A stretch of 64,000 nt of DNA from Cytophagales bacterium (GTDB taxonomy: Bacteria > Bacteroidota > Bacteroidia > Cytophagales > UBA9547), in the NCBI GenBank assembly GCA_013297755.1, contig JAAFIH010000026.1, forward strand, positions 281-64,280, in the 5' to 3' direction. The notes under the pieces are model-generated. The model worked only from the letters and a program-made list of their open reading frames with translations. It was not told the DNA's origin and did no database searches. A program made the position numbers and the translations under genes. Each line of letters opens with the position of its first letter. Position 1 is the first letter of the stretch. Positions 1 to 64,000 of this stretch are shown here, piece by piece.

Positions 1-17
1 TTGGATTAGTAAAATAG
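1..17 (+). CDS. 3' terminus (cut by window edge) of a third copy of the small coiled-coil/C-terminal-TM protein family seen at 4828-5202 and 5323-5649
   Basis: Bases 3-17 read G-L-V-K-stop, matching the last codons of both downstream paralogs (ttggattagtaaaata). The same hairpin-repeat array follows. Confidence 0.5.
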
Positions 18-520
18 TTTTTTCAGCCAGAAGTTCCACTTTTCAAAAAAGTGGAACTTCTTTGTTTACAAGATACCATCGCTCCAGGCGATGGTATCTT
101 TATCATAAAATTCATGCGTTAGCAAAAGCCCCCTTCGGGGGTTTGGGGGCTTTCCCAGAAGTTCCACTTTTCAAAAAAGTGGAACTTCATTGTTTACAAA
201 GATACCATCAATCCAAGCGATGGTATCTTTATCATAAAAATCATGCGTTAGCAAAAGCCAACTTCGGGGGTTTGGGGGCTTTCTAGCTCTGGGGTTTTGG
301 GGCTTCTTTGTTTACAAAGATACCATCGCTCCAAGCGATGGTATCTTAATCATAAAATTCATGCGTTAGCAAAAGCCCCCTTCGGGGGTTTGGGGGCATC
401 TATCAAAAGCCCCCTTCGGGGTTCTGTGCATCGAACAGAAGTACTTTCAGGGGGCATTCTAGCTTGGGGTTTTGGGGGCTTTCCCAGAAGTTCCACTTTT
501 CAAAAAAGTGGAACTTCTAA
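18..520 (+). repeat. Modular hairpin-repeat array A (about 128-bp composite units)
   Basis: H1 is a perfect 15-bp-stem hairpin, agaagttccactttt-caa-aaaagtggaacttct, at 29-61, 157-189 and 486-518. H2 hairpin agataccatcgct-ccaa-agcgatggtatct is at 71-99, 200-228 and 318-346. cccc-ttcg-gggg hairpins occur (e.g. 130-141), and a ttctgt...acagaa hairpin lies near 422-440. Confidence 0.9.
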
Positions 521-725
521 AAAAAAAAAACAAAAAAAATATTATCTTTTTCAACTCTTTTTGTTTTTGTAAATTTTATCCCTAATATTACATCTAAATT
601 TAAACTAAAAAAACATAAATCTTCAACTTATGCAAAATTCAACATTCTCATCCATCCCAAAAAGCCCCCAAACCCTCGAAGGCAAAATTGCGACATCGCA
701 GCAATTTTTAAAACATCGAATTACC

Positions 726-887
726 CATGCGTCAGCCTCAAAAACAAAAAAAAGTCCTATCTCAAGTCCCTCTCCTTTTGGAGAGGGATTTAGGGTGGGT
801 TTTTTTCATGCGTCAGCCCCAAAAACTAAAAAAAGTCCTATCTCAAGTCCCTCTCCTTTTGGAGAGGGATTTAGGGTGAGGTCTTTT
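726..887 (+). repeat. Two tandem 81-bp repeats, each with a tccctctcc-tttt-ggagaggga hairpin, in the leader of the adhesin gene
   Basis: catgcgtcagc...agtcctatctcaagtccctctccttttggagagggatttagggtg occurs at 726-806 and again at 807-887. The first hairpin is at 767-788. Confidence 0.85.
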
Positions 888-929
888 TCTACACCATCAA
901 ACCTCTTTTCAACTTCTAAAAACAAAAAC

Positions 930-3900
930 ATGAAACATTCATTCTCCATTCTCCATTCTGCAATCTCAATTATTTTCCTCCTCCTTACCCACCTCACCCA
1001 TGCCCAACGCACCTTTGCCCCTCAAGTTACCTACGCTACAGGTACTAATCCTCGCAGCGTAGCCATAGGCGACCTTACAGGCGATGGCAGAGCAGATTTA
1101 GCAGTTGTGAATCGGTCTAGCAATACCGTAAGTGTATATACCAACACTGGCAGCGGCAGCTTTGCCCCACAGGTAACCTACGCCACAGGTTCTTTTCCAC
1201 GCAGCGTAGCGATAGGCGACCTAAATGGCGATGGCAGGGCCGATTTGGCAGTAGCGAATAGTAGTAGCAATACCGTAAGTGTATTGACCAACACAGGCAG
1301 CGGCAGCTTTGCCCCCCAAGTAACCTACGCCACAGGTTCTAATCCGTACAGCGTAGCGATAGGCGACCTTACAGGCGATGGCAGAGCAGATTTGGCAGTA
1401 GCTAATTATGGTAGCAATACTGTAAGTGTTTTGACCAACACAGGCAGCGGCAGCTTTGCCCCCCAAGTAACCTACGCCACAGGTTCTAGTCCATACAGCG
1501 TTTCGATAGGAAATCTAAATAACGATAGTTATTTGGATTTAGCAGTAGCTAATTTTAGTAGCAATACAGTAAGTATATTAACAGGTACTGGCACAGGTAG
1601 CTTTGGCACAAGGGTGGATTATGCTACTGGTATTAATCCTCGCAGCGTAACATTTGGCGATTTAAATAACGATAGTCATCTAGATTTATGCATATCATCA
1701 GGGACAAGTAGTCAAATTAATTTAGTATCAGTTTTAACAAATACAGGTGGTGGAATATTCAATAGTAAAATTGATTACATTACAGATTATGACCAAGAAA
1801 ATGTAGCAATTGGTGATATAAATAACGATAACAAACTTGATTTGATTGTAGCAGCAACTCCATTTAATAATGCAGTTCAATCTACTGCTGTAATTGGTCT
1901 AATTAATGATGGTTTTGGTCAATTCACAATAAATAAATTTCCTTACTTAAATACTGGGCCAAGAAGTGTATTTATTGGCGACTTGAACAGCGACAATAAA
2001 GCTGATCTAATTACAGCGAATCAAGGTAGCAATACTATAAGTGTATTGTTGGCACAAGATTTGCAGTTTATTGGTGGGTTTTCAGTTGCAAACCAAGTAT
2101 ATGGCAATACATTTGCTTTTAATGCAACAGCTACTAGTGGCTTGCCGGTGAGCTACAGCAGTTCAAATCCTAGTATTATAAATATAGTAGGCTCTGCTGC
2201 TACTGCTACAGGTGTGGGAGTAGTTACAGTTACCGCTTTTCAAAGTGGCAATGGTAGCTTTTTGGGTGTAACTACTACTGGCGTGCTTACTGTAACCAAA
2301 GCCAACCTTGCAGTACAAGGCAATAATGCCACCAAAGTGTATGGCTCTCCAAATCCAGCTTTTACCAGTTCTGTTTCTGGTTTGGTGTTGGGCAATACTG
2401 TAAATATAACTTACAGCACCACCGCTACACCTAGTAGCAATGTGGGCAATTATCCTATCAATATAAGTTTAACAGGGGCAGCCTTGGCAAATTATAATCT
2501 CTCCATTGTTAATTCTCAACTCTCCATTACTCCTGCCAATCAAAGTGTCACTTTATCACCCATTTCCAATATCACTCTTATAGGTTTACCAGTAGTTATT
2601 ACAGTATCAGGTAGTGCAAGTTCTGGTTTGCCAGTGTCGCTTTCTTCAAGTCCTGCTTTGGCTATCAATGGTTTAGTGCTTACTGTTACCAGTGCAGGTA
2701 TCTATACCATTACGGGTACACAAGCTGGAAATGGCAATTACTATGCTGCTAATCCAGTAAGTGTAATTTTTCAAGCTATCGTACTTCCTACAATTAGTGG
2801 CAACAACTATGGCATAGGCAATACCAATCCTGTAGAGGCTTGTACCGCCAATAAATTTACATATTCTATTATTGCATCCAATACTGTGCCAAGTGGTATT
2901 ATTGGCTACGAAATTCGTATCCCTTATAATCCTATACTCGTTCAGCCTACTGGTATAAACACATTTGGTGAGGTACTTACTAATACAGGGGCTCCTTTGC
3001 GTATTTTTACAACCGTTACAACTATTTCTGGTCAGGTTTTCTATGTTGTCAATCTGTTTGCAAATTTCACATTTACAGGTGTTATAGCATCAGGTGTTGG
3101 TACTATCCTAAATGTTGAGTTTGCACTTCAGTCTGCTATAAGTCCACAAGTATTGAGTTTGACTGGAGTTATTTCAGAATCGACCATTTTAACAAGCACA
3201 AACCTAACTAGTCTAACACCAAATGTGCTTAATATTATTCCAAATGACATAAATAAAGTGAGAGGTACTTTATTGGGATATAGCCTAAACAATAAGCCAA
3301 TACAAAGTTTGGGAGCATCAAAAACAGTGTTGTTTGGTGCATTAGGTTCTGTTTTGGGTAGTTCGTTACAAACATTGTCTGGTAATACATTTTCTGTTAG
3401 TCTTCCTGTGGGTTCTGATGGAATTGGTATAGTTCGTAATTTTGATGATGGGGCAATTGTAAATCCTGTCATCAACAGCAACGATGCATTAATAACGCAA
3501 CGCATAGTAAACGGTATGCCACCATTTAATGTAACATCTCCAACAATATTGCAATTAATAGCCGCTGATGTTAATTCTGATGGCAGAGTACAGTTATCAG
3601 ATTGGATATTGATTCAACAGCGTGCTATAAATACGATTGGTACATTTCCAAACTCACCTGATTGGAAATTTATAGAAACCACTCGTTTAATAACATTTAC
3701 AGGACAAAATAATTTTAATTTTCCTTTAGCAAATGCTATTGTTTCAGTATCGCAAGTAAATAATGCCAATGGATGTAGTGATTTTGGAGATAGGGCAGTA
3801 ACAGGTGTTTTGGTAGGGGATGTTGATGGAAATTGGAATACAGCTACTCATAGTAATACCTTTAGAACAGAAGGCGAAACAGAAGTGGTATATAAATTTA

Positions 3901-4499
3901 CAGAATCTGTTGTCGATGATTCTGCAAACGAAGTAAAAGTGCCAGTTTATGTTGCCTATTCAGAAGCACTAAGTGCAATTGATGTTGATTTAGACTATGA
4001 CGAAACTAATTTTGAGATAAAAAATGTAGAATTACCTCAATCACAAAGTCCTAGCAATTGTTCGATGCAGTACAATGATTTTCAAAATAAACGACTATTG
4101 ATTTCAAGTCTTTCATTTGAATCTTTTGATATATCAAATCCTGTACTTTACATTACATTCAAAGGAAAAACAACATTTACAGGAGCTGACTTCAAAGAAG
4201 TAAATTCATATCTAGCAGGTAATAAGGTTAGTTCTCGTTTAGAACTTGCTTCACAAACGAATGCTATTAAAATAGATTCAAATCCATCGAAGCCACTTTC
4301 TGTTTTGCCAAATCCAAACAAGGGAAGTTTTGTTATTTTCACTTCCTCAAACAAAAGCCTAATAGAAATTTATAATTCAATAGGTATGCTTGTTAAAAGT
4401 ATCATATCGCCAAATGATAAAGAAAATGTATCTGAATTGCCTTCAGGAATGTATTTAATAAAAGTTGGCAAAGAGACCATAAAAGTTATTGTAGAGTAG
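930..4499 (+). CDS. Giant secreted T9SS cargo/adhesin: FG-GAP/VCBS repeats, MBG-like, cohesin-like and dockerin-like segments, Por C-terminal sorting domain
   Basis: The ORF spans 630-4499, but its first 100 codons only translate the 81-bp repeats. ATG 930 gives a signal peptide, MKHSFSILHSAISIIFLLLTHLTHAQ. Also seen: repeated VAIGDLxGDGRADLAVxN FG-GAP motifs, KVYGSPNPAFT (MBG-like), DVNSDGRVQLSDW (dockerin-like), and a C-terminus LSVLPNPNKGSF...GMYLIKV...IKVIVE typical of T9SS CTDs. Confidence 0.85.
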   Translation: MKHSFSILHSAISIIFLLLTHLTHAQRTFAPQVTYATGTNPRSVAIGDLTGDGRADLAVVNRSSNTVSVYTNTGSGSFAPQVTYATGSFPRSVAIGDLNGDGRADLAVANSSSNTVSVLTNTGSGSFAPQVTYATGSNPYSVAIGDLTGDGRADLAVANYGSNTVSVLTNTGSGSFAPQVTYATGSSPYSVSIGNLNNDSYLDLAVANFSSNTVSILTGTGTGSFGTRVDYATGINPRSVTFGDLNNDSHLDLCISSGTSSQINLVSVLTNTGGGIFNSKIDYITDYDQENVAIGDINNDNKLDLIVAATPFNNAVQSTAVIGLINDGFGQFTINKFPYLNTGPRSVFIGDLNSDNKADLITANQGSNTISVLLAQDLQFIGGFSVANQVYGNTFAFNATATSGLPVSYSSSNPSIINIVGSAATATGVGVVTVTAFQSGNGSFLGVTTTGVLTVTKANLAVQGNNATKVYGSPNPAFTSSVSGLVLGNTVNITYSTTATPSSNVGNYPINISLTGAALANYNLSIVNSQLSITPANQSVTLSPISNITLIGLPVVITVSGSASSGLPVSLSSSPALAINGLVLTVTSAGIYTITGTQAGNGNYYAANPVSVIFQAIVLPTISGNNYGIGNTNPVEACTANKFTYSIIASNTVPSGIIGYEIRIPYNPILVQPTGINTFGEVLTNTGAPLRIFTTVTTISGQVFYVVNLFANFTFTGVIASGVGTILNVEFALQSAISPQVLSLTGVISESTILTSTNLTSLTPNVLNIIPNDINKVRGTLLGYSLNNKPIQSLGASKTVLFGALGSVLGSSLQTLSGNTFSVSLPVGSDGIGIVRNFDDGAIVNPVINSNDALITQRIVNGMPPFNVTSPTILQLIAADVNSDGRVQLSDWILIQQRAINTIGTFPNSPDWKFIETTRLITFTGQNNFNFPLANAIVSVSQVNNANGCSDFGDRAVTGVLVGDVDGNWNTATHSNTFRTEGETEVVYKFTESVVDDSANEVKVPVYVAYSEALSAIDVDLDYDETNFEIKNVELPQSQSPSNCSMQYNDFQNKRLLISSLSFESFDISNPVLYITFKGKTTFTGADFKEVNSYLAGNKVSSRLELASQTNAIKIDSNPSKPLSVLPNPNKGSFVIFTSSNKSLIEIYNSIGMLVKSIISPNDKENVSELPSGMYLIKVGKETIKVIVE
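1014..1601 (+). repeat. Intragenic tandem 147-bp (49-aa) FG-GAP repeat units, the first three nearly identical at DNA level
   Basis: FAPQVTYATGxxPRSVAIGDLxGDGRADLAVxNxSSNTVSVxTNTGSGS repeats with period 147 nt from 1014. The spurious antisense ORF 1221-1466 mirrors the periodicity. Confidence 0.85.
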
Positions 4500-4525
4500 G
4501 AACACGCCTTTTGGCGAGTTCTTTT

Positions 4526-4561
4526 AGCGATGGCATCCCTTTTTTTAGGGATGCCATCGCT
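4526..4561 (+). terminator. 15-bp-stem hairpin just after the adhesin stop codon
   Basis: agcgatggcatccct-tttttt-agggatgccatcgct. The arm sequence is related to the H2 module. Confidence 0.6.
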
Positions 4562-4565
4562 GTAT

Positions 4566-4740
4566 ACAGAAGTTCCACTATTCAAAAAAGTGGAACTTCT
4601 TTGTTTACAAAGATACCATCGCTCCAAGTGATGGTATCTTTATCATAAAATTCATGCGTTAGCAAAAGCCCCCTTCTGGGTTCTGTGCATCGAACAGAAG
4701 TACTTTCAGGGGGCATTCTAGCTCGGGGGTTTGGGGGCTT
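4566..4740 (+). repeat. Modular hairpin-repeat array B (one composite unit plus ttctgt/acagaa module)
   Basis: H1 variant at 4568-4600 and H2 at 4611-4639. These are followed by catgcgttagcaaaagccccc..., gttctgtgcatcgaacagaagtactttcagggggc and gggggtttgggggc. Confidence 0.9.
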
Positions 4741-4827
4741 ACTTGGTAAGTTTATATTCTCAAAAAATAAATTTTAATTCTTTTTTATTTCTATTTCTTT
4801 TTTTAATTTTGAAGCTAAAATACGGAA

Positions 4828-5202
4828 ATGGCACAAAGCATCACTTTAGAAACTTATATTTCTCTTGAAAAAGAATTTGGCAAAGCAATTGCAGAGAAAG
4901 TAAGCAAATTGATAGATTTTTCTTTTGCCCAAGCCGACAAAAAAGTTGAAGATATAGCTACTCAAAAAAAGCTCCAAATCAAAGATGAATTGAGCAAAGA
5001 ATTGGCCTCAAAGGGGGATTTGGCTGTTTTGGAATCAAAATTATTGTTAGAAATAGAATTAGTTAATAGCAAAATTGAAAAAGTAGAATCTAAACTTGAC
5101 AAAAAAATGACAATTTATTTTCTGGTTTTACTTTCTGTGATGATACTCCTCAACAAAGATTCGCTTACTTTTATAGCTCAATTGATTGGATTAGTAAAAT
5201 AG
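4828..5202 (+). CDS. Small coiled-coil protein with C-terminal TM helix (DUF1640-like architecture), paralog 1
   Basis: 124-aa ORF with heptad-like KDELSKELASKGDLAVLESKL...KIEKVESKLDKK followed by the hydrophobic IYFLVLLSVMILL. The 3' ~60 nt are nearly identical to 5590-5649. Confidence 0.65.
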   Translation: MAQSITLETYISLEKEFGKAIAEKVSKLIDFSFAQADKKVEDIATQKKLQIKDELSKELASKGDLAVLESKLLLEIELVNSKIEKVESKLDKKMTIYFLVLLSVMILLNKDSLTFIAQLIGLVK

Positions 5203-5322
5203 TTTTTACAAATTAGATTTTCAAAGTTTCAAAAACTTGGAAAGTCTAAATACAAAAAAAAATCGTATCTAAAATGCAAATTTAGATTAATATCATTTAT
5301 TTTGTCATAATAATATACAAAT

Positions 5323-5649
5323 ATGGCACAAACGAATCAATTACCATATTTCATTAGAGAAGAAATTTTTAAAGATTTGCCAAAAGAAAAGGCATCCCAT
5401 TTATCCGATTTAATTGAAAAATCTATTGACACCGTATTTTCTAGTGCAAAAGATATTGCTATTCAAAAAAAATTAGAAATTAAAGATGAATTAGGCAAAG
5501 AACTAGCTTCAAAATCTGATTTGGCATTGGTAAAATCAGAACTAAAATCTGAAATAAGACTTTATTTTGTGATTCTTCTTTCTGTGATGATTATCCTCAA
5601 CAAAGATTCGATTTCTTTTATAGCTCAATTGATTGGATTAGTAAAATAA
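5323..5649 (+). CDS. Small coiled-coil protein with C-terminal TM helix, paralog 2
   Basis: 108-aa ORF sharing IAxQKKLxIKDELxKELASKxDLA...LLSVMIxLNKDSxxFIAQLIGLVK with 4828-5202. Confidence 0.65.
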   Translation: MAQTNQLPYFIREEIFKDLPKEKASHLSDLIEKSIDTVFSSAKDIAIQKKLEIKDELGKELASKSDLALVKSELKSEIRLYFVILLSVMIILNKDSISFIAQLIGLVK

Positions 5650-5654
5650 TTTTA

Positions 5655-6105
5655 TAGTCAGAAGTTCCACTTTTCAAAAAAGTGGAACTTCTTTGTTTGC
5701 AAAGATACCATCGCTCCAAGCGATGGTATCTTTATCATAAAATTCATGCGTTAGCAAAAGCCCCCTTCGGGGGTTTGGGGGCTTTCTAGCTCTGGGGTTT
5801 TGGGGCTTCTTTGTTTACAAAGATACCATCGCTCCAAGCGATGGTATCTTAATCATAAAATTCATGCGTTAGCAAAAGCCCCCTTCGGGGGTTTGGGGGC
5901 TTTCTAGCTCTGGGGTTTGGGGGCTTTCCCAGAAGTTCCACTTTTCAAAAAAGTGGAACTTCTTTGTTTGCAAAGATACCATCGCTCCAAGCGATGGTGT
6001 ATCTTTATCATAAAATTCATGCGTTAGCAAAAGCCCCCTTCGGGGTTCTGTGCATCGAACAGAAGTACTTTCAGGGGGCTTTCTAGCTCGGGGGTTTGGG
6101 GGCAT
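5655..6105 (+). repeat. Modular hairpin-repeat array C
   Basis: H1 at 5660-5692 and 5931-5963. H2 at 5703-5731, 5821-5849 and 5974-6004 (the last with a 2-nt insertion). Several cccc-ttcg-gggg and gggtttggggg modules are present. Orientation matches arrays A and B. Confidence 0.9.
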
Positions 6106-6239
6106 AATAAAAAATAATCCAAGCGATCTTATCTTTAGTTTTCAACCTCGCTTTCTAATCTTCAATTATTTATCAATTTTTATTTACAATTCATTTTTTT
6201 ATATTTGCAAATATTAATTTTCAAATCATTTTATAAATC

Positions 6240-6473
6240 ATGGAATTACCTAAGTTTTTGGTCTGCGACAATACTGATTATCCAGATGATATTTTTATTT
6301 TACATATAGATTTTCCACGTTTTATCATCAATCTAAAAGACGATGAGGTAGAATTACTTGAATCTACCGAGGAGCTATCACAAGAAGAATTGGATAACAA
6401 AATGACCGAATTGATAGATATGGCCAATGATTTTTATGATCGTGAATCAGAAAGATACGAGGCTGAAGATTAG
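6240..6473 (+). CDS. Small acidic hypothetical protein
   Basis: 77-aa ORF, D/E-rich, immediately upstream of coaD on the same strand. No recognisable motif. Confidence 0.45.
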   Translation: MELPKFLVCDNTDYPDDIFILHIDFPRFIINLKDDEVELLESTEELSQEELDNKMTELIDMANDFYDRESERYEAED

Positions 6474-6497
6474 TTTTTTGAATTATTTTTCTTTGAT

Positions 6498-6953
6498 ATG
6501 AAAAAAATAGCCCTATTTCCTGGTAGTTTCGACCCCTTTACCAATGGTCATTATGATATTGTAAATCGAGGATTGCTTATTTTTGACCAAATTATAATAG
6601 CCATTGGCCACAATACTACCAAAAAACGCTATTTTGAGGTTGCTAAAATAGCATCTGAATTAAAAAAAGTTTTCGCTCACAAACCTCAAATTTCGGTAAC
6701 TACTTACGAAGAACTGACTACTGATGTGGCCAAAAAACATAATGCTACTTTTTTATTAAGAGGATTGAGAAATAGCACTGATTTTGAGTACGAAAAAAGC
6801 ATTGATCAAATCAACAAAGATTTATATCCAGAACTAGAAACTGTTTTTTTGATGACAAAACCCGAAAATATGGCCATCAGCTCAACTATAGTACGTGAAT
6901 TACATAAATTTGGTGCAGATATTACTAAATATGTACCAATCTCGTTTACTTAA
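6498..6953 (+). CDS. coaD: Phosphopantetheine adenylyltransferase
   Basis: N-terminal FPGSFDPFTNGHYDIV (GSFDPxTxGH nucleotidyltransferase motif), 151 aa, and ISSTIVRE near the C-terminus. Confidence 0.9.
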   Translation: MKKIALFPGSFDPFTNGHYDIVNRGLLIFDQIIIAIGHNTTKKRYFEVAKIASELKKVFAHKPQISVTTYEELTTDVAKKHNATFLLRGLRNSTDFEYEKSIDQINKDLYPELETVFLMTKPENMAISSTIVRELHKFGADITKYVPISFT

Positions 6954-7045
6954 AAATCATATAAACTTTCTCTTTTGGAGAAAGACTAAGATAGAGGCAA
7001 TAAAAAATGCTGAAGTAAACGACATTGAAATATGTGCCTATAAAT

Positions 7046-8122
7046 CTATAAAAGTTCTAAAATATCTTGTTTTTTGGGTACTGCATTGTGGCTCCATTTG
7101 CCAAGCACAGTTCCATTTTTGAGTAATATAATCCCAGGAATTGATCTAATCATAGTTTTGATAACTACACCATCGGCATAGTAATAAGGTATAGCCAAAT
7201 TGTGATTGTGTCTAAAGTCTTCAAAACTTTGGCGGTCGCTTGATGTTATGGCCACAACTTCGATATCTGAATTGGCCAATGATTTGATCAATTCATTGAT
7301 TTGAGCTATATGCGATGTATTGGCTTTTAGGGTATTAAGAATAACGATAAAAAGTTTTTTACCTTCAAAACTTTTTTGAGTATAATCTCCATCATCGTTC
7401 CAAAGGCTAAAATCAGTAATTTTTGGTGATGCACACTCAGGATTGGTCAGTTTCATTTCTTTAAATTGATATGTACTATCGCTTGGATATTGAGCAAAAA
7501 CTTCGTCTTTGCCATTTTTCGACATAATATATTGATAGATAGGTGCACAAGCTGGTTTCATCAAAGTAGGTATATTATTGCCCACTTTATAGGCTCTAAA
7601 ATCCCATACGTTGAGGTAGGCTATGCAATATAAAGCAAAGGCAAAAGATAAAAATGTGAAAGTTCCTACCAAAATATCGCCTTTGCTATTATCAAAACCA
7701 GCAGAAAGTTGATTTCTATAAAAAAATAAAGGCAATATAAATACCAATAATACTATGTCTTTGGTAAAAGAAGTCCATGGTTTGAGTTTTAGAAAATCAC
7801 CAAAACAACCACAATCGGTAACTTTGTTGAAAAATGCAGAGTAAAATGTAAGAAAAGTAAAAAATAAAATAAGTAATAAAAGTAAAGTTGTAGTCCATTT
7901 CATTCTGTAATAAAATAGTAAAGCAAAACCCAGAGCCACCTCGGCCACACACATTAGAATAGATAAATATAGTGCAGTTGGCACCATAAAGTGAGTACCA
8001 AAAACTTCAAAATACTCTTCTAGCTTGATTTGTGTACCAACAGGATCGTTCAATTTAATGATACCAGAAAATATAAAAAGACACCCAACAAAAATACGGC
8101 AAAAGGTTAGAAATAATTTCAT
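7046..8122 (-). CDS. DoxX/MauE-like membrane domain fused to a thioredoxin-like (TlpA-type) domain
   Basis: Four N-terminal TM helices with a TDCGCFGDF motif. The C-terminal ~150 aa resemble a redoxin fold (KKLFIVILNT...VVAITS) but have no CxxC. Confidence 0.7.
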   Translation of the reverse strand: MKLFLTFCRIFVGCLFIFSGIIKLNDPVGTQIKLEEYFEVFGTHFMVPTALYLSILMCVAEVALGFALLFYYRMKWTTTLLLLLILFFTFLTFYSAFFNKVTDCGCFGDFLKLKPWTSFTKDIVLLVFILPLFFYRNQLSAGFDNSKGDILVGTFTFLSFAFALYCIAYLNVWDFRAYKVGNNIPTLMKPACAPIYQYIMSKNGKDEVFAQYPSDSTYQFKEMKLTNPECASPKITDFSLWNDDGDYTQKSFEGKKLFIVILNTLKANTSHIAQINELIKSLANSDIEVVAITSSDRQSFEDFRHNHNLAIPYYYADGVVIKTMIRSIPGIILLKNGTVLGKWSHNAVPKKQDILELL

Positions 8123-8186
8123 TTTAGAGCTAGTGATTTTATTTTTTGTTGCAAATATATGTATTAAATTTTCAAAAAAAGCAATA

Positions 8187-9146
8187 TTATAACTTTAATT
8201 CATCAATTTTGTCGTGTGCCATCAAATACATAACCCCTTCTTTGAGCGAATAAAACGACACTCTAAGTCGTTGCATAAAAAAAGTTTGTATAATATAATC
8301 CATCATCACACAAGCCACCACAATCATATCTACACGCATGGGCGACATACCTTTGATAGATCTACGTTGGTCTACATTTTTAGTAATAATTTTATAAAAT
8401 ATTTCTCCAAAATAATGCAAAGGCAAGTCATATTCTGTACCATGATATAAATCAATTTCAAGTTGATGGTCGGCAATAAAAATTTCGCAAAGGGTATCAA
8501 ACGACCCAGATGAGCCTATGAGTACTTTGGGATGATATATTTCTATGGCTTCTTTGAGTGGTTTGAGTGCCAAAGATAAATATTGTTGCATTTCAACAAT
8601 ACTTGATTGTAAAATAGGGTCTGTGGTTTGATATTTGTCGAAAAGTCGCTGTGCACCAATTTCAAAACTTTGTTTCCAAAAAATTTTATCATTATTGCAA
8701 ATGATAAATTCTACGCTGCCCCCACCAATATCCATCAAAAGAGAGGGTTCAAAACCTATATTTAGGGCTGCTTTTACGCCATAAAAAATCAGTTCAGCTT
8801 CTTTTTCGCCTTGTATAATTTGAACTTTTATACCAGAAGTTTCATAAATAGCAGTAGCCAGTTTTTCGCCATTTTTGGCATTTCTAAATGCACTTGTGGC
8901 AATGGCTGTTACGTTATTTTCGTCTATACGATGACTATCAATTACTTTTTTGAAATCTATTAGGGTTTGTATGGCACGTCCGCAGGCATCTTCAGTGATG
9001 ATATTGTTTTGAATACCACCAGCCCCAATTTTGACAGATGCTCGCAAATGTTCCAAAATATGGTATTTAGATTGTTTAATTTCTGTAATAAGAAGGTTAA
9101 AAGTATTGGTGCCCAAATCTAGCACTGCATATTTTCCCTCTTTCAT
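8187..9146 (-). CDS. Ppx/GppA-family phosphatase (exopolyphosphatase-like)
   Basis: YAVLDLGTNTFNLLI and MDIGGGSVEF actin-like ATPase motifs; 319 aa. Confidence 0.8.
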   Translation of the reverse strand: MKEGKYAVLDLGTNTFNLLITEIKQSKYHILEHLRASVKIGAGGIQNNIITEDACGRAIQTLIDFKKVIDSHRIDENNVTAIATSAFRNAKNGEKLATAIYETSGIKVQIIQGEKEAELIFYGVKAALNIGFEPSLLMDIGGGSVEFIICNNDKIFWKQSFEIGAQRLFDKYQTTDPILQSSIVEMQQYLSLALKPLKEAIEIYHPKVLIGSSGSFDTLCEIFIADHQLEIDLYHGTEYDLPLHYFGEIFYKIITKNVDQRRSIKGMSPMRVDMIVVACVMMDYIIQTFFMQRLRVSFYSLKEGVMYLMAHDKIDELKL

Positions 9147-9274
9147 ATTTTTTGTTAATTTATTTGCAAATTAATATATTTGAAAGCAATTTTCAAATAT
9201 TACGCTATCAAAAAAGGAATTAGATTTGAGTATTTAGTAATATTTGTAATTAAAAAATCGAATAAATAGCCAAA

Positions 9275-9691
9275 ATGTTTAGCCAAGAAGTTAAAATCAG
9301 GGTTCGCTATGCCGAAACCGACCAAATGGGATATGTGTATTATGGCAACTATGCTACCTACTTTGAAGTAGCTCGAGTAGAGGCCTTGCGTGCCTTAGGC
9401 ATGAGCTACAAAGCCCTAGAAGAATCAGGAGTGATGTTGCCAGTGTTGGAATACACCTGCAAATATTTGAAGCCAGCCAAATATGATGACGAACTGACCA
9501 TAAAAGTAACCATAAAATCAGTACCAACTGCACGTATTTTTTTTGAATACGAAGTTTTCAATCAATACAACGAATTGATAACCACTGCAGCCACAACTTT
9601 GGTGTTTATCATGGCTGCTAGTAAGCGTCCTTGTGCTGCCCCAGAGGCATTTTTGGAAAAACTAAAAAAATATTTTAATAACAATCAATAA
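9275..9691 (+). CDS. Acyl-CoA thioesterase, 4HBT/YbgC family
   Basis: VRYAETDQMGYVYYGNYATYFEVARVEALR hot-dog fold signature; 138 aa. Confidence 0.8.
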   Translation: MFSQEVKIRVRYAETDQMGYVYYGNYATYFEVARVEALRALGMSYKALEESGVMLPVLEYTCKYLKPAKYDDELTIKVTIKSVPTARIFFEYEVFNQYNELITTAATTLVFIMAASKRPCAAPEAFLEKLKKYFNNNQ

Positions 9692-9821
9692 AAAAATGAA
9701 ATAAATTTTGATTGTAAATATTAATTCTTAATTTTGCAATCCCAAATCAAAAAAGCGGTTTTGGTATATCAATATAAGTTTTTGTAAACTGTTGTTTACG
9801 AAGCGAAAGCAGACAAATATT

Positions 9822-9895
9822 GGTTCGGTAGTTCAGTTGGTTAGAATACATGCCTGTCACGCATGGGGTCGCGGGTTCGAGTCCCGTCCGAACCG
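9822..9895 (+). tRNA. tRNA-Asp (anticodon GTC)
   Basis: Cloverleaf read by eye: acceptor ggttcgg/ccgaacc, anticodon stem catgc/gcatg with loop ctGTCac, T-arm gcggg-ttcgagt-cccgt, discriminator g. No encoded CCA. Confidence 0.9.
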
Positions 9896-9951
9896 CTTTA
9901 AGTGTTGATTATCAATTTTTTACAAAAATTGAAATTGACAAATAAATTCAC

Positions 9952-9990
9952 AAAAAAAGCCTTACACATCAAATACGTAAGGCTTTTTTT
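9952..9990. terminator. Bidirectional intrinsic terminator after tRNA-Asp
   Basis: aaaaaaa-gccttac-(11 nt)-gtaaggc-ttttttt. Confidence 0.7.
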
Positions 9991-10377
9991 ATCAGTTTAC
10001 TTTCCTTATAATCTACATTTTTATTTTTTAGCCATTCCCTGATATGATAGTTGCTTGTTTGTTTTCAACTTTCATTTCTATTCCTGTAATACTTGGAATA
10101 ACATAAGGCAAAAGTTTTACAACTATCTCAAGCCTTTCTTTTGGTTCTAGTTTTTTTAGTTGGTTTGGCATGGTATCACTTTTATAAATTAATGTACCAA
10201 TGTCGTTAGCTTAAGAATCAGATTGTCATTTTCCTTTGAAGAAAGACTTAGATTCAGGCATTAAAAATACTTATATAAAGGACATTGATTAGTAATCTAT
10301 AATTCCATTACCAAAACTAACTTTACCTTTTTTTTGAACACTGATGTCAATGTATTAAATTGTACTTTATTTATAAA

Positions 10378-11343
10378 TCATTTTTTTGTTTTTGAAAAAT
10401 TTATTACATAAAGTCCTATGATTGACGGCATTAAAATATTGATAATCCAAAGCAACATACTCGCCAGTACAACGGCTTGTAAATCTGTGTTTGTTTTATC
10501 AAAAAAATACATGGCAGTGGCTTCTCTTACACCAAGCTCGTTGAAAAAATTTAATGTTGGTAATATTGATTTGACAAAAAATGTAAGCCAAACATTAAAT
10601 ATTACTTCTATTTTTGTAATATCTACACCAAATACAAACAAAAGCAACAAATACTGACATGTAAAAACCCCATACCTAAACCAAGATAAAAGTAAGTTTA
10701 TAACATGATCAAACCAAGTTAATTGATTAAAAAAATAAATTGAACCATTAAAATTGAAGTATTTTTGAAACCAAGAATTAATTTTTAAAGGCGAAATTTT
10801 GAGAAATAAGGTAATAAAAATAAAACTTGATAAAGTGATGATACATATTATTATAATAGGATTAAATAAAGTTGAATGAATTGGCTTGAGGTACCAAAAA
10901 CAAATATATGCTAAAGTTCCAAAGAATACAGTAATTAGAAATTGTGCAGTGCGACTCAAAAATAAAATGGTTATTGATTGAGATTGAAATTGGTCAGATA
11001 AGTAATATTTTTTTGAAAAAATATCTCCAATAATTTGTGGAGTAAATAAGCCAATACTTACCGATGCTGCAACTGATTTTAATACATCACTAAATTTGAT
11101 TTTTTCTAGTTTTATTGCGAAATAATATATTTTGAGTGCTTCTAAACTCCAATTGGCCAAAACTAAAAATGTGGCTAGAATTAAAATTAAAATTTCAAAA
11201 CTACCAAAATGATTAAAATAAGTTCCAAAAAAACTTTCAAATGTATATTTTTTGTTATCAAATACACTATATATATATGTAAAACAAAATAAATTTATAG
11301 ATAATTTTGTGAATAGTATAATTTTGTTTTTCGATAAATACAC
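10378..11343 (-). CDS. Polytopic membrane protein (possibly flippase-like/LPG-synthase-TM type)
   Basis: 321-aa ORF with about 8 hydrophobic segments and a GTG start. The function is guessed from architecture only. Confidence 0.5.
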   Translation of the reverse strand: MYLSKNKIILFTKLSINLFCFTYIYSVFDNKKYTFESFFGTYFNHFGSFEILILILATFLVLANWSLEALKIYYFAIKLEKIKFSDVLKSVAASVSIGLFTPQIIGDIFSKKYYLSDQFQSQSITILFLSRTAQFLITVFFGTLAYICFWYLKPIHSTLFNPIIIICIITLSSFIFITLFLKISPLKINSWFQKYFNFNGSIYFFNQLTWFDHVINLLLSWFRYGVFTCQYLLLLFVFGVDITKIEVIFNVWLTFFVKSILPTLNFFNELGVREATAMYFFDKTNTDLQAVVLASMLLWIINILMPSIIGLYVINFSKTKK

Positions 11344-11484
11344 TTGTATGTTAGATTTTTTAAAAAATATGAATTTAAAATATATTCTCTACTTATTTAT
11401 TACTTGGGTTTTAGCTAAATAAATAAAAATTTTGCAAATACTGAAGTAATTTATTTTATTTGAACAATTTTAATTAAATATAAT

Positions 11485-12444
11485 ATGAAAATGAAGTCTT
11501 TTGTTTTGGTGGCAAGTTTTATTGCTATTTTTTTGCCTCTAATTGTGCAAGCTCAAAACCCTAAACGAACTGCCAAATTAAGAAGCGAAGACCGAAAAAG
11601 AGCCAAACAAATGTCACAATCCAAACATCAATATGTTCCTTTAGACAGAGATACAGATTTAGATGGGGTTTTAGACATCAATGATAAATGCCCCTACATG
11701 GGCGAGCGAGGAAAAGTAACCCCTTTTGGTTGCCCAGAAGACAAAGATTTGGACGGTATTTTTGATAGTGAGGATGCTTGTATTGACAAAGCTGGTCCTA
11801 AAGAAAATCATGGTTGCCCCTGGGCTGATACAGATGGTGATGGCGTTTTTGATAAAGATGACGAATGCCTTACAGTAAAAGGGCCTCCTGAATTTCATGG
11901 CTGCCCAGATCAAGATTCTGATGGAATACCTGATTTGTTGGACAACTGCCCTAAAGAAAAAGGTACTTGGGCCCTCAAAGGATGTCCACCGCAAGATACC
12001 GACAAAGATGGAACGCCAGATGTGGATGATTTATGTCCTCTAACCGCAGGAATTGCAGAACTCAAGGGGTGTCCACCACTAAAACCTGAAGAAAAAGAGG
12101 CTCTCAAAAGAGCATTCGACAATTTATTATTTGAAACAGGTAGCGATGTAATTATAGAAAGTTCTTACTCTTCGCTTAACGATTTGGCCAAAGTAATGAT
12201 GAACAATCCTGGCATGAAATTGCACCTTGAGGGACATACAGACGATGTTGGTCTTGCTGAATCTAATATGATTTTGTCTAGAAAAAGAGCTGGTGCAGTA
12301 GAAAAATATTTAGAAGATAGAAGTATCTCGGCTACTCGAATTACATCTGAAGGATTTGGACAAACTCGACCCAAAATGCCTAATAATTCGGATGGAAATC
12401 GTAAAATTAATCGTAGGGTTGAAATGATTTTGAAATACGAATAA
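11485..12444 (+). CDS. OmpA-family protein with thrombospondin type-3 (calcium-binding) repeats
   Basis: Signal peptide, repeated DxDxDGxxDxxDxC motifs, and a C-terminal OmpA domain (LEGHTDDVG...SRKRAGAVEKYL...NRRVEM). Confidence 0.85.
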   Translation: MKMKSFVLVASFIAIFLPLIVQAQNPKRTAKLRSEDRKRAKQMSQSKHQYVPLDRDTDLDGVLDINDKCPYMGERGKVTPFGCPEDKDLDGIFDSEDACIDKAGPKENHGCPWADTDGDGVFDKDDECLTVKGPPEFHGCPDQDSDGIPDLLDNCPKEKGTWALKGCPPQDTDKDGTPDVDDLCPLTAGIAELKGCPPLKPEEKEALKRAFDNLLFETGSDVIIESSYSSLNDLAKVMMNNPGMKLHLEGHTDDVGLAESNMILSRKRAGAVEKYLEDRSISATRITSEGFGQTRPKMPNNSDGNRKINRRVEMILKYE

Positions 12445-12494
12445 CGTAATATTTGTATGATTCGGTCATTTTGATTTAAAATTAGATTTCAGCC

Positions 12495-13553
12495 TTGACA
12501 AAGAAAAAACCATCAGAAAAAGAAAAAAAAGTGTTCCAAAAAAGAGTAGTTTATATACTCGTTTTTGGTATTACTTTTGTGTTTTTGAGCTTTTATAGCT
12601 ACCAAATGTTGTTTACCGATAATATTTTGGTTGATAAGCCAAACAAAGTTTTATATATCAAAAAGAACGCTACATTTGCTGAAGTCAAAGATTCTCTAGA
12701 AGCTAGTTTTTTGCATGATAGACTTTCTTTTATGTTTTTATCTAAATTATTAGGTTATCGAGAAAACGTAATTCCTGGTAGATACGAACTTAAATCTAAC
12801 ATGAATAATTATCAATTATTCAAAAAAATACTAAAAGGGCGACAAGATCCACTTTCTTTGGTGCTAACCCCCACACGCACCAAAGAAGATTTGGCTCTAA
12901 AAATATCTTATAAAATTTGGGTAAGCAAAGATTCTGTGCTTCGATTGCTCAACGATCCAACTGTTGCAGTCAAATATGGATTTAATGACACCAATTTTGT
13001 AGCCATGTTTTTGCCTAATACCTACGAAATATACTGGACATGGTCTCCTTTAGATGTTTTTGATGTTTTTCAAAAGGAATACCAAAATTATTGGAACAAA
13101 GACAGGCTCACAAAAGCTAGAGAAATAGGATTAACCCCTGTCAATGCTTCGATTATGGCCTCTATTGTAGAGGCTGAAACCTACAAAAATGAAGAGAAGC
13201 CCAAAATTGCAGGTGTGTATATGAATAGATACAATGCCAATCAACGATTGCAAGCCGATCCCACCTTAATTTTTGCAACTCAAGATTTTTCTGCAAAACG
13301 AGTAACAGAATATCATCGATATTTTAAATCTCCTTACAATACATACATGAAAAAAGGCCTACCACCAGGCCCCATAAATACACCATCTTTGGCATCTATT
13401 GATGCAGTTTTGAATTACGAAAGACATGATTATTACTTTTTTTGTGCTAACCCAGAACTCAATGGGTATCATTTGTTCAGTAAAAATTTTGAAGAACACT
13501 TAGAAGTAGGCCGAAAATACTGGGCTTCGCTAGACAAAGCTGGTATACACTGA
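12495..13553 (+). CDS. mltG: Endolytic murein transglycosylase MltG (YceG-like)
   Basis: N-terminal TM anchor, then SIVEAETYKNEEKPKIAGVYMNR...LQADPTLIF...YNTYMKKGLPPGPINTP. TTG start. Confidence 0.85.
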   Translation: MTKKKPSEKEKKVFQKRVVYILVFGITFVFLSFYSYQMLFTDNILVDKPNKVLYIKKNATFAEVKDSLEASFLHDRLSFMFLSKLLGYRENVIPGRYELKSNMNNYQLFKKILKGRQDPLSLVLTPTRTKEDLALKISYKIWVSKDSVLRLLNDPTVAVKYGFNDTNFVAMFLPNTYEIYWTWSPLDVFDVFQKEYQNYWNKDRLTKAREIGLTPVNASIMASIVEAETYKNEEKPKIAGVYMNRYNANQRLQADPTLIFATQDFSAKRVTEYHRYFKSPYNTYMKKGLPPGPINTPSLASIDAVLNYERHDYYFFCANPELNGYHLFSKNFEEHLEVGRKYWASLDKAGIH

Positions 13554-13888
13554 AGCCTGATAATAATGCCGTTAAATTAATCTAACGGCCATATTTATAA
13601 GTAATTATTTATGTCAAACTTTTAATAGTTTTTTGAGGTTTTAGTAATAACCTTAAACAAACTGATAATAAACTATTTACATTCAATAATTTAAAATTAA
13701 AAAATAATATATTAAAGTTTAAACAAAATAAGTAAAAGTTACATTAAATAATTAATGTCTTTTACTCAAGAATCAGATTATCTTTCGCCTTTTGATAAAG
13801 ACCAAGAGAAAAGTAAAAAAATACTTAAGTAAACTACTTTTATTTTAAAATATAAATTCTTACTAATTTAATTTATTTTTTAACTATA

Positions 13889-15535
13889 TCAAATAGCTTT
13901 TTTTCTATACAATATTACATATTCTTGGCTTTGAGGTTGGCGATTAGCATCTGCATCAAAATAAAAATTACTTTGTCCCTGTGCAGCTACATCTACCAAT
14001 CCAACTATATTGTAGTTTTGTTGGGCATACTTACTATACCATTCAAAAATATCCATAGGCGAGCCTTGCTGGATAAGCCAAGATGTTCTAACATTGCAAT
14101 AAATTAAGAATTCTGGTTTGTTTTTTTCTATTTCTGCTATCATTTCGGCCTGCATTTTTTTATTAAATGGTTGATTTTCCATCAACCCATAAGTATAAAT
14201 GTGTCCTGTGGCAGATTTTCTATCAGCATATAAGGCTATTTGAGGCTCAGAGCCCAAAACAGCAATCATATCACTATCTTTAGAATTTCGTGTAATATAA
14301 TTTGCAATTTCTACAGACTCTACAAATGGATTTGTACCATATATCATTTTGCAAAGTGGGGCAGGTTTTGTTTTACTAAAATAAATCTTACCTTTTGCTA
14401 CTACTCCTATAGTAAGAAAAACTAAAACCGCTAATGGTACAAATTTAAGACTTTTTATTTTTAGTAAATTTGCAATAGAATCAGACGCAATACCAACAAG
14501 TATAGCAACAGCTGGTAATAAAACTATAAAATAATGTTGCCTAAAATAAAAACCTGGACATACTGAAGCTACTCCCATAATGGCAAAAAGTGTAAAAGTG
14601 ATTTTTTGGGTTAATGAATATTTTGTTACCCATAAAGAAATTACACCAACGAATGCTAATAACCAAAAAAACATAAATTCATCCCAAATAGGCTTAAATG
14701 TCATACCAAGTAGCATTTTACCTTGTTCCCAATCCACTCCACCTGCATATTTTGAAGCATATTCTACTGTCCAAAACCAAAATGTATCAAAATTTCCACC
14801 CATTAACATCAACAATAAAACAGTTAGGTATGGTAAGAAAACACCTAAAGAATAAATAGATGAATGTACTATAAGTTCTTTAAAAACATTACTTTTATTA
14901 AGAATATGATAGGAAATAAAAATAATACCTCCAAAAATAATAAAAAATACTACTTGTTGTTTCATCAAAAAGGCCATTCCAAAGGCTACTCCAGTAAGAA
15001 AAGCCCATTTATAAGTATTTTTTTCTAAATATTTACTCCAAAAAAACAAGGCAAGTGTGATGTAAAACGCTGCAAAATGAGTAGCATGGGCCGCAAAACC
15101 TAACATATTGACACTAAACGCCATGATTCCATAAGTAAGGGCAGCAGATAAACCTGCAATAGGGGAGATTAATTTTTTTAGACTAAAAAACAGCAATGTC
15201 ATCGTTCCTGCGTTCATTAAAAGTAGTCCCAAATGTATGCCAGTGTATGATTTTCCAAAAAATAACATCATAAAAGCATACATAAAATAGGTACCAGGTA
15301 GTTTCATATTATAGGCATCTTTGTATGGTAAAATACCATCTAAGAGTAACTTTCCCATGTATCCATATTCGCCTTCATCTCGCTCCAAGGGCATATCTAC
15401 CAACCTATATCTTAATAGAGCAATAGCTGCTAATATAATTCCAAGTAAGATATAGTAAATTTTATCTGAATTTATTTCATTTTGTAAAGGCAACGATATA
15501 GGTTTTGGCTGCTCTTTGGATATGTTTTTGGCCAT
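13889..15535 (-). CDS. ArnT/GT39-like membrane glycosyltransferase
   Basis: 548 aa with more than 10 TM helices. The first loop has DEGEYGY...LPGTYF as in PMT_2/ArnT-type enzymes. There is a soluble C-terminal domain. Confidence 0.6.
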   Translation of the reverse strand: MAKNISKEQPKPISLPLQNEINSDKIYYILLGIILAAIALLRYRLVDMPLERDEGEYGYMGKLLLDGILPYKDAYNMKLPGTYFMYAFMMLFFGKSYTGIHLGLLLMNAGTMTLLFFSLKKLISPIAGLSAALTYGIMAFSVNMLGFAAHATHFAAFYITLALFFWSKYLEKNTYKWAFLTGVAFGMAFLMKQQVVFFIIFGGIIFISYHILNKSNVFKELIVHSSIYSLGVFLPYLTVLLLMLMGGNFDTFWFWTVEYASKYAGGVDWEQGKMLLGMTFKPIWDEFMFFWLLAFVGVISLWVTKYSLTQKITFTLFAIMGVASVCPGFYFRQHYFIVLLPAVAILVGIASDSIANLLKIKSLKFVPLAVLVFLTIGVVAKGKIYFSKTKPAPLCKMIYGTNPFVESVEIANYITRNSKDSDMIAVLGSEPQIALYADRKSATGHIYTYGLMENQPFNKKMQAEMIAEIEKNKPEFLIYCNVRTSWLIQQGSPMDIFEWYSKYAQQNYNIVGLVDVAAQGQSNFYFDADANRQPQSQEYVILYRKKAI

Positions 15536-15729
15536 TTATGAATTAATTTTCAACAAATAAACCTATTAAATCCTAAAAATCAAAATTGTAAAAGAAATTT
15601 GAAGAATTTATTAAGTATTCAATATTTAGGAAAAAAAGTTGAAGTTTTTATAATTAAAAAAGTCTTGTAGAAACTACAAGACCTTAAATTAAAATCAAAC
15701 TAAAACACAACTAAACTTTACTAACTATG

Positions 15730-16233
15730 TCAATGATACATAGTTAGCATATCTTTGAGCTCTTTGCGAGCAATATGAATTCTATTTTTAACAGTTCCAA
15801 TGGGTATCTGTAATTTATCTGCAATCTCAAAATATTTAAAACCTCTAAAATACATTATAAATGGATCTTTATATTCAGCATCCAAAATATTAATTGCTTT
15901 ATTTATATCTTCCATAGCAAAATTTGTAGTAGCATAATTAACAGCCACATAATTGCTAGAGTTTATAAAATGTAAATTTTCGGTTGTATCAATAAAAGTA
16001 TTACGTTTTATCATTTTTTGATAATTGGTAATAAATGTATTTTTCATAATTGTATACATCCAAGCTTTTAAGTTTGTGCCTTCTTCAAATTTTTCTCTAT
16101 GAGTAAAAGCCTTAATCAAAGTATCTTGCAACAAATCTTTGGCATCATCCAAATCTTTAGTAAGACGCATTGCAAAAGGCTTCAATGCCTTAGCTATTGT
16201 ACTCAAATTGGCATTGAATTCTGTCTGTGTCAT
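15730..16233 (-). CDS. RNA polymerase sigma-70 family factor (ECF-type)
   Basis: Region 2 DLLQDTLIKAF...AWMYTIMKNTFI and region 4 FEIADKLQIPIGTVKNRIHIARKEL. ATG at 16233 is preferred over the upstream TTG at 16266. Confidence 0.8.
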   Translation of the reverse strand: MTQTEFNANLSTIAKALKPFAMRLTKDLDDAKDLLQDTLIKAFTHREKFEEGTNLKAWMYTIMKNTFITNYQKMIKRNTFIDTTENLHFINSSNYVAVNYATTNFAMEDINKAINILDAEYKDPFIMYFRGFKYFEIADKLQIPIGTVKNRIHIARKELKDMLTMYH

Positions 16234-16444
16234 ACTTACTTGTTTTGTTTTCTTTTCTTGATACAAATATACAAATAAGATTAATATCTACAAACTTTTG
16301 TTTAATTATTTTTCAAAAAAGTTAAACAAAAATATTTTTATTTATGTAAAACCCTCATTTTCAGCAATATAAGAATTTATTGTCGTTAAACAAAATTTTA
16401 TTTTATTTATTTAATAGTTACACTTTTTATTTATTTTTTCAGTT

Positions 16445-17464
16445 TTATGATACAGTATTGGTTTTATTTTTTAAAATATCAATGGCTGTATAGACTGCTG
16501 CTCTAAACGAATGTTCGTTGGCCAAGTTTTTTCCTGCAATATCATAGGCAGTTCCATGATCTGGAGAGGTGCGAATGGCTTTTAATCCAGCTGTATAATT
16601 TACCCCATCTTCAAAAGCCAACATCTTGAAGGGAATCAATCCCTGGTCGTGGTACATGGCCAATACTGCATCAAACGATGTATAAGTTTTGGCAGCAAAA
16701 AAACCATCTGCTGGGTAAGGTCCAAATACTAAATTGCCTTTATTTTTATGTTCCTCTATCAATGGTTTAATGATTTCTATGTCTTCTTTTCCAATTAATC
16801 CAGCATCTCCAGCATGTGGATTGAGGCCTAAAATTGCGATTTTGGGTTTTGTTATTCCAAAATCTTTTTTTAAAGATTGCAACATGATTTGCAAACGTGC
16901 TTCAATTTTTTCTTTTGTAATATCTTTTCTTACATCTTGTAGTGGCACGTGCATAGATACAACCGCAATTTTTAGATTTTCGCTTACCATAAACATCAGA
17001 ACCTCTGGAGCGGCAAATGCAGATTGCAAATATTCTGTATGTCCTACAAAATTAAAATCCACATTTTGGATATTTTTTTTATTAATAGGAGCCGTAACCA
17101 TAGCATCGATAAAACCATTTTTTAGATCTTCGGTACATTTTTGTAAAGATAAAAAAGCACATTTACCAGCAGTTTCGGTAACCAAACCAGGTTCTAGGTT
17201 GTAGTCTTCAGTCCAACAGTCAAGTATATTTATTTTTTTTTGCTGTGCATCTCCTATTTCATTGATACTGACAAAACCTATATCTTCAGACATGATGCAC
17301 AGTTTTCGGTATTTTTTCAACAACGATGTTGAAGCATATATCACAGGTGTAAAAAATTTCAAAATCTCACCATCGTTGATAGTTTTGAGGATAACTTCTG
17401 GACCTATGCCATTATAATCGCCTAGTGTAATTCCAATGATAGGTTTGTGTTGCTTTGATTCCAT
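16445..17464 (-). CDS. pdxA: 4-hydroxythreonine-4-phosphate dehydrogenase
   Basis: GITLGDYNGIGPEV, GHTEYL, LNPHAGD and SPDHGTAYDIAGKNLAN motifs. Confidence 0.9.
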   Translation of the reverse strand: MESKQHKPIIGITLGDYNGIGPEVILKTINDGEILKFFTPVIYASTSLLKKYRKLCIMSEDIGFVSINEIGDAQQKKINILDCWTEDYNLEPGLVTETAGKCAFLSLQKCTEDLKNGFIDAMVTAPINKKNIQNVDFNFVGHTEYLQSAFAAPEVLMFMVSENLKIAVVSMHVPLQDVRKDITKEKIEARLQIMLQSLKKDFGITKPKIAILGLNPHAGDAGLIGKEDIEIIKPLIEEHKNKGNLVFGPYPADGFFAAKTYTSFDAVLAMYHDQGLIPFKMLAFEDGVNYTAGLKAIRTSPDHGTAYDIAGKNLANEHSFRAAVYTAIDILKNKTNTVS

Positions 17465-17539
17465 GTTTTAAATAATTATTACAAATTACGTATAAATATT
17501 TTTATTATTGACTAAATTTAATTTAGATTTAAAAAATAT

Positions 17540-17616
17540 AATAATCAATAATCAATAATCAATAATCAATAATCAATAATCAATAATCAATAATCAATAA
17601 TCAATAATCAATAATC
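17540..17616 (+). repeat. Heptanucleotide microsatellite (AATAATC) x11, ending exactly at the ATG of the next gene
   Basis: Eleven perfect units counted from 17540. The ATG is at 17617. Confidence 0.95.
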
Positions 17617-17964
17617 ATGCATCTAGATCAACTTCGAGAATATTGTTTAGCAAAACCTCACACCACTGAATCATTGCCTTTTGATAACAAGACTTTGGTT
17701 TTCAAAGTCCTGTCCAAAATATTTGTTATTACAGATATAGAGTCTGAGATTTTAACTTTTGCTGCCAAATGTGATCCAGAAAAAGCCATAGAATTACGCC
17801 AACAATATGATTGGGTGCAACCTGGCTACCATCTTAGCAAAAAACATTGGAATACTTTAACCTATAATGGCACCAACTCCAAAATACTAAAAGATCTCAT
17901 CGACCATTCTTACCAACAAGTTTTGGCATCCATGACAAAAAAAGAAAAACTATTGATGCAATAA
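17617..17964 (+). CDS. MmcQ/YjbR-family DNA-binding protein
   Basis: LREYCLAKPHTTESLPFDNKTLVFKV...HWNTL pattern typical of YjbR; 115 aa. Confidence 0.75.
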   Translation: MHLDQLREYCLAKPHTTESLPFDNKTLVFKVLSKIFVITDIESEILTFAAKCDPEKAIELRQQYDWVQPGYHLSKKHWNTLTYNGTNSKILKDLIDHSYQQVLASMTKKEKLLMQ

Positions 17965-18011
17965 TTAATTTCAACTAACGATAATACAAATTTTTAAAAA
18001 GTAATTTACAC

Positions 18012-18045
18012 AAAAAAACCGTTCAAATATTTGAACGGTTTTTTT
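18012..18045. terminator. Bidirectional intrinsic terminator between yjbR-like gene and porin
   Basis: aaaaaaa-ccgttcaaa-tat-ttgaacgg-ttttttt. Confidence 0.8.
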
Positions 18046-18050
18046 GTGTA

Positions 18051-18085
18051 ATCAATAATCAATAATCAATAATCAATAATCAATT
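18051..18085 (+). repeat. Heptanucleotide microsatellite (AATCAAT = rotated AATAATC) x5, overlapping the porin stop codon
   Basis: Five perfect units from 18051, with the same unit and strand as 17540-17616. Confidence 0.9.
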
Positions 18086-19301
18086 AATATTTGTAAATGA
18101 AAGCCATACCAATAGTAGTTTGGTGATCAATTCCTTTACCAGTATTATCTTTATACTGACCTCTACCTGGAGCAGCATCTACTCTAAATTCTGGTTTCAA
18201 GATTACGTGTCCATCTGACAATGTAATGGGTAATGTAACAGTAAGGGCATTATTAATAGTACCAATTAAATTATTTCTAGCTCCACTTTTGTTGTTAAAA
18301 TGCTCATATCTTACACCTATTCCTAAGAAATCTGTAATTTTATAATTTGCATAAAAGGCAGCTCCACCCCAGTCGTGTTTCTTTTTGAAAATTGTGCCAT
18401 TTCCGCCTGTTGGGTTTAACACATCTTGTTCGTAATTAATCATACCATAAGCAGCATTTAAGCCTATATATAATTTGTCGGTAGCTTGTAAACCAATGTT
18501 AAGATCAAATAAGTTTCTAGTATAAGGTACAACAGTAACTGGTGAAATAGCATTTAAATTTGTACTATTAAATCCAGACAAACCCTGTCCATCATTAGAT
18601 GGTTTACCTGTAGATGATGATGCAATTCTTGCTTGATCATCTCCATATCCACCAATCCAGTTCAAATACATACCAAATTTAGAAGAAGGATTGATAGCGA
18701 TTACACCTATCAAAGATTTTTGAGTTTTGTAATCTACTAAGTTATCCCAGTTGTTTACAACACCACCAGTTATTCTTAACCAATCAGTAGCTATAAACTG
18801 AATTTTTGCTCCAATATGGTAGAAAGGACCATTATTAAACAAATTTGAAAGCGAATAATTGTAGTTATTTGGAGCATCTACACCTTCATATCCAATATGT
18901 GTAGCAAATTGACCTACTGTAAAGTTCAATTTTTTAGACAAATTGTATTTAAAGTAAGCTTGCTTGATTGCAACTGAATTACCACCAATTCCAAAGTCTA
19001 AATTTCCAAAGTTTGCAAGTCTGGCATAAGGACCAAAAACTAAATCCATTACCAATTCAGAATTTCTGTTAGTATAAGCAAATCTAGTTTGTACCAAACC
19101 TAAAGCAAATTGATTGTTTTTAACATCAAAAGGTCTGTTTTGTAATTCAGTAACAGCACTTTCATTTTGAAATTTGTAATTGTAATAAGAATCAATATAA
19201 CCGTTGAGGGTAAATTTGCCTGCGGTTTTGGTTGAGTCTTGTGCAAAAGCTAAGCCAGAAGCTAATAATCCAGCAGCTAATGAGTAAATTGTCTTTTTCA
19301 T
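18084..19301 (-). CDS. Outer-membrane beta-barrel porin
   Basis: Signal peptide MKKTIYSLAAGLLASGLAFAQ, alternating amphipathic strands, and an aromatic C-terminus ...GMAFIYKY. Confidence 0.7.
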   Translation of the reverse strand: MKKTIYSLAAGLLASGLAFAQDSTKTAGKFTLNGYIDSYYNYKFQNESAVTELQNRPFDVKNNQFALGLVQTRFAYTNRNSELVMDLVFGPYARLANFGNLDFGIGGNSVAIKQAYFKYNLSKKLNFTVGQFATHIGYEGVDAPNNYNYSLSNLFNNGPFYHIGAKIQFIATDWLRITGGVVNNWDNLVDYKTQKSLIGVIAINPSSKFGMYLNWIGGYGDDQARIASSSTGKPSNDGQGLSGFNSTNLNAISPVTVVPYTRNLFDLNIGLQATDKLYIGLNAAYGMINYEQDVLNPTGGNGTIFKKKHDWGGAAFYANYKITDFLGIGVRYEHFNNKSGARNNLIGTINNALTVTLPITLSDGHVILKPEFRVDAAPGRGQYKDNTGKGIDHQTTIGMAFIYKY

Positions 19302-19676
19302 AAGATAGGTTTTAAGGGTTGAAAATTAATTTAAGTTAATAAAATCTTATTGCAAACATAATTATTAAAAGTTACAATACAATTATTTTTAAAGAAATTG
19401 TAGATTTTTTTTTAAAAATAATTAAACATAAGTATGTAAATAGCTGATTATCAGAGGTTTATCTAATTATATTTTTATTAAACTTTTTTATATAATTAAC
19501 GTAACTTAGGCAGAAATCATTGTTTATTTATATAATTACCTTTAAAATAATCCTTTCTAAATAAAGATTGTATCAAAAAAATACAATTTGAGTTGAATTT
19601 TAAACCTAATTTAAAGAATAATACGATTTTTGTAAAAAAGCCACAAATGCACGAATTTTAATCAATACACAAAAAG

Positions 19677-19721
19677 CCCAACTCCCTTATCCCATATGGA
19701 GGGGGTTGGGGATTTTTTTTT
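19677..19721 (+). terminator. Orphan GC-rich hairpin plus T9 (terminator-like; possibly a dispersed repeat-family member or an sRNA 3' end)
   Basis: cccaactccc (19677-19686) pairs with gggggttggg (19701-19710), followed by ga+T9. No plus-strand gene lies upstream. It is flanked by two gccacaaatgcac(g/a)aa copies, at about 19640 and about 19778. Confidence 0.45.
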
Positions 19722-19879
19722 AATTTTAATGCTTACGCATTTATTAAGCTACTAATGTACGAGTGTATTTAGATAAAGCCACAAATGCACAAACTTAATT
19801 TTTATAGTTTTAATGTAAATATGTATATCTTACATTAAAATAGCACATGTAAAGTAGCAATTTATTGAAGCTAATTAAC

Positions 19880-19905
19880 AAAAAAAGAGGCATAAGCCTC
19901 TTTTT
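19880..19905 (-). terminator. Intrinsic terminator after rpsU
   Basis: gaggc-ataa-gcctc flanked by A/T runs, about 20 nt beyond the rpsU stop. Confidence 0.7.
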
Positions 19906-19924
19906 GATGTATGGATTGAGTCAA

Positions 19925-20122
19925 TTAAGCCTCGTTATGATTTCCAAATTTATTGTTTTTGTAAACTGCATCTTTCCATTGCTCACGGTTGATGATAGAA
20001 GGCTTGATAAAGGCTTGTCTTCTACGAAGTTCTTTTAAAACACCAGTTTTTTCAAACTTTTTCTTAAAGCGTTTTAATGCTTTATCTATATTTTCGTTTT
20101 CTTTAATATTTATTAATAACAT
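19925..20122 (-). CDS. rpsU: 30S ribosomal protein S21
   Basis: ALKRFKKKFEKTGVLKELRRRQAFIKPS; 65 aa. Confidence 0.85.
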   Translation of the reverse strand: MLLINIKENENIDKALKRFKKKFEKTGVLKELRRRQAFIKPSIINREQWKDAVYKNNKFGNHNEA

Positions 20123-20132
20123 ATATTTGAAA

Positions 20133-20888
20133 TTATGCGTTTTCTACTACTTTTTCTTCTGATACACCTTCTTTTTCTTCAATAGCTGCATCTTTATCCA
20201 TTTTTCTTTCTTGCAAACCTTCTTCTATTGCTTTAGTAATACAAGATACTATTACAGATATAGATTTGTAAGCATCGTCATTTCCAGGAATTGGATAATC
20301 AATAGCATTTGGATCAGAATTGGTATCAACTATACCAAAAACTGGAATACCCAATTTTTTGGCTTCGGCTACTGCAAGATGTTCTTTTTTAACATCTACT
20401 ATAAATAAGGCTGCTGGAATACGGGTTTGGTCTGCTATACCACCAAGTACTTTTTGAAGTTTATCTTTCTCACGGCTCAACATCAATCTTTCTTTTTTGC
20501 TGATGTTGGCATAAATATCTTCTTTACCCATACGATCAAGGGTAGACATTTTTTTGAGTGATTTACGAACTGTAGTGAAGTTGGTAAGCATACCGCCCAA
20601 CCATCTTTCGGTTACATAAAGCATTTTTAATTTTTCGGCTTCGGTCGAAACAATTTCTTTAGCTTGTTTTTTTGTAGCAACAAACATTATTTTTTTGCCC
20701 GATTTTACTATACCTTTCATTGCTTGACAAGCATCCTCCAAGCAAGTTACAGTTTTATTAAGATCAATGATATGAATACCATTTTTCTCCATAAAAATAT
20801 AAGGAGCCATTTTAGGATTCCATTTACTTGTAAGATGTCCGAAGTGAACACCTGCGTCTAACAAATCTTTATATTCAATTTTTGCCAT
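20133..20888 (-). CDS. rpsB: 30S ribosomal protein S2
   Basis: LLDAGVHFGHLTSKWNPKMAPYIF...GIHIIDL. Confidence 0.95.
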   Translation of the reverse strand: MAKIEYKDLLDAGVHFGHLTSKWNPKMAPYIFMEKNGIHIIDLNKTVTCLEDACQAMKGIVKSGKKIMFVATKKQAKEIVSTEAEKLKMLYVTERWLGGMLTNFTTVRKSLKKMSTLDRMGKEDIYANISKKERLMLSREKDKLQKVLGGIADQTRIPAALFIVDVKKEHLAVAEAKKLGIPVFGIVDTNSDPNAIDYPIPGNDDAYKSISVIVSCITKAIEEGLQERKMDKDAAIEEKEGVSEEKVVENA

Positions 20889-20921
20889 ATTCTTTTTAAA
20901 TATCTATATATGTGTAATAAA

Positions 20922-21308
20922 TTACCTTTTAACCCACTGAAATCTTCTACGAGCTTTTTTGCGACCTGGTTTCTTACGTTCAACCATTCTCGAATCACGT
21001 GTCATAAATCCTTCTTTTTTAAGTACAGATTTGTCTTCTGCTGCGTTGTCTACTAGAGCTCTTGCAATGGCAAGTCTTATAGCCTCGGCCTGTCCAGTGA
21101 TACCGCCACCATCTACATTGATGTTTATATCAAACATAGCTAGTTTTTGCGTAAGTACAAGGGGTTGATTTACTATAATTCTTTTGATTTCTGAAGGAAA
21201 ATATTGGTCTAATACTTTGCCATTTACAGTGATACTGCCTGCTCCTGGTTGCATATACAAGCGAGCTACTGAAGTCTTTCTTCTACCTATTGTATTGATT
21301 ACTGACAT
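20922..21308 (-). CDS. rpsI: 30S ribosomal protein S9
   Basis: GRRKTSVARL...PGRKKARRRFQWVKR. Confidence 0.95.
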   Translation of the reverse strand: MSVINTIGRRKTSVARLYMQPGAGSITVNGKVLDQYFPSEIKRIIVNQPLVLTQKLAMFDININVDGGGITGQAEAIRLAIARALVDNAAEDKSVLKKEGFMTRDSRMVERKKPGRKKARRRFQWVKR

Positions 21309-21754
21309 TATGAAAGGGATATTGTTTGAGGATTTTGTGCTGCGTGTGGATGTGAAGAACCTTCATACACATATAAATTAGTAAAAAGTTGTCTGCCCAA
21401 TCTTGTTTTTGGCAACATTCTCCTTACAGCTAATTCGATTAATTTTCTAGGGTCTTTGTTTAATATTTCTTGAGGCGAAGCAAATCTTTGTCCACCTGGA
21501 TAACCTGTATAGCGTGTATGAACTCTATCAGTTAATTTTTTGCCTGTTAATCTTACTTTTTCGGCATTGATAACTATGACATTATCTCCACAATCTACAA
21601 AAGGTGTGTATGATGGTTTTCTTTTACCTCTTAGTACCATGGCAATATTGCTACTCATTCTTCCTAGAATGGCTGCTTCTGCATCTACAAGTACCCAATT
21701 TTTATCAGAGGTCTTGTTGTTTACGTACGTTGTTTTATAACTTTGTATATCCAC
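21308..21754 (-). CDS. rplM: 50S ribosomal protein L13
   Basis: WVLVDAEAAILGRMSSNIAMVLRGK...YTGYPGG. Confidence 0.95.
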   Translation of the reverse strand: MDIQSYKTTYVNNKTSDKNWVLVDAEAAILGRMSSNIAMVLRGKRKPSYTPFVDCGDNVIVINAEKVRLTGKKLTDRVHTRYTGYPGGQRFASPQEILNKDPRKLIELAVRRMLPKTRLGRQLFTNLYVYEGSSHPHAAQNPQTISLS

Positions 21755-21922
21755 TTGTTTTATTTCTATTAGAAACTAATTCTTCAAAAAGGACTGCAAA
21801 TGTAGTAATTGTTTTTTGATTTGCAATATTTCTTTTATTTATTTTTTTGTTTTTCTATATTTTTATCAACATTTTCATTTTTATAGGTATCAACCAACCC
21901 ATTTGCAAATATCTTTTCATTT

Positions 21923-22828
21923 TTAAATGACTATTTCTAAGCCTTTTACTGAAAGTATTGTATTTTCAAATTCTTGTTTTGCTTCATCCAAAAATGGTTC
22001 TATGTTGTTGTATCTGGCCGAAAAATGTCCAATGATTAATTGATTTACTTTTGCTTTTTTGGCTATTATAGCTGCTTGTTGGGCTGTGCTATGATATGTG
22101 GCGGTTGCCCTAGAGGAATGTTCGTTGGTAAATGTGGCTTCGTGGTACAATAAATCTACATGATTGATGTATTGTATAATATTTTCATCAAAAATGGTAT
22201 CGCTACAATAGGCAAATGTTTTGGGAAGGGGTGCTGGAGTAGTGTAATCGCTATTTTTATAAAGTAATTGGCCGTTAGTATCCCATACATCATGCCCTTT
22301 TTTGAGCGTTTGAATATCAGCTATTTTGATATTTGAGGGTAATTTATCTTTTATAATTTTGTTTTCTTGGTTTGTTTCTTTGATTAAAAAGCCAGTGGTA
22401 GGTATTCGGTGGCTTAGTGGAAAGGCCATCAAGGCTATATCTTTGTTTTCAAATATTTTATAATATTTATCAGTGTTTGTTTCAATTATAATGAGTTCAA
22501 AATGTAAGGTAGTGTTTTGGTATTGAAATTGTAAGGATAAAATTTCTTTTAACCCAGGTGGTGCCACTATGGTTAGTTCTTTTTCACGCCCCCACGAGTT
22601 TAGGGTTGAAATCAAGCTAAAAACACCTGCATAGTGGTCGCCATGAAGATGCGTTATTAATATATGTGTTAATTTATTAAAATTGATATGAAACTCCAAC
22701 AATTTATATTGTGTACCTTCTCCACAATCAATAAGATAATATTTATTTTTGTGTTCAACAATCACTGAAGAGGGGCTTCGTTCTAGTGAGGGCGATGCTG
22801 ATCCATTGCCAAGTACTTTTATTTTCAT
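21923..22828 (-). CDS. rnz: Ribonuclease Z (MBL-fold)
   Basis: LIDCGEGTQ and ITHLHGDHYAG (HxHxDH); 301 aa. Confidence 0.8.
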   Translation of the reverse strand: MKIKVLGNGSASPSLERSPSSVIVEHKNKYYLIDCGEGTQYKLLEFHINFNKLTHILITHLHGDHYAGVFSLISTLNSWGREKELTIVAPPGLKEILSLQFQYQNTTLHFELIIIETNTDKYYKIFENKDIALMAFPLSHRIPTTGFLIKETNQENKIIKDKLPSNIKIADIQTLKKGHDVWDTNGQLLYKNSDYTTPAPLPKTFAYCSDTIFDENIIQYINHVDLLYHEATFTNEHSSRATATYHSTAQQAAIIAKKAKVNQLIIGHFSARYNNIEPFLDEAKQEFENTILSVKGLEIVI

Positions 22829-22894
22829 TCCACAAAATTAATATCTTTTATTTTACTTGTTTATAAAGTATTTATTTTTTTTAAAATTATTGAA

Positions 22895-23040
22895 TTAATG
22901 GTTAGTGGTTAGTGGTTAATTGTTAATGGTTAATTGTTAATTGTTAATTGTTAATTGTTAATTGTTAATTGTTAATTGTTAATGGTTAATTGTTAATGGT
23001 TAATTGTTAAAGGTTATAACTTATAACTTATAACTTATTG
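22895..23040 (+). repeat. Degenerate heptanucleotide array of about 21 units (TTAATGG/TTAGTGG/TTAATTG, ending in TTATAAC x3)
   Basis: Period-7 register is maintained from 22895 to about 23040, between the divergent rnz and response-regulator genes. Confidence 0.9.
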
Positions 23041-23346
23041 ATAATTTTACAATCAGTGGTTTTTAGCTTCAATTTGATTATAATCCTTACAAAGAATATT
23101 TTTATTTGTACATGTTTAAATAAAATGTTTGTTCTTTTTTGAAAATTAAATTACATCTTTATTATTAAAAAAATTAATTCTTTTTATGTTTTTTTATTGA
23201 TATTCAATCAGTTATATAAAAATAAATTTGTATATTTTTAATTTATTACATCTATTTAAAAAATTGATATGTTTTTTTTTGGGAAGTCAATAAACTTAAT
23301 TTAATTTTGAGCGTAAGAAATCAACAATATTAAATATATCCCCAAT

Positions 23347-23763
23347 ATGACAAATGCTACTAAATTGAATGCCGTAATGTTGATAGATGATAATGAAATA
23401 GATAATCTTATTAATCAAAAAATGATTGAGTCTGTCAATCTATCAAATAATATTTTTATTCATTCTGGTGCCAAAAGTGCGTTAGAATATTTAAGAAATA
23501 TAGAAAAAATAAAGGTTGGGGTCGAAAATTTTTTGCCAGAGCTTATATTTTTAGATATTGATATGCCATTGATGGATGGATTTCAGTTTATTGACGAGTT
23601 TGATAAATTATCAGAAAATACAAAATCGTTTTGTAATATTGTATTACTTACATCCTCGCTAGACCCCAAAGATGTTTCAAAATCAAAGAAAAATAATCAT
23701 GTATTAAAGTACTTAAATAAGCCACTTTCGCAAGATAGTTTACGTAAATTAATAGAAACTTAG
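23347..23763 (+). CDS. Single-domain response regulator (CheY-like receiver)
   Basis: MLIDDNEIDN...LIFLDIDMPLMDG...LLTSS...KP receiver motifs, with no output domain. Confidence 0.8.
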   Translation: MTNATKLNAVMLIDDNEIDNLINQKMIESVNLSNNIFIHSGAKSALEYLRNIEKIKVGVENFLPELIFLDIDMPLMDGFQFIDEFDKLSENTKSFCNIVLLTSSLDPKDVSKSKKNNHVLKYLNKPLSQDSLRKLIET

Positions 23764-23890
23764 TTTTTTTTTGATTTATTTTTTTGACTTTTTTTTGTTT
23801 TTTTTTAATATGTACTAACTACATAGCTCTACATATTTATTTTTCTGTTATTTTTACCATTTAATAATGGTAAAAACAATAAATTGATAT

Positions 23891-24484
23891 ATGATAGCGT
23901 TTTTAGAAGGAATAATTGTAGAACTTAATCCTGCTTTGGTGGTAGTGAATGTGCAGGGTGTAGGCTACGAGGTTAGGGTTTCGGTGCGTACATACACTCA
24001 ACTAAAAGGGCAAACTAAGTGTAAATTGAATACTTTTTTGAGTATAAAAGAAGATGCACATACGTTGTTTGGTTTTTTTGACTTAGAGGAAAAGAAAAGT
24101 TTTTTAGATTTAATATCCATTTCGGGAGTAGGCCCAGGCACTGCACTTACAGTGTTGTCATCTTTAAGTTTTGATGAGTTGAACACTGCTATTTTGAAAG
24201 AGGATTTAAAAACAATTCAATCTATCAAGGGTATTGGATTGAAAACAGCCCAAAGAATTATATTAGAATTAAAAGATAAAGTCAAAAAAGATGGAATTGT
24301 TGGATTATCTCAAAATATTAACCTAAATTCGCACTCTGCCATGCGTCAGGATGCTTTGGCGGCACTTGTGTCGCTTGGAATACCTAAAGCATCGGCCGAA
24401 CGCACCATAGACACTATACTCAAAACGCATGATTCTACCATTACTACAGAACAAATTATAAAAATTGCATTAAAATCTGCGTAA
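23891..24484 (+). CDS. ruvA: Holliday junction branch-migration complex subunit RuvA
   Basis: MIAFLEG...VNVQGVGYEV...LISISGVGPGTAL...IKGIGLKTAQRIILELK. Confidence 0.9.
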   Translation: MIAFLEGIIVELNPALVVVNVQGVGYEVRVSVRTYTQLKGQTKCKLNTFLSIKEDAHTLFGFFDLEEKKSFLDLISISGVGPGTALTVLSSLSFDELNTAILKEDLKTIQSIKGIGLKTAQRIILELKDKVKKDGIVGLSQNINLNSHSAMRQDALAALVSLGIPKASAERTIDTILKTHDSTITTEQIIKIALKSA

Positions 24485-24495
24485 TCTATTTTTGA

Positions 24496-27400
24496 TTGAG
24501 TACGAGTAAATTTTATTTTAGTAATTGGATTTTTTTGAGAGGTTTTTGCCTTTTTTTGATATTGACTTTTTCGATAAAGTTGAGCAGTCAGTCTTTGTCT
24601 GATTCTACCCAAAACAAGAAATATGTTCCATCAAAACGACCAACCTACAAGCCAAAAGATAGGTATGGCGATGCTTATATGGATAAACAAGGCAAATCTC
24701 CGTTCTATGATATAAAACTAAAAAATTCAAAAACAGATGTAGAGATAGACGAAAGTGGGAAATTTTATCGTGTAAACGAAAAAATGAATGGTACAGATGT
24801 GCGTAATCCCTCAGAAATGACTTACGAACAATACAAAGCCTACCAAAAAAAGCAAACGATAAAAAACTTTTATTCTCAAAAATCTAAAGAAAAAGAAGAG
24901 AAAGGACCCGAAACAGCCAAAAGTAGATCGTTGGTACCAAGAATATACATGAACCCAAGTTTGGATAGAATCTTTGGTGGCAATTATATAGATGTAAAAC
25001 TCAATGGCTCTGTTCTGATAGATTTTGGATATCGCATATCGAGTGTGGATAATCCTGCTACGCCTGTCAATTTGAGAACCATAGGTCAGTTTATTTTTGA
25101 TCAAAATATTGCTATGAATGCCCAGGGCAAAATTGGCGAAAAATTAAAACTTACCATAAATCAAGATACAAAATCGCAATTTGATTTTGACAATACCATT
25201 AAAATAGAATATACATCAACAGAAACAGAAATTATCCAAAAAATAGAGGCAGGAAATGTAAGTTTACCATTGAATAATAGCTTGATTACAGGAGCTCAAA
25301 ATTTGTTTGGATTAAAAGCTACTTTGAAATTTGGCCGCCTTACGGCCATAGCAGTGGCCGCCCAACAACGTGGCCGTGCTGATGAGATAAAAGTAGATGG
25401 GGGAGCACAAGTAAGAAAATTTGAAATCAGAGCAAGCGAATACCAAGATAATCAACATTATTTTTTGGCACATTTTTTTAGAGACAAATATGAAGAAGCC
25501 TTAGCTACTATGCCATTTGTAAACTCAGGAGTGATGATAACGAGGGTAGAAGTATGGGTTACAAATAGAGATAATACCACCCAGGGGCTCAGAAATATAG
25601 CTGCATTGATGGATTTAGGAGAAAATAAATTTTATAATAAAGCTGATATTTTTCCTGCTTTTGACAATTTGCCTGTCGCCAGAAACAATGCCAACTCTTT
25701 GAGTAGATTGATAAATGATAACAACATTTTGAGTAGAAATGCTGATAATCTAAACAATTTGCTTTCGGGACAAGGTTTTGAAAATGGAAACGACTTTGAA
25801 TTAGTAAGAAATGCTAAGTTGTTAGATCCATCGAGGTATCGATTTCATCCTCAATTAGGATATATTTCGCTCAATTCGCCCCTAAGTAGAGATGATGTAA
25901 TGGCAGTGGCCTTTGAATATTCGTATCGTGGAGTTACTTATAGGGTAGGGGAGTTTTCGGGAGATAACGGCTTGCAAACTAATGAGCAAAATTCGGCTCT
26001 TTATGTCAAATTATTACGACCCAGCACCATTCGTACTGATGTACCTATGTGGGATTTGCAAATGAAAAACATTTACTCTATAGGTAGTACTCAAATTTCT
26101 AAAGAAAATTTCCAATTTAGAATTACTTATAGAGACGACAAAACCCAGCTAAATAATCCAGTTTTGAAATTTGGTGGAACACCAGAAATCGAAAATTTCA
26201 AAGGAATAAATGTAGGAGGCATTGATGGTAAGCCATTGATACAAGTCATGAAATTGGATCAGTTGAATATGAGCAACGACCCACAGCCAGATGGTAATTT
26301 TGATTTTGTAGAAAGCGTAGCTAATCAAACTAGCCTAGCCCCTGTACCTACGCCTGGTACACAGCCAAGTTTATCTAATACAGGTACACCAGGCACTGCT
26401 GGTGCAACAACAGACCCAACCAACCCAAATAATGCAGCCCAAAGTAATGCTATCAATAATCAAAGTACCAACAAAATGACCAGTGTAACGATAGACCCTG
26501 GCTTTGGTAGAGTAATATTTCCAGTATTAGAGCCCTTTGGGCGAACCCTAAGGCAAGGTTTAGGAAACGATACCCTAAGGCAGCCTGAGTTGGTAGGCAA
26601 ATATGTGTATGACGAGATTTATAGAAAAACAAAATCTGATGTACTACAAATTGCTGGCAAGAATAAGTATTTTTTGGTAGGTCAGTTGCAATCTTCGTCT
26701 TCGGATGTGATACAGTTTGCAAGTTTTGGTGGAAATATTGATCCAAAATTTGTGAATGTTTTTTCTGGGTCTAACAGATTGACTGAAAACCAAGATTATA
26801 TATTACAAGCCGATTTAGGGCAAGTCAAAATTATAAATCCTACTTACTTGATGTCGGGCCAACAAGTAAGAGTTACTTACGATAAATCAGATTTGTTTCA
26901 GGTTCGCCAAAGGGCTTTTTGGGGTACAAGGCTTGATTATAAAGTAAGCAAGGACATAGCCTTTGGGGGTACTTTTCTTAATTTGAGCGAACGACCCATG
27001 ATTACTAGGGTAAGTATTGGCGATGAGCCTGTGAGCAACTCTATCATTGGTTTGGACGGAACCTATAAACGAGAAAGCGGTTTTATTACCAAAATGTTGG
27101 ATAAATTGCCTGTGTATAATACCAAAGAAAAATCTACAATACAGGCCCAAGGAGAGTTTGCAAAATTATTTACTGGTTCGCCAGAGTTGGTAAATAAAGG
27201 TGGCAAACCCAATTATTTTATAGATGATTTTGAATTTAGTCAACAACCTACCAATTTGGGAGCTTCGCCCCAAACTAATTGGCGGGTGTCTTCGGCTCCA
27301 AAAGATTTGCAAGGCGATAATTATAATCCATTGACAAATAAATTGGCCGTTTACGACAATAGAGCAAGATTGGCTTGGTACACCATTGATAATTCATTTT

Positions 27401-30400
27401 ACAGAGGTGGAGGCAATGTGCCAGATAATATTACATCAGAAGACAAAAAAAATCATTATATACGTGCAGTTTCGCCACAGGCTCTGTACCCTGGAAGACA
27501 AGCTACACAAATTCCTATCAACGAACAAACTTTTGATATGGCCTATTTCCCACACGAAAAAGGACAATACAATTATAATGCAGATGTAGATAACAATGGT
27601 TTATTGAAAAATCCTCGAAGAAGTTGGGGGGGAATTACGAGAGCTATCAATAATCAAGATACTGATTTTGATAACATAAATTACCAATACCTAGAATTTT
27701 GGATGATGGATCCGTTTGAAAAAGATGCCAATGGAAAGGTTTTGGATGGAAGATTTAATGCCAATAACAATACTGGAGGGCAATTGCAGTTTCATTTGGG
27801 TAGTGTGTCCGAGGATGTAATAAAAGATGGAAGACAAAATTTTGAGCAAGGTTTGCCAGTACCCAACGTGCCACTCAATACACCAACACCAGATGCTGAT
27901 GTTACTGATTTTGGCAGGGCTACAAATCAGCAATATCTTACTAATTCGTTTTCGACCCAACCAGGAGCTAGAGAAGCCCAAGATATAGGACTGGATGGGA
28001 TTGATAACAGCCAAGAAAGAGAGAAATTTCAAACTTATTTGAATCAACTGCCCCCAGAGGCCAGAAATCAAGCACAAAACGATCCTTCAAATGATGATTT
28101 TAAGCATTATCTAAACGAAACCTATAACGAGAAAAATGCAAAAATATTGGAGCGTTACAAGCTCTTCAATGGGATGGAAAACAACTCTCAAAACAACACA
28201 GGTGCTTCTTTTAATGCCTCAAACTATACCTCTGCCGACAACGAAGATTTGAACCTGAACCAAACATTGAACGAAACAGAAGAATATTTTAAATATACCA
28301 TCAATATAAAACCTGGCGAATTGAAAGTAGGAAGCAATTTTATAATCAATGAAGTAAACGAATTTTATGACGACAATGGCGATGGCGAAATAAGTGATGC
28401 AGATGGTGGTAAGGCGGTGAAATGGTATCAATTTAGGATTCCACTTAGAGAAGGATTTGAGCGAATAGGTAATATTAAGAATTTTAAATCAATGCGATTT
28501 ATGCGAACTATTCTTACTGATTGGCAGCAGCCAGTGGTACTTCGTATGTCGCAGTTGCAATTGGTAGCCAGTAGTTGGCGTCAATACACTGACGATTTAT
28601 CGACCAATGATTTGAAAGAAGTAATAGAACCCAATGATAAAGTTTTTACTATTTCTGAAGTAAATATAGAAGAAAATTTGATTGGTAGCGAAAAAAATAG
28701 CCCCTACACACTGCCACCTAATTTTCAGAGAGACAGAGATTTGAGCACAACCATTACCAGAGAATTAAACGAACATTCGCTAAGATTATGTGTGGATAAT
28801 TTGGCCGAAAACGATGCTAGAGGTGCTTTTAAAGTATATAGCACTGGCTCTACAGGGCTCAATTTGCTCAATTATGATAGAATAAAAATGTTTGTGCATG
28901 CCGAATCGCCCGATTATAGAACTATAAAACCTGGCGATGCTACTATTTTTATGCGACTGGGTACCGATTTGAACGAAAATTATTACGAGGTAGAAATCCC
29001 TTTAGATTTTACGGATAATTCAAAATTTGTAGGCCAAAATGGACAAACGCTTACTTTGGAACAAAAATTTGAAATTTGGAAAAAAGATAATTGGTTTGAT
29101 TTTAAGTTAGAAGAGTTGAGCGACAAAAAACTATTGAGAGATACCACCAAAAGTACAGACCGATTTCAACGATTTTTTGCAGGCACACTAAAAGACTCTA
29201 CAGGTCTTAATACTACAAATCAAAAACTATACATTAGAGGTAATCCCACATACTCCAATATACAAGCCATAATGATTGGGATTCGTAATCCCAAAGGTGG
29301 GTCTGATAAATTGCCCAAATCATTGTGCGTATGGGCCAATGAATTGAGATTGTCGGGTTTTCTGAATTCTGATGGGTGGGCTGCCACAGGGCGTGTCAAT
29401 ATCAAATTGGCCGATTTGGGCAATGTAAGTGCTACTACCAAATATGCCACAGCAGGTTTTGGTGGATTAGAGCAAAAAATATCACAACGCCTACAAGAAA
29501 CTACCCACGATTATGGTGCCACAGGTAATATTGCAGTAGATAAATTATTGCCCTTTAATGAAAAAGTTATTGGTTTAAAATTGCCTTTGTATGTAAGTAT
29601 TGATAAAAAAACTATTACACCAAAATATGATCCACTCAGGCCAGATGTGAAAACCGATAAATCACTCGATTACAGGCCAGATTCTGTAAGAAGTGAGTAT
29701 GCTAAATTGATAGAAGACCAAACATTGAGGCGAAGCATTAGTTTGACAAATATACAAAAAGTAAAAGTAAAACCAGGTGCCAAAAAACATATATATGATA
29801 TAGAGAATTTATCGGCCACGCTGGCTTACAACGATATAAATAGGTCTAATGTAAACATACAAGGGTATAATCAGAAAAATTATAAAGCAGGTATTGGTTA
29901 TAATTATGGACTTAAAAGTTCAAATATACAACCACTGAAGAATGTGAATGGACCCTTCAAATCCGATTATTTAAAACTAATCAAAGAGATTAATTTTTCG
30001 CTTTTGCCAAGCAATATTACTTTTCGTGGAGATTTGGATAGAACCATTACACGTACCCAAATGAGCAATGGCATAGAAACAGGCGAACACGATATTTTGG
30101 GGATTAGGCCCACATACGAAAAAAGGTTTTTGTTCAATAGAACTTATGCTTTGATGTGGAATTTTACCAAAAGTATTAGTTTTAACTATTCGGCCACCGC
30201 CAACGCCCTAGTAGACGAGCCACGTGGAGAAATTAATAATGATACCATCAGGGCTGGATTTACCAAACGAGATTCTGTGATGTATAACCTGACCAGAGGT
30301 GGGCGTACCAAAACATTTATCCAGAATGTAAGAATTAATTATAGATTGCCGTTGGATAAATTTCCATTGACCAGTTTTTTGTCGGCAGATGCTTCTTATA

Positions 30401-32055
30401 ATGCAGGTTATAATTGGAATGCTGGAGCAGTGGGCATATCAGATTCTTTGGGAAATACAGCCCAAAACAACCGAGATTTGACATTGAACGCACGTGCAGA
30501 TTTGCAAAAAATATACTCAAAAATACCTTTTTTGGCAAAAATGAATCAGGCATCGGCACCGCCACCTCCGCCACCATTGCCCACCGACACCTCTAAAAAG
30601 AAACTGCCACCGCCACCACCCCAACTCAAAGGTTTAAAATTTGTGATGCGATTGCTCATGATGGTAAAATCGGTCAATGCAACCTATCAACAAACAGAGG
30701 GAACTGTATTGCCTGGCTATAAAGGTCGCCCTAGAATTTTGGGTATGGATGATAAAAAAAATAATGGAAGCCTGTATACCGAATTTATACCATTTATTGT
30801 TGGCAGCCAAGACGATAATATATATAAAGAGGTAGATTTTGCTTCAAAATATATGTCAAGAGGCCAATTATTAAGTAATTTTGTAACACAAAACAAATCT
30901 ATAAACATCACTGGGCGAGCCACCATAGAGCCATTCAAAGAGTTTAGAATACAGCTAGATGCTAAAGTAACAAATGCTTTTTCTTACCAAGAATTGTATA
31001 AATACAATGCAGATCAATCATCAAGAGCCAGAAATGAAGGATTAAGAGATAGTGTTATTTTTGAGTCATTGGCACCCACACGTTCAGGTAGTTATAGTAT
31101 TTCTTACTTATCGATTGGAACATTTTTTGTAAGAGACAACCCTGATAATACCAATGAAACTTTTTCGGAATTTGAGCGAAACAGAGATATTTTTCGAGAA
31201 CGATTGTCAGAAGAGAATCCAATAAAATCTTACAGCTATACTATCAACAGCCAAGAAGTATTGATACCCTCTTTTTTGGCGGCTTATGCAGGCAAAGACC
31301 CCAAAAAAAGCTCAGTTTCAGCATTTCCTCGCATCCCACTGCCCAACTGGCGTTTGGATTATGCAGGGTTACCCACTTTATTTCCAGGGATTAAAAAAAT
31401 ATTTCCTACCATCAGTATCACACACGCCTACACATCTACATATAATGTGGCAAATTATGTGAGCAATGGCTTATACTATGGCCCCGAAACGATTAAAAAA
31501 TCTTCACCATTAGAATACCAATATGCCTCAGTTGCAGATTCAAATGGATTTTTTAGGCCCATCAATAATATATCATCAGTGTCGATTGTAGAACGATTTG
31601 CACCACTTTTGGGCGTAAATCTTAAAACAAAAAATAATATGAATTTTAGAGCCGAATACAAAACAGATCGAAATGTAATGTTGAGTATCAGCAACAATCA
31701 AATAACAGACAATAGAAACGAGGAATTTGTGTTTGGTTTTGGTTATACCAAAGGCAATATGAAACTACCATTTTTGTATCGTGGTCGAGAGATTGTAATC
31801 AAAAACGATGTACAATTTAGGGTAGATATATCGAGGCGAGAATCTGGCATAGTGCAAAGAAAAATAGATGGAAAACCCCTCTTAACCCAGGGTTTGATAA
31901 CTTATCAAGTAACCCCCAATATTGGTTATCAGCTAAATCAAAGGCTCAATATTCAAATTTATTGTGAATATAGACTAAATCAACCCAAGCAAACTAATCT
32001 TTTTAAATCTTCATCATTTCAGTTTGGCGTAAGATTTAGATTTAGCTTATCTTAG
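24496..32055 (+). CDS. sprA: T9SS translocon / gliding-motility outer-membrane protein SprA
   Basis: 2519-aa ORF with a TTG start and a signal-like FLRGFCLFLILTFSIKLSSQ. It has the size, ruvA adjacency and long beta-rich composition typical of SprA. All internal antisense ORFs are short shadows. Confidence 0.85.
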   Translation: MSTSKFYFSNWIFLRGFCLFLILTFSIKLSSQSLSDSTQNKKYVPSKRPTYKPKDRYGDAYMDKQGKSPFYDIKLKNSKTDVEIDESGKFYRVNEKMNGTDVRNPSEMTYEQYKAYQKKQTIKNFYSQKSKEKEEKGPETAKSRSLVPRIYMNPSLDRIFGGNYIDVKLNGSVLIDFGYRISSVDNPATPVNLRTIGQFIFDQNIAMNAQGKIGEKLKLTINQDTKSQFDFDNTIKIEYTSTETEIIQKIEAGNVSLPLNNSLITGAQNLFGLKATLKFGRLTAIAVAAQQRGRADEIKVDGGAQVRKFEIRASEYQDNQHYFLAHFFRDKYEEALATMPFVNSGVMITRVEVWVTNRDNTTQGLRNIAALMDLGENKFYNKADIFPAFDNLPVARNNANSLSRLINDNNILSRNADNLNNLLSGQGFENGNDFELVRNAKLLDPSRYRFHPQLGYISLNSPLSRDDVMAVAFEYSYRGVTYRVGEFSGDNGLQTNEQNSALYVKLLRPSTIRTDVPMWDLQMKNIYSIGSTQISKENFQFRITYRDDKTQLNNPVLKFGGTPEIENFKGINVGGIDGKPLIQVMKLDQLNMSNDPQPDGNFDFVESVANQTSLAPVPTPGTQPSLSNTGTPGTAGATTDPTNPNNAAQSNAINNQSTNKMTSVTIDPGFGRVIFPVLEPFGRTLRQGLGNDTLRQPELVGKYVYDEIYRKTKSDVLQIAGKNKYFLVGQLQSSSSDVIQFASFGGNIDPKFVNVFSGSNRLTENQDYILQADLGQVKIINPTYLMSGQQVRVTYDKSDLFQVRQRAFWGTRLDYKVSKDIAFGGTFLNLSERPMITRVSIGDEPVSNSIIGLDGTYKRESGFITKMLDKLPVYNTKEKSTIQAQGEFAKLFTGSPELVNKGGKPNYFIDDFEFSQQPTNLGASPQTNWRVSSAPKDLQGDNYNPLTNKLAVYDNRARLAWYTIDNSFYRGGGNVPDNITSEDKKNHYIRAVSPQALYPGRQATQIPINEQTFDMAYFPHEKGQYNYNADVDNNGLLKNPRRSWGGITRAINNQDTDFDNINYQYLEFWMMDPFEKDANGKVLDGRFNANNNTGGQLQFHLGSVSEDVIKDGRQNFEQGLPVPNVPLNTPTPDADVTDFGRATNQQYLTNSFSTQPGAREAQDIGLDGIDNSQEREKFQTYLNQLPPEARNQAQNDPSNDDFKHYLNETYNEKNAKILERYKLFNGMENNSQNNTGASFNASNYTSADNEDLNLNQTLNETEEYFKYTINIKPGELKVGSNFIINEVNEFYDDNGDGEISDADGGKAVKWYQFRIPLREGFERIGNIKNFKSMRFMRTILTDWQQPVVLRMSQLQLVASSWRQYTDDLSTNDLKEVIEPNDKVFTISEVNIEENLIGSEKNSPYTLPPNFQRDRDLSTTITRELNEHSLRLCVDNLAENDARGAFKVYSTGSTGLNLLNYDRIKMFVHAESPDYRTIKPGDATIFMRLGTDLNENYYEVEIPLDFTDNSKFVGQNGQTLTLEQKFEIWKKDNWFDFKLEELSDKKLLRDTTKSTDRFQRFFAGTLKDSTGLNTTNQKLYIRGNPTYSNIQAIMIGIRNPKGGSDKLPKSLCVWANELRLSGFLNSDGWAATGRVNIKLADLGNVSATTKYATAGFGGLEQKISQRLQETTHDYGATGNIAVDKLLPFNEKVIGLKLPLYVSIDKKTITPKYDPLRPDVKTDKSLDYRPDSVRSEYAKLIEDQTLRRSISLTNIQKVKVKPGAKKHIYDIENLSATLAYNDINRSNVNIQGYNQKNYKAGIGYNYGLKSSNIQPLKNVNGPFKSDYLKLIKEINFSLLPSNITFRGDLDRTITRTQMSNGIETGEHDILGIRPTYEKRFLFNRTYALMWNFTKSISFNYSATANALVDEPRGEINNDTIRAGFTKRDSVMYNLTRGGRTKTFIQNVRINYRLPLDKFPLTSFLSADASYNAGYNWNAGAVGISDSLGNTAQNNRDLTLNARADLQKIYSKIPFLAKMNQASAPPPPPPLPTDTSKKKLPPPPPQLKGLKFVMRLLMMVKSVNATYQQTEGTVLPGYKGRPRILGMDDKKNNGSLYTEFIPFIVGSQDDNIYKEVDFASKYMSRGQLLSNFVTQNKSINITGRATIEPFKEFRIQLDAKVTNAFSYQELYKYNADQSSRARNEGLRDSVIFESLAPTRSGSYSISYLSIGTFFVRDNPDNTNETFSEFERNRDIFRERLSEENPIKSYSYTINSQEVLIPSFLAAYAGKDPKKSSVSAFPRIPLPNWRLDYAGLPTLFPGIKKIFPTISITHAYTSTYNVANYVSNGLYYGPETIKKSSPLEYQYASVADSNGFFRPINNISSVSIVERFAPLLGVNLKTKNNMNFRAEYKTDRNVMLSISNNQITDNRNEEFVFGFGYTKGNMKLPFLYRGREIVIKNDVQFRVDISRRESGIVQRKIDGKPLLTQGLITYQVTPNIGYQLNQRLNIQIYCEYRLNQPKQTNLFKSSSFQFGVRFRFSLS

Positions 32056-32253
32056 TTTTTAGTAATATATTTTTTTTAAATACAATAATATCATGTTTTT
32101 TTTCTAAAATAATATTTACTATATTTTGTGTATAAAATATATTTTTATAAATTTGATTCCTACAATATTTATGAAGTAAATCCTTTTTATAGATTAGTTA
32201 TCTAGTTTTGGAAGTAACAAATAATAATATACCTTAATTTAAATACACTTAAC

Positions 32254-32592
32254 ATGAAAACACTCTCAAAAATCATATTTTTAGTATCATTTATGATGCT
32301 ATTTACTTTCTGTAACTCCAATGCACAAACCACAAAAGCAAAATTCAAAGTGTATGGCAACTGTGACATGTGTAAAAAAACCATAGAAACAGCTTTGGAT
32401 GTAAAAGGTGTGAAAGCCGCCAATTGGAGTACAGAAACCAAAATGATAGAAATTAGCTATCAATCAGATAAAATCTCAGAAGACAAATTGCACGAACTCA
32501 TAGCTGCTTCTGGCTACGACACCGAAAAGCAAAAAGGCGATGACAAAGCCTATAGCAATTTGCCTGGTTGCTGCCAATACTCACGAAAATAA
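32254..32592 (+). CDS. Secreted heavy-metal-associated (HMA) domain protein with C-terminal GCCQY motif, copy 1
   Basis: Signal peptide, FKVYGNCDMCKKTIETAL (CxxC in an HMA-like beta-alpha start), and C-terminal LPGCCQYSRK. It is a paralog of 36069-36413. Confidence 0.75.
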   Translation: MKTLSKIIFLVSFMMLFTFCNSNAQTTKAKFKVYGNCDMCKKTIETALDVKGVKAANWSTETKMIEISYQSDKISEDKLHELIAASGYDTEKQKGDDKAYSNLPGCCQYSRK

Positions 32593-32607
32593 CCATTTAT
32601 TTGTTTA

Positions 32608-32640
32608 AGATTTGACAAATTTCAAAAAGTTGTCAAATCT
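32608..32640 (+). terminator. 11-bp-stem hairpin after HMA copy 1
   Basis: agatttgacaa-(11 nt)-ttgtcaaatct; no clear U-tract. Confidence 0.5.
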
Positions 32641-32677
32641 AAGATTGGAATATTTATGTAGATATGAAATTTTCTTT

Positions 32678-32710
32678 AAAATATTTTGAAAATATTTTGA
32701 AAATATTTTG
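32678..32710 (+). repeat. Three perfect tandem 11-bp repeats (aaaatattttg) upstream of the Abi promoter
   Basis: Units at 32678-32688, 32689-32699 and 32700-32710. Confidence 0.9.
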
Positions 32711-32737
32711 TGGATTTGAAAATATATGTTACTTTTG
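32707..32737 (+). promoter_or_regulatory. Bacteroidota sigma-A type promoter (-33 TTTG, -7 TAnnTTTG)
   Basis: tacttttg at 32730-32737 is an exact TAnnTTTG match. A tttg at 32707-32710 lies 19 nt upstream. Confidence 0.55.
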
Positions 32738-32743
32738 TGGCAT

Positions 32744-32842
32744 GAATACGTATATAACTATGTAAGTATCCAAAAGATACTACATATCAACTTAATATAC
32801 CTTCCAGGCTTTAGCAATAAAGCACACTTGGGGGGTTTTTTC
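32744..32842 (+). ncRNA. Candidate structured leader/ncRNA ending in a terminator, directly upstream of the Abi_2 gene
   Basis: Bulged 10-bp hairpin at 32760-32785. A gcttta-GCAA-taaagc helix (32808-32823) is nested in ccttccag/cttgggggg (32800-32835) and followed by T6 (32836-32841). No ORF is present. The 5' end is inferred from the promoter only. Confidence 0.4.
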
Positions 32843-32871
32843 TTTTATAGCCCACCTTAATATGCTTTGGA

Positions 32872-33822
32872 ATGAAGCCTTATACCAAGAAACCACTTTT
32901 ATATTCAGAGCAAATACAACTACTTAAAAGTAGAGGATTAGTCATTTCTAATGAGCAAGAGGCTGTAAATTATTTGAGCCAAATAAGCTATTATCGCCTT
33001 AGTGCTTATTTTGTTCCATTTCAAAACACAAAAGATGTTTTCAATCCTAATACTTCGTTTGAGCAAGTTTTAGATTTGTATTTGTTTGATAGAGAATTGC
33101 GTCTTTTGGTCTTTGATGCTATCGAATGGATAGAAATTGCTATCAGGACACAATTAATTTATACACTTTCGACCCAATATGCAGATGGTCATTGGCAAGA
33201 TAATCCAGATCTTTTTAGACCATTATTTACAAATCCCAAAACGGGTCGTATTACAGATATTTATGCAGAAATGCAATCTACAATACTCAAAAGTATATCG
33301 GCAAAACATCCTGAAGTTTTTATAAAACACTATAAATCAACGTATTGTGAACCCAAAAATCCACCAAGTTGGATGTGTATAGAGTTGCTAACCCTGGGCG
33401 AACTTTCTAGGCTTTTTGCAGCTATCAAACATAATGCAGACAAACAAAATATTGCTGTATTTTTTGGATTGCATCACAGTATTTTTTCTTCTTGGTTGCA
33501 TACATTGGTTTATGTACGCAATATTTGTGCCCACCATAGTAGGCTTTGGAATAGAGAATTTGCTATAAAACCTGATGTATTGCAAAAACCCAAAAATGCT
33601 TGGTTACAAAAAGCATTTGATAGTAATAATCATCGAACTTTTTATTTTTTGAGTATTTTAAAATACTTACTTCATGCTGCAAATCCAACAAATCATTTTA
33701 AACAAAAATTAGAATCATTATTTTTAAAATATCCTAGTGTGCCTATTCAATTTATGGGAATACCAACAACAGATGGCAAAAAATCACTTATAAATTGGAA
33801 AAATGAGGATTTATGGATATAA
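32872..33822 (+). CDS. Abi_2 family (AbiD/AbiF-like) abortive-infection protein
   Basis: The N-terminus KPxxxYxEQIxLLKSRGLxI...AxxxLxxISYYRLSAYxxPF is the characteristic start of the Abi_2/AbiD-AbiF family. VRNICAHHSRLWNR matches its conserved RNxxAHxxR(L/V)WN (HEPN-like Rx4-6H) core. Confidence 0.85.
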   Translation: MKPYTKKPLLYSEQIQLLKSRGLVISNEQEAVNYLSQISYYRLSAYFVPFQNTKDVFNPNTSFEQVLDLYLFDRELRLLVFDAIEWIEIAIRTQLIYTLSTQYADGHWQDNPDLFRPLFTNPKTGRITDIYAEMQSTILKSISAKHPEVFIKHYKSTYCEPKNPPSWMCIELLTLGELSRLFAAIKHNADKQNIAVFFGLHHSIFSSWLHTLVYVRNICAHHSRLWNREFAIKPDVLQKPKNAWLQKAFDSNNHRTFYFLSILKYLLHAANPTNHFKQKLESLFLKYPSVPIQFMGIPTTDGKKSLINWKNEDLWI

Positions 33823-33847
33823 ATAAGGTTTTTATAAAACATCATAA

Positions 33848-34246
33848 AAGCATGGAAAAAATAGTAATACTATTATTTTTGATTATTTCAAACCACCATC
33901 TGGAAAATTATTATGTGATTTTAACTTAAAAAACGTAGACTCTGTATTGGTTAAACATTTTAAAAAAGTTTCTAAAGAAATTGGTTATGATTTTCTTCCA
34001 CCAGAGCAACTTTTAAACGAGTTAGGTTATGGATTTATGGGAATAAAATTATTAGATAAATCTTATCAATGCCTAAAATTAAACATAGAGTTATATCCCC
34101 AAAGTTATAATGTATATGATACTATGGGAGAATACTATAAAACGATTGGAGAAAAAGAAAAAGCAATCGAAATGTTTGAAAAATCGCTAGCAATAAAAGA
34201 AAATGGGTATATAAGAGATAAAATAAAGGATTTGAAACAGAAATAA
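33848..34246 (+). pseudogene. 3' fragment of a larger gene (TPR-containing C-terminus); N-terminal part missing
   Basis: The frame is open from 33848 (…IIFDYFKPPSGKLLCDFNL…) with no plausible start or signal peptide. The C-terminus has TPR-like YNVYDTMGEYYKTIGEKEKAIEMFEKSLAI. It begins 25 nt after the Abi stop. Confidence 0.5.
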
Positions 34247-34489
34247 TATGTTTTATTAATGTAGATCAGCAAAAAATTAAAAATTTATTGCTCTATTGAT
34301 TTATATTCTTGCAGTTTTTAGTTGTTTTATTAATACCATATTTTAATAAAATATACGTATAGGAGCATTAAAGTGGCTTATACTTTAAGATGAAATTATT
34401 TACCCAAAAATTTTATAACTCTTTTATGAAATTTTATAAAATATGGTACGTTTTATATATGTATATTTGTAGAATAAAAATTTAGTGTT

Positions 34490-34879
34490 TTGAAAAAAAT
34501 AGTTTCCATATCGCTTTTACTTACATACCTTGCTTTTAGCATAGGTATAAACCTAAGTAAGCACTATTGTGGAGGCAAACTCATTTCAGTAAAGCTATCT
34601 AGTCAGCAAGAAAAATCTTGTAGCATGTGTGGAGGCAAACCTATGAAAGGTTGCTGCAAAGACATTAGCTCATGTTTCAAAATCGATAATGATCATCAGC
34701 ATTCTGCAAAAACAGCTATTGATCTTCCTGCTTTTTCAATTAATTTCAATCACATCTTTCCTGAATTTCAACTTTCGAGCCTTTGGAGTAATGTCGTAGT
34801 AATTTGCTATGATTTTAACCCTGATATTCCAAAGTGGAATAATGATAAAATTACTTTTTTCTGTACCTATCTTATTTGA
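34490..34879 (+). CDS. Small Cys-rich membrane-anchored protein (HYC...CC motifs; resembles the HYC_CC_PP family)
   Basis: N-terminal TM helix, KHYCGG, CSMCGG and KGCCKD. Family assignment is from memory of motif names, not from a search. Confidence 0.55.
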   Translation: MKKIVSISLLLTYLAFSIGINLSKHYCGGKLISVKLSSQQEKSCSMCGGKPMKGCCKDISSCFKIDNDHQHSAKTAIDLPAFSINFNHIFPEFQLSSLWSNVVVICYDFNPDIPKWNNDKITFFCTYLI

Positions 34880-34938
34880 GCCTACTGTATTCTTCGCACA
34901 GAATTTAATTCAATTTCTCAAATAAAATCCATTTAAAA

Positions 34939-36033
34939 ATGAAAACTATCAAAATTTCTGCAATAGCAGGGGTTTTGGCTATGGGCTTGATTTCATGTAA
35001 AAATCATAACATGAATAATCCTACACCAATCCCTGAACTCAATATCAATTATCCAGCTGCTTATGTTGTAAACGGACAAAGCAATGATGTATATGTGATT
35101 GATTTAGCAACCAATACAGTAAAAGAAGTAATCAAACTAGGTGAAATGGCAGATGCCTCTCACGATGGCATGAATATGAGTACTGGCATTTCTTGGCCAC
35201 ATCATATTTACTTAAATCCTTCTAAAACCATACTTTCAATTGGAGTTCCTGGCATGGATTTAAGTGCAGGACACAGTGGCGGAATGGCAGGGATGAAAGG
35301 AAATATTGCTTTAGTAGTTGCCACTAAAGGAAAGATTACCAAAATAATAGAACTGCCTGTAATGAACCACAATGCAGCTTTCTCAAAAGATGGAAGCGAA
35401 ATTTGGACAGCACAAATGGAAGAATCAGGTAAAGTGTTGGTATATGATGCCAATAATTATGCCTTGAAAAAAACTATTGCTGTTGGTGGACAACCTGCAG
35501 AGGTTACATTTTCTTATGATGGAAGTATGGCTTTTGCTGCCAATGGGCACGATAGCACTGTAACAATTATCAATGCTTCTACCAAACAAATTATGGCGAC
35601 TCTCAAAGTTGGTGCAGACCCTGTAGGGGCTTGGACGGGTTCTGATGGTAATATGTATGTAGATAATGAAGAAGGGAAATCTATTTCAATTATCAATGTA
35701 GCTACCATGTCAGTAACAGGTACAATAGATTTGGGATTTATGCCAGGTTTTGCAGCCTATAATAGTAAAATGAATGAGCTCTGGGTTACCGACCCCGACA
35801 ATAGCAAAGTGCATTATTGGATGTTTGACAACACTATGAAAATGTGGATGCATGGCTCAGCTTTTGAAACAGGAAAAGGAGCGCATGCCATAGCCTTTAC
35901 AAAAGATGAAATGACTGCTTATGTTACCAACCAAACAGCCAATACAGTGTCAGTTGTTGATGTGATGAGTCATAAAGAAACAAAAGAAATTCCAGTAGGT
36001 ACTAAGCCTAATGGAATTGTAATTAAAGAGTAA
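34939..36033 (+). CDS. YncE/YVTN-like beta-propeller lipoprotein with Met/His-rich loops
   Basis: Lipobox LISC. Repeated blades (NDVYVIDLATNTV, VLVYDANNYAL, VTIINASTKQI, ISIINVATMSV, VSVVDVMSHKE). Met/His clusters SHDGMNMS, GHSGGMAGMKG and MKMWMHG. Confidence 0.7.
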   Translation: MKTIKISAIAGVLAMGLISCKNHNMNNPTPIPELNINYPAAYVVNGQSNDVYVIDLATNTVKEVIKLGEMADASHDGMNMSTGISWPHHIYLNPSKTILSIGVPGMDLSAGHSGGMAGMKGNIALVVATKGKITKIIELPVMNHNAAFSKDGSEIWTAQMEESGKVLVYDANNYALKKTIAVGGQPAEVTFSYDGSMAFAANGHDSTVTIINASTKQIMATLKVGADPVGAWTGSDGNMYVDNEEGKSISIINVATMSVTGTIDLGFMPGFAAYNSKMNELWVTDPDNSKVHYWMFDNTMKMWMHGSAFETGKGAHAIAFTKDEMTAYVTNQTANTVSVVDVMSHKETKEIPVGTKPNGIVIKE

Positions 36034-36068
36034 ACTATTTTATCCATTTATTTAAAATTCAATAATTT

Positions 36069-36413
36069 ATGAAAACTGTAAAAACAATCGCCTTGATGTT
36101 ATTGACATCAATAATTATGTGGGCAAACGCTCCACAGCATGTAGAAACCATCACATTTAAAGTATGGGGAAATTGTGAAATGTGTAAAGCTCGAATTGAA
36201 AATGCACTTAAAATAAAGGGTGTAAAAAAGGGAGAATGGAACGTAGATACCAAAATAGCTTCAGTTACATTTGATATCCACACCATTAAATCAGATGCTA
36301 TTCACAAAGCAATTGCAGCTGTAGGTTACGATACAGAACAGGTAAGAGCCCAAGACAAAATGTATAAAAAACTACCTGGTTGTTGCCAATACGATAGAGC
36401 TCTTAAAAAATAA
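36069..36413 (+). CDS. Secreted HMA domain protein with C-terminal GCCQY motif, copy 2
   Basis: FKVWGNCEMCKARIENAL and LPGCCQYDRALKK; paralog of 32254-32592. Confidence 0.75.
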   Translation: MKTVKTIALMLLTSIIMWANAPQHVETITFKVWGNCEMCKARIENALKIKGVKKGEWNVDTKIASVTFDIHTIKSDAIHKAIAAVGYDTEQVRAQDKMYKKLPGCCQYDRALKK

Positions 36414-36514
36414 TCTTAAAAGGCTATACCCCACAGGGCAAACGCATTTAAAAATATTATAGTTTATAATAATAAAATATTACTTTAAAAATAATATTTT
36501 AAGAAATATTAGTA

Positions 36515-36590
36515 TCAAAAGTCCCTCCCTTTTGGATTCTGTGGCATTGTAACAGAAATTGGGTTGGGGTGGGGCTAAAAAAAAAGGTAT
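36515..36590 (+). repeat. Isolated copy of GC-rich hairpin-repeat modules related to those at 422-440 and 767-788
   Basis: agtccctcccttttgga, ttctgtggcattgtaacagaa (ttctgt/acagaa stem) and gggttggggtggggc. Confidence 0.6.
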
Positions 36591-37016
36591 TTATTTTAAA
36601 AAAAATCTTAGATTCGTTTGCCCTGATACCCCAAATTTGTCTATATATATTTATATCCATTACAGGGGTGTTTGCCCAAAATTATAAAGCACCTAAAATA
36701 GACGTATCAGGTATTTCAAAACTAGAGATGGTGTACAAATTGGGACAATTACAACAAGAAGCCACTGAAACTTCATGTATTTGTTGTCTGATACTTATTT
36801 TGGTAAAAACTTTACAGTTTGTCCACCTTCAAATGGAATTTGTGAGGTAAATGATGATAAAGGCAACGTGGTTTTATTAATCCATGAAAATTACAAAGCC
36901 CTGGCTGCTTGTGCTTTTCATTGTCTACAAATGAAAAAAGAAGGTAAAGAAATGAAAATTAAGTAGTATCAATTTATGGGAGTTTCAGAAAATGAAACTC
37001 CCTATTTATTCTAAAA

Positions 37017-37580
37017 ATGGAAAATACTAAAATTAATATCAAAAACATGGTTTGCTCTAGGTGCATAATGGCAGTAGAAAGCGTTTTGTTAAGCATGGAA
37101 TTAGTAGATTTCAAAGTGGCTTTAGGCGAAGTAAACCTCAAAAATGAACTTTCAAGTACTCAAAGGCTTCAATTACAGAATGAGCTTTTAAGGCTTGGAT
37201 TTGCATTAATTGATGATAAGAAATCAATGACTATTGAGCGTACAAAAAACCTCCTTATTGACTTAATTCAAAATAGAAACAATAATATACATGTTAATTA
37301 TTCTCAATTTTTATCAAAAGAACTAGGGCTTGACTACAGTTATTTGAGTAATCTATTTTCTTCTATCGAGAATATTACAATCGAAAAATACATTATTTTA
37401 CAAAAGATAGAAAGGGTAAAAGAATTGATGATGTACGATGAATATTCTTTGAATCAAATTGCAGATTTGTTGAACTACAGTAGTGTACAGGCTCTTTCTG
37501 GTCAATTTAAAAAGATAACTGGGTTTTCTCCAGCTTATTATAAGAAGCTGAAAGAAAACAAAAGAAAAGCACTTGGATAA
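37017..37580 (+). CDS. AraC-family transcriptional regulator with N-terminal HMA-like (CxxC) sensor domain
   Basis: The N-terminus INIKNMVCSRCIMAVESVL resembles an HMA metal-binding loop. The C-terminus is an AraC HTH (YSLNQIADLLNYSSVQALSGQFKKITGFSPAYYKK). Confidence 0.75.
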   Translation: MENTKINIKNMVCSRCIMAVESVLLSMELVDFKVALGEVNLKNELSSTQRLQLQNELLRLGFALIDDKKSMTIERTKNLLIDLIQNRNNNIHVNYSQFLSKELGLDYSYLSNLFSSIENITIEKYIILQKIERVKELMMYDEYSLNQIADLLNYSSVQALSGQFKKITGFSPAYYKKLKENKRKALG

Positions 37581-37813
37581 AGCATATATTTTATAACACA
37601 AACCCAAAGAAATGCCAAAAAAATTAAGCAAAAAAACTTTTGTGAATAATTAAAAAGCTGTTATCTCCTCAAAAAACGGAATTATTCTCATAAATTAACC
37701 CAAAGAGGAAGGAATCAATTTAAATAATACAATTAATCGAATATTACTAAAAATAGGGACTTTGTCAATTAAAGTTCGCAGTACCTTTTTACACATTCAA
37801 AATCAAATTAAAA

Positions 37814-40114
37814 ATGAAAAAATTACTTACCTTAGTTTTTATATTATCAACCTTTTGCTTGTTTTGTCAATCAAAAATTGTTCGTGGAGTAGTTATGGAA
37901 GAATCACAAAAAGGTGTATTTTTTCCTTTAGTGGGTACCCCTGTATATTGGCTTGGCAACCCAAGTTTGGGAGCAGTAACTGACACAAGTGGTGTATTTA
38001 CGATTGCCATGCAACCTGAATATAACAAACTCATTGTCAGTTATTTGGGTTATAAATCAGACACTATTTTAGTAAAAGGAACTGAAAAACTGAGAATAAT
38101 TTTGGCTTCTCAAAACTCAAAAGAATTATCAGAAGTAGAAATTACAGAACGCATAAGTAGCAGTTCTATCAATGCTTTGAGTGCATTAAACACCAAAATA
38201 ATGACTGAAAAAGAGCTTTTTAAAGCTGCCTGTTGCAATTTGAGCGAAAGTTTTGAAACCAATCCCTCGGTAGATGTCAATTTTGCAGATGCTGTTACAG
38301 GTGCAAAACAAATTTCAATGCTGGGGCTTTCGGGTATTTATACCCAAATCACTACAGAAAACATGCCAGATATTCGTGGCTTGGGAAGTGCTTATGGCTT
38401 GAGCTATATTCCTGGACCTTGGATAGAATCTATACAAGTTACCAAAGGCATTGGCTCTGTGGCAAATGGCTACGAAAGTATAACAGGGCAAATAAATATC
38501 GAACTCAAAAAACCAGAAATTACCGTAAAAAAAGGAGAAAAAGTGTATGCCAATACCTACGTAAATTCGTTTGGTAGGGTAGAAGCAAATTTAAACATAG
38601 CCACAAAAATCAACCAAAAATGGAGTACAGCCACCCTTTTGCATGGCGATAATATGCAAACAGTTATGGATTTTAATAAAGATAATTTTATGGATATGCC
38701 TATGGGTAGGCAAATAAATGCAATTAATAGATGGAAATATGAAAACAAAAATTGGGTGGTGCAATTTGGTGGAAAATTACTTTTGGACGAACGATTTGGT
38801 GGGCAATATCAATATAATGATTCATTAAGTCAGCATATTGGACACCAAAAGGTAAATTTACCAGAACTTTATAAAATCGAAAACCTTACCCAAAGAGGAG
38901 AACTATTTAGTAAGATAGGATATGTATTTCCAAATAAAAAATATAAAAGTATGGGTTTGCAGATCAGCTTTTTAGAACATAATCAAAACCAAAGTTTTGG
39001 TGGAGGATTATATAAAGGAAATCAACAAAATGTGTATGCTAATTTTATTTATCAATCTATAATAGGAAACACTAATCACAAATGTAGGATTGGAACTAGT
39101 TTTATTGAAGATAAATATTTTGAATATTTTAAATCAAATGGCATTTCAAATACAAAATATAGTCCACTAAAAAGAACCGAAATTGTACCAGGAGTATTTG
39201 GGGAATACACATGGGTGATTTCGCCAAAACTTACTGTCATTTGTGGGCTTCGTGCAGATTATCACAACTATTTTGGACTACAAATATCTCCTCGCCTACA
39301 TGGGAAATATGACCTATCCGAAAAAACGCATATTCGTTTTTCAGGAGGTAGAGGCTTTCGTACTGCCAATATTATTGCAGATAATTTTGGGTATTTTATA
39401 TCAGGTCGAACGGATTTCTTTACAGGAAATTATGAAATTGACAAATATCCTTACGGAATTTCAACTCCTGAAATTGCATGGAATTATGGATTGAGTTTTG
39501 TCCAAGATTTCAGATTAAATTACAGAAAAGGTAATATTACACTAGATTTTTATCGTACAGATTTTGAAAAACAAGTAGTTGCTGATATTATTTCTGATTA
39601 TACCAAAATCCAATATTATGTATTGAGCGGACAAAGTTATGCCAATAGTTTTCAGGCAGAATTTAATTACGAATTGGCTAAAAGATTAGATATTCGCTTG
39701 GCTTATCGTTTTTATGATGTGCAAACCAAATATATTTCTGGTTGGCAACAACGACCTTTTATATCAAAACATCGTTTTTTTGTAAATGCAAGCTATGAAA
39801 CCCGTTCTAAATTCAAATTTGATGCCACTCTCAATTGGAATGGACCAAAATTATTACCACAAACTGTAGAATATGCCCAAAAATATTCTCCTGATTTTAT
39901 TACTGTTAATGCACAACTCAGCAAATCGTTTGGTTCTGAGCAAAAACATTGGTTTGATATGTACATAGGTGGCGAAAACTTGACAGGTTTTCGACAAGAT
40001 TTGGCAATTATAAATGCCCAAAATCCTTTTAATCAAGGCTTTGATGCTGCTCAAATTTGGGCTCCAATCACAGGAGCTATGATTTATGTTGGCGGTAGAT
40101 ATAAATGGAAATAA
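37814..40114 (+). CDS. TonB-dependent receptor (CarboxypepD_reg-like N-domain, plug, beta-barrel)
   Basis: Signal peptide, VRGVVMEE...GVFTI...VSYLGYKSD, plug IESIQVTKGIGSVANGYESITGQINI, and an aromatic C-terminus GGRYKWK. Confidence 0.8.
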   Translation: MKKLLTLVFILSTFCLFCQSKIVRGVVMEESQKGVFFPLVGTPVYWLGNPSLGAVTDTSGVFTIAMQPEYNKLIVSYLGYKSDTILVKGTEKLRIILASQNSKELSEVEITERISSSSINALSALNTKIMTEKELFKAACCNLSESFETNPSVDVNFADAVTGAKQISMLGLSGIYTQITTENMPDIRGLGSAYGLSYIPGPWIESIQVTKGIGSVANGYESITGQINIELKKPEITVKKGEKVYANTYVNSFGRVEANLNIATKINQKWSTATLLHGDNMQTVMDFNKDNFMDMPMGRQINAINRWKYENKNWVVQFGGKLLLDERFGGQYQYNDSLSQHIGHQKVNLPELYKIENLTQRGELFSKIGYVFPNKKYKSMGLQISFLEHNQNQSFGGGLYKGNQQNVYANFIYQSIIGNTNHKCRIGTSFIEDKYFEYFKSNGISNTKYSPLKRTEIVPGVFGEYTWVISPKLTVICGLRADYHNYFGLQISPRLHGKYDLSEKTHIRFSGGRGFRTANIIADNFGYFISGRTDFFTGNYEIDKYPYGISTPEIAWNYGLSFVQDFRLNYRKGNITLDFYRTDFEKQVVADIISDYTKIQYYVLSGQSYANSFQAEFNYELAKRLDIRLAYRFYDVQTKYISGWQQRPFISKHRFFVNASYETRSKFKFDATLNWNGPKLLPQTVEYAQKYSPDFITVNAQLSKSFGSEQKHWFDMYIGGENLTGFRQDLAIINAQNPFNQGFDAAQIWAPITGAMIYVGGRYKWK

Positions 40115-40144
40115 CTTTTTTAGATTTTTAATATTAATAAATTA

Positions 40145-42601
40145 TTACTTTTTTTTATCTAAAAATCCAGTTAATACCAATTTTATGTTTATATTTCTAC
40201 CCATGTTGAATACCCCTCTACGCCCTGTTAGTGGGTTTATATCCAAATATTTGAGCCTACTTTGATGTGATTGGTAGGTTTGGTCAAAAATATTATTAAC
40301 TGATAAAAATATTGAAACAATATTACTTTTTTTATTAATTACAATTTCTGAACCAACACCCAAATTTAACAGTGCATAAGCTGGAGTTGCAGTTTCTGTT
40401 TGATTTGCTTTCAAATACTGGTTTTGAGCTTGGGTAGTTTCAAGCTCTAGACTTGCGTAAGAATTTTTTAAAAATTTACCCATTTTATCTTTTGTAAATT
40501 TTATTTGCGAAAGCCACCTTGGAGCAGGCATAAAAGGCAAATATCGTGCAGAATCACTATTATTGCTCAAATTTTGAGCCCTAACAATAGAAAAATTTTG
40601 TGTAAAACTTATCCATCTAGCATTTTCGGGACTGATAGTAGCCACTGCTTCGCCCCCAAACAAAATGGCATTTCCTTGCACATACTGAAAAGTAGGCACT
40701 GCACTCAAAGGATTTACTAAGCTATCGCCCCCAAATTTTGACAATATTTTTTGGCTAAAAGTATAATTTGAAATACTGTTTTGAAATAAATTGACATCAA
40801 AATAAAAGTTTTTGTTTTCGTAAGTCATACCAATATCTGATTGAAAAGAAGTTTCAGATTTCTGATTAATATTACCATATTCATATCTAAAAGTGCCAGA
40901 ATGTTCGCCATTAGATGCAATCTCTGGCACTGTTGGGGCTCTAAATCCACGAGCTAAATTTGTTTTGAAAAGTAATTTGTCTGATACAAAAAATACCAAA
41001 CCCACACTTCCTGTAAAGTTATTAAAATCTTTGTTAAACCCCGAAAATCTTACAGTAGAGTTGGGGCTATTTGTAGATTGAAATTTGCCATTATCATCTA
41101 CAAAAAGTTTATCTATTTGCAAATTTCTACTATCAACCCTAAGGCCACCGCTAAGGTGCCATCGATTAAATTTTTGTTTAGAGAAAATAAATATTCCATT
41201 ATCACGCATTTGATAATTAGGATAAAGCACTTCAGCACCTTTGTTGGTTTGGGTTTGATACATTCCATTACTGCCAATAGTGATTTCAGTATTTTGACTT
41301 GAAATAGGATGCCATTTGAGGTCGTAATAGAGTGTTTGCAAATGAAAATATAAAGTAGGAATATTTGGTTGAAATATATCGCCATATTCCTTGCGGTGAT
41401 TTTGAGCCATTGAAATAATAGCTTGCAAGGTAGTTTTGCCAAGATATAAGTAATTATTCCAAGAAATTTTTTGATTAGTAAGGTTTTGAGACGATGATGG
41501 ATTTATTTCTCTTGTATTTAACTCATCGTCTGAAAGTGTTTTTTCTATGATTTGTTGGTTGGATTGTAACATTTGCGTTTTAAATTTACCAATACTGTCT
41601 CTTGTGCCTTCTATAATATTTACTTTGTTGTTGAAACTCGACAAATAGACATGAGAATATCCCCATTTTCTTTGCAATCCTATCATACCATTGATATTAT
41701 GTTCGTTAAAATTTGAACCAAATACAGCACCATCATATTTATTTTGGTAATTATTTGCGTTTTTGTGAGATAATCTCATTCGCCAAACTATTCCTTTTTG
41801 ATGGCCTGTAACCATACCAGTAATACCATACATTTGATTGTTGGTTTGGTAATTTAATAGAGTTTTTGCTTGTATTTTTCCTTCTTCGATAATTCTTGGC
41901 GAAAACAGCGACATCACTCCACCAAGTCCATCAGATCCATACATCAAACTGCCTGCACCTCGTATGATTTCGTATCTATCTATCGAATACTCATCTACTT
42001 GTATGGCGTGTTCTTCGCCCCATTGGTTGTCCTCTTGCCGCACTCCATCGTGCATGGTAATCACTCGATTGAATCCTAACCCACGAATCATAGGTTTTGA
42101 TAGCTGACTTCCAGTAGTTACTTGACTCATACCTGGTTGTTTGGCAATAGCATCAGTCAGATTTGTGGCATTTCCTTGAAGCCACTGTAGATGCGAAAAT
42201 GTGCTAATTGCCAATGGACTTTCTTTGATGATAGTACGACTGTTGGCTCCACTCACTATGACTTCGTCCAAAGATTGAGCCGAGTTTTCCATAGTGTAAT
42301 TTACTGAATATGAGCTATCTATGGTTATTTTATCAACAATAGTTTTGTGAGAAACATATTTTATTTCTAATGTAATATTACCTTTTGAAATATTTGAAAA
42401 TACAAAATTTCCATCAATATCAGTTGTAGTGATTTTGTTTAATTCAATCAAATATATAGTAGCACCTATGATAGGTTCTTTGTTTTCGATATGTACAATA
42501 TTACCTTTAAGTACATATTGAGAGTAAGATATGCAACAATTTACTAAAAAAATACATACCAAATTTACTTTAGACATTTGTGTTTTACTTATTTTAAACA
42601 A
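40145..42601 (-). CDS. TonB-dependent receptor (CarboxypepD_reg-like N-domain, plug, beta-barrel)
   Basis: LKGNIVHIENKEPIIGATIYL...DGNFVF, LDEVIVSG, and plug IRGLGFNRVITMHDGVRQEDNQWGEEH...YEIIRGAGSLMYGSDGLGGV. Confidence 0.85.
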   Translation of the reverse strand: MFKISKTQMSKVNLVCIFLVNCCISYSQYVLKGNIVHIENKEPIIGATIYLIELNKITTTDIDGNFVFSNISKGNITLEIKYVSHKTIVDKITIDSSYSVNYTMENSAQSLDEVIVSGANSRTIIKESPLAISTFSHLQWLQGNATNLTDAIAKQPGMSQVTTGSQLSKPMIRGLGFNRVITMHDGVRQEDNQWGEEHAIQVDEYSIDRYEIIRGAGSLMYGSDGLGGVMSLFSPRIIEEGKIQAKTLLNYQTNNQMYGITGMVTGHQKGIVWRMRLSHKNANNYQNKYDGAVFGSNFNEHNINGMIGLQRKWGYSHVYLSSFNNKVNIIEGTRDSIGKFKTQMLQSNQQIIEKTLSDDELNTREINPSSSQNLTNQKISWNNYLYLGKTTLQAIISMAQNHRKEYGDIFQPNIPTLYFHLQTLYYDLKWHPISSQNTEITIGSNGMYQTQTNKGAEVLYPNYQMRDNGIFIFSKQKFNRWHLSGGLRVDSRNLQIDKLFVDDNGKFQSTNSPNSTVRFSGFNKDFNNFTGSVGLVFFVSDKLLFKTNLARGFRAPTVPEIASNGEHSGTFRYEYGNINQKSETSFQSDIGMTYENKNFYFDVNLFQNSISNYTFSQKILSKFGGDSLVNPLSAVPTFQYVQGNAILFGGEAVATISPENARWISFTQNFSIVRAQNLSNNSDSARYLPFMPAPRWLSQIKFTKDKMGKFLKNSYASLELETTQAQNQYLKANQTETATPAYALLNLGVGSEIVINKKSNIVSIFLSVNNIFDQTYQSHQSRLKYLDINPLTGRRGVFNMGRNINIKLVLTGFLDKKK

Positions 42602-42632
42602 AAAAAGGTCTGAAAATAAATGCAGACCTTTT
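42601..42632 (-). terminator. Intrinsic terminator after the TPR gene
   Basis: ggtctg-(10 nt)-cagacc with a T-run on the minus strand. Confidence 0.6.
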
Positions 42633-42656
42633 AATTTTTTAATTTTTTATTAAATA

Positions 42657-43766
42657 TTACTCAATTTTTTTATTTATTTTCATTTTTGTATATAAATTAT
42701 TAATTTGAGTTTTAAGTTTGGCATCTTTGCTTACATCGTAAGATTTTTCTAAATATGGAATAGCAGATTTATACAAATCATCTCTTTTGGGCTCAAGTGA
42801 TTTGCCTGTTGTATTGTAGTCTTTTAGTGTCATGGCATTGATTTTTTTGTTCAAATTATCGCCTTCATCCAAACAAATAAATCCCATCATATAGTTTGAG
42901 CCTTCGTTAGTAGGGTCTATTTCGAGTGATTTTTGGAAATTTTCTTTTGCTTTTACACCATCGTTGCTTTGTTTGTAGAGTATTCCAAGGTTGTAAAGAT
43001 ACATGGCAGCATTTTTGGAATCATTTTTTATGGCATCGTTTAATTTTGTAATAGCCTCATCTTTTTTGCCTGCATCTAATGCTTGATTGATTTCTTCGGC
43101 CATAAAATAGCTATCTGTTGGGTACAAAGCCCTAGCTTCGGCCAATACTTTAGCAGTATTTTCTTTGTCTTTTAGTTCTTCTTTCAGTATATAATATAGT
43201 TGGCTGTAATTCTTTTTGGCTTTGTTGCCCATACCAATAAATTTGGTAAGAGCATCTTTGGCATATACATAATCTTTGGCTTGTATGGCTATATTGGCAC
43301 CAGTAATTACAGAAGAGGTATCATTTGGGTTTACCATAGAGGCCAAAGTCATAAAATTGAGTGCAGCTGGATAGTCTTGTTCGTTGTACTTTTCTATTCC
43401 ATTATTAAATGTGGTAGCACGTACTCCTTCCAATCGGCTGGGGATTTGTTTGGCAAATTCTCCATTAGGTTTATCTAGCGAAAGCGATTTGTTGTATGCT
43501 TCTGCAATAATTTTGATAGCGTTTGATTTTGATTCAAGTTTTGTAACAGAAGTATCTTTGCTAAATGCTATGGCTTCGTAAATATTACCTTTATAAAACC
43601 AACCTTTGGCATCTGTGGCCGATTTTTCTTTGGCCATATATTTATCAATATTTTCTTTGGCTTGACGTATTTGGCCATCTTGCATAAAAAGAATGGCATT
43701 TGTTAATTGTGCATAACTTGTGGCAACTGCACAAGCAACTAATAAAACTGAGATTGTTTTTTTCAT
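42657..43766 (-). CDS. Secreted TPR-repeat protein
   Basis: Signal peptide MKKTISVLLVACAVATSYAQ and several TPR-like helical pairs (AMYLYNLGILYKQSNDGVKAKENFQKSLEIDP). Confidence 0.7.
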   Translation of the reverse strand: MKKTISVLLVACAVATSYAQLTNAILFMQDGQIRQAKENIDKYMAKEKSATDAKGWFYKGNIYEAIAFSKDTSVTKLESKSNAIKIIAEAYNKSLSLDKPNGEFAKQIPSRLEGVRATTFNNGIEKYNEQDYPAALNFMTLASMVNPNDTSSVITGANIAIQAKDYVYAKDALTKFIGMGNKAKKNYSQLYYILKEELKDKENTAKVLAEARALYPTDSYFMAEEINQALDAGKKDEAITKLNDAIKNDSKNAAMYLYNLGILYKQSNDGVKAKENFQKSLEIDPTNEGSNYMMGFICLDEGDNLNKKINAMTLKDYNTTGKSLEPKRDDLYKSAIPYLEKSYDVSKDAKLKTQINNLYTKMKINKKIE

Positions 43767-43802
43767 TTTGATTGTTTGTAAATTTTGTTGTTTTTAATTG
43801 TT

Positions 43803-44285
43803 TTAAATTCCAAATTGATGCAATAATTCAGGTGTTAAAGGTTTTCCACTTGATACTTCTTTGAAAATGCGTTCATACAACGATATTTTTTCTTGTTGCG
43901 ATTTTAATGTTATCACAATTTGGCTTTGCTCTTCGTTCACTTTTGCTACATAAGTGCGTCTGTCCCATAGTATAAGACCAAAAATAGATATAAATCCTGC
44001 AAGTACACTTGTAGATAAAATTAGAATCATGGTTGTTGAGGTCGTTTTGAAATCATCAATTTGTTTTCTAGTATCATCAATTTGTTTTCTAGTGTCATCA
44101 ATTTGTAATCTTATTTCATTTATTTGAGTTTGCATCATTTCAAATTTCTCGTCAGATCGCTTAAAACCCTCTTGCATTTGAACTTGAATACGAATAATAT
44201 TTTCTCTATCTGCCTGAGTAAAGCCGTTTTGAGCCAAGGTTGATATCGAAAAAATACAAATAAATGTACAAATTACATTTTTCAT
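43803..44285 (-). CDS. Signal-peptide / coiled-coil / TM protein with an in-frame QIDDTRK tandem repeat
   Basis: ATG at 44285 gives MKNVICTFICIFSISTLAQ. A 21-bp repeat lies at about 44040-44105. The TM helix is MILILSTSVLAGFISIFGLIL. Confidence 0.6.
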   Translation of the reverse strand: MKNVICTFICIFSISTLAQNGFTQADRENIIRIQVQMQEGFKRSDEKFEMMQTQINEIRLQIDDTRKQIDDTRKQIDDFKTTSTTMILILSTSVLAGFISIFGLILWDRRTYVAKVNEEQSQIVITLKSQQEKISLYERIFKEVSSGKPLTPELLHQFGI

Positions 44286-44364
44286 ATCACAAAGATACAC
44301 ACATATTTTAAATTTAAAATAAAAGAGTAAAATTTTAAGTAATTAATATTTCAATATTTTATTA

Positions 44365-45442
44365 CTAATTTTCCATCAGCCAAGCCTTAATAAAATTATC
44401 TAAGTTGCCATCCATTACTGCTTGCACATCAGAAGTTTCTACCCCTGTACGAGCGTCTTTTACTAATTTGTATGGGTGCATCACATAATTTCTAATCTGC
44501 GAACCCCATTCTATTTTCTTTTTTGTGCCTTCAATTTTATCTCTTTCTGCATTTTGTTTGTCGAGTTCTAATTGATACAATTTTGATTTTAGCATCTGCA
44601 TCGCCATTTCTCTGTTGGCATTTTGCGATCTTTCTACTTGGCAAACTACCACTATACCTGTTGGTTTATGGGTAAGTTGAACTTTTGTTTCTACTTTATT
44701 TACATTTTGCCCACCTGCTCCACCAGATCTTGAGGTATGCAATTCGATGTCAGCAGGATTGATTTCTATTTTTATGGTATTGTCGGCAATGGGATAAACA
44801 AATACAGACGAGAATGAAGTGTGTCTTCGAGCATTGGAATCGAACGGAGATATTCTTACTAATCTATGGACGCCAATCTCAGCTTTGAGGTATCCATAGG
44901 CAAAAGGCCCCACAAACTCTATCGTACATGATTTTATACCTGCACCATCGCCATCTTGTCGATCGATTTCTCTAATTTTGTATCCATTTCGCTCACCATA
45001 CATGATGTACATTCGCATGAGCATCTCAGACCAATCTTGACTTTCGGTGCCGCCTGCACCAGAATTTATTTCCAATACGGCTCCCATTTGGTCTTCTTCG
45101 GCATTGAGCATACGTTTTAGCTCCAATTGTTCTAGTAATATTTCTAGTACATCTATTTCTTTTTGAACTTCATTTTCTGTTGCTTCACCAGCTTCTAAAA
45201 ACTCAATCAATACCTCAACTTCGGCTTTTTGTTTCAGAATTTCTGTAAATGGGTCTGTCCACATTTTATACATTCTAATGCCTTTGAGTACTTCTTCGGC
45301 TTTTTGCGAATTGTCCCAAAAATCGGGTGCTGTTGTGTTTCGTTCTTGTTCTTTGATTAGTTCTAGTTTGATGTCGTAGTCAAAGATACCTCCCCAAAGC
45401 CTCAATACGGCTATTCAGATTTTTTGTCTGATCTAAATTCAT
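44365..45442 (-). CDS. prfB: Peptide chain release factor 2, requiring a programmed +1 frameshift
   Basis: Frame 0 runs from ATG 45442, [20 protein letters not shown], then TGA at 45382-45380. The +1 frame continues DYDIKLE... and carries SPF (RISPFDS) and GGQ ([11 protein letters not shown]) motifs. Confidence 0.9.
45379..45395 (-). promoter_or_regulatory. prfB +1 frameshift site with internal SD-like stimulator
   Basis: The minus strand reads ggggagg tat ctt tga c, matching the canonical CUU UGA C slippery/stop context preceded by an SD-like element. Confidence 0.85.
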
Positions 45443-45758
45443 AAATATTTTTTTTACAAAAATATACTATTTTTTCGATTTTTACATTTTGTTTATTAAT
45501 GATTGCTATTTTTGACAAAGGGTTCTATTTTATATAAGCCTTTTTTAGCACTAATTTTTTCAGAATTTAAAATTGGATAAAGCATCTTTTGACTTAATTT
45601 AAAAAGTCATAATTTTTGGTAATAAATTTTTTAGTTAAAATAGTATGTTAAACCAAACAAAATTTTTTAATAATAGTATATGATATATCATTTATTGACT
45701 TTTATAGTTTTTATTTGAGATATTTTTTTAAAGAACACAACTTAATTTAGTTTCTTAG

Positions 45759-47060
45759 ATGTATTATAATTTCAAAATTTTAAATAGTTTTACCCTTACC
45801 ATACTTTTTTGGATTATTTTTCATATTTGTTTTTATGCTTTTTTTTTGCATTATAACTCTTTTGACTTTTGTGTTTCAGTTTTACCCTATACCCTTTTAG
45901 TTTTTTTTATTGGTCTTCTATTTATTTATTTTATGATCAATAATATTAAAATATTAAAAAAAATAGATCTTGAAAAATCAAAATTTGAATTTATCTTTAA
46001 TAGTTCGGTTGATGCACTTTTTATAGTTGATAAAACTAAACTTTTAATTATTGATTGCAACAAGAGGGCAGTAGAATTATTTGAGGCCAACCAAAAAGCT
46101 GATTTGATTGGTTTTGATGGCACAAAATTACATTTTGAACCACTCTCTGAGTCTGAAAGAATAGAAATAAAATACAAAAATGATAAAGAACAGAATTTAG
46201 ATTATGAATTTCAATATATTACTTTTAAAAATAAAATATTTTGGGGGCATTTAATTTCAACACCTATATTGATTGAAAATAAAATATGTAATTTAGTAAG
46301 AATTTCTGATATTTCAAGTAGAAAATCGACTGAATTGAAATTAATTTCTGCTAACGAAGACTTAAAAATTGCCAATGAAGAGCTTGATAGCTTTGTATAT
46401 AGGGCATCGCACGATTTGAGGTCGCCTCTGACTTCTATTTTGGGTCTTTTAAATGTAACTGTTGTCGAAAATACAGATTCAAACGCTATAAAATATGTAC
46501 CTTTGATGCAACAAAGTGTTCAAAAATTACTTCATGTAATAGATGATTTAATTCTTTATTCACGCAATTCAAGGATAGAAATTAAACCTGAAAATATCAA
46601 TTTTAAAGAGATTATTAACACACAAATATCTAATTTAAATCACTTGATTAATGCCAATAAAATTACTTTTAATATTCATATAAACCCTACTGAAATAGCA
46701 TTCAAATCTGATGTTTTGAGAATATATATTCTTTTTAGTAACCTTATTTCAAATGCAATAAAATATCACGACTCAAGTAAGATAAATCAATTTATAAATA
46801 TAGATATAAATTACAACGATATAGAAGCTAATATTGTTATTTCTGATAATGGTTCTGGTATACCTAGCGACCATATTAGTAAGATATTTAATATGTTTTA
46901 CAGAGCAAATATTACGTCAACAGGTTCTGGTTTAGGGCTTTATATCGTAAAAGGTGTGATAGAGAAACTAGGCGGCAAAATAGAAGTAGAATCTGTTTAC
47001 AAACAAAGCACAACTTTTAAAATATTAATACCAAATATTACTCATATTGTCAATGAATAA
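45759..47060 (+). CDS. Membrane sensor histidine kinase (TM, PAS-like, HisKA, HATPase_c)
   Basis: H-box FVYRASHDLRSPLTSI, N-box LISNAIKY, and G-boxes DNGSGIP and GSGLGLYIVK. Confidence 0.85.
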   Translation: MYYNFKILNSFTLTILFWIIFHICFYAFFLHYNSFDFCVSVLPYTLLVFFIGLLFIYFMINNIKILKKIDLEKSKFEFIFNSSVDALFIVDKTKLLIIDCNKRAVELFEANQKADLIGFDGTKLHFEPLSESERIEIKYKNDKEQNLDYEFQYITFKNKIFWGHLISTPILIENKICNLVRISDISSRKSTELKLISANEDLKIANEELDSFVYRASHDLRSPLTSILGLLNVTVVENTDSNAIKYVPLMQQSVQKLLHVIDDLILYSRNSRIEIKPENINFKEIINTQISNLNHLINANKITFNIHINPTEIAFKSDVLRIYILFSNLISNAIKYHDSSKINQFINIDINYNDIEANIVISDNGSGIPSDHISKIFNMFYRANITSTGSGLGLYIVKGVIEKLGGKIEVESVYKQSTTFKILIPNITHIVNE

Positions 47061-48159
47061 AATACCTGTAAGCATCGTTACTGGATTTTTGGGAGCTGGT
47101 AAAACCACACTTTTAAATCATATTATTAAGAATAATCCAAATAAAAAGTTAGCTATCATCGAAAACGAAATAGGTTCTATTTCCATAGATTCTGATTTGA
47201 TAGTAAAGTCAGAAAATGGTATCTTTGAATTATCTAATGGATGTGTTTGTTGTACACTAAATGGAGAATTGCTAGAAATTCTTACAAAATTAATCAACAG
47301 TTCTAGCCAAATATCTCATGTAGTAATAGAAACTACTGGCATAGCTGACCCAGGCCCAGTAGCGTTTAGCTTTTTGGCTGATTTAAAAATTCAATCTGCT
47401 TTCAAATTAGATTCAATTATTACGTTAGTTGATGGGCCAAGAATCGAACAATTATTGATAGAAACTATTGAAGCCAATAAACAAATCATACAAGCAGATT
47501 TGGTTTTAATTAATAAATCGGCTTTAATGGACGATTATCAAAAAGATGTAGTAAAAAATATAATTACAAAAATAAACACGCAAGCTCAAATATTATTTAC
47601 AGATTATGCCAAAATAAATGACTCAGATTTTTTTGATAGAAATAGTTTCGATTCATATAAAATTATAGAAAAAGTAATTTCAGAGAAAAAATCTTTTAAA
47701 ATTAGTTCTTCAATTTCTACATCACAAACAAATACATCTTTATTACAAAAACAAGGCATGTCTGCTGCTATACATAGTAATATTTTTAGTTATTCATTTA
47801 CTTTTGAAGAAAGTTTAGATGTAATAAGATTTGATATTTGGCTAAACGCTATGCTTCAGGGCGATTTGTGCAAATTTTATCGTGTAAAAGGAATTTTGCA
47901 AATCGAAGAATTTGAAGAAAAAGTAATATTACAATCTGTTGGCGACAAATTTATAACTGAATCTGGCGGTAGTTGGAATACAGAAGAACCCAAAGTTTCT
48001 AAAATTGTATTTATAGGCAAAAACTTACATTATCAAACGCTTGAAAATGGATTAAAACTTTGTTTTTATAATGAAAATCAACCCTTGCCAGACGAAAATT
48101 TTTATGCTGCTGTCATGACCAACCAAGTGGATATGTTTTTGGCCAACAATGCAACCTAA
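47047..48159 (+). CDS. COG0523/CobW-family G3E GTPase (putative metallochaperone)
   Basis: Walker A GFLGAGKTTLLNHI, CVCCTL (CxCC) metal motif, ETTGIADP, and a CobW_C-like tail. The start overlaps the kinase stop by 14 nt. Confidence 0.85.
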   Translation: MSMNKIPVSIVTGFLGAGKTTLLNHIIKNNPNKKLAIIENEIGSISIDSDLIVKSENGIFELSNGCVCCTLNGELLEILTKLINSSSQISHVVIETTGIADPGPVAFSFLADLKIQSAFKLDSIITLVDGPRIEQLLIETIEANKQIIQADLVLINKSALMDDYQKDVVKNIITKINTQAQILFTDYAKINDSDFFDRNSFDSYKIIEKVISEKKSFKISSSISTSQTNTSLLQKQGMSAAIHSNIFSYSFTFEESLDVIRFDIWLNAMLQGDLCKFYRVKGILQIEEFEEKVILQSVGDKFITESGGSWNTEEPKVSKIVFIGKNLHYQTLENGLKLCFYNENQPLPDENFYAAVMTNQVDMFLANNAT

Positions 48160-48230
48160 AGTTAATCTACAAATTTGAAGCAAAATTCAATTTTTTTAAT
48201 ATTTTTGTATGATATCAAGTAAATTTTCAA

Positions 48231-49025
48231 ATGAGTTTTAGTTTTCATACAGATAAACCACGTTATTTTGAACATCAATATTCTAATTCAAAATCGTACA
48301 TAATACCATTTATACAAAAATCGTTTGAAATTAAAAATACACATAAAGTATTAGAAATTGGTTGTGCAGAGGGTGGTGTTTTAAAAGCCTTTACAGACCT
48401 TGGTTGTCATTGTATAGGTGTAGAATTGAGCGAAAGTAAAGTAATAAATGCTAATATATTTATGAAAAATGAAGTTGATAATAATTTGATTAGATTTATA
48501 AATAAAAATATTTATGATTTAGATTTTAATACTGAATTTGCCAGCTATTTTGATATTATTATTTTAAAAGATACTATCGAACACATTCACGACCAGCAAA
48601 AAATAATTTCTTACTTGCCTCAAATCCTAAAAAACGATGGAGTGATTTTTTTTGGTTTCCCGCCTTGGTATATGCCTTGGGGTGGCCATCAACAGATTTG
48701 CAAATCTAAATTTCTCTGTTTTTTGCCTTATTTTCATGTTTTGCCAGTTTTTTTATATAAATCAATTTTAAAATTATTTGGAGAAACCAACCAAAAAATA
48801 AATGATTTGTTGGAAATAAAACAAACAGCTATTTCGACTATTCAATTTGAAAAATATGTTAAAAAAGCAAATATGAATTTTTCTTCAAAATTAATGTACC
48901 TGATAAATCCAATTTATTTGCATAAATTTGGATGGAAACCAAGAGTACAACTTAAATTAATATCTAAAATTCCATTTCTGAATGATTTTTTAAGTACAAC
49001 AGTTTTTTATTTAATTAAAAAATAA
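48231..49025 (+). CDS. Class I SAM-dependent methyltransferase
   Basis: VLEIGCAEGGVL (motif I) and DIIILKDTIEHI. Confidence 0.7.
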   Translation: MSFSFHTDKPRYFEHQYSNSKSYIIPFIQKSFEIKNTHKVLEIGCAEGGVLKAFTDLGCHCIGVELSESKVINANIFMKNEVDNNLIRFINKNIYDLDFNTEFASYFDIIILKDTIEHIHDQQKIISYLPQILKNDGVIFFGFPPWYMPWGGHQQICKSKFLCFLPYFHVLPVFLYKSILKLFGETNQKINDLLEIKQTAISTIQFEKYVKKANMNFSSKLMYLINPIYLHKFGWKPRVQLKLISKIPFLNDFLSTTVFYLIKK

Positions 49026-49037
49026 TATTTTTAATGT

Positions 49038-50234
49038 ATGAATAAATCAACTAGGTTTTTAGTTATTGTTTTAATTTCTTTGTTTTTAGGGCTTATAATA
49101 GGGGTTTTCTTACCAAAATTAGCTCAAGAATTTCAGATTTTAAGTGATATTTTCTTACGATTAATCAAGATGCTCATGGCACCATTGGTTTTTTCTACCT
49201 TGGTCATTGGTATTGCAAAACTAGGCAATGTGAGTGCTGTTGGTAGAATTGGGATCAAAACAATGGCTTATTTTTATGCAGCTACTTTTGTGTCTTTATT
49301 ACTAGGGTTGATTTTTGTGAATTTTTTACAGCCTGGTACGCATATAATTATGGCAGAAACAAGTTCAACTGCATTACCTGTACTTCAAAATAATACAGAT
49401 TTAAAAAGTTTTATTTTTAGAATTTTTCCTACAAGCATTGTAGATGCTATGGCTAAAAACGAAATCCTACCCATAGTAATATTTTCTATTTTCTTTGGCA
49501 TAGCTTTGGGAGCAGTAGGCGATAAAGGAAAGCCTGTAACTATTTTGTTTGAATCTGTTGCTGAAATTATGTTTAAAATTACTAATTATGTGATGTTATT
49601 TGCACCTTTTGCTATTTTTGGAGCCATTGCATCAATAGTAGGCAAGCAAGGTATTGGTATTTTGAAAGGCTATGGATATTTAATTTTTAGTTTTTATTCG
49701 TGTTTATTGTTTTTTGGTTTTGTAATATTACCTATTGTTTGTTATTTTTTTAAAATAAATTTTATTACTTTATTTTCCCACATCAAAGAGCCTGTGATTT
49801 TGGCATTTAGTACTGCTACTTCTGAAAGTGCTTATCCCAAAACACTCATTGCATTAGATAAATTTGGCTGTAATTCAAAAATTTCGGGGTTTGTGTTGCC
49901 TTTAGGATATTCGTTTAACCTCGATGGCTCTATGATGTATATGACATTTGCAACAGTTTTTATAGCTCAATCTTACCAATTAAATTTTGATTTTGCATCT
50001 CAGTTTTCTATGATGTTAGTTTTATTGTTGGCTAGCAAAGGTGTGGCTGGTGTTCCAAGAGCTTCACTTGTAGTAATATCTGGGCTGTTGGATACTTTCA
50101 AAATTCCTGCCGAAGGTTTACTTTTATTACTAGGTATAGATCATGTATTGGATATGGGCAGGTCTGGTATCAACGTCATGGGAAATGCAGTTGCTAGTTG
50201 TGTAGTTGATAAATTAGAGTTAAATAAAAGTTAG
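49038..50234 (+). CDS. Dicarboxylate/amino acid:cation symporter (DAACS family)
   Basis: LIKMLMAPLVFSTLVIGIA, SSESAYP-like TATSESAYPKT, and GVAGVPRASL...NVMGNAVA. Confidence 0.85.
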   Translation: MNKSTRFLVIVLISLFLGLIIGVFLPKLAQEFQILSDIFLRLIKMLMAPLVFSTLVIGIAKLGNVSAVGRIGIKTMAYFYAATFVSLLLGLIFVNFLQPGTHIIMAETSSTALPVLQNNTDLKSFIFRIFPTSIVDAMAKNEILPIVIFSIFFGIALGAVGDKGKPVTILFESVAEIMFKITNYVMLFAPFAIFGAIASIVGKQGIGILKGYGYLIFSFYSCLLFFGFVILPIVCYFFKINFITLFSHIKEPVILAFSTATSESAYPKTLIALDKFGCNSKISGFVLPLGYSFNLDGSMMYMTFATVFIAQSYQLNFDFASQFSMMLVLLLASKGVAGVPRASLVVISGLLDTFKIPAEGLLLLLGIDHVLDMGRSGINVMGNAVASCVVDKLELNKS

Positions 50235-50247
50235 TTTTGTCATTTTT

Positions 50248-52434
50248 TTATAAAATAATCAGCCCATTTCCTTTCAAATTTTTTATTGTATTGCTTTCTA
50301 AAAACTGCTCTGTTAATAATTTTGAAAAATTATATGTAGATTCTAACATTGAAATTGAGATTGGGTTATATTTTTTTTCAGTAATAATTTCAATTATTTC
50401 TTTATAAATTATTTCAAAATTTAATCTTACATTTGATTTTTTGTTTATTATTAAAATCATTTCTTTTGAAGTTTTATTTTTTTGACTCACTTCAGTTGTA
50501 AATGCTACCTTACCACCAATCCATACCATTTTAGCATTCGTTTGAATTTTTTTGTCTTCATTTAATAGTAAGATTTTTTCAATATAATTTTGTTTAATTG
50601 AAGTTTTTGGTGTAAAAAAATCAAACCATCTGTGTAAAGGTAGATCATAACCAATGCCGTACATATAGTTAAACAAAGATTTTTTTAATCCATCACTAAA
50701 CAAATCATGGTTGCAACCTGTCAAATCATTGTATTCTATATCATTGTTTGCAAAAGTACCTACTACATTTGAGTTCTTTTTTACATTAAATTTTTCGGGA
50801 AACATACCAACTGGGCTGTGAGCTGTCATGGCAAATTGGTGCCAAAAACCAGATTGAAGTACGCCATTGGAGAATAATTGGCGTACAATTTCCATAGAAT
50901 CAATCGTTTCTTGTATCGTTTGGGTAGGGAATCCATACATTAAATAAGCATGAACCATGATACCTGATTGCGTAAAATTGTTTGCCACTCTAGCCACTTG
51001 AGCTACAGTAACACCTTTTTCGATTAATTCTAAAAGTCTATCAGAGGCCACTTCTAAGCCACCAGAAACTGCAATACAACCTGATTCGGCCAGTAATCTA
51101 CACAAATCAATGGTAAAACTTTTTTCAAATCTTATGTTTGTCCACCAAACTACAGTAAGATTTCTTTTTAAAATTTCTAAAGCTACCTCTTTCATCAAAG
51201 CTGGTGGAGCTGCCTCGTCTACAAAATGAAAACCTGTTTGGCCAGTTTGTATCATGATTTGTTCAATTCTATCAACTATTACTTTTGCAGTAGTAAATTC
51301 GTAAGATTTGATATAATCTAGTGAAATATCGCAAAATGTACATTTTCCCCAATAGCAACCATGTGCCAGTGTCAATTTATTCCATCGACCATCGCTCCAT
51401 AATCTGTGCATAGGGTTTACAATTTCTATGACAGATATGTATTCGTTGAGTTTTAAATTACTATAATCTGGAGTTCCTACATCTTTTTGCTTAAAATCAG
51501 GCATTTCTGAACCATTTTTATAGATAACATTGTCGTTTTCTAAAACAAAGGTTCTTTTTAATTTTTCTATATTTCTTATTTTTTCTACATATTGAAAAAG
51601 ACACAAAATAGGTGCTTCGCCATCGTCAAGAGTAATAAAATCTATATAATCAAATACATTTTTATCTGAAATAGATCTTAGTTCTGTATTGGCAAAACCA
51701 CCACCTAAAGCAACTTTTATATCAATAATTTTTTTTTTTATAAACTGACCACATTTGAGAGTGCTATACAAATTGCCTGGAAAAGGAACCGTAAATGCAA
51801 CTATTTTTGGTTTATAAGTATTTATTTTTTCATTTAATATTTTTAAAGTGATAGCATCAATGTAAGTATTTTCATTATTTAATGCAGATTTTAGTTCCTC
51901 AAATGTAGAAGCCGAACGTCCTAATTTTTCAGCATATCTACTAAATCCAAAGTGTGGATCTACAGCTTCAATAATTAAATCAGAAATATCTTCGAGGTAT
52001 AATGTTGCCAAATGACGCGCTTTGTCTTGAATTCCCATTGTTCCAAATGCCCACTCTAGGTCTTCTAACTGAGAAAAACGAGATGCTTGAGGCAGAAAAT
52101 TTCCTTCACAAATAAGATGAGCAAGGTTTGGATTTTTATTTTGTAGAAAATGTATGATTGGTTCTATTGTTTTGATATAGTCGTGTCGAAGGTTTATAAT
52201 TCTGGTAGCATTGTCAGAATATATTTTATTTTTTGATGTAATATATTCAAAAATATTTTTAAATCCTTCGGTTGAAAATATCTCCAATATTACTTCTAAC
52301 CCTATATCTATTTGGTAAGAGGTTATATTTTTTGTATTCAAAAATCCTTTAATGTAGGCTGTGGCAGGGTAGGGGGTGTTTAATTGTGTAAATGGGGGTG
52401 TGATTAACAAAAATTTTACTTCATGGTTTTCCAT
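50248..52434 (-). CDS. Large B12-binding-like radical SAM protein with CX4CX2C cluster spacing
   Basis: About 728 aa from ATG 52434 (an alternative TTG at 52449 would overlap the upstream stop). The cluster motif reads HGCYWGKCTFCD, and the N-terminal Rossmann-like region is LLITPPF... Confidence 0.75.
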   Translation of the reverse strand: MENHEVKFLLITPPFTQLNTPYPATAYIKGFLNTKNITSYQIDIGLEVILEIFSTEGFKNIFEYITSKNKIYSDNATRIINLRHDYIKTIEPIIHFLQNKNPNLAHLICEGNFLPQASRFSQLEDLEWAFGTMGIQDKARHLATLYLEDISDLIIEAVDPHFGFSRYAEKLGRSASTFEELKSALNNENTYIDAITLKILNEKINTYKPKIVAFTVPFPGNLYSTLKCGQFIKKKIIDIKVALGGGFANTELRSISDKNVFDYIDFITLDDGEAPILCLFQYVEKIRNIEKLKRTFVLENDNVIYKNGSEMPDFKQKDVGTPDYSNLKLNEYISVIEIVNPMHRLWSDGRWNKLTLAHGCYWGKCTFCDISLDYIKSYEFTTAKVIVDRIEQIMIQTGQTGFHFVDEAAPPALMKEVALEILKRNLTVVWWTNIRFEKSFTIDLCRLLAESGCIAVSGGLEVASDRLLELIEKGVTVAQVARVANNFTQSGIMVHAYLMYGFPTQTIQETIDSMEIVRQLFSNGVLQSGFWHQFAMTAHSPVGMFPEKFNVKKNSNVVGTFANNDIEYNDLTGCNHDLFSDGLKKSLFNYMYGIGYDLPLHRWFDFFTPKTSIKQNYIEKILLLNEDKKIQTNAKMVWIGGKVAFTTEVSQKNKTSKEMILIINKKSNVRLNFEIIYKEIIEIITEKKYNPISISMLESTYNFSKLLTEQFLESNTIKNLKGNGLIIL

Positions 52435-52445
52435 ACCTATTTCAA

Positions 52446-54116
52446 TCAAATTGATTCTAATAATTTATTTTCTAAAAGAACTAATTTTGCTTTTTCAGTT
52501 CCATTGTATTGAAATACAACATACGATTTTTGATTTGTTATTTCATTATTTTGGATAAATTTTTCTATCTCAAAATTTATTTCTATGATTATAAATCTAT
52601 ATAAGTGGTGGTCGAGTCCATGTTTTTCAATTATTTTGTGTTTTTCGTTTTTACTAATCTCTTCAATATATCGAATTTGAGGTTTAATTTTGGCTTGTAA
52701 GTAATAATCTATCGAAATAAGTTGAAGCAAAACTGTATCATTTGGATAGTTTATTTTTGAAAAATTGTATAAATTATCGTATACATCGTTGAGAGAATGT
52801 TTATGGAAATCATTTTTTTCTTTAAAATAATTTCCTAAATATAGTAAGAAATCAAAAATACTATAAGTAGTACCTACATATTTTAATGTATGAATGGCTC
52901 TTTTTTTATTCCAATATATTTCTAAAGATTCCTCTAGATATGTTATTTGTAGAAGTTGATTTTTGGATAAATACTTACTTTCAATCATTTGGTAGGGTGG
53001 CTCTGGATCGTAGATATAGCCATGTTTTTCTTGTTTTAAACGCATGGGTGTACCTTTCAAAAATTTCAAAAACCCAAGCTGAAGTTCTGGTGGATGCAAT
53101 TTAAAAACCTCTTCTATACTATATTTTATGTCTTCCCATTCGTCTAGGGGCAAGCCAACAATCAAATCAAGGTGCATTTCAATAATATAATCTAATTGTT
53201 TGATAATATTACTTGTTTTATCAAAATTTTGCTTTCTATTAATTTGTAAATTTGCTTTTTGATTTACAGTTTGTATTCCAATCTCAAACCTCATCAAACC
53301 TTTTGGAACATTTTTTTGGATGTAAGTAATAATATCAGGATGTACTATATCAGCAGTAATTTCAAACTGAAATACTTGTCCTGGCTTATAATTGGCAAGT
53401 ATAAATTCAAAAATTTCTATTGTAAATGTTTTTTTTACATTGAAAGTTCGGTCTAGAAATTTAATTGTTCGTCCATGTTGCATCAAATATAAAAGGTGTG
53501 CTTTGATATCATCCATTGGCAAATATCGCATATTATTATCGAGGCTTGCCAAGCAAAATTCGCATTTGTAAGGACATCCTCGAGAACTTTCTATATAACA
53601 TACTTTATTATATAGTTCTTGGGGCGAATCATTGATGTAAGGATTTATGCCTTTATATAAGTTTAAGTCAAAAGTTTCGGTTAGTGGTAATAAATTGATT
53701 TTATTGTTTTTTTTGTAAATTAAATTACCAATATTTTCTATATTAGGATAATTATTCAAAAAATTTGAAAATGGTATTTCGCCTTCTCCAATAATGATAT
53801 AATCCACCTCATCTTTATTTATTATATCATCGTATTCGTAGCTTACTTCAGGGCCACCTAGTAATATTTTAATATTATTATTTATTTTTTTTATTTCTCT
53901 AGCAACAGCCAATGTTTGAGAAATATTCCATATATAGCAACTAAAAGCAATTATTTCATTATCTAAAACAGCATTCGCTATATCAATTGGATTTTCTTTG
54001 ATAGTAAATTCTTTCCAAGTTAATTCTTTATGGTGTTTGTTTAATTCATATAACATACGTATCGCTAAATTGATATGAATATATTTTGCATTTAACGTAG
54101 TAAGTAATATTTTCAT
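52446..54116 (-). CDS. B12-binding domain radical SAM protein with extended C-terminal domain (DUF4080-like)
   Basis: MKILLTTLNAKYIHINLAIRML (B12-like N-domain) and SSRGCPYKCEFCLAS (CX3CX2C); 556 aa. Confidence 0.8.
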   Translation of the reverse strand: MKILLTTLNAKYIHINLAIRMLYELNKHHKELTWKEFTIKENPIDIANAVLDNEIIAFSCYIWNISQTLAVAREIKKINNNIKILLGGPEVSYEYDDIINKDEVDYIIIGEGEIPFSNFLNNYPNIENIGNLIYKKNNKINLLPLTETFDLNLYKGINPYINDSPQELYNKVCYIESSRGCPYKCEFCLASLDNNMRYLPMDDIKAHLLYLMQHGRTIKFLDRTFNVKKTFTIEIFEFILANYKPGQVFQFEITADIVHPDIITYIQKNVPKGLMRFEIGIQTVNQKANLQINRKQNFDKTSNIIKQLDYIIEMHLDLIVGLPLDEWEDIKYSIEEVFKLHPPELQLGFLKFLKGTPMRLKQEKHGYIYDPEPPYQMIESKYLSKNQLLQITYLEESLEIYWNKKRAIHTLKYVGTTYSIFDFLLYLGNYFKEKNDFHKHSLNDVYDNLYNFSKINYPNDTVLLQLISIDYYLQAKIKPQIRYIEEISKNEKHKIIEKHGLDHHLYRFIIIEINFEIEKFIQNNEITNQKSYVVFQYNGTEKAKLVLLENKLLESI

Positions 54117-54148
54117 TAAAATAATATTATAATTTTATTTTTAAGATT

Positions 54149-57073
54149 TTAATATCCAAATACATCTTTTAATTCTAAGGTTTTTACTTTGCCTATTTTT
54201 TCTAGGGTTTTAAAATCAATTTTGTCTTTATGACCTATGATTAATAATTTGTATGGTTTATCTTTTATGTAATTTTTTTGGAAATTTTCAATATCTTCAA
54301 AAGTTAATTTTTGAATTTTAGCAAAATCTTCAGGTCTTTGGTCTTTATCAAGTTTCATTTTTTCTATAAATTCTTTGCTGTATAAAACCCCTGTTTTGGT
54401 AATTCTGTCAGTTCTATATTCATTGAGTTTGGCTTCTTTGGCATTGGCAAAAGAAATGTCAGATTTCGGCATTGTAGCAAGAAGTGAAAGCATAGCTGGT
54501 ATGGCTTCAGTCATTTTGTCGGCTTGTGTACCTATATATGAACTATTGTAGTTGCTGTAATTGAGGTCGCCCGAAATTCTATAATTTGAGCTGCATCCAT
54601 AAGCCAAAGCTTTGCTTTCTCTTATTTCTTGAAAAACAATAGAGTTCATGCTTCCTCCAAAATATTCGTTGTAGAGCGATGCAGTGGCATTCATATTTTT
54701 GTCGTAAGGCACTGATTTTGAGAGGAATACCATTTCGGCTTGTACCATATCGTAATGCACAAAAAGTACTTCGTTTTGCAAAAATGATTCTTCTTTATAG
54801 ATTGTTTTTGGTGGTGCTTTTTTCAACACATCTGCCACTTTGTGTTGTAATGAAACACTTGGTGCTATTTTTTGTAAGTCTTCAGGGCCATAATACCATA
54901 CTTGGTGTTCATAATTTTTTAGCGATTTTATTAATGATATTAAATTTTGTGATGTAGTAGTTTTGAGATCCTTTTCAGTAAGAATTTTTGTGAAAGGGTT
55001 TAAAGCTCCAAATTTTGCATAACTTCCTAATCCTGCTTTTAGTATGGTAGATTTATCTAATTTGGCATCTGATCTTTGTTTTAAAATTCCTTTTATCATT
55101 TCTTTTAGGGCTTTTTCATCTGATTTAGGATTGGCTAATAATTGTTCTAGCAGGGTAGTAGCTGCAACTCTATTTTCTTCTAAACCAGTAAGAATTATTG
55201 TAATTTTATCGTCTGAAATTGAAATAGAGTAATCGCAACCCAATTCATAGAATTTTGATTTGAGTGTTGTAGCATTTATTTTGTCTGTACCTAAATAATT
55301 TAAGTATCCAATAGCTAACTCCATTTTTGGAAATTGATTTTTTCCAAACGGATACTTATAATGTAATTCAAATAGTTTATTTTCCTCATTTTTCTTATAC
55401 CATACATCTAGTCCACTTTTCAAATTCCATGTTTGCATATCTCTTTCGAAGTTTAAAAAAACTGGTTCAATGTTAGGAGGAGATTGACTAGCAATTTTCT
55501 TTAAAAACTCAGATTGGGTTTCTCTATTGACAGGAACTGGAGTTATTTTGGGTTTTATTACTTTGGTTATAGATGTATCTTTACCAGTTTTTTTGTATAT
55601 TACGGCATAATTATTACCAAAATAAGTATTTGCAAGAGTAATAATTTCTTTTTTATTGATTGCAGCCATAGCATCAAGGCCAGCTATATAATTACTCCAT
55701 GATATGCCTTTTATAAAAGCATCAACCATATAATCAGCTCTTGTTTCGTTGCTTTCGAGGCCACGCATCATGGCAATTTTCTCGTTGTTAATGATAGCTT
55801 TCAGTAATTTTTCATCAAATTTACCTTGTTTTATACTATCAATTTGTGCAAGGATTAAATTTTTAACTTCTTCTAAAGTTTGTCCCTCACGAGGATTTGC
55901 CGAAATAAAAACCCCAGAATAATCTTTCATTCTATATGGAAAAGCACTAACTCCAAGTACTTTTTGGGTTTGTACTAAATTTAAGTCCATCAAACCAGCT
56001 TTGCCATTTGATAAAATTCTGCTAAACATTTCCATAATCAGAGCGTCTTTTGATTCAGCACCAGGAAATCTGTATCCCATAAAAAGCATTTCTTGTGAAG
56101 GGCCAAATACAGTTTTCTGTATGGGAGATTCTATTTTTGTTTCTTGGTAAGGTTTAAAATCTGGTATTGGTTTTGCTATTTTAGCTCCCCAAAATTGGTC
56201 TATTGTTTGTATTGTGGTTGTTGGGTCGAGGTCGCCACTCATGCAAATAGCCATATTGTTTGGTACATAATAGGTGTAAAAATATTTTTTAATTTCAGTT
56301 ATCGATGGGTTTTGGAGATGTTCTACTGTGCCAATCGTAGTTTGCGATCCATATTGATGATTGGGCCATAGGCTTGCAAAAGTTTTTTCGATAACCTTAC
56401 TCATGTCATTGTCTAAGCCACGATTTTTTTCTTCATAAACTGCTTCTAATTCTGTATGAAAAAGGCGAGGGGTTAGTTCTCCAAATCTTTCGGCCTCTAA
56501 TTTCGCCCATCTTTCTATTTCATTGCTGGGTATTTCGTTTACATAGACCGTTTGTTCTACCCAAGTGTAAGCATTGGTGCCTTTTGCACCCAATAAACTT
56601 ACTATTTTGTCGTATTCGTTGGCAATGGCAAATTTGGCTGCTACACCAGATATACTATCAATTTTGGCGTACATTTTTTTTCTTTCTGAAGTATCTTTTA
56701 TGGTTCTATACTTTTCGTAAAGTGCTTCTATTTGCTCTAATATAGGTTTTTCTTTTTCCCAGTTAGCGGCTCCAATCTTAGAAGTACCCTTAAAAACCAT
56801 GTGTTCGAGGTAATGGGCAAGGCCAGTAGTATTGGCTGGGTCGTTTTTGCTACCAGCACGCACAGCAATATATGTTTGAATTTTAGGCGTATTTTTATAC
56901 ACTGATAAATATACTTTAAGTCCATTTCCTAGAGTATACATTCTGGTATTAGTAGGGTCGTTGGCCACTATTTCGTAAGAATATCCACCTTCAGTTTGGG
57001 TAGATGTTTGGTAATTTTGTGCTAAAATGGCGACTGAAATTACAGTTGAAATTATAAATGTAAATTTTTTCAT
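54149..57073 (-). CDS. Secreted tandem M16 (insulinase/pitrilysin-family) zinc peptidase
   Basis: HYLEHMVFKGT (HxxEH). ATG 57073 gives the signal peptide MKKFTFIISTVISVAILAQ. Its ~975 aa are consistent with two M16 halves. Confidence 0.85.
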   Translation of the reverse strand: MKKFTFIISTVISVAILAQNYQTSTQTEGGYSYEIVANDPTNTRMYTLGNGLKVYLSVYKNTPKIQTYIAVRAGSKNDPANTTGLAHYLEHMVFKGTSKIGAANWEKEKPILEQIEALYEKYRTIKDTSERKKMYAKIDSISGVAAKFAIANEYDKIVSLLGAKGTNAYTWVEQTVYVNEIPSNEIERWAKLEAERFGELTPRLFHTELEAVYEEKNRGLDNDMSKVIEKTFASLWPNHQYGSQTTIGTVEHLQNPSITEIKKYFYTYYVPNNMAICMSGDLDPTTTIQTIDQFWGAKIAKPIPDFKPYQETKIESPIQKTVFGPSQEMLFMGYRFPGAESKDALIMEMFSRILSNGKAGLMDLNLVQTQKVLGVSAFPYRMKDYSGVFISANPREGQTLEEVKNLILAQIDSIKQGKFDEKLLKAIINNEKIAMMRGLESNETRADYMVDAFIKGISWSNYIAGLDAMAAINKKEIITLANTYFGNNYAVIYKKTGKDTSITKVIKPKITPVPVNRETQSEFLKKIASQSPPNIEPVFLNFERDMQTWNLKSGLDVWYKKNEENKLFELHYKYPFGKNQFPKMELAIGYLNYLGTDKINATTLKSKFYELGCDYSISISDDKITIILTGLEENRVAATTLLEQLLANPKSDEKALKEMIKGILKQRSDAKLDKSTILKAGLGSYAKFGALNPFTKILTEKDLKTTTSQNLISLIKSLKNYEHQVWYYGPEDLQKIAPSVSLQHKVADVLKKAPPKTIYKEESFLQNEVLFVHYDMVQAEMVFLSKSVPYDKNMNATASLYNEYFGGSMNSIVFQEIRESKALAYGCSSNYRISGDLNYSNYNSSYIGTQADKMTEAIPAMLSLLATMPKSDISFANAKEAKLNEYRTDRITKTGVLYSKEFIEKMKLDKDQRPEDFAKIQKLTFEDIENFQKNYIKDKPYKLLIIGHKDKIDFKTLEKIGKVKTLELKDVFGY

Positions 57074-57086
57074 TTTTTTGTTTATT

Positions 57087-58226
57087 TTATTTTTTTGAAT
57101 TTTCATCAAGTCTTCTATTCATCTCATTTAAAAATGCGATTATTGCAAAATCATCTTGCCTCGATTTTTTAAATTTTTGTAATAGTTCTGGAAATTCTTC
57201 TAAGGCCATTTCTACATATTTTACTTTTAATGGCAACACTGCACCCTTTCTTAAATCCATAAAAAATTTAGCTTCTATTTTCATATTTGATGATGCTAAT
57301 GCCCCCAAAAGTCCAAACGCAGAAGTCATAGCAACTTTACCCATCATGTCATTTATCTTGTCATCTATTATTATTAATGTACCATTTAGTTTAGCTTTTC
57401 CAAATTGATAACCCATTTTTTTATTATTTCTAGGTTCGTAATTTCCATAGCACATCGAATTTATATAAATATCAATTCCATCTGAGAAGGCGAAAATTTT
57501 TCTAACTTCTTTAATTTTCAAGCTATCTTTAATACTTGCATTAATTTCAGTATATTCAACCTTATCAAAAAAAGTTTTGTTTTTATTTGTTTCATTATGC
57601 AATAAATCAGCTGAAGTATTAAAAATGCCTTTTTTTATACATTTGCATTTGGCTATTGTGGAATCTTTATTATATTTTTTTTCTAAATATTTTTCATTCA
57701 AATATTTTTGTGGATTTAATTTATTAAAATTATTTAAGCCAATTTCAATTGCTTCAGCTATTCTTTTACTATGGCCAGAGGTGGCATCAAATGTATTTTT
57801 TGTGGTAGAAATATCTTGCTCGTCAAGTATAACATAGCTACTATCTATTGTTTTGGCTATATAAAAATCTAAATCAACTAATCCTATTTCTTCAAATGCT
57901 GATGTACGTTCATCTATCCATAAAGAATTTATTATTATTACTAGTTCGTTAGATTTATTAGAATTTAGATTAGAGTTTGTAATTAATGTTCCAAATTCAT
58001 TTGGTAAATTGTTTTCAAAATCTGCAGGAAATCTTTTATTAGCTAATCCTTTTTGAACACTACCAATCAAAAATCTATTTAATCTTTGATCTAGTATTTT
58101 TGTAATAGAATAGTTGAAATCATTGATTATGATTTTTTCTTTTGACATGGAAATTTTATGAATAATATCTTTTGAGTTTCCATAAAAACTTAGAAATGTA
58201 AAAGTTATAAGTGATATTACTTTCAT
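57087..58226 (-). CDS. Hypothetical secreted protein
   Basis: 379-aa ORF with an N-terminal hydrophobic signal MKVISLITFTFLSFYG and no recognisable motif. It is the first gene of the minus-strand four-gene string. Confidence 0.55.
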   Translation of the reverse strand: MKVISLITFTFLSFYGNSKDIIHKISMSKEKIIINDFNYSITKILDQRLNRFLIGSVQKGLANKRFPADFENNLPNEFGTLITNSNLNSNKSNELVIIINSLWIDERTSAFEEIGLVDLDFYIAKTIDSSYVILDEQDISTTKNTFDATSGHSKRIAEAIEIGLNNFNKLNPQKYLNEKYLEKKYNKDSTIAKCKCIKKGIFNTSADLLHNETNKNKTFFDKVEYTEINASIKDSLKIKEVRKIFAFSDGIDIYINSMCYGNYEPRNNKKMGYQFGKAKLNGTLIIIDDKINDMMGKVAMTSAFGLLGALASSNMKIEAKFFMDLRKGAVLPLKVKYVEMALEEFPELLQKFKKSRQDDFAIIAFLNEMNRRLDENSKK

Positions 58227-58406
58227 TTTTTTAAATAATTTTGTAAGATTTTATTTTAATTTTATCAATTTGTTTAAAATATATAAACTCTAGATTTCAA
58301 TTTCAATTATTTTTTTGAATGTAAAGATTAATCCTTATAGAATATATAGTACAAGTCCTAAAAAAGGGGGCTTAGATAACGAAATCTATAGTTTTAGAAA
58401 AATTAA

Positions 58407-58445
58407 AACTTATAACTTATAACTTATAACTAATAACTCATAATG
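58407..58445 (+). repeat. Heptanucleotide microsatellite (AACTTAT x3 plus 2-3 degenerate units)
   Basis: aacttat aacttat aacttat aactaat aactcat. This is the same unit (a rotation of TTATAAC) and strand as the tail of the 22895-23040 array. Confidence 0.85.
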
Positions 58446-58451
58446 ATTCTC

Positions 58452-59228
58452 CTAATCTTCAAAAATATTACCTAATCCACCAAGAATACTTCCCCCTTCT
58501 CGGCCACTATTGCCACCACTTGGCGACAGTACAGAAACTAATTTTGATATAGGCATAGACTGAAGCCAAACTTTGCCAGTGCCTCTGAGAGTAGCCAAAA
58601 ACAAGCCCTCTCCACCAAAAACCATCGATTTGAGGTTACCTGCTTTTTGTATATCAAAATCTATTTGTGGTTCAAATGCTACAACACAACCAGTGTCTAC
58701 TCTTAGGGTTTCGTTGTTGAGTTGTCGTTCTATGATAGTGCCGCCTGCATGAATAAAAGCCATGCCATCGCCTTCTAGTTTTTCGAGGATAAAACCCTCG
58801 CCACCAAAAAAACCTGCACCCATTTTTTTATTAAACGTGATAGATATTTTTGTACCATAAGCAGCACACAAAAAAGCATCTTTTTGGCAAATAATAGTGC
58901 CACCAAGTTTTTGAAGATTCAATGGAATAATTGTGCCTGGGTATGGAGCCGAAAAAGCAACATGTTTTTTACCATACCCTTTGTTTGTGAAATGGGTCAT
59001 AAACAACGATTCGCCTGTGAGCATCCGAGATCCTGCTGTCATCAATTTGCCAAAAAAACCTTGATTTGGGTTGCTGCCATCGCCCATTTTGGCTTCAAAA
59101 TCGATGTTTTCTTCCATATAACACATAGCACCAGCTTCGGCCACTATAGTTTCGTGTGGGTCGAGTTCTATTTCTACTAGCTGTATGCCTTCTCCAATTA
59201 TTTTGTAATCAACTTCGTGTGATTTCAT
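58452..59228 (-). CDS. AIM24/TIGR00266-family protein
   Basis: [20 protein letters not shown]...[11 protein letters not shown]...[14 protein letters not shown]...[20 protein letters not shown]. Confidence 0.8.
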
Positions 59229-59309
59229 GTAATATTTTTATTTTTTTATTTTTTATTTTAAAATATCTTTACAAACATAATCTATTTTAAATGAATCTAC
59301 AAATTTTGC

Positions 59310-59933
59310 TTAATCGCTCCACTCGCCAAGACCTTTTCTTATCAATTTTATAGGATTTTCTGATGCATCTAGCACTGTAGAGGGAATATTACCACCAAAA
59401 CCACCATCTAGAATCAAGTCTACCTGATGTTTGTAGTCTTCCCAAATTTGGGCAGGGTCTGTGGTGTATTCTAGAATTAAGTCATCGCTTTTGATAGATG
59501 TAGTAACGAGTGGATTTCCTAGCATTTCTACTATTTGGCGAGGTATGGCATGATTTGGTATTCGTATGCCAACCGTTTTTTTTCTTACTCCAAGTATTCT
59601 TGGCACTTCACTTGTGGCTTTCAAAATAAAAGCATAAGGGCCAGGCAAGAGGGATTTCATCAACTTGAATGTTGGGGTGTCGAGCTGCAACACATATTTT
59701 GAAATATCAGACATATCATGGCAGATAAAAGTAAGATTCATCTTTTCTGGTTTTGCACTTTTGAGTTTACAAATTCTTTCTACAGCTTTGGCATGGTATA
59801 AATCGCAACCAATAGCATACACAGTATCTGTTGGGTAGATGATAATTTGCCCATTTTTAAGCCTTTTTACTATATCCTCAATTTTTCTTTTCTCAGGATT
59901 TATTGGGTGCAGTTGTATCAAATCGGCTGGCAT
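59310..59933 (-). CDS. tsaC: L-threonylcarbamoyladenylate synthase (YrdC/TsaC type)
   Basis: [31 protein letters not shown] and STVLD; 207 aa. Confidence 0.85.
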
Positions 59934-60551
59934 AGATAGATAGGTTTTTAATTTTTAATGATAACAAAAAATAAATGATTTTGTATTAAATTAAGATTCT
60001 TATTTTGTTTTTAATTAAAATAAAGTATAAAATTAAAAATCTTATCACCTATTTTTGTAGCCTTAAATAAGTCAATATTCTTTTTTTATCAAAGAATAGC
60101 TTGACTTTATTTGAAAATATTAGTTTGTTTTTGTAAATAAGTAATAAATTTTATTTATTTTTTGATTATTTTATAAACTATATTTTTGGTATTCATATTC
60201 AAAATAATTTCTAAAACCTTCATTTCTATAATTTTTCTTCTACGGTTGTAGGTCTCAGTGTAAGAAAAACTATATTTAATTTGAGCAAATTTTGCTATTT
60301 TTGCTCTATATATAGTACCATACAGCAACATTTGTATAGCATTTGAGGACTTTTTCTTTTATAAAGATAATCGTCTAATGGGTACAAAAATTACCCAAAG
60401 TCTTTTTATGTAATACAACTATATTTAGCTTCGAGGGTTTATTTATGACTTAGTATAACAGAATAGTTACAAAAACTTTCTAAAATTTGAAGTTTTACAC
60501 AACTACACAATAAATATAGTTTGACTGTGTTAGTTTAAAATTAAAAATAGT

Positions 60552-60584
60552 AAAAAAAATGTTGTTAAAATAAGTTTTAACAAC
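60552..60584 (-). terminator. Intrinsic terminator after csp
   Basis: gttgttaaaa-taag-ttttaacaac followed by T8 on the minus strand. Confidence 0.75.
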
Positions 60585-60621
60585 AGTATTCAGAAAAAAA
60601 TCAATACCTAAAACAATAAGA

Positions 60622-60813
60622 TTATGCTAATTTTACATTAACAGCATTTACGCCTTTTTTGCCTTCTTTTAATTCAAAAGTTACTTTGTCGTTTTGTTTG
60701 ATTTTATCAACTAAACCAGTAGCGTGTACAAAATATTCTTTTTCGCTATCGTTTTCTTTTACAAATCCATATCCTTTTGGCTCGTTATAAAATTTTACTA
60801 TTCCTGTAATCAT
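60622..60813 (-). CDS. Cold-shock domain protein
   Basis: GIVKFYNEPKGYGFV (RNP1) and FVHATG (RNP2-like); 63 aa. Confidence 0.9.
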   Translation of the reverse strand: MITGIVKFYNEPKGYGFVKENDSEKEYFVHATGLVDKIKQNDKVTFELKEGKKGVNAVNVKLA

Positions 60814-60914
60814 TATAAATTTAATTTTTGATTTTATAAAATTAGTAGAAATAAATTATAATCCAAAAAAAAAATAAAAAATATTTTTCTATGTTTTTAA
60901 AATTTCAATTTAGT

Positions 60915-61694
60915 TTATATCAGTTCAGGTAAAATTTTTGAAAGTACGCTAAGTTTGTTAGGAATAATATGATTTTCTATAGTTGCTATTTTTTTTATAC
61001 CAACCACATTAGTCAGTATAACACAATCTGCATTTTTAAGTTCTTCCACTTTGAACTGCCCGTCTATAATAGTAATATTTTTTTCTTTTGCTTTCAATAA
61101 AATATATTCTCTTCCTACCCCAGCTATACATCCACAAGTCAATGAAGGGGTATAAATAATATCATTTTTTTCCCAAAAAATATTTGACGAACTGCCTTCT
61201 GCTATATTTCCAAGATTATCTAATAAAAGGATGTCATCTAAATTTCTATTTTTTTTTTCTAACCCTGCTAAAACGTAGGGTATAGCATTTGTGGTTTTGA
61301 GCATTGAAGTTACACTATAGTTCAAAAAAATATTTTTTGCAATCCCTACCTTTGTCAAAATTTGAATATCATTTATAACCAAGTCAGAGATTGAGATTTC
61401 ATAATTTATTATATTAGAAATAGGAGTGTATAAACCACCATCTTGTCGCCAAACGATTATTTTAATTCTTTTAGCTTTGGATATTTCAGTAGTTTTAATT
61501 TTTGACAATACTTGGGATTTTAAAAAATCATTTTCAAACAAAAAATTTGATTCAAATTGCATAATAGCACAGCCTTTTTTCAATCTATTGATATGTAGTG
61601 GCCAGTGCTGGAGTTGGTTATTTTTATAAATAACAGTTTCAAAAAGTCCATCTCCATATCTAAAAGCTCTATTTTTGTCAATATCAATTTCCAT
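60915..61694 (-). CDS. Class IV aminotransferase-fold protein (aminodeoxychorismate lyase-like)
   Basis: FRYGDGLFETV, the size (259 aa), and EGSSSNIFW...TPSL..GCIAGVGR. Confidence 0.7.
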   Translation of the reverse strand: MEIDIDKNRAFRYGDGLFETVIYKNNQLQHWPLHINRLKKGCAIMQFESNFLFENDFLKSQVLSKIKTTEISKAKRIKIIVWRQDGGLYTPISNIINYEISISDLVINDIQILTKVGIAKNIFLNYSVTSMLKTTNAIPYVLAGLEKKNRNLDDILLLDNLGNIAEGSSSNIFWEKNDIIYTPSLTCGCIAGVGREYILLKAKEKNITIIDGQFKVEELKNADCVILTNVVGIKKIATIENHIIPNKLSVLSKILPELI

Positions 61695-61708
61695 ATTTTA
61701 AATTTATT

Positions 61709-62611
61709 TCATTTTTTGATTTTTTTGCCAATCGAAAATACTCTATTTAGATTAAATCCTAATCTGATACTTTTCAAACCATGTCTAATGCCGGCATCGT
61801 TGAGGCCTATAAATTGGGATTCTATCATGCCTTCTGCATTTGTAAAATGAAGTTGAAAAATATGCCCTCCTGTGTCTATATCCAGACCTATGGCCAGTGT
61901 ATGTCTACTGGCTTCAGTATCTAAATGAGAAAATGGAATTAAAAAATATTCTCCCAAAATGGCTATTCTTTTTGATATTTTATATCTGATTCCATAGCCA
62001 ATCGCAAAAATGGTATTATCAGTAGTTTGCTTTAAAACCAAATTTCGATGTATCAAAGTAGGAGTCAGTTGCATAGAAAGTGAGCCTGTAAATTTACGAG
62101 CTATTAAAAATTGTAAACAATAGTTTATGCGCTCCGAAAATTGATGTTGATTAGCATCTGTTGGGAATTTAATTGTATTTATAGCCAATGATGTAAACAA
62201 AACTGCTGAAAACGGAATAGTGTTGGATTGTTTCGACAATTTATATTTCAAAAATCCGTCTATTGCCTTTTGATTGGTGGATCTGCCAAGCCCAATATTT
62301 AATCTTGGAGCTAAACCATAATCAATTCCAATACGAATAGTGGCCAAATCTAAACCAATAAAGTCGTATAATCCATTATTCATTGGCCCAAATCTATGTT
62401 GAAACATGATTTGCATTTCTTTTTTTGCAACCAACTCTATGGATTGCCCATTGATTAATTTTGTACCTTTAAAAGTAGCATAAACATAATTAATTTCTTT
62501 TATTTTTTTTTCATTCGCATTTAATAATGAATCCAAATTCTGACTTACTGCCGATATTTTAAATATTATTAACAAAAAAAATATATTTTTTTTACTTTTT
62601 ATAAGGTTCAT
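61709..62611 (-). CDS. Outer-membrane beta-barrel protein (DUF5777-like)
   Basis: Signal peptide, then FKGTKLINGQSIE...MFQHRFGPMNNG...FIGLDLATIRIGIDYG. It overlaps the upstream YceI gene by 20 nt. Confidence 0.65.
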   Translation of the reverse strand: MNLIKSKKNIFFLLIIFKISAVSQNLDSLLNANEKKIKEINYVYATFKGTKLINGQSIELVAKKEMQIMFQHRFGPMNNGLYDFIGLDLATIRIGIDYGLAPRLNIGLGRSTNQKAIDGFLKYKLSKQSNTIPFSAVLFTSLAINTIKFPTDANQHQFSERINYCLQFLIARKFTGSLSMQLTPTLIHRNLVLKQTTDNTIFAIGYGIRYKISKRIAILGEYFLIPFSHLDTEASRHTLAIGLDIDTGGHIFQLHFTNAEGMIESQFIGLNDAGIRHGLKSIRLGFNLNRVFSIGKKIKK

Positions 62612-63152
62612 AAATTATTTTTATGTTTACTTTGACTCTATCTGCTAGTTTGGCCAATAGTATTTTGGGTCTATCAATATCGAAATCAGCTAATATAATT
62701 TCAAAAACAGCAGTTGCTGTAATTAAATCATTTGATTTTTCGAGGCTGGTTTTTATAAGAGTTTCTTTGGTTACTCCATGTATATTAAGTGTGCCTTTAG
62801 TAGAAACTACACATTTTTTTTCTATGTTAAAATCACAAGAATCTGCCATAAAACGAGCTTTAAAGCTGCTTTTAGGGTATTTTTCAGTTTCCATATAATT
62901 TTCATTAAAATGTTCTTGCATGAGAGATCGCTTGAATTGGAATTGATTATTTGGTATTAAAATCGAGACTTCGCCAGTTTTTGTATTCAAAAAGCTAGTT
63001 GATTTGGTATTAATAGCATCTATATCTTCCATAATTGTACCTGCAAAAAAATGTATTTCGCTTGCTTTAGTTACATAAATATCTTGGCATAGCAGTTTTA
63101 TTGATATTAAAAAAGTAAAAAGAATTGTAAGACTATTTTTTAGATTTTTCAT
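62592..63152 (-). CDS. YceI-family periplasmic protein
   Basis: Signal peptide. The size and pattern (SEIHFFAGT...GTLNIHGVTKE...DFDI) fit YceI-like lipocalin-fold proteins. Confidence 0.65.
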   Translation of the reverse strand: MKNLKNSLTILFTFLISIKLLCQDIYVTKASEIHFFAGTIMEDIDAINTKSTSFLNTKTGEVSILIPNNQFQFKRSLMQEHFNENYMETEKYPKSSFKARFMADSCDFNIEKKCVVSTKGTLNIHGVTKETLIKTSLEKSNDLITATAVFEIILADFDIDRPKILLAKLADRVKVNIKIIYEPYKK

Positions 63153-63310
63153 GTATTTTTTTAAATATTATTTTTGCTTCCCATTAAGAATAGTTAATGC
63201 TATTGAGTTAATTCAATGTTTCATACTTCAATATAAATTTATTGGGGTGTGAAAAAAATACAAAAGATAGCTATCTTGAATTTTTATTTAACTTCAAATA
63301 ATTGTAAAAC

Positions 63311-63340
63311 AAAAAATCCCAACTATTGTTGGGATTTTTT
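63311..63340. terminator. Bidirectional intrinsic terminator
   Basis: aaaaa-atcccaac-tatt-gttgggat-ttttt. Confidence 0.8.
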
Positions 63341-63371
63341 AGTATTTGATATTTATAATATCAAACTTAAA

Positions 63372-64000
63372 CTATCTTTCGTAAGGATAATATTGAAGTA
63401 ATGAATTTTTAGCTAAATAATTCATGTAAGCACTTTTGTATTCAGAAATTGTTGGTTCTAATTTGATTGCAGCTTCAAATGATTTTTTTGCGTCCAAGAA
63501 AAGATTGTTTTGTGCATAAAAGGATGCTTTCATCATGTAATTTAACGCACTTTCTTCAGCAAATTCTTTAGATAATTGATCTTTGTCTGCAAAAACATCA
63601 GGTGCTTTAGAAGGTACAAGTGTTTTCAACAAATATGATTCTGGTGCAATCTCTAAACCATTAGCTTTGATTTTCAACAAAATAGTTTGATCAATAGGCA
63701 TTTTGATTGTACTCAAATCCAAGGAATAAGAAGTATCATTAGTTTCTTTAGTAAATATTACATCGTCCATCATATTAGATACTTCAAGAGTATAAGAAGT
63801 AGCTTTTGGTGTTTTTGGCCAAGAAACAACATTTACAGTATTGATGATGTTAGAAGTTTTAGGCAAAATCATTTTTGTTAAATCGCCAACTGCTCTTTCT
63901 ACCGAACCCGTTACTTTCATGTTTTTTTGATAATTTGCATGAATATCAGAACTTTCAGCTTTGGTTAATTCTCCAATCACATACGCAGAATATTTTTTTG
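63372..64000 (-). CDS. Hypothetical protein with C-terminal TPR-like helices (5' end outside window)
   Basis: The frame stays open to the window edge (…KKYSAYVIGELTK…). The C-terminus is ASFYAQNNLFLDAKKSFEAAIKLEP. Confidence 0.6.
   Translation of the reverse strand, partial: KKYSAYVIGELTKAESSDIHANYQKNMKVTGSVERAVGDLTKMILPKTSNIINTVNVVSWPKTPKATSYTLEVSNMMDDVIFTKETNDTSYSLDLSTIKMPIDQTILLKIKANGLEIAPESYLLKTLVPSKAPDVFADKDQLSKEFAEESALNYMMKASFYAQNNLFLDAKKSFEAAIKLEPTISEYKSAYMNYLAKNSLLQYYPYER

Follow-up and report, generated by a model that had tools for sequence, protein, structure and literature searches.

The first 6.1 kb of the 64,000-nt stretch of DNA analysed here (the window), from an uncultured Cytophagales-like bacterium, contain hairpin-forming repeats between the genes, which raises the question of what these repeats are and whether they act as RNA or as DNA. 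They form three head-to-tail arrays (18-520, 4566-4740 and 5655-6105, the last with a relic to 6137) of units 118-129 nt long, for which Tandem Repeats Finder gives a period of 118.

Structure of the arrays

Five modules follow one cyclic order: H1 (A), a linker with H2 (B), the linker CATGCGTTAGCAAAA (C), either D or its alternative D', and E (Table 1). H1 and E are optional and the order is otherwise constant, as in BOX or BIME, so that the "modular shuffling" of the preliminary description is an overstatement; E, which was said to replace H1, does so in two units and accompanies it in two others. All hairpin copies listed in that description are present at the positions given there. Up to 13 hairpins follow one another within the arrays, which hold 9 perfect stems of at least 12 bp; shuffles of the whole window give 1-7 stems of 9 bp or more. 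The arrays are confirmed as genuine and highly non-random.

H1, AGAAGTTCCACTTTTCAAAAAAGTGGAACTTCT, occurs six times (four exact copies and two with one mismatch; chance expectation 0), and the perfect 15-bp stem ascribed to all six is found in four of them. H2, AGATACCATCGCTCCAAGCGATGGTATCT, occurs seven times with 0-2 mismatches and a 2-nt insertion in the last copy; its 13-bp stem carries a CCA loop, not the CCAA loop reported before. The linker CATGCGTTAGCAAAAGCC has seven copies, and GGGGTTTGGGGGC has 11 on the plus strand inside the arrays. A 24-nt indel within one stem separates D' from D, and one covariance model fits both end to end. Module copies are also present on L002, L006 and L007, three more contigs from the same sample series. 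Confinement to this locus therefore applies only by half: full modules within the 64-kb window are restricted to 1-6.1 kb, yet copies exist on these three contigs.

Table 1. Arrays, modules, related elements and neighbouring genes in the window, by position
Feature	Position	Strand	Remarks
Paralog 0, PF27276-type small gene, 3' end (…GLVK stop)	1-17	+	cut by window edge; 96% identical to 5186-5210, the end of ORF 4828-5202
Array 1	18-520	+	A B C D / A B C D E / B C D - D' E / A, then A-run
Array 2	4566-4740	+	single unit A B C D' E; directly 3' of hairpin 4526-4561, past T9SS cargo gene
Array 3	5655-6137	+	A B C D E / B C D E / A B C D' E, then half-H2 relic
H1 (module A)	29-61	+	perfect 15-bp stem, CAA loop
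H1	157-189	+	terminal pair broken
H1	486-518	+	perfect; last element of array 1
H1	4568-4600	+	one A-A mismatch
H1	5660-5692	+	perfect; stop codon of ORF 5323-5649 is 10 nt upstream
H1	5931-5963	+	perfect
H2 (in module B)	71-99	+	one U-G pair beside loop
H2	200-228	+	two adjacent stem mismatches (A-C, A-G)
H2	318-346	+	13-bp perfect stem, CCA loop
H2	4611-4639	+	one G-U pair
H2	5703-5731	+	perfect
H2	5821-5849	+	perfect
H2	5974-6004	+	3' arm with 2-nt insertion
Half-H2 relic	6116-6137		continuation of array 3
Module C	100-127	+	linker TTATCATAAAATTCATGCGTTAGCAAAA
Module C, further copies	229-256, 347-374, 4640-4667, 5732-5759, 5850-5877, 6005-6032		
Module D	128-150	+	GCCCCCTTCGGGGGTTTGGGGGC; A-tract, GC stem, short U-tract; CCCCC-UUCG-GGGGG hairpin
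Module D, further copies	257-279 (CC>AA variant), 375-397, 5760-5782, 5878-5900		
Module D'	409-455	+	D's outer stem around TTCTGT…ACAGAA hairpin
Module D', further copies	4668-4714, 6033-6079		
Module E	282-303	+	TCTAGCTCTGGGGTTT(T)GGGG(G)C; G-rich; weak hairpin, needs G-U pairs to form
Module E, further copies	458-479, 4717-4738, 5785-5806, 5903-5924, 6082-6103		
H1b, diverged H1-type hairpin	5215-5247	+	12 nt past stop codon of ORF 4828-5202
15-bp-stem hairpin	4526-4561	+	past T9SS cargo gene; AGCGATGG/CCATCGCT core common to H2
Degenerate D module, inverted	664-682	-	
Solitary diverged D'	36515-36580	+	~100 nt downstream of plus-strand gene 36069-36413; covariance model 47 bits, E 9e-11
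Architecture-only relative	19677-19740	-	ATGCGTAAGC, A-rich spacer, GC hairpin, T-run; downstream of minus-strand rpsB-rpsU
T9SS cargo gene (FG-GAP/MBG/Por_Secre_tail protein)	930-4499	+	between arrays 1 and 2; probable start 930, from signal peptide
Paralog 1, PF27276-type small protein	4828-5202	+	coiled-coil and C-terminal transmembrane
Paralog 2, PF27276-type small protein	5323-5649	+	

Each array starts either 10-12 nt past a stop codon or directly past the hairpin of the upstream gene, and the upstream genes are co-directional (+), as are all flanking genes within 1-6953. Within the arrays every copy is on the plus strand, as claimed; outside them, a degenerate D at 664-682 and perfect copies of D on L002 (694-716) and L007 (1486-1508) are inverted. 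"Strict strand bias" is likewise too strong a term, as its basis is one 6-kb co-directional locus and two solitary relatives. Both relatives had been described as related single modules. The one at 36.5 kb is a true diverged D', and the one at 19.7 kb shares only its architecture with the arrays and lies on the minus strand, inverted together with its neighbouring genes.

Evidence for a possible function in RNA

The arrays are best explained as a lineage-restricted composite extragenic repeat family of terminator-like hairpin modules, comparable to BIME/BOX/NIME mosaics, an explanation to which we give about an even chance. They occupy the intergenic DNA 3' of co-directional genes and would be co-transcribed with the upstream gene, forming a long structured 3' UTR. 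In the sense RNA, the anatomy of H1, H2 and D/D' suggests stable hairpins that may stop RNA polymerase and/or block 3'-to-5' exonucleases. The reading of the modules as RNA-level 3'-UTR hairpins or terminators in the preliminary description appears consistent with the post-stop placement, with the compensatory and G-U changes and the sense-strand folding described below, and with the inversion of the 19.7-kb element along with its genes.

Compared with H1, H1b has three compensatory Watson-Crick pair changes, one change from Watson-Crick to G-U and one mismatch, and in a third variant, H1c (the end of L006 and the start of L007), the TTT(T)CAAAAA centre is retained within an unrelated, perfect stem of 12 bp. 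Where only one side of a stem has changed, the result is G-U four times and A-C once, a 4:1 count that is not statistically significant. Strand information is absent from H1, H2 and D, which are perfect palindromes; the C(UUCG)G tetraloop is found on the plus strand only. Because of their G-U pairs, the imperfect modules fold better on the sense than on the antisense strand (H1b, -13.1 vs. -9.2 kcal/mol; D', -24.2 vs. -21.8; E, -6.3 vs. -0.2; D+E, -24.4 vs. -19.7; the solitary D' at 36.5 kb, -23.7 vs. -13.0). For a whole array, the two strands do not differ in folding energy (-213.8 vs. -217.1 kcal/mol). In addition, ATGCGTNAGC sites are co-oriented with the local genes in 10 of 10 cases (chance expectation 0.08).

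A terminator scan flagged H1 with UUGUUUAC at four copies, and terminator-like sites number 15 in 6.6 kb vs. 5.2 in shuffles. The U-tracts 3' of the hairpins are short or interrupted, and the terminal H1 precedes an A-run, not a U-run. Since the ordinary terminators of the window are single A-tract/stem/U-tract hairpins, up to 13 consecutive hairpins far exceed what termination needs. Nor is a role as RNA hairpins sufficient by itself, because linker C, which is unpaired, is conserved like the stems (64 of 64 nt identical between L002 and the window).

H1 probably arose from the native hairpin that follows the stop codon in the PF27276 gene family, and D from an ordinary terminator with A-tract, GC stem and U-tract. 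Short shared junctions (GGGGGCTTTC, CTTCTTTG and CAAA[A/G]A) may allow unequal recombination or slippage, by which arrays grow, shrink and drop single modules; in L006, the H1 3' arm, the linker and the start of H2 are deleted between CAAAAA and CAAAGA. The near-identity among arrays is likely to reflect gene conversion or recent duplication.

Alternative explanations

The unit or array might be a non-autonomous mobile element, MITE-like or of IS200/IS605 type (REP/PATE-like), moved in trans as hairpin DNA by a transposase encoded elsewhere in the genome, with the conserved unpaired motif ATGCGTNAGC as its recognition or cleavage tag, a possibility that we consider unlikely. Array copies are 92-100% alike; array-to-array identity is 95.5-97.1% (97.1% for 5659-5900 vs. 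156-397 and 95.5% for array 2 vs. the last unit of array 3), far above that of adjacent paralogous coding sequences (79-84%) and of flanking unique DNA (71-78%). The arrays are thus younger than the genes beside them, or more homogeneous, which lends indirect support to mobility. Such homogeneous copies stand alongside decayed relics (on L006/L007 and at 664-682, 6116-6137 and 36515 in the window), and a gene that is 100% identical in L002 and L007 has an array upstream in only one of them. The conservation of the unstructured linker, the presence of ATGCGTNAGC in a second repeat family of the window and ATGCGT-led motifs in repeats of L003, a related MAG, also fit mobility, and the short-read contigs L002 and L010 end inside arrays, as expected of multi-copy DNA. 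Of the mobile-element claim in the preliminary description, the homogeneity and the presence/absence pattern thus stand, but the hallmarks of a transposing unit were not found: no terminal inverted repeats delimit an element, no target-site duplication lies at any array boundary, the REP tags GTAG and CGTC are absent on both strands, and no transposase, RAYT, integrase or recombinase is encoded among the window ORFs of at least 100 aa. Matching ends occur in array 1 only and are trivial because H1 is a palindrome. Furthermore, the units are head-to-tail and not the inverted dimers typical of REPs (PMC3733652), the remaining 58 kb of the window are without full modules, and no copies were found in IMG/VR, plasmids or phages.

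Another possibility is that the arrays are a functionless minisatellite: the terminator region by a duplicated gene would have been amplified via slippage and unequal crossing-over and tolerated in 3' intergenic DNA, with hairpins inherited rather than selected. The tandem head-to-tail structure with its period of 118-129 and the junctions at short shared sequences agree with this, and the high array-to-array identity fits recent amplification or gene conversion. Decayed copies lose their pairing without compensation (H1' of L002, an H2-like copy of L006 and H2 at 200-228), and no array occurs within 160 nt upstream of the orthologous 77-aa gene in L011, which by CoaD (73% identity) is the closest of the sampled relatives. 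However, the three compensatory changes between H1 and H1b and the stem variant H1c indicate longer-term selection for pairing, and the sense-strand G-U bias of imperfect modules is unexpected for neutral DNA, so that we regard this explanation as improbable.

The near-perfect palindromes of 33 and 29 bp might instead serve a recombinase or another dimeric DNA-binding protein as sites of binding or crossover. The arrays would then be recombination hot spots, like Neisseria NIME arrays or integron attC sites, that exchange or vary the adjacent small genes and the surface-protein gene. H1 and H2 are laid out like tyrosine-recombinase core sites, with inverted arms of 12-13 bp and a short asymmetric centre, and the outer octamers of H1 (GAAGTTCC/GGAACTTC) are shared with FRT. 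The arrays flank small paralogous genes and the T9SS surface protein, ~100-nt repeats in L003 bracket each small gene (PF27276, DUF5618), and the neighbourhoods of PF27276 differ among contigs (a DUF4160 pair, an HTH gene, an IS). GC-rich and AT-rich segments alternate likewise in NIME arrays, beside surface-antigen genes (PMC1797815). This reading is nevertheless very unlikely: attC core sites (RYYYAAC/GTTRRRY) and dRS3 sites are absent, the window holds no recombinase or integrase, no inverted segment or alternative arrangement was seen inside the arrays, the three palindromes have no half-site in common, and the sense bias that E, D' and H1b owe to G-U pairs speaks for RNA.

That each unit is a small-RNA gene with promoter, hairpins and D as terminator, giving many copies of one sRNA or protein-sponge RNA, is hardly credible: D does resemble a terminator at each unit's end, and a possible Bacteroidota -7 box (TAAGTTTG; consensus TAnnTTTG) lies upstream of the solitary minus-strand 19.7-kb element, but no TTTG...TAnnTTTG promoter occurs on the sense strand inside units, a sigma-70-type scan found no promoter there, no Rfam family matches, and units without H1 or E would yield different RNAs.

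Relation to known repeat systems

No match to the array modules was found in Rfam, GTDB representative genomes, JGI metagenomes, IMG/VR, plasmids or phages. The arrays thus match no catalogued family, yet they look like another lineage-specific case of the known extragenic mosaics (REP/BIME, BOX, NIME). Chromosomal integron attC sites (e.g., the VCRs of Vibrio) are, like the arrays, co-oriented hairpin repeats of ~120 bp located after small hypothetical genes, with high similarity inside one genome. Unlike attC sites, the arrays have no R''/R' core sites and no integrase in the window, several units stand back to back without an ORF between them, and the genes appear to have their own promoters.

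REP/BIME of Enterobacteria and Pseudomonas, with their GTAG- and CGTC-tagged superfamilies, are extragenic palindromes of 20-40 bp in composite mosaics with conserved linkers. Like the arrays, they lie mostly downstream of genes, have G-U pairs that suggest an RNA role and have been proposed to act in termination and in mRNA 3'-end protection (PMC3733652). The arrays differ in lacking the tags, in being strictly head-to-tail with no RAYT seen, in their longer perfect stems (13-15 bp) with 3-nt loops and in their clustering at a single locus of the 64 kb. BOX elements of Streptococcus pneumoniae and S. suis (boxA-boxBn-boxC) also consist of ordered modules, some missing or repeated, that fold largely independently and are intergenic, often at 3' ends; their terminal modules show inverted-repeat similarity to an IS, and about 100 copies are dispersed (PMC3049150), whereas the arrays are unrelated in sequence and phylum, repeat whole units in tandem and have no delimiting terminal inverted repeats. 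Terminator-like repeats such as the pneumococcal SPRITE share with the arrays a long perfect duplex with a U-rich stretch behind it, enrichment downstream of genes and a resemblance to Rho-independent terminators, which both exceed in size (PMC3049150), but SPRITE is a single dispersed element and the arrays chain three different hairpins in tandem repetition.

NIME of Neisseria resemble the arrays as long, lineage-specific non-coding regions beside surface-protein genes, in which GC-rich palindromes alternate with AT-richer segments and whose length and content vary between related loci; their 20-bp dRS3 (ATTCCCN8GGGAAT) flanks more than 100 different RS families (PMC1797815), whereas the arrays lack dRS3 and repeat a single type of unit. 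The BrickBuilt MITE of Porphyromonas gingivalis offers a parallel within Bacteroidota, as a species-restricted intergenic element with an internal tandem repeat array, but it has a 23-nt repeat with no hairpin modules, leader and tail subunits with inverted ends and 19 dispersed copies (PMC4596501), features that the arrays do not show. Other repeat families also occupy 3' intergenic regions in the same genome and in L003.

Organization of the repeat arrays

The three arrays constitute a real, previously uncatalogued, lineage-restricted extragenic repeat family of terminator-like hairpins. The recurrence of the hairpins, first described from the sequence, is borne out: within the arrays H1 (a hairpin with a 15-bp stem) occurs six times, H2 (13-bp stem) seven times, the linker CATGCGTTAGCAAAAGCC seven times and GGGGTTTGGGGGC eleven times, all on the + strand and with about zero copies expected by chance. 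Tandem Repeats Finder gives a period of 118, and repeat finding gives seven 119-nt copies. Of the 35 perfect stems of 9 bp or more in the window, 16 lie in its first 6.1 kb; shuffles give 1-7.

BLAST of the module consensus sequences, combined with alignment of the units, resolved five modules, D' being a form of D (see table). Their order is cyclic and fixed. The variable parts are A and E, which are present or absent, and a 24-nt indel, D versus D'. Alternative junctions are situated at short common strings, GGGGGCTTTC preceding A or E and CTTCTTTG following A or E, and everything between the hairpins is itself repeated. A covariance model built from D' matches all five D copies end to end, and a search with it found no further D/D' copies in the window beyond that at 36515. 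The D/D' alignment contains almost no covariation because the copies are too similar. Since the order is fixed and D and D' fit one covariance model, the "modular shuffling" of the preliminary description is better expressed as optional modules within a tandem unit. The remaining 58 kb of the window has no full modules; three further short contigs of the same sample series also carry copies.

Four G-runs of at least three, a G-quadruplex-type motif, occur only three times on the + strand of the window, each time at a D-E junction, and once on the minus strand, inside a gene and unrelated. The candidate G-quadruplex sequence is GGGGGTTTGGGGGC…GGGGTTTGGGGG. GGGGTTTTGGGG is identical to the Oxytricha telomeric repeat.

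Modules, arrays and associated features (window coordinates unless a contig is named)
Feature	Position	Strand	Content or context
Module A			H1 (33 bp, intergenic)
Module B			TTGTTTACAA + H2 (H2 29 bp, intergenic)
Module C			TTATCATAAAATTCATGCGTTAGCAAAA
Module D			(AAA)GCCCCC-TTCGGGGGTTT-GGGGGC(TTT)
Module D'			Outer stem of D around a TTCTGT…ACAGAA hairpin
Module E			TCTAGCTCTGGGGTTT(T)GGGG(G)C
Array 1	18-520	+	ABCD ABCDE BCD D'E A
Array 2	4566-4740	+	ABCD'E
Array 3	5655-6105	+	ABCDE BCDE ABCD'E, then half H2 at 6116-6137
H1b	5215-5247		Diverged H1-type hairpin
Inverted D	664-682	-	Degenerate in the window
Hairpin after the T9SS cargo gene	4526-4561		15-bp stem, T7 loop, without U-tract
ATGCGTNAGC, nine sites	114-123, 243-252, 361-370, 727-736, 808-817, 4654-4663, 5746-5755, 5864-5873, 6019-6028	+	
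ATGCGTNAGC, tenth site	19731-19740	-	Then A-rich spacer, GC hairpin, T-run; downstream of minus-strand rpsB, rpsU
G-quadruplex-type motifs	266-302, 5769-5805, 5887-5923	+	D-E junctions
Direct repeat GCCACAAATGCAC(G/A)AA…TAAT, ~20 nt	19640-19662, 19778-19800		Brackets hairpin element 19677-19740
CAAYTTATGMAAAATTCWAYATYC (or CAAACAATGAAAAATT…) motif	623-650; L002 664-690; L007 186-215, 866-895; L005 1133-1160; L009 470-500		Downstream of PF27276 paralogs
Second repeat family	726-806, 807-887; L002 ~760-910		Two tandem 81-nt copies in the window
FG-GAP coding repeats	1009-1673		147-nt tandem repeats
68-nt repeat family	6924-6991, 10185-10252, 13740-13807		Convergent intergenic regions
Heptanucleotide microsatellites	17526-17631, 18047-18096, 22881-23045, 58398-58448		Intergenic
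Repeats of L003	L003 300-690, 690-790, 1245-1335, 1950-2100		Around the PF27276 homologue

Genomic setting

The window is Bacteroidota chromosomal DNA of about 31% G+C that encodes SprA, a T9SS cargo protein, TonB-dependent receptors and ribosomal proteins. Its CoaD is 57-67% identical to named Spirosomataceae/Cytophagales proteins. A comparison with 5.8 billion proteins yielded no relative closer than 73% identity, which marks the lineage as poorly sampled. Near 22 kb, where the GC skew reaches its minimum, DnaA boxes are no more frequent than expected by chance, and a replication origin there was rejected.

All genes at 1-6953 are on the + strand, and the arrays are situated just after stop codons. 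Positions 1-17 are the end of a small gene (paralog 0) paralogous to ORFs 4828-5202 (paralog 1) and 5323-5649 (paralog 2). These PF27276 proteins consist of a coiled coil and a C-terminal membrane helix; searches of the local Pfam copy, NCBIfam and PDB gave no match, PHROGs gave only noise, and no relatives were found among viruses. H1 begins 11 nt past the stop of paralog 0 and 10 nt past that of paralog 2, and H1b lies 12 nt past that of paralog 1. Array 2 follows the hairpin behind the T9SS cargo gene. That hairpin also holds the H2 arm core AGCGATGG…CCATCGCT in inside-out order and, to judge from this likeness, may be an older relative of H2.

Ordinary gene ends in the window each have a single A-tract/stem/U-tract hairpin. 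In the arrays, a terminator scan of the + strand flags four H1 copies and one H2 copy, with short or interrupted U-tracts; module D consists of an A-tract, a 9-bp stem and UUUC, and the terminal H1 is followed by A12.

The T9SS cargo frame is open for 100 codons from an ATG at 630, through the second repeat family and in frame with the signal peptide (630-4499); the true start is likely to be 930. The homologous place in L002, a contig of the same sample series (677-1026), has the same open frame, and its opposite strand is open too (a gene is called there in L002), so the open frame at 630 may be a composition effect. The motif CAAYTTATGMAAAATTCWAYATYC or its variant lies a short distance downstream of every PF27276 paralog examined, a leader ORF start and a regulatory site being possibilities. 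The tandem repeats inside the cargo gene are ordinary coding FG-GAP repeats, unrelated to the hairpin arrays.

Conservation of pairing and orientation

Pairing is maintained in the family. Five pairs differ between H1 and H1b, comprising three compensatory Watson-Crick/Watson-Crick changes, one G-U and one mismatch. A third H1 variant, read across the end of contig L006 and the start of L007, which overlap by 11 nt, retains the TTT(T)CAAAAA centre and has an unrelated 12-bp stem that pairs perfectly. It is the compensatory changes and this perfect stem that indicate maintenance; when near-identical copies are compared, stem changes on one side only produce G-U in four cases and A-C in one.

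Perfect palindromes are strand-neutral, and the imperfect modules, with one exception, all fold better in the sense orientation. Sense versus antisense energies are -13.1 versus -9.2 kcal/mol for H1b, -24.2 versus -21.8 for D', -6.3 versus -0.2 for E, -24.4 versus -19.7 for D+E, -23.7 versus -13.0 for the solitary D' at 36.5 kb and -34.7 versus -27.9 for the second repeat family (722-806); the exception is the 19.7-kb element, at -23.5 versus -25.1 kcal/mol. Folding of whole-array RNA gives equal energy on both strands and is uninformative on this point because the repeated palindromes pair with each other.

The strict + strand bias first proposed holds within the arrays, where the asymmetric modules (C, D', E and the loops) all run head to tail on the + strand. 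It does not hold for the inverted D at 664-682, which is perfect in L002 and L007, so the orientation rule is not absolute. The tag ATGCGTNAGC occurs at 10 sites where 0.08 are expected, nine of them on the + strand next to + strand genes. The tenth is inverted along with its genes at 19.7 kb, and orientation therefore tracks transcription, not a fixed DNA strand. The tag is common to the main family, the second family and the 19.7-kb element, always upstream of an A-rich spacer and a GC hairpin, and can fold into a tiny GC-closed hairpin with a GNNA loop (GUAA at 19.7 kb). Motifs led by ATGCGT are present, too, in L003, a related Cytophagales MAG, within repeats unrelated to these. Of the two direct-repeat copies around the 19.7-kb element, the upstream one follows a TAAGTTTG box, similar to a Bacteroidota -7 box, on the minus strand; a local duplication or a small transcription unit of its own may explain this arrangement.

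Array identity and related contigs

The arrays are more uniform than their flanks: identity is 95.5-97.1% between arrays and 93.8% between neighbouring units, compared with 79-84% for two complete paralogous coding sequences and 71-78% for unique DNA beside homologous loci.

In contigs of the same sample series the family adjoins other PF27276 paralogs. L002 has C-D'-D'-A', with the array-1-specific junction (A/T)TCTATCAAAAGCCCC and a 64/64-nt identical stretch. L006 carries a relic in which a loss between CAAAAA and CAAAGA has removed the H1 3' arm, the linker and the beginning of H2. The PF27276 gene of L007 is 100% identical to that of L002 and has no array upstream. Between L002 1-250 and L007 880-1045, which come from different samples, the gene and its downstream sequence are identical, and upstream they split at TTTTAAACCC into array and unrelated sequence; either strain polymorphism or two gene copies in one genome accounts for this.

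An exact CoaD contig, L010, is 100% identical to window 6064-6993, starts within array 3, and was found in Logan sample SRR9948931 and nine further samples, the organism being present in Logan samples SRR9948923-33. The window organism is thus present in the sample series of L002, L006 and L007, where no other close CoaD was found. A reading of these contigs as different species, with their 92-100% module identity as cross-species conservation, was withdrawn because L010 belongs to that series and the next CoaD relative was found in a data set unrelated to it. The three contigs may be other loci or strains of the window organism, and cross-species conservation is not claimed. L011, a more distant relative, has an orthologue of the 77-aa gene, and the 160 nt in front of this orthologue contain no array.

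The PF27276 homologue of L003 (GCA_046152935.1) is surrounded by quite different modular hairpin repeats. Seven tandem copies of a ~60-nt repeat precede it, and ~100-nt hairpin-module repeats (TTGTTGGAG…CTCCAACAA; GTGTAGGGT…CCCTACAC) bracket it and are found again behind the small gene that follows (DUF5618). In habit these repeats resemble the window family; in sequence they differ from it. Overall, arrays that are young and homogenised coexist with decayed relics, and the genomes concerned tolerate many repeat families in their 3'-intergenic DNA.

Comparison with known families

The expectation that the family was not already catalogued was upheld by Rfam: at the gathering threshold only the tRNA at 9822 passes in the whole window, and at an E-value threshold the array matches in 1-6300 are sub-threshold (20-28 bits, against thresholds of 55-100). 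The exact pattern TCATGCGTTAGCAAAAGCC has no true copy in GTDB representative genomes (one chance match in Granulicella); two exact patterns gave 0 matches in JGI metagenomes and three gave 0 in IMG/VR, scans that diverged copies would escape because exact matches are required. Array 1 has no blastn match among plasmids and phages, and its six-frame translation, compared with 5.8 billion proteins in search of mis-called ORFs, yielded none among the matches listed.

In function and architecture the nearest families are BIMEs, pneumococcal BOX and SPRITE (PMC3049150) and Neisseria NIME arrays (PMC1797815); on sequence criteria, membership in BIME, BOX, SPRITE and NIME is excluded by the defining features of each. 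H1 and H2 fit the REP feature of a 20-40 bp extragenic palindrome. However, GTAG, CTAC, CGTC and GACG are absent from all three arrays, whereas REP has an unpaired GTAG/CGTC tag; and REPs occur predominantly as inverted dimers, head-to-head or tail-to-tail (PMC3733652), whereas the units here are head to tail. The NIME dRS3 ATTCCCN8GGGAAT has 0 matches at up to one mismatch. The integron attC motifs R'' RYYYAAC and R' GTTRRRY are found in no array on either strand, and no integrase domain (IntI) occurs in the ORFs of the window. A CRISPR array was rejected because its intervening sequence would be unique spacers, not repeats.

Proposed mechanism and alternative explanations

The arrays would be transcribed as structured 3' UTRs, in which the hairpins on the sense RNA may serve termination or 3'-end protection, and recombination at the short junction homologies would amplify, trim and homogenise the arrays. 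Taken as a whole, this is the most likely account, with about an even chance of being correct.

An element mobilised in trans is an unlikely alternative. No transposase, RAYT (IS200/IS605-like Y1) or integrase is found among window ORFs of at least 100 aa, and the flanks of the three arrays contain no common direct repeat as a target-site duplication. Nor are there the terminal inverted repeats that would delimit a MITE: arrays 2 and 3 run from H1 to E, and only array 1 has H1 at both ends, a match that is trivial because H1 is palindromic. A neutral minisatellite, for which head-to-tail units and homogenised copies may be cited and against which the maintained pairing may be set, is slightly less probable still.

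That the arrays act at the DNA level, as recombination or binding sites, is improbable. H1 (29-61 and other copies) is organised like a tyrosine-recombinase core site, and the yeast FRT site has the outer octamers of H1, GAAGTTCC…GGAACTTC, as well, a likeness that is probably a coincidence since no recombinase was found. More doubtful again is an undescribed Cytophagales cassette-exchange system with the arrays as its recombination sites. In such a system an unlinked HUH enzyme or recombinase would recognise H1 and H2, either as core sites resembling FRT or attC or as single-strand hairpins. Through these sites and the conserved ATGCGTNAGC tag, small genes (PF27276 paralogs, toxin-antitoxin-like pairs, DUF5618) and the surface-protein genes beside them would be captured, duplicated and swapped, and the repeats that do this in related genomes would have other sequences. 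If the arrays were indeed recombination sites and not RNA hairpins, a new gene-cassette mechanism would be indicated. Tandem sRNA genes are the least credible reading of the arrays.

Extragenic repeat mosaics are, to our knowledge, well known from Proteobacteria, Firmicutes and Neisseria, and there is hardly any description of them from free-living Bacteroidota. The present family comes from a poorly sampled Cytophagales-like lineage, is a clean example of ordered hairpin modules, and offers evidence that repeat families can arise from the hairpin behind the stop codon of a gene. Array length and module content are strain-typing markers for the source metagenomes, and, as a practical warning, short-read assemblies break at the arrays, which gene callers can mistake for ORFs.

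Other repeats in the window

The copies of the second repeat family are 94% identical, with the sequence CATGCGTCAGCC…A7-GTCCTATCTCAAGTCCCTCTCC-TTTT-GGAGAGGGATTTAGGGTG(A)GG-T7, and fold into a long A-tract/stem/U-tract hairpin with five G-U pairs. They precede the T9SS cargo gene and do not follow one. In a search of 400 nt their match to Rfam Whalefall-1 (RF01762) is sub-threshold, with 26.1 bits (E 9e-5) where the gathering score is 37.

The three copies of the 68-nt family (72% identity) share one orientation, and each ends in a CTTTCTC-TTTTGG-AGAAAG-type hairpin. The heptanucleotide microsatellites have the units AATAATC, TTAATTG/TTAATGG/TTAGTGG and TAACTTA, and one reaches the ATG of ORF 17617-17964. 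They recall the intergenic TAACTGA heptamer repeats of Beggiatoaceae, cyanobacteria and a few Bacteroidetes (PMC4679880).

Follow-up and report, generated by a model that had tools for sequence, protein, structure and literature searches.

Tandem repeats with a unit of seven nucleotides are over-represented in bacterial genomes and differ in length between related strains (PMC4692102), and that paper credits the over-representation to a survey from 2007. The heptameric intergenic SSR class includes the cyanobacterial STRR sequences, the GGGAATC repeats of Xanthomonas, and the GGGGA(C/T)T repeats of Nostoc. In marine Beggiatoaceae, Cyanobacteria, and some Bacteroidetes, repeats of the unit TAACTGA have been described that lie in forward orientation a few nucleotides upstream of start codons and sometimes in reverse orientation after stop codons, with 7-nt insertions or deletions separating close strains (MacGregor 2015, PMC4679880). 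A different arrangement is found in Haemophilus influenzae, where (ATCTTTC)n repeats in the 5'-UTRs of hmw1A and hmw2A take part in a long hairpin with a G-rich arm, and this hairpin is processed by RNase III (PMC12721329). Translation in Bacteroidia is initiated without Shine-Dalgarno (SD) sites and is tuned instead by mRNA structure and by an A at position -3 (PMC6847099).

The stretch of DNA analysed here (hereafter the window, 64 kb in full) belongs to the genome of an uncultured, AT-rich (32% GC) member of the Bacteroidota, the PdxA of which shares at most 66% identity with that of named relatives; the nearest of these is a metagenome-assembled Cytophagales genome. Within the window, a small yjbR-like gene is flanked by two arrays of the unit AATAATC that are carried on the same strand (Table 1). 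The original prediction described a run of 11 heptamers that reaches the A of the ATG at 17617 and takes up about half of the 152-bp divergent pdxA/yjbR spacer. Both statements are confirmed by the sequence and by TRF: the A of the yjbR start codon is the final base of the upstream array, and the array makes up 77 bp (51%) of the spacer (17465-17616). The 14-mer AATAATCAATAATC occurs 13 times in the window against 0.23 occurrences expected, and none of 100 shuffles contained as many. As read from the sequence, all six frames of the unit contain stop codons, and longer AATAATC arrays therefore cannot be coding; its A-rich strand is free of ATG, GTG, and TTG.

The second array was likewise predicted with the correct unit and strand, although it begins at 18049/18050 rather than at 18051, such that its first 2-3 bases are common to the extended stem of the terminator. 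The predicted overlap with the porin stop codon (18084-18086, minus strand) is real yet trivial, amounting to a single base. On the porin mRNA, which is read from the minus strand, this array appears as (AUUGAUU)n and separates the stop codon from the terminator hairpin. The five neighbouring genes that were scanned include those for PdxA, an ECF sigma factor, a PMT_2 glycosyltransferase, and the porin. At gathering score, Rfam models identified only one tRNA in the window (9822-9895), and at the terminator they returned sub-threshold hairpin noise only.

Table 1. Features of the yjbR locus and further heptamer arrays in the 64-kb window (L001, related contig described in the text).
Feature	Position	Strand	Evidence or context
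pdxA (4-hydroxythreonine-4-phosphate dehydrogenase), divergent from yjbR	16445-17464	-	E 8e-108
Non-repeat half of the divergent spacer, probable yjbR and pdxA promoter site	17465-17539	.	~88% identity to L001
Upstream heptamer microsatellite, (AATAATC)x11.1	17540-17617	+	Sequence, TRF: 100% matches, 0 indels
yjbR-like gene, 115 aa, MmcQ/YjbR family, predicted DNA-binding	17617-17964	+	Pfam PF04237, E 2.5e-25
Bidirectional intrinsic terminator hairpin, 20-pair stem, flanking A and T runs	18006-18051		RNA fold -32.4 kcal/mol, z -7.0
Downstream heptamer microsatellite, AATAATC x5.1, perfect	18049-18084	+	Sequence, TRF
BBP2/OmpL-like beta-barrel porin gene, stop touching the downstream array	18084-19301	-	E 6e-65
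Compound array, (TTAATTG/TTAATGG)x16.6 then (TTATAAC)x3.6	22895-23038		In 518-bp divergent spacer
(TTATAAC)x5.9	58403-58443		91% matches; 8 nt past stop of minus-strand ORF 58452-59228

Perfect tandem arrays of at least three copies with periods of 2-12 were counted across the 64-kb window. Five of these had period 7 and one had period 11, while the other periods were not represented, and no period-7 array arose when the window was simulated 100 times with a second-order Markov model. Three families of heptamer unit occur within the window, and only one of the five period-7 arrays abuts a start codon. In a negative control, 308 kb of sequence around 73 YjbR genes from other metagenomic lineages contained no heptamer arrays. 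Thus, over the 64 kb seen, heptamer arrays are a genome-wide trait of this organism that is not tied to the yjbR gene. The possibility that the predicted DNA-binding YjbR protein binds its own flanking arrays was considered and rejected, given 126 AATAATC arrays listed from other genomes that have no YjbR nearby and the 73 other YjbR genes that have no arrays.

The two arrays at yjbR consist of head-to-tail 7-nt units in at least three copies of high identity (x11.1 and x5.1), both are located between annotated ORFs, and the 64 kb of genome surrounding them shows an excess of period 7 with several arrays and several unit types. Like the STRR-type sequences, the arrays in the window have period 7, are perfect or nearly so, are intergenic, are numerous in the genome and in part compound, and belong to a setting in which period 7 dominates. 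They differ from STRR-type sequences in that AATAATC is AT-rich and G-free, such that G-quadruplexes are not possible, in that they occur in an uncultured, Cytophagales-like member of the Bacteroidota, and in that this unit is common to many phyla. The window arrays belong to the known heptameric intergenic SSRs, and no new category of system is called for.

The copy number of 11 for the upstream array is based on a single assembly, that of the window. Five independent Logan contigs whose PdxA is identical to that of the window, derived from runs within SRR9948920-SRR9948934, show the same junction between left flank and array. All of these same-species contigs end 29-30 nt inside the array, as is expected from an assembly with k=31. 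An exact look-up with the YjbR protein of the window and its identical database copy (P0001) returned no contigs. The left junction of the upstream array is not an assembly artefact. A broader concern, that array lengths or even the placement of yjbR stem from a mis-join through shared repeat k-mers, is scarcely credible. It draws on the breakage of short-read graphs at the window arrays and on the 9 of 126 AATAATC arrays, among the loci listed from other genomes (see below), that touch the end of the stored stretch, several of them at true contig ends. Set against this are the reproduction of the left junction in five independent assemblies, the length of the array (77 bp), which is shorter than typical reads and than the large k of metagenome assemblers, and the presence of the order pdxA-yjbR-porin on one contig of a relative that has no long arrays.

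This relative, a Logan contig designated L001, encodes a YjbR that is 81% and a PdxA that is 82% identical to those of the window, and it carries the sigma factor gene, pdxA, yjbR, the terminator, and the porin gene in the order seen in the window. The start codon of yjbR is kept, and upstream of it L001 has five degenerate units that abut the ATG (AATAATC AATAATA AATAATC AACAATC AACAATC ATG). Pairwise alignment places these units at the same position as the upstream array of the window, which is longer by exactly 42 nt, or six units, while the spacer outside the repeats (75 bp) shows ~88% identity between L001 and the window. A difference in multiples of 7 between related genomes, as is typical of length-variable heptamer repeats, is therefore seen here, and it indicates that upstream copy number changed by whole units during evolution. 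Since L001 has a degenerate array at the same spot, the upstream array predates the split of the two lineages, and in the lineage of the window it has recently been expanded and homogenised to 11 perfect copies. Slippage, as had been predicted, is plausible: the arrays are perfect microsatellites of a kind prone to it, and on the evolutionary scale the whole-unit change supports it. The downstream array is absent from L001 between the terminator and the porin stop codon and, judging from this comparison, is specific to the lineage of the window. The two arrays therefore neither arose as a pair nor arrived with the gene; both appear to have grown in place, independently.

A moderately probable account of the locus is that the two arrays belong to the heptameric intergenic SSR class, arose locally and independently of each other, and grew by slippage. 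Heptamer arrays would, on this account, arise and grow in place via replication slippage and would persist where their sequence suits the adjoining transcript. The upstream array would be transcribed as the 5' leader of yjbR, and a G-free, unstructured leader would suit initiation without an SD site, as practised in Bacteroidia. The downstream array would sit, in U-rich orientation, within the 3' UTR of the porin transcript. A deletion between the two arrays would be an ordinary, rare accident between direct repeats.

That the gene is flanked by direct repeats, as originally predicted, is correct; the further suggestion that these repeats delimit a cassette is not supported, given that L001 shows this gene order although it has no downstream array. 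In its full form, this suggestion holds that the direct arrays act as substrates for recombination that deletes, or once inserted, yjbR together with its terminator, and it is highly improbable. Direct repeats are indeed found at both ends of yjbR, with 36 bp of perfect direct homology placed 431 bp apart. Further, the occurrence of the same unit on the same strand in adjacent gaps has a chance of ~2-4% under random placement, a post hoc estimate that assumes ~46 intergenic gaps (~0.04 for adjacency, ~0.02 when the same strand is also required). This coincidence is weak evidence that some local seeding or copying may have taken place between the two array sites. In favour of a cassette, too, more distant lineages carry yjbR in different neighbourhoods. 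These include relatives at 59-68% YjbR identity, and in relatives at 66-71% PdxA identity, pdxA adjoins hemC; a metagenome scan with YjbR recovered only relatives at or below 56% identity, none of them syntenic. It should be noted that relatives at 59-79% identity differ in gene order and neither support nor refute an empty site.

Several observations argue against recombination of a cassette. L001 retains the gene order despite having no downstream array, and among the thinly sampled close relatives, no empty site (pdxA-array-porin) was found, nor was there any presence/absence polymorphism or any case in which the repeats travel with the gene. The five neighbouring genes scanned encode no recombinase or integrase, and no larger conserved terminal element accompanies the arrays, whose flanking sequences have no mutual similarity. 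Additionally, YjbR is absent near AATAATC arrays in the at least 117 loci listed elsewhere, and a deletion would take away the terminator of the porin gene. The junction left by such an inter-array deletion would read ...AAAAAATAT(AATAATC)n joined to TAATATTTGTAAATG. Arrays that form part of a larger dispersed element do occur at two of the loci listed from other genomes (L017 and L056), and this origin was rejected for the window, where the flanks of the arrays are unrelated.

The position of the upstream array relative to the promoter bears on what a change in its length could do. A perfect Bacteroidetes-type -7 box is present in L001 (TAATTTTG) and a one-mismatch version is present in the window (TAATTTAG, 17519-17526), both upstream of the array; it should be noted that the AT-rich spacer holds several equally good one-mismatch matches. 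A scan for sigma-70-type promoters yielded sites no more frequent than in shuffles. Since the conserved, promoter-like 75 bp lie upstream of the array, the array is probably 5'-UTR rather than promoter spacer. The predicted effect of slippage on promoter or 5'-UTR geometry is accordingly narrowed: the promoter part is weakened by the location of the array downstream of the promoter-like segment.

As RNA, the upstream array, the probable leader of yjbR, has no paired bases in either the MFE or the centroid structure, with an MFE of -2.2 kcal/mol that is weaker than that of shuffles (z +1.3). It is G-free, is 57% A, contains no start codons, and places an A at -3 (junction AATAATC|ATG). Of 45 genes in the window, a single one is preceded by an SD-like core, and the regions upstream of starts are A-rich and G-poor, as is to be expected in Bacteroidia. 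In being G-free, A-rich, unstructured, AUG-free, and provided with an A at -3, the probable yjbR leader resembles the A/U-rich leaders of Bacteroidia (PMC6847099); it differs from them in that the whole leader is a microsatellite rather than unique sequence. Owing to its periodicity and its contact with the ATG, the array presents the same context from -1 to -21 at any copy number. Slippage would therefore shift the length of the leader in 7-nt steps while start-codon context and promoter spacing stay constant, such that an effect on expression would be graded and modest rather than an on/off switch.

These properties also bear on whether the upstream array could be a contingency locus, that is, a selected hypermutable switch that tunes expression of yjbR and perhaps of pdxA in the manner of the (ATCTTTC)n repeats of hmw1A. 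A perfect 11-copy heptamer array between a promoter-like region and an ATG, with a whole-unit difference in copy number from L001, has the form that such a locus would take, and hmw1A provides an example of a transcribed heptamer repeat that is able to grade expression (PMC12721329). Moreover, perfect homogeneity over 77 bp is as compatible with a highly active and perhaps selected hypermutable site as with a neutral one. Of the systems studied experimentally, hmw1A is the closest analogue: at yjbR, too, a heptamer array lies between a putative promoter and the start codon and would form part of the 5' UTR, and a grading of expression is possible in principle. The hairpin that defines hmw1A is, however, absent at yjbR. 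The hmw mechanism requires pairing between the repeats and a G-rich arm followed by cleavage by RNase III, whereas the yjbR leader is unstructured, has no G-rich partner, and shows no long 5'-UTR hairpin in which repeats pair with a complementary arm. Neither the -1 to -21 context nor promoter spacing is touched by a change in copy number, and the product of yjbR is a small cytoplasmic YjbR-family protein, not an adhesin or another surface or host-interaction protein. Sister arrays in the window lie after stop codons or in long spacers. The class as a whole is equally frequent at gene ends and gene starts, and a dedicated switch function for it is thus unlikely. Taken with the evidence on its side, a contingency locus at yjbR is possible but unlikely.

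Species-representative genomes were scanned for (AATAATC)x3, and the matches listed, which exclude the genome of the window itself, comprise at least 117 loci from many phyla. The matches listed contain 126 AATAATC arrays. Their median length is 3.9 copies, the longest reaches 15.9, and four have 11 or more; a further 59 heptamer arrays consist of other units. In these same loci, period-7 arrays number 185, compared to 17 for all remaining periods together. Saprospiraceae and other Bacteroidota look enriched among the matches listed, an impression that is unquantified. No YjbR homologue was found near the AATAATC arrays of the at least 117 loci listed.

The orientation of these arrays relative to genes was counted against mechanically called ORFs, all of which begin with ATG and encode at least 120 aa. 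Among the matches listed, arrays located within 20 nt upstream of an ATG were A-rich in the sense strand in 15 cases and T-rich in none, compared to 11 A-rich and 21 T-rich cases for arrays located within 20 nt after a stop codon. The difference between the start and stop sides is significant (Fisher p = 1.4e-5) and its direction is kept under other thresholds. Arrays that run directly into an ATG, as at yjbR, were also found at four of the loci listed (L029, L030, L066, and L077). Both arrays in the window fit this orientation rule, with the upstream array being A-rich in the sense of the yjbR gene that it abuts and the downstream array being T-rich in the sense of the porin gene whose stop it abuts. 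Most AATAATC arrays among the matches listed are nonetheless located away from start codons, and gene ends are as frequent a location as gene starts.

The orientation rule is the principal observation in favour of a functional RNA element, in which (AAUAAUC)n serves as a platform for S1, a cold-shock-type protein, or another single-stranded RNA binder that enhances or regulates translation, and in which the array itself is selected. A hypothesis of this kind was proposed for the TAACTGA repeats (PMC4679880). The strict sense orientation within 20 nt of an ATG (15 vs 0 among the matches listed), the recurrence of array-into-ATG junctions elsewhere, the unstructured and A/U-rich leader, and a host that does not use SD sites would all be consistent with it. 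The bias is, however, equally explained by purifying selection against the U-rich orientation, which contains G, UGA, and UUG. In addition, most AATAATC arrays among the matches listed are not near starts, the array of L001 is degenerate (with AATAATA and AACAATC units), indicating that the exact heptamer is not conserved, and the protein that would bind (AAUAAUC)n is putative. A selected RNA element at yjbR is, on this balance, rather improbable.

An extension of this idea would treat AATAATC-type arrays as functional 5'-leader and 3'-trailer modules that are shared across phyla and that arise by an active process rather than as passive products of slippage. Such modules would depend on a dedicated mechanism for generating or copying heptamers, or on a conserved single-stranded RNA-binding factor that uses (AAUAAUC)n for SD-less initiation. 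An active process of this kind would lie behind the orientation of the arrays, the ATG junctions in unrelated phyla, and the second array one gene away from the first in the window. We give this extension little credence. If true, it would bear on why period 7 dominates the long SSRs of bacteria.

Returning to independent arrays grown by slippage, the closest parallel in placement is with the TAACTGA repeats (PMC4679880). In both cases, forward heptamers lie near SD-less starts, reverse heptamers lie after stops, 7-nt insertions or deletions distinguish related genomes, and relatives exist that have the same gene neighbourhood but are repeat-free. The upstream array at yjbR, in particular, consists of forward heptamers within a few nucleotides upstream of an SD-less start. 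The unit itself is different, as no rotation or complement of AATAATC equals TAACTGA, and one of five arrays in the window abuts a start codon, with the window representing 64 kb of genome.

The locus provides a further example of bacterial heptamer microsatellites, from a poorly sampled Cytophagales-like lineage. For the class as a whole, it raises the questions of why the period is 7 and whether the orientation rule stems from a function or is simply what genes tolerate. The rule for AATAATC, namely A-rich before starts and T-rich after stops, generalises the findings on TAACTGA in a small and testable way. At yjbR, a perfect heptamer array that ends in the ATG apparently makes up the whole 5' leader, and the organism does not rely on SD sites; the locus thereby offers a clean natural setting in which to examine what leader length and repeat sequence do to SD-less initiation.

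The orientation of AATAATC arrays relative to coding sequences was not symmetrical in 117 loci of other genomes, from many phyla, that carry matches to (AATAATC)x3 (L002-L118). With open reading frames called mechanically rather than taken from proper gene models, and among the matches listed, arrays lying no more than 20 nt upstream of an ATG read in the A-rich sense in 15 cases and in the T-rich sense in none, as compared with 21 T-rich and 11 A-rich arrays just after stop codons. As far as we are aware, such an orientation rule has yet to be described for AATAATC.

In the window, about half of the pdxA/yjbR spacer is free of repeats (17465-17539), and this half is approximately 88% identical, by hand count on the alignment, to positions 3291-3364 of L001, a Logan contig of a relative with the same pdxA-yjbR-porin order. 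It seems to be conserved between the two species no less than the adjoining yjbR coding sequence, which suggests a divergent promoter or operator under constraint.

In two metagenome-assembled genomes, of a Saprospiraceae (L017) and a Prolixibacteraceae (L056) member, longer dispersed repeats enclose the AATAATC arrays, and the flanks are near-identical (e.g., ...AAATAGTAAATATTTCTACA(AATCAAT)n), indicating that heptamer arrays have in some genomes spread within a larger element. Unlike these, the AATAATC arrays of the window are not part of a larger dispersed element.

Positions of repeat features in the window and of AATAATC arrays in two other loci
Feature	Source	Position	Copies	Details
118-bp element, tandem	window	27-397	3.0	tandem-repeat scan
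118-bp element, tandem	window	5688-5926	2.0	tandem-repeat scan
81-bp unit	window	726-889	2.0	95% matches; palindrome CCCTCTCCTTTTGGAGAGGG inside unit
CATTCTC heptamer	window	940-971	4.6	just upstream of the 147/294-bp repeat
147/294-bp tandem repeat	window	1009-1649		77-83% identity
Compound heptamer array	window	22895-23038	8.7, then 3.6	14-bp super-period TTAATGGTTAATTG, then directly TTATAAC
11-bp array	window	32678-32710	3	perfect; unit AAAATATTTTG
21-bp array	window	44052-44106	2.6	97% identity
AATAATC arrays	L017	17-55, 2420-2445, 2681-2741
AATAATC arrays	L056	3478-3504, 6699-6725

Five same-species short-read Logan contigs (L119-L123, first 30 nt; from runs in the range SRR9948920-SRR9948934) all stop exactly 29-30 nt into the heptamer array. 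Moreover, 9 of the 126 AATAATC arrays among the matches listed reach one end of the stretch stored for their locus; in several cases this is a true contig end. Such ends within or at arrays indicate that heptamer arrays systematically fragment k=31 assemblies; these arrays are probably under-counted in metagenome-derived genomes.

Two sites of the window, 5 kb apart, carry the 118-bp element, which resembles dispersed repeats of the REP or MITE kind. Its two hairpin-like palindromes, AGATACCATCGCTCCAAGCGATGGTATCT and GCCCCCTTCGGGGGTTTGGGGGC, stand out by a strikingly high GC content in a genome of 32% GC. The 81-bp unit, with its palindrome, is a further structured intergenic repeat. The 147/294-bp repeat probably lies within a coding region, and its consensus would encode a GDLxGDGxxDLAVAN-like motif, which we tentatively take to be FG-GAP/VCBS-like; an ATG at 931 is followed within a few bases by the CATTCTC array. 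Elsewhere in the window, the 11-bp and 21-bp arrays are the only notable non-heptamer short tandem arrays found. The TTATAAC unit of the compound array was seen again at 58403-58443, 35 kb away, indicating that heptamer units are re-used across the genome.

Follow-up and report, generated by a model that had tools for sequence, protein, structure and literature searches.

A probable copper/soft-metal module of catalogued protein families with an altered gene set at positions 32254-42601

Positions 32254-42601 of the window, the whole 64-kb stretch of DNA analysed here, hold a genuine module for copper or another soft metal, in which catalogued part families are combined in an altered gene set. 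We lean towards reading the locus as a reduced copy of a Bacteroidota-wide envelope system for Cu(I), possibly Ag(I). Copper is the likely metal, an assignment drawn entirely from the gene neighbours of the parts in other genomes. The parts, described as poorly characterised in the original prediction, belong to families already named in databases (HMA; HYC_CC_PP / DUF8199; YVTN propeller), although no experimental or functional study of any cluster member was found in the searchable literature. The motifs listed in that prediction were all present at their positions; the two interrupting genes among the features below had been missed.

32254..32592, + strand: A, secreted HMA_GCC paralogue of 112 aa, with GNCDMC at residue 35 (from 32356) and C-terminal LPGCCQY (GCC from 32566)
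32872-33822: Abi_2 gene, which interrupts the cluster and is not a part of it
33947-34246: TPR fragment, also an interruption and not a part
34411..34421, + strand: candidate AraC operator 1 (TTTTATAACTC), in front of the HYC_CC_PP-propeller-HMA operon
34490..34879, + strand: D, HYC_CC_PP / DUF8199 protein of 129 aa, with an N-terminal hydrophobic helix followed by HYC at 25, CSMC at 44 and GCC at 54
34939..36033, + strand: E, YVTN seven-blade beta-propeller lipoprotein of 364 aa, with lipobox LISC, 23 Met and 11 His
36069..36413, + strand: F, secreted HMA_GCC paralogue of 114 aa, with GNCEMC, C36/C39 (CxxC 36174-36185) and C105/C106 (CC 36381-36386)
36608..36963, + strand: pseudogene of a 152-aa secreted protein family, between F and G, frameshifted and with residues 53-87 lost
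37017..37580, + strand: G, HMA-AraC regulator of 187 aa, with an N-terminal HMA-like domain, NMVCSRC, then an AraC/XylS HTH
37589..37613, + strand: candidate AraC operator 2 (TTTTATAACACAAACCCAAAGAAAT), in front of TonB receptor H
37814..40114, + strand: H, TonB-dependent receptor of 766 aa, with CarbopepD_reg_2, Plug and barrel, and Cys-Cys C140/C141 (38231-38236) in the plug motif KAACCNLSESFETN
40145..42601, - strand: I, TonB-dependent receptor of 818 aa, convergent with H and ZnuD/haem-receptor-like; no evidence of module membership was found

Small cysteine-bearing proteins and the lipoprotein propeller

Proteins A and F each bear an N-terminal signal sequence and score above the gathering score of the Pfam HMA family (PF00403; 28.2 and 31.7 bits, respectively, against 24.8). 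They share 42% identity, and A holds the family-invariant residues; across 29 diverse homologues of A and F, G-N-C-x-M-C, the CC pair and the Tyr that follows it are invariant. The C-terminal LPGCCQY had been proposed to be invariant, which is true of L, CC and Y, whereas the motif as a whole varies. The AF2 model of F (pLDDT 86.7) adopts a beta-alpha-beta-beta-alpha-beta fold (strands 25-32, 52-58 and 63-69; helices 37-46 and 75-84) with a well-ordered C-terminal extension, and GNCxMC, at residues 34-39, lies between strand 25-32 and helix 37-46. The best Foldseek matches were MerP (1osd) and CopZ (6ff2), with TM values of 0.86-0.90 and an rmsd of 1.0 Å; the HMA fold predicted for the two proteins of about 110 aa is borne out by these data. 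Homologue searching with F returned 704 matches at E ≤ 0.001, and every match with a named source came from Bacteroidota. A-like copies in other loci are usually placed between HYC_CC_PP and a TonB receptor.

Two named identities were tried and rejected for A and F. Against the MerP model TIGR02052, F scored 39.3 bits and A 23.1 bits (cut-off 92.55). Scores against the CopZ models NF033794 / NF033795 (cut-offs 95 / 91) were 40.5 and 38.7 bits, and A and F have signal sequences, in contrast to the cytoplasmic CopZ.

MerT, MerC and the C-terminus of MerA typically bear vicinal Cys-Cys pairs, and the cluster could be read as a Mer-type relay for mercury or another thiophilic metal (Hg, Cd, Zn, Au), with a MerP-like HMA protein delivering to Cys-Cys pairs as MerP does to MerT. 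MerP being the best structural match of F is in keeping with such a relay, as are the weak MerP and MerTP NCBIfam matches and the label 'mercuric ion binding protein' given by JGI to some homologues. However, the MerP scores of 39 and 23 bits lie far under the cut-off, no MerA-like oxidoreductase or MerT was seen among the 25 most recurrent unannotated neighbour families (the top 10 being Pfam-scanned), and the neighbours in other genomes are of copper type (CusB with HMBD, multicopper oxidases, HMA-P1B ATPases, DUF326). A relay for mercury or a similar metal is thus judged very unlikely.

Protein D is a member of HYC_CC_PP, scoring 41 bits against NCBIfam NF047658 (cut-off 28). PF26622 (DUF8199) is assigned in precomputed data to P0242, a protein identical to D; a Pfam scan of D itself gave no match. 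H25, C27, C44, C47, C55 and C56 are invariant among 41 HYC_CC_PP homologues. D has NP...DIP in place of the PP of most members, and its C-terminus departs from the family. Its AF2 model is of low confidence (pLDDT 60), with a helix at 2-18, three strands and a C-terminal half lacking confident structure. The HYC, CSMC and GCC motifs attributed to a small TM-anchored protein are present, but the anchoring is uncertain, since cleavage of the N-terminal helix as a signal peptide is conceivable.

The propeller E scores 127.5 bits against the YVTN repeat TIGR02276, and its closest PDB sequence is the YVTN propeller 1L0Q (7e-28). WPHH, PGMDLSxGH, NHNA and AHAIAF are conserved in the family alignment, where His positions are kept and Met-rich loops vary. 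The Met/His clusters ascribed to the propeller do exist in E, but the first and third are not conserved in the family. An AztD identity was rejected for E, to which NF038015 (cut-off 400) gave a match of 25.8 bits confined to a single repeat. Elsewhere, the propeller occurs only in the efflux-type HMA_GCC context and was never found beside receptor H in 80 receptor-anchored loci; the link between propeller and receptor is therefore specific to this lineage.

The TonB receptors, the HMA-AraC regulator and its candidate operators

Receptor H matches the Pfam Plug (26.6 bits against 23.9) and barrel (67.9 bits) families and has a TonB-box-like segment, LSEVEITE, at residue 105, so it should work as an importer. 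Its Cys-Cys plug motif is invariant in all 14 homologue ORFs that cover the motif region, and H shares 59% identity with the receptor that comes after the multicopper oxidase of a related locus (L001). Receptor I also has Plug (66.1 bits) and barrel (92.8 bits) matches; its best PDB match is ZnuD (3e-20), followed by haem receptors. I has no Cys outside its signal peptide and neither CxxxM nor HxM, is co-directional with a TPR protein, a 165-aa ORF and prfB, and has a relative in just one of 80 HMA_GCC loci. The two convergent receptors had both been counted as cluster parts; co-occurrence retains H, whereas I, ZnuD-like and with no mature Cys, drops out. The identity of an OprC/NosA copper receptor (TIGR01778, cut-off 472 bits) was rejected for both, H giving no match and I 38 bits, with CxxxM and HxM found in neither.

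The C-terminal domain of G is above the cut-offs for HTH_18 (46.3 bits) and HTH_AraC (40.7 bits), and PDB matches of the G family profile include the DNA-binding domains of YesN, XylR and AraC. Residues 4-63 of the profile match HMA domains in the PDB at E-values from 5.9e-6 to 1e-3 (CopA 1p6t, 5.9e-6; ATP7B, 4e-5; CopA 2rml, 4.5e-5; CopZ 6ff2, 4.6e-4). C13 and C16, forming the CxxC, are the only cysteines of G, and M-V-C-x-R-C is invariant in 21 AraC homologues. When the AraC and HMA_GCC families were compared directly by hhalign, no significant match resulted (probability 0.9, E = 0.06). From the profile matches, the N-terminus of G is predicted to be a real HMA domain, as had been suspected from its resemblance to an HMA metal loop. 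In Flavobacterium, Dysgonomonas and other loci, an HMA-P1B ATPase gene immediately follows the HMA-AraC homologue.

The motif TTTTATAAC(W)C has just two copies in the 64 kb, one ahead of each cluster promoter at a distance of 50–55 nt. The copy in operator 1 precedes the TTTG of a TAnnTTTG -7 box (34462-34469) by 55 nt; operator 2 begins 8 nt past the AraC stop codon, 50 nt upstream of a -7-like TTTG at 37639-37642. For a motif picked after inspection of the sequences, 0.34 copies are expected in 64 kb, and two copies were reached in 5 of 100 shuffles. The motif occupies the same two places in relatives: the operator 1 position is kept in three loci (L001, L011 and L012), and the intergenic DNA of operator 2 shows ~77% identity to its counterpart in relatives, which lies in front of an HMA_DUF4396-multicopper oxidase-TonB receptor arrangement. 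The shared motif is a putative AraC operator, whose position at about -60 to -30 points to activation. The proposal of a metal-sensing regulon that links HMA-AraC to outer-membrane transport and periplasmic chaperoning is supported as regards the HMA sensor, the shared candidate operator and receptor H, but does not extend to receptor I or to a complete, purpose-built unit.

Genomic context, gene loss and direction of transport

Genome loci anchored on HMA_GCC (n = 80) were surveyed for neighbours within ±10 kb. RND genes were counted in 42 loci and HYC_CC_PP in 40, followed by CusB-like MFP (25), DUF3347 (25), HMBD (21), MCO (20), P1B ATPase (20), receptor H (17), the propeller (13) and HMA-AraC (12); CusB with HMBD, OEP and DUF326 were also recurrent. 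The commonest order was HYC_CC_PP > HMA_GCC > RND. Cus-type RND, P1B-ATPase or multicopper-oxidase genes were present in 53/80 loci and receptor H in 17/80, and efflux/MCO genes accompanied receptor H in only 3/80. Among 80 metagenome loci anchored on receptor H, 41 were fully flanked; 34 of these contained HMA_GCC, 23 HYC_CC_PP, 39 at least one of HMA_GCC, HYC_CC_PP and HMBD, and 5 efflux or MCO genes. A shorter arrangement, HYC_CC_PP > HMA_GCC > AraC > receptor H, is found independently in two other genomes (L077 and L082). Both surveys show the parts occurring together across Bacteroidota, and the copper-like metal named in the original prediction gains backing from neighbours elsewhere (CusA/CusB-like RND with HMBD, HMA-P1B ATPase, multicopper oxidase, DUF326 and DUF305).

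In relatives at 81% DNA identity, the same genes stand beside an integrase and are joined by a multicopper oxidase, an RND pump and a P-type ATPase. Judged by this comparison, the cluster in the window represents a larger integrase-linked island in reduced and interrupted form; DUF2147, the methyltransferase, HMA_DUF4396 and MCO are missing from it. As the original prediction had stated, the 64-kb window contains no P-type ATPase or RND pump: neither turned up when its remaining large ORFs were scanned with Pfam or when efflux, oxidase and ATPase sequences served as tblastn queries, and an inner-membrane transporter, pump or oxidase is likewise lacking; the RND, membrane-fusion protein and outer-membrane factor genes of a Cus-type set are absent across its whole length. 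Between F and G, the pseudogene aligns with the intact L001 copy in frame +2 at 36608-36763 and in frame +1 at 36769-36963 (tblastn), and the region is collinear with that of relatives apart from a deletion of about 100 nt (blastn). This pseudogene had likewise gone unnoticed in the original prediction. Given the pseudogene and the lack of an inner-membrane transporter, pump or oxidase in the window, this copy may be partly non-functional.

Taken further, gene loss could mean that there is no coherent system at all and that the cluster is a chance neighbourhood of degraded mobile-island leftovers, no longer expressed or useful. The pseudogene, the genes lost in comparison with relatives, the Abi_2 gene and TPR fragment inside the cluster, and the integrase adjoining the relatives' island would all fit this. 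Yet the six core ORFs are intact and every family-invariant residue is retained, both promoter-proximal motifs are kept with their -7 boxes, and the order from HYC_CC_PP to receptor H recurs independently in other loci. We regard a mere assembly of leftovers as most improbable.

An invariant vicinal Cys-Cys is found in three unrelated proteins, namely the receptor plug, the HMA chaperone and HYC_CC_PP. If the locus is an envelope system for Cu(I), copper would cross the outer membrane via TonB receptor H, with the invariant Cys-Cys in its plug. Cu(I) would be accepted and handed on by the secreted HMA proteins A and F through thiol ligand exchange, each having a CxxC loop and a C-terminal Cys-Cys. 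Further envelope acceptors or buffers would be HYC_CC_PP, with its one His and five invariant Cys, and the lipoprotein propeller, with its His and Met residues. Cytoplasmic Cu(I) would be sensed by HMA-AraC through its single CxxC, and the regulator would bind the site that the promoters of the HYC_CC_PP-propeller-HMA operon and of receptor H have in common, immediately before their -33 regions.

The same parts may instead be the remnant of a copper/silver detoxification system, in which HMA_GCC, HYC_CC_PP and the propeller are Cu(I) sponges or chaperones that once fed a Cus-type RND and MCO and now only buffer, with receptor H in a stress role other than copper import. Efflux or MCO genes in 53/80 HMA_GCC loci are consistent with this, and so are the commonest gene order, which puts HMA_GCC in the place of CusF in cus operons, the confinement of the propeller to the efflux context, the close relatives with MCO, RND pump and P-type ATPase, the regulator family flanking copA and a candidate operator position that suggests an activator. 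Receptor H, however, shows the features of a TonB-driven importer and is nearly always paired with HMA_GCC or HYC_CC_PP, with efflux genes nearby in just 5/41 loci; efflux and receptor contexts are nearly exclusive (both in 3/80), and nothing in the window is able to remove copper from the cell. A detoxification remnant is a possible but doubtful explanation.

As to the direction of transport, import of copper comes close to an even prospect; the metal would enter a periplasm buffered by chaperones and might there supply periplasmic or secreted copper enzymes, one example being the MCO that precedes the receptor in relatives. Sequestration or detoxification is rather unlikely, and the remaining share is split between another soft metal and a decaying locus. 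The regulator family adjoins copper-efflux genes, an observation against import, and a copper-induced importer would be odd. A more far-reaching scheme is offered only tentatively, as one that we would not expect to hold: the Cys-Cys pairs of the receptor plug, the periplasmic HMA chaperone and HYC_CC_PP may form an undescribed Mer-like thiol relay that imports Cu(I), in some genomes on to an inner-membrane HMA-DUF4396, switched by HMA-AraC as a new class of one-component copper sensor and the main copper regulator of Bacteroidota.

Copper handling is poorly worked out in Bacteroidota, a phylum of major gut, soil, freshwater and marine bacteria. The genomic contexts suggest that copA and related genes usually have HMA-AraC as their neighbouring regulator, that the secreted Cys-Cys HMA protein and DUF8199 / HYC_CC_PP serve both Cus-type pumps and a dedicated TonB receptor, and that the receptor H family bears an invariant Cys-Cys of its own. 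If true, this would reveal a copper sensor of a new type and a new way for a soft metal to cross the outer membrane, and it would assign functions to two families that have database names but for which no functional study was found. The trimmed copy in the window is not the best experimental model.

Comparison with known metal-handling systems

CusF of the E. coli CusCFBA system is an OB-fold Met/His/Trp protein. The present cluster resembles CusCFBA in its probable metal, Cu(I)/Ag(I), and in the pairing of a small secreted metallochaperone gene with RND, MFP and OMF genes, HMA_GCC immediately preceding CusA/CusB-like genes in most of the related loci. It differs in that the chaperone has an HMA rather than an OB fold, with CxxC and a C-terminal Cys-Cys, that RND, MFP and OMF are lacking in the window, and that the regulator is HMA-AraC, not CusRS.

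The likeness to MerP-MerT lies in the periplasmic CxxC HMA protein (1osd, rmsd 1.0 Å) and in partners with vicinal Cys-Cys, and inward thiol-to-thiol hand-over would be the shared logic. In contrast, F and A are far under the NCBIfam MerP cut-off, and MerT, MerA and MerR were found neither in the window nor in the neighbourhood surveys of 80 related loci, for which Pfam scans covered the top 10 unannotated families. With one membrane helix at most, HYC_CC_PP is not a channel. The outer-membrane step here is a TonB receptor, and we know of no Mer system with one.

AztD is similar to E as a periplasmic beta-propeller with conserved histidines among metal-transport genes; E, however, is a generic YVTN lipoprotein whose family goes with copper efflux genes and not with a zinc ABC transporter. 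OprC and NosA, like receptor H, are outer-membrane TonB-dependent transporters whose genes are associated with those of copper proteins. The position of the relatives' receptor, directly downstream of a multicopper oxidase, recalls the link between NosA and the maturation of NosZ. The copper site of OprC is CxxxM-HxM (PMC11213822), which is present in neither H nor I, whereas H has an invariant Cys-Cys in the N-terminal part of its plug.

In Bizionia argentinensis, a flavobacterium whose copper homeostasis was surveyed in 2024, no canonical copper-site regulator was reported, and the survey did not mention AraC proteins. G shares with CueR (MerR family), CsoR and CopY the character of a one-component regulator beside copA or other copper genes, with a cysteine pair as likely Cu(I) ligands, but unlike these it joins an AraC/XylS DNA-binding domain to an HMA ferredoxin-like sensor.

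Gene content and conserved families of the cluster

The cluster is preceded by the gene for SprA, a component of the type IX secretion system, and followed by genes for a TPR protein, a 165-aa ORF and prfB, which identifies the organism as one of the low-GC Bacteroidota. The genes, as defined by ORF listing and family scans, are as follows.

Genes of the region (basis: ORF listing and family scan, except D, which rests on NF047658 at 41 bits vs a cut-off of 28).
32254-32592, + strand: A, 112-aa secreted HMA protein
32872-33822, + strand: Abi_2 (abortive-infection-like) protein
33947-34246, + strand: 99-aa TPR fragment
34490-34879, + strand: D, HYC_CC_PP family protein
34939-36033, + strand: E, YVTN beta-propeller lipoprotein
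36069-36413, + strand: F, 114-aa secreted HMA protein
37017-37580, + strand: G, AraC-family regulator
37814-40114, + strand: H, TonB-dependent receptor
40145-42601, - strand: I, TonB-dependent receptor, convergent to H

Every motif quoted in the original prediction, which proposed a periplasmic cluster for a copper-like metal, was found in the window, and its statement that P-type ATPase and RND pump genes are missing was borne out; the remainder of the window also carries no oxidase. As judged from the family alignments, the motifs are signatures of their families and not chance. A homologue search with F returned 704 matches at E ≤ 0.001, and among the top-listed matches all those with a named source were from Bacteroidota. 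The K-V-x-G-N-C-x-M-C motif, the C-terminal Cys-Cys and the Tyr that follows it were invariant in 29 diverse members of the F family. The AlphaFold model of F (pLDDT 86.7) adopts the beta-alpha-beta-beta-alpha-beta fold of HMA domains, with the Cys-Cys on a confidently placed C-terminal extension, and the closest solved structures were MerP and CopZ (rmsd 1.0 Å), in agreement with the HMA fold predicted for the ~110-aa proteins. In D, residues H25, C27, C44, C47, C55 and C56 were invariant across 41 homologues, all of which belong to DUF8199. The AF2 model of D is weak (mean pLDDT 60), showing an N-terminal helix, which may be either a membrane anchor or a cleaved signal peptide, and three short strands, and the C-terminal half falls below a pLDDT of 50 with no confident structure. 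The family of the propeller E conserves WPHH, PGMDLSxGH, NHNA and AHAIAF, and its Met-rich loops are variable both in how long they are and in what they contain. A PDB sequence search with the propeller retrieved generic YVTN propellers only, and assignment as an AztD-like zinc chaperone was rejected by the AztD family test.

Elsewhere in the window, prfB has the programmed +1 frameshift site of the classic type, CTT TGA C, with GGGGAGG before it (45370-45445, - strand), so that the 346-aa ORF given in the ORF listing from 45405 is only the post-shift part of the gene. A four-gene run at 50248-58226 (- strand), encoding a 733-aa radical SAM protein, a B12-binding radical SAM protein with DUF4080, a 986-aa M16 peptidase and a 379-aa protein with no Pfam match, may be a peptide-modification cluster.

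Gene neighbourhoods across Bacteroidota

Neighbours within ±10 kb of an HMA_GCC gene, coding for a secreted HMA protein of the A and F type, were scored by phmmer in 80 genome loci from Cytophagales, Chitinophagales, Sphingobacteriia, Flavobacteriales, Saprospiraceae, Bacteroidales and others. The most frequent were an RND pump (42/80) and HYC_CC_PP (40/80), the latter usually encoded immediately upstream, followed by a CusB-like membrane-fusion protein and DUF3347 (25 loci each), HMBD proteins (21), a multicopper oxidase and a P1B ATPase (20 each), receptor H (17), the propeller (13) and HMA-AraC (12). When the unannotated neighbours were clustered, further recurrent families emerged, namely CusB with HMBD, outer-membrane factors, DUF2911, DUF326 and SnoaL-like proteins, and a Pfam scan of the top 10 such clusters identified no Mer-like protein. 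DUF326 is the Csp copper-storage fold, and DUF305 the CopM-type copper-binding domain. Efflux or oxidase genes occurred in 53/80 loci and receptor H in 17/80, with both in only 3/80, making them almost mutually exclusive.

A second set, anchored on receptor H, comprised 80 metagenome loci, 41 of which had ≥1.5 kb on both sides. An HMA protein adjoined the receptor in 34 of these 41 flanked loci, HYC_CC_PP was present in 23, and at least one of HMA_GCC, HYC_CC_PP and HMBD proteins in 39; efflux or oxidase genes were found in five, HMA_DUF4396 in six and HMA-AraC in two. The propeller was found in none of the 80 receptor-anchored loci. The plug motif KA(A/P)CCNLSESF(E/Q)TN was kept in all 14 receptor H homologue ORFs covering the motif region. 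Together, the two sets confirm that the parts of the cluster co-occur elsewhere in Bacteroidota. The neighbour counts point to HYC_CC_PP plus HMA_GCC as a robust unit that partners either a Cus-type pump or receptor H, and to HMA-AraC plus an HMA-bearing membrane protein as a second one, the HMA-AraC gene lying next to copA in Flavobacterium and Dysgonomonas and next to HMA-MauE in Ferruginibacter. On this gene content, the window belongs to a rarer lineage in which both units are combined.

The cluster had been proposed to include two TonB-dependent receptors. H, which recurs with HMA_GCC and HYC_CC_PP, was retained, and I was rejected as a member: among solved structures it is closest to the zinc receptor ZnuD (3e-20), with haem receptors next, it has no cysteine beyond the signal peptide, it is co-directional with housekeeping genes, and a relative was found in only 1/80 HMA-anchored loci. 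Approximately 4.5 kb from I, within the region 45759-48159, a CobW/COG0523 GTPase gene (47047-48159) overlaps the end of a PAS histidine kinase gene; I and this GTPase may be zinc-limitation genes.

Islands in close relatives and candidate operators of the HMA-AraC regulator

Contigs that encode counterparts of F and G with 82% identity share one island order: integrase, di-haem oxidoreductase (DHOR), Rieske, unknown protein, DUF8199, propeller, HMA, 152-aa protein, DUF2147, methyltransferase, AraC, HMA_DUF4396, multicopper oxidase, TonB receptor, methyltransferase and RND pump, with some islands ending in a second receptor and a P-type ATPase in place of the pump. In a DNA comparison, window and island were collinear, the window being without DUF2147, methyltransferase, HMA_DUF4396 and multicopper oxidase; H, at 59% identity, is orthologous to the receptor encoded after the multicopper oxidase in the relatives. 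At 36608-36963 lies a frameshifted, internally deleted pseudogene of the 152-aa secreted protein, which is intact in the related locus L001 (10407-10865) and whose family has no Pfam match on record. The Abi_2 gene and TPR fragment (32872-34246, between A and the HYC_CC_PP operon; GC content ~0.29) look like an insertion, since they are absent from islands L001-L012. Judged by this collinearity, the window holds a reduced copy of the island; that the locus is simply decaying is very improbable.

An inner-membrane fusion of an HMA domain, at the N-terminus, to DUF4396 recurs in these and other loci (L001 12685-13317, L082, L013, L141, L145, L149, L162, L169 and L176), where its gene immediately follows that for HMA-AraC or immediately precedes receptor H, and is a candidate inner-membrane partner missing from the window. 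In several copper islands (L001 5465-8331, L008 2954-5815, L029 and L060), HYC_CC_PP is closely preceded by a recurrent trio of DHOR, Rieske and a ~406-aa protein. In one lineage (L008, 6515-10004) an HMA_GCC gene stands after the genes of a multicopper oxidase and of two more proteins, which bear type IX secretion C-terminal sorting domains, so that some island copper proteins are exported to the cell surface.

The ~186-aa proteins related to G form a very large family with an invariant MVCxRC, and C13 and C16 are the only cysteines of G. Alignment of the AraC family with the HMA_GCC family by hhalign was not significant (probability 0.9), and a PDB profile search was relied on instead, in which residues 4-63 of the G-family profile matched the HMA domains of CopA, ATP7B and CopZ. 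To our knowledge, the HMA-AraC architecture is absent from characterised copper sensors (CueR, CsoR, CopY, CusRS/CopRS). A 2024 copper-homeostasis survey of the flavobacterium Bizionia argentinensis reported no canonical copper-site regulator and left AraC proteins unmentioned (PMC11213822).

The motif TTTTATAAC(W)C, a candidate operator of G, has exactly two matches in the 64-kb window (34411 and 37589, each on the + strand), against a chance expectation of 0.34 (5/100 shuffles reach two) for a motif picked after inspection. The TTTG of a perfect Bacteroidota-type -7 box ahead of D follows the first copy at a distance of 55 nt. The second copy lies 8 nt past the AraC stop codon, and a -7-like TTTG ahead of H follows it at 50 nt. 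L001, L011 and L012 likewise have just two occurrences of the 9-mer, which agree with those of the window in location and in the 55-nt spacing, and by eye more distant loci carry a loosely similar element in the corresponding place, past the end of the AraC gene and ahead of the -7 box. AraC-type activators typically have their site at roughly -60 to -30. With the motif read as the operator of G, D-E-F and H form its probable regulon in the window.

Proposed copper transfer, its probable direction and relation to known systems

From the neighbour genes only, we infer that the metal is copper; there is little chance that another soft metal is involved. Assignment to a mercury system was rejected, as MerP scores far below the cut-off, and surveys of the neighbourhoods of related loci (with the top 10 families of unannotated neighbours Pfam-scanned) detected neither MerA nor MerT. 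Copper import is tentatively favoured, at somewhat less than an even chance, owing to the architecture of H and its frequent occurrence without any efflux gene. In the simplest reading, H, powered by TonB, would pass copper from the Cys-Cys of its plug to the periplasmic HMA proteins, which have four cysteines each, and the chain as a whole would operate by thiol exchange of Cu(I). The His/Cys-rich D would be a further acceptor, as would the His/Met propeller in the lineage of the window, with the HMA-AraC copper sensor controlling expression of the chain. Sequestration or detoxification is a rather unlikely but serious alternative; a stress response would be in keeping with the probable co-transcription of H with the multicopper oxidase in relatives, with the regulator type that H shares with copA, and with the activator-like position of the candidate operator.

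The component families (HMA, HYC_CC_PP/DUF8199 and YVTN) are already catalogued. In the full-text literature, coverage of which was incomplete, we found no functional study of HYC_CC_PP/DUF8199, HMA-AraC regulators or the receptor H family, and DUF4396 appears in one genome-survey mention. An OprC/NosA-type copper receptor was rejected for both H and I by family score and motif test, and the module fails the membership tests for MerP, CopZ, OprC and AztD. As proposed here, the module would nevertheless work partly like the CusF-type chaperone of efflux pumps, partly like the MerP-to-MerT cysteine relay and partly like the OprC/NosA-type copper receptors.
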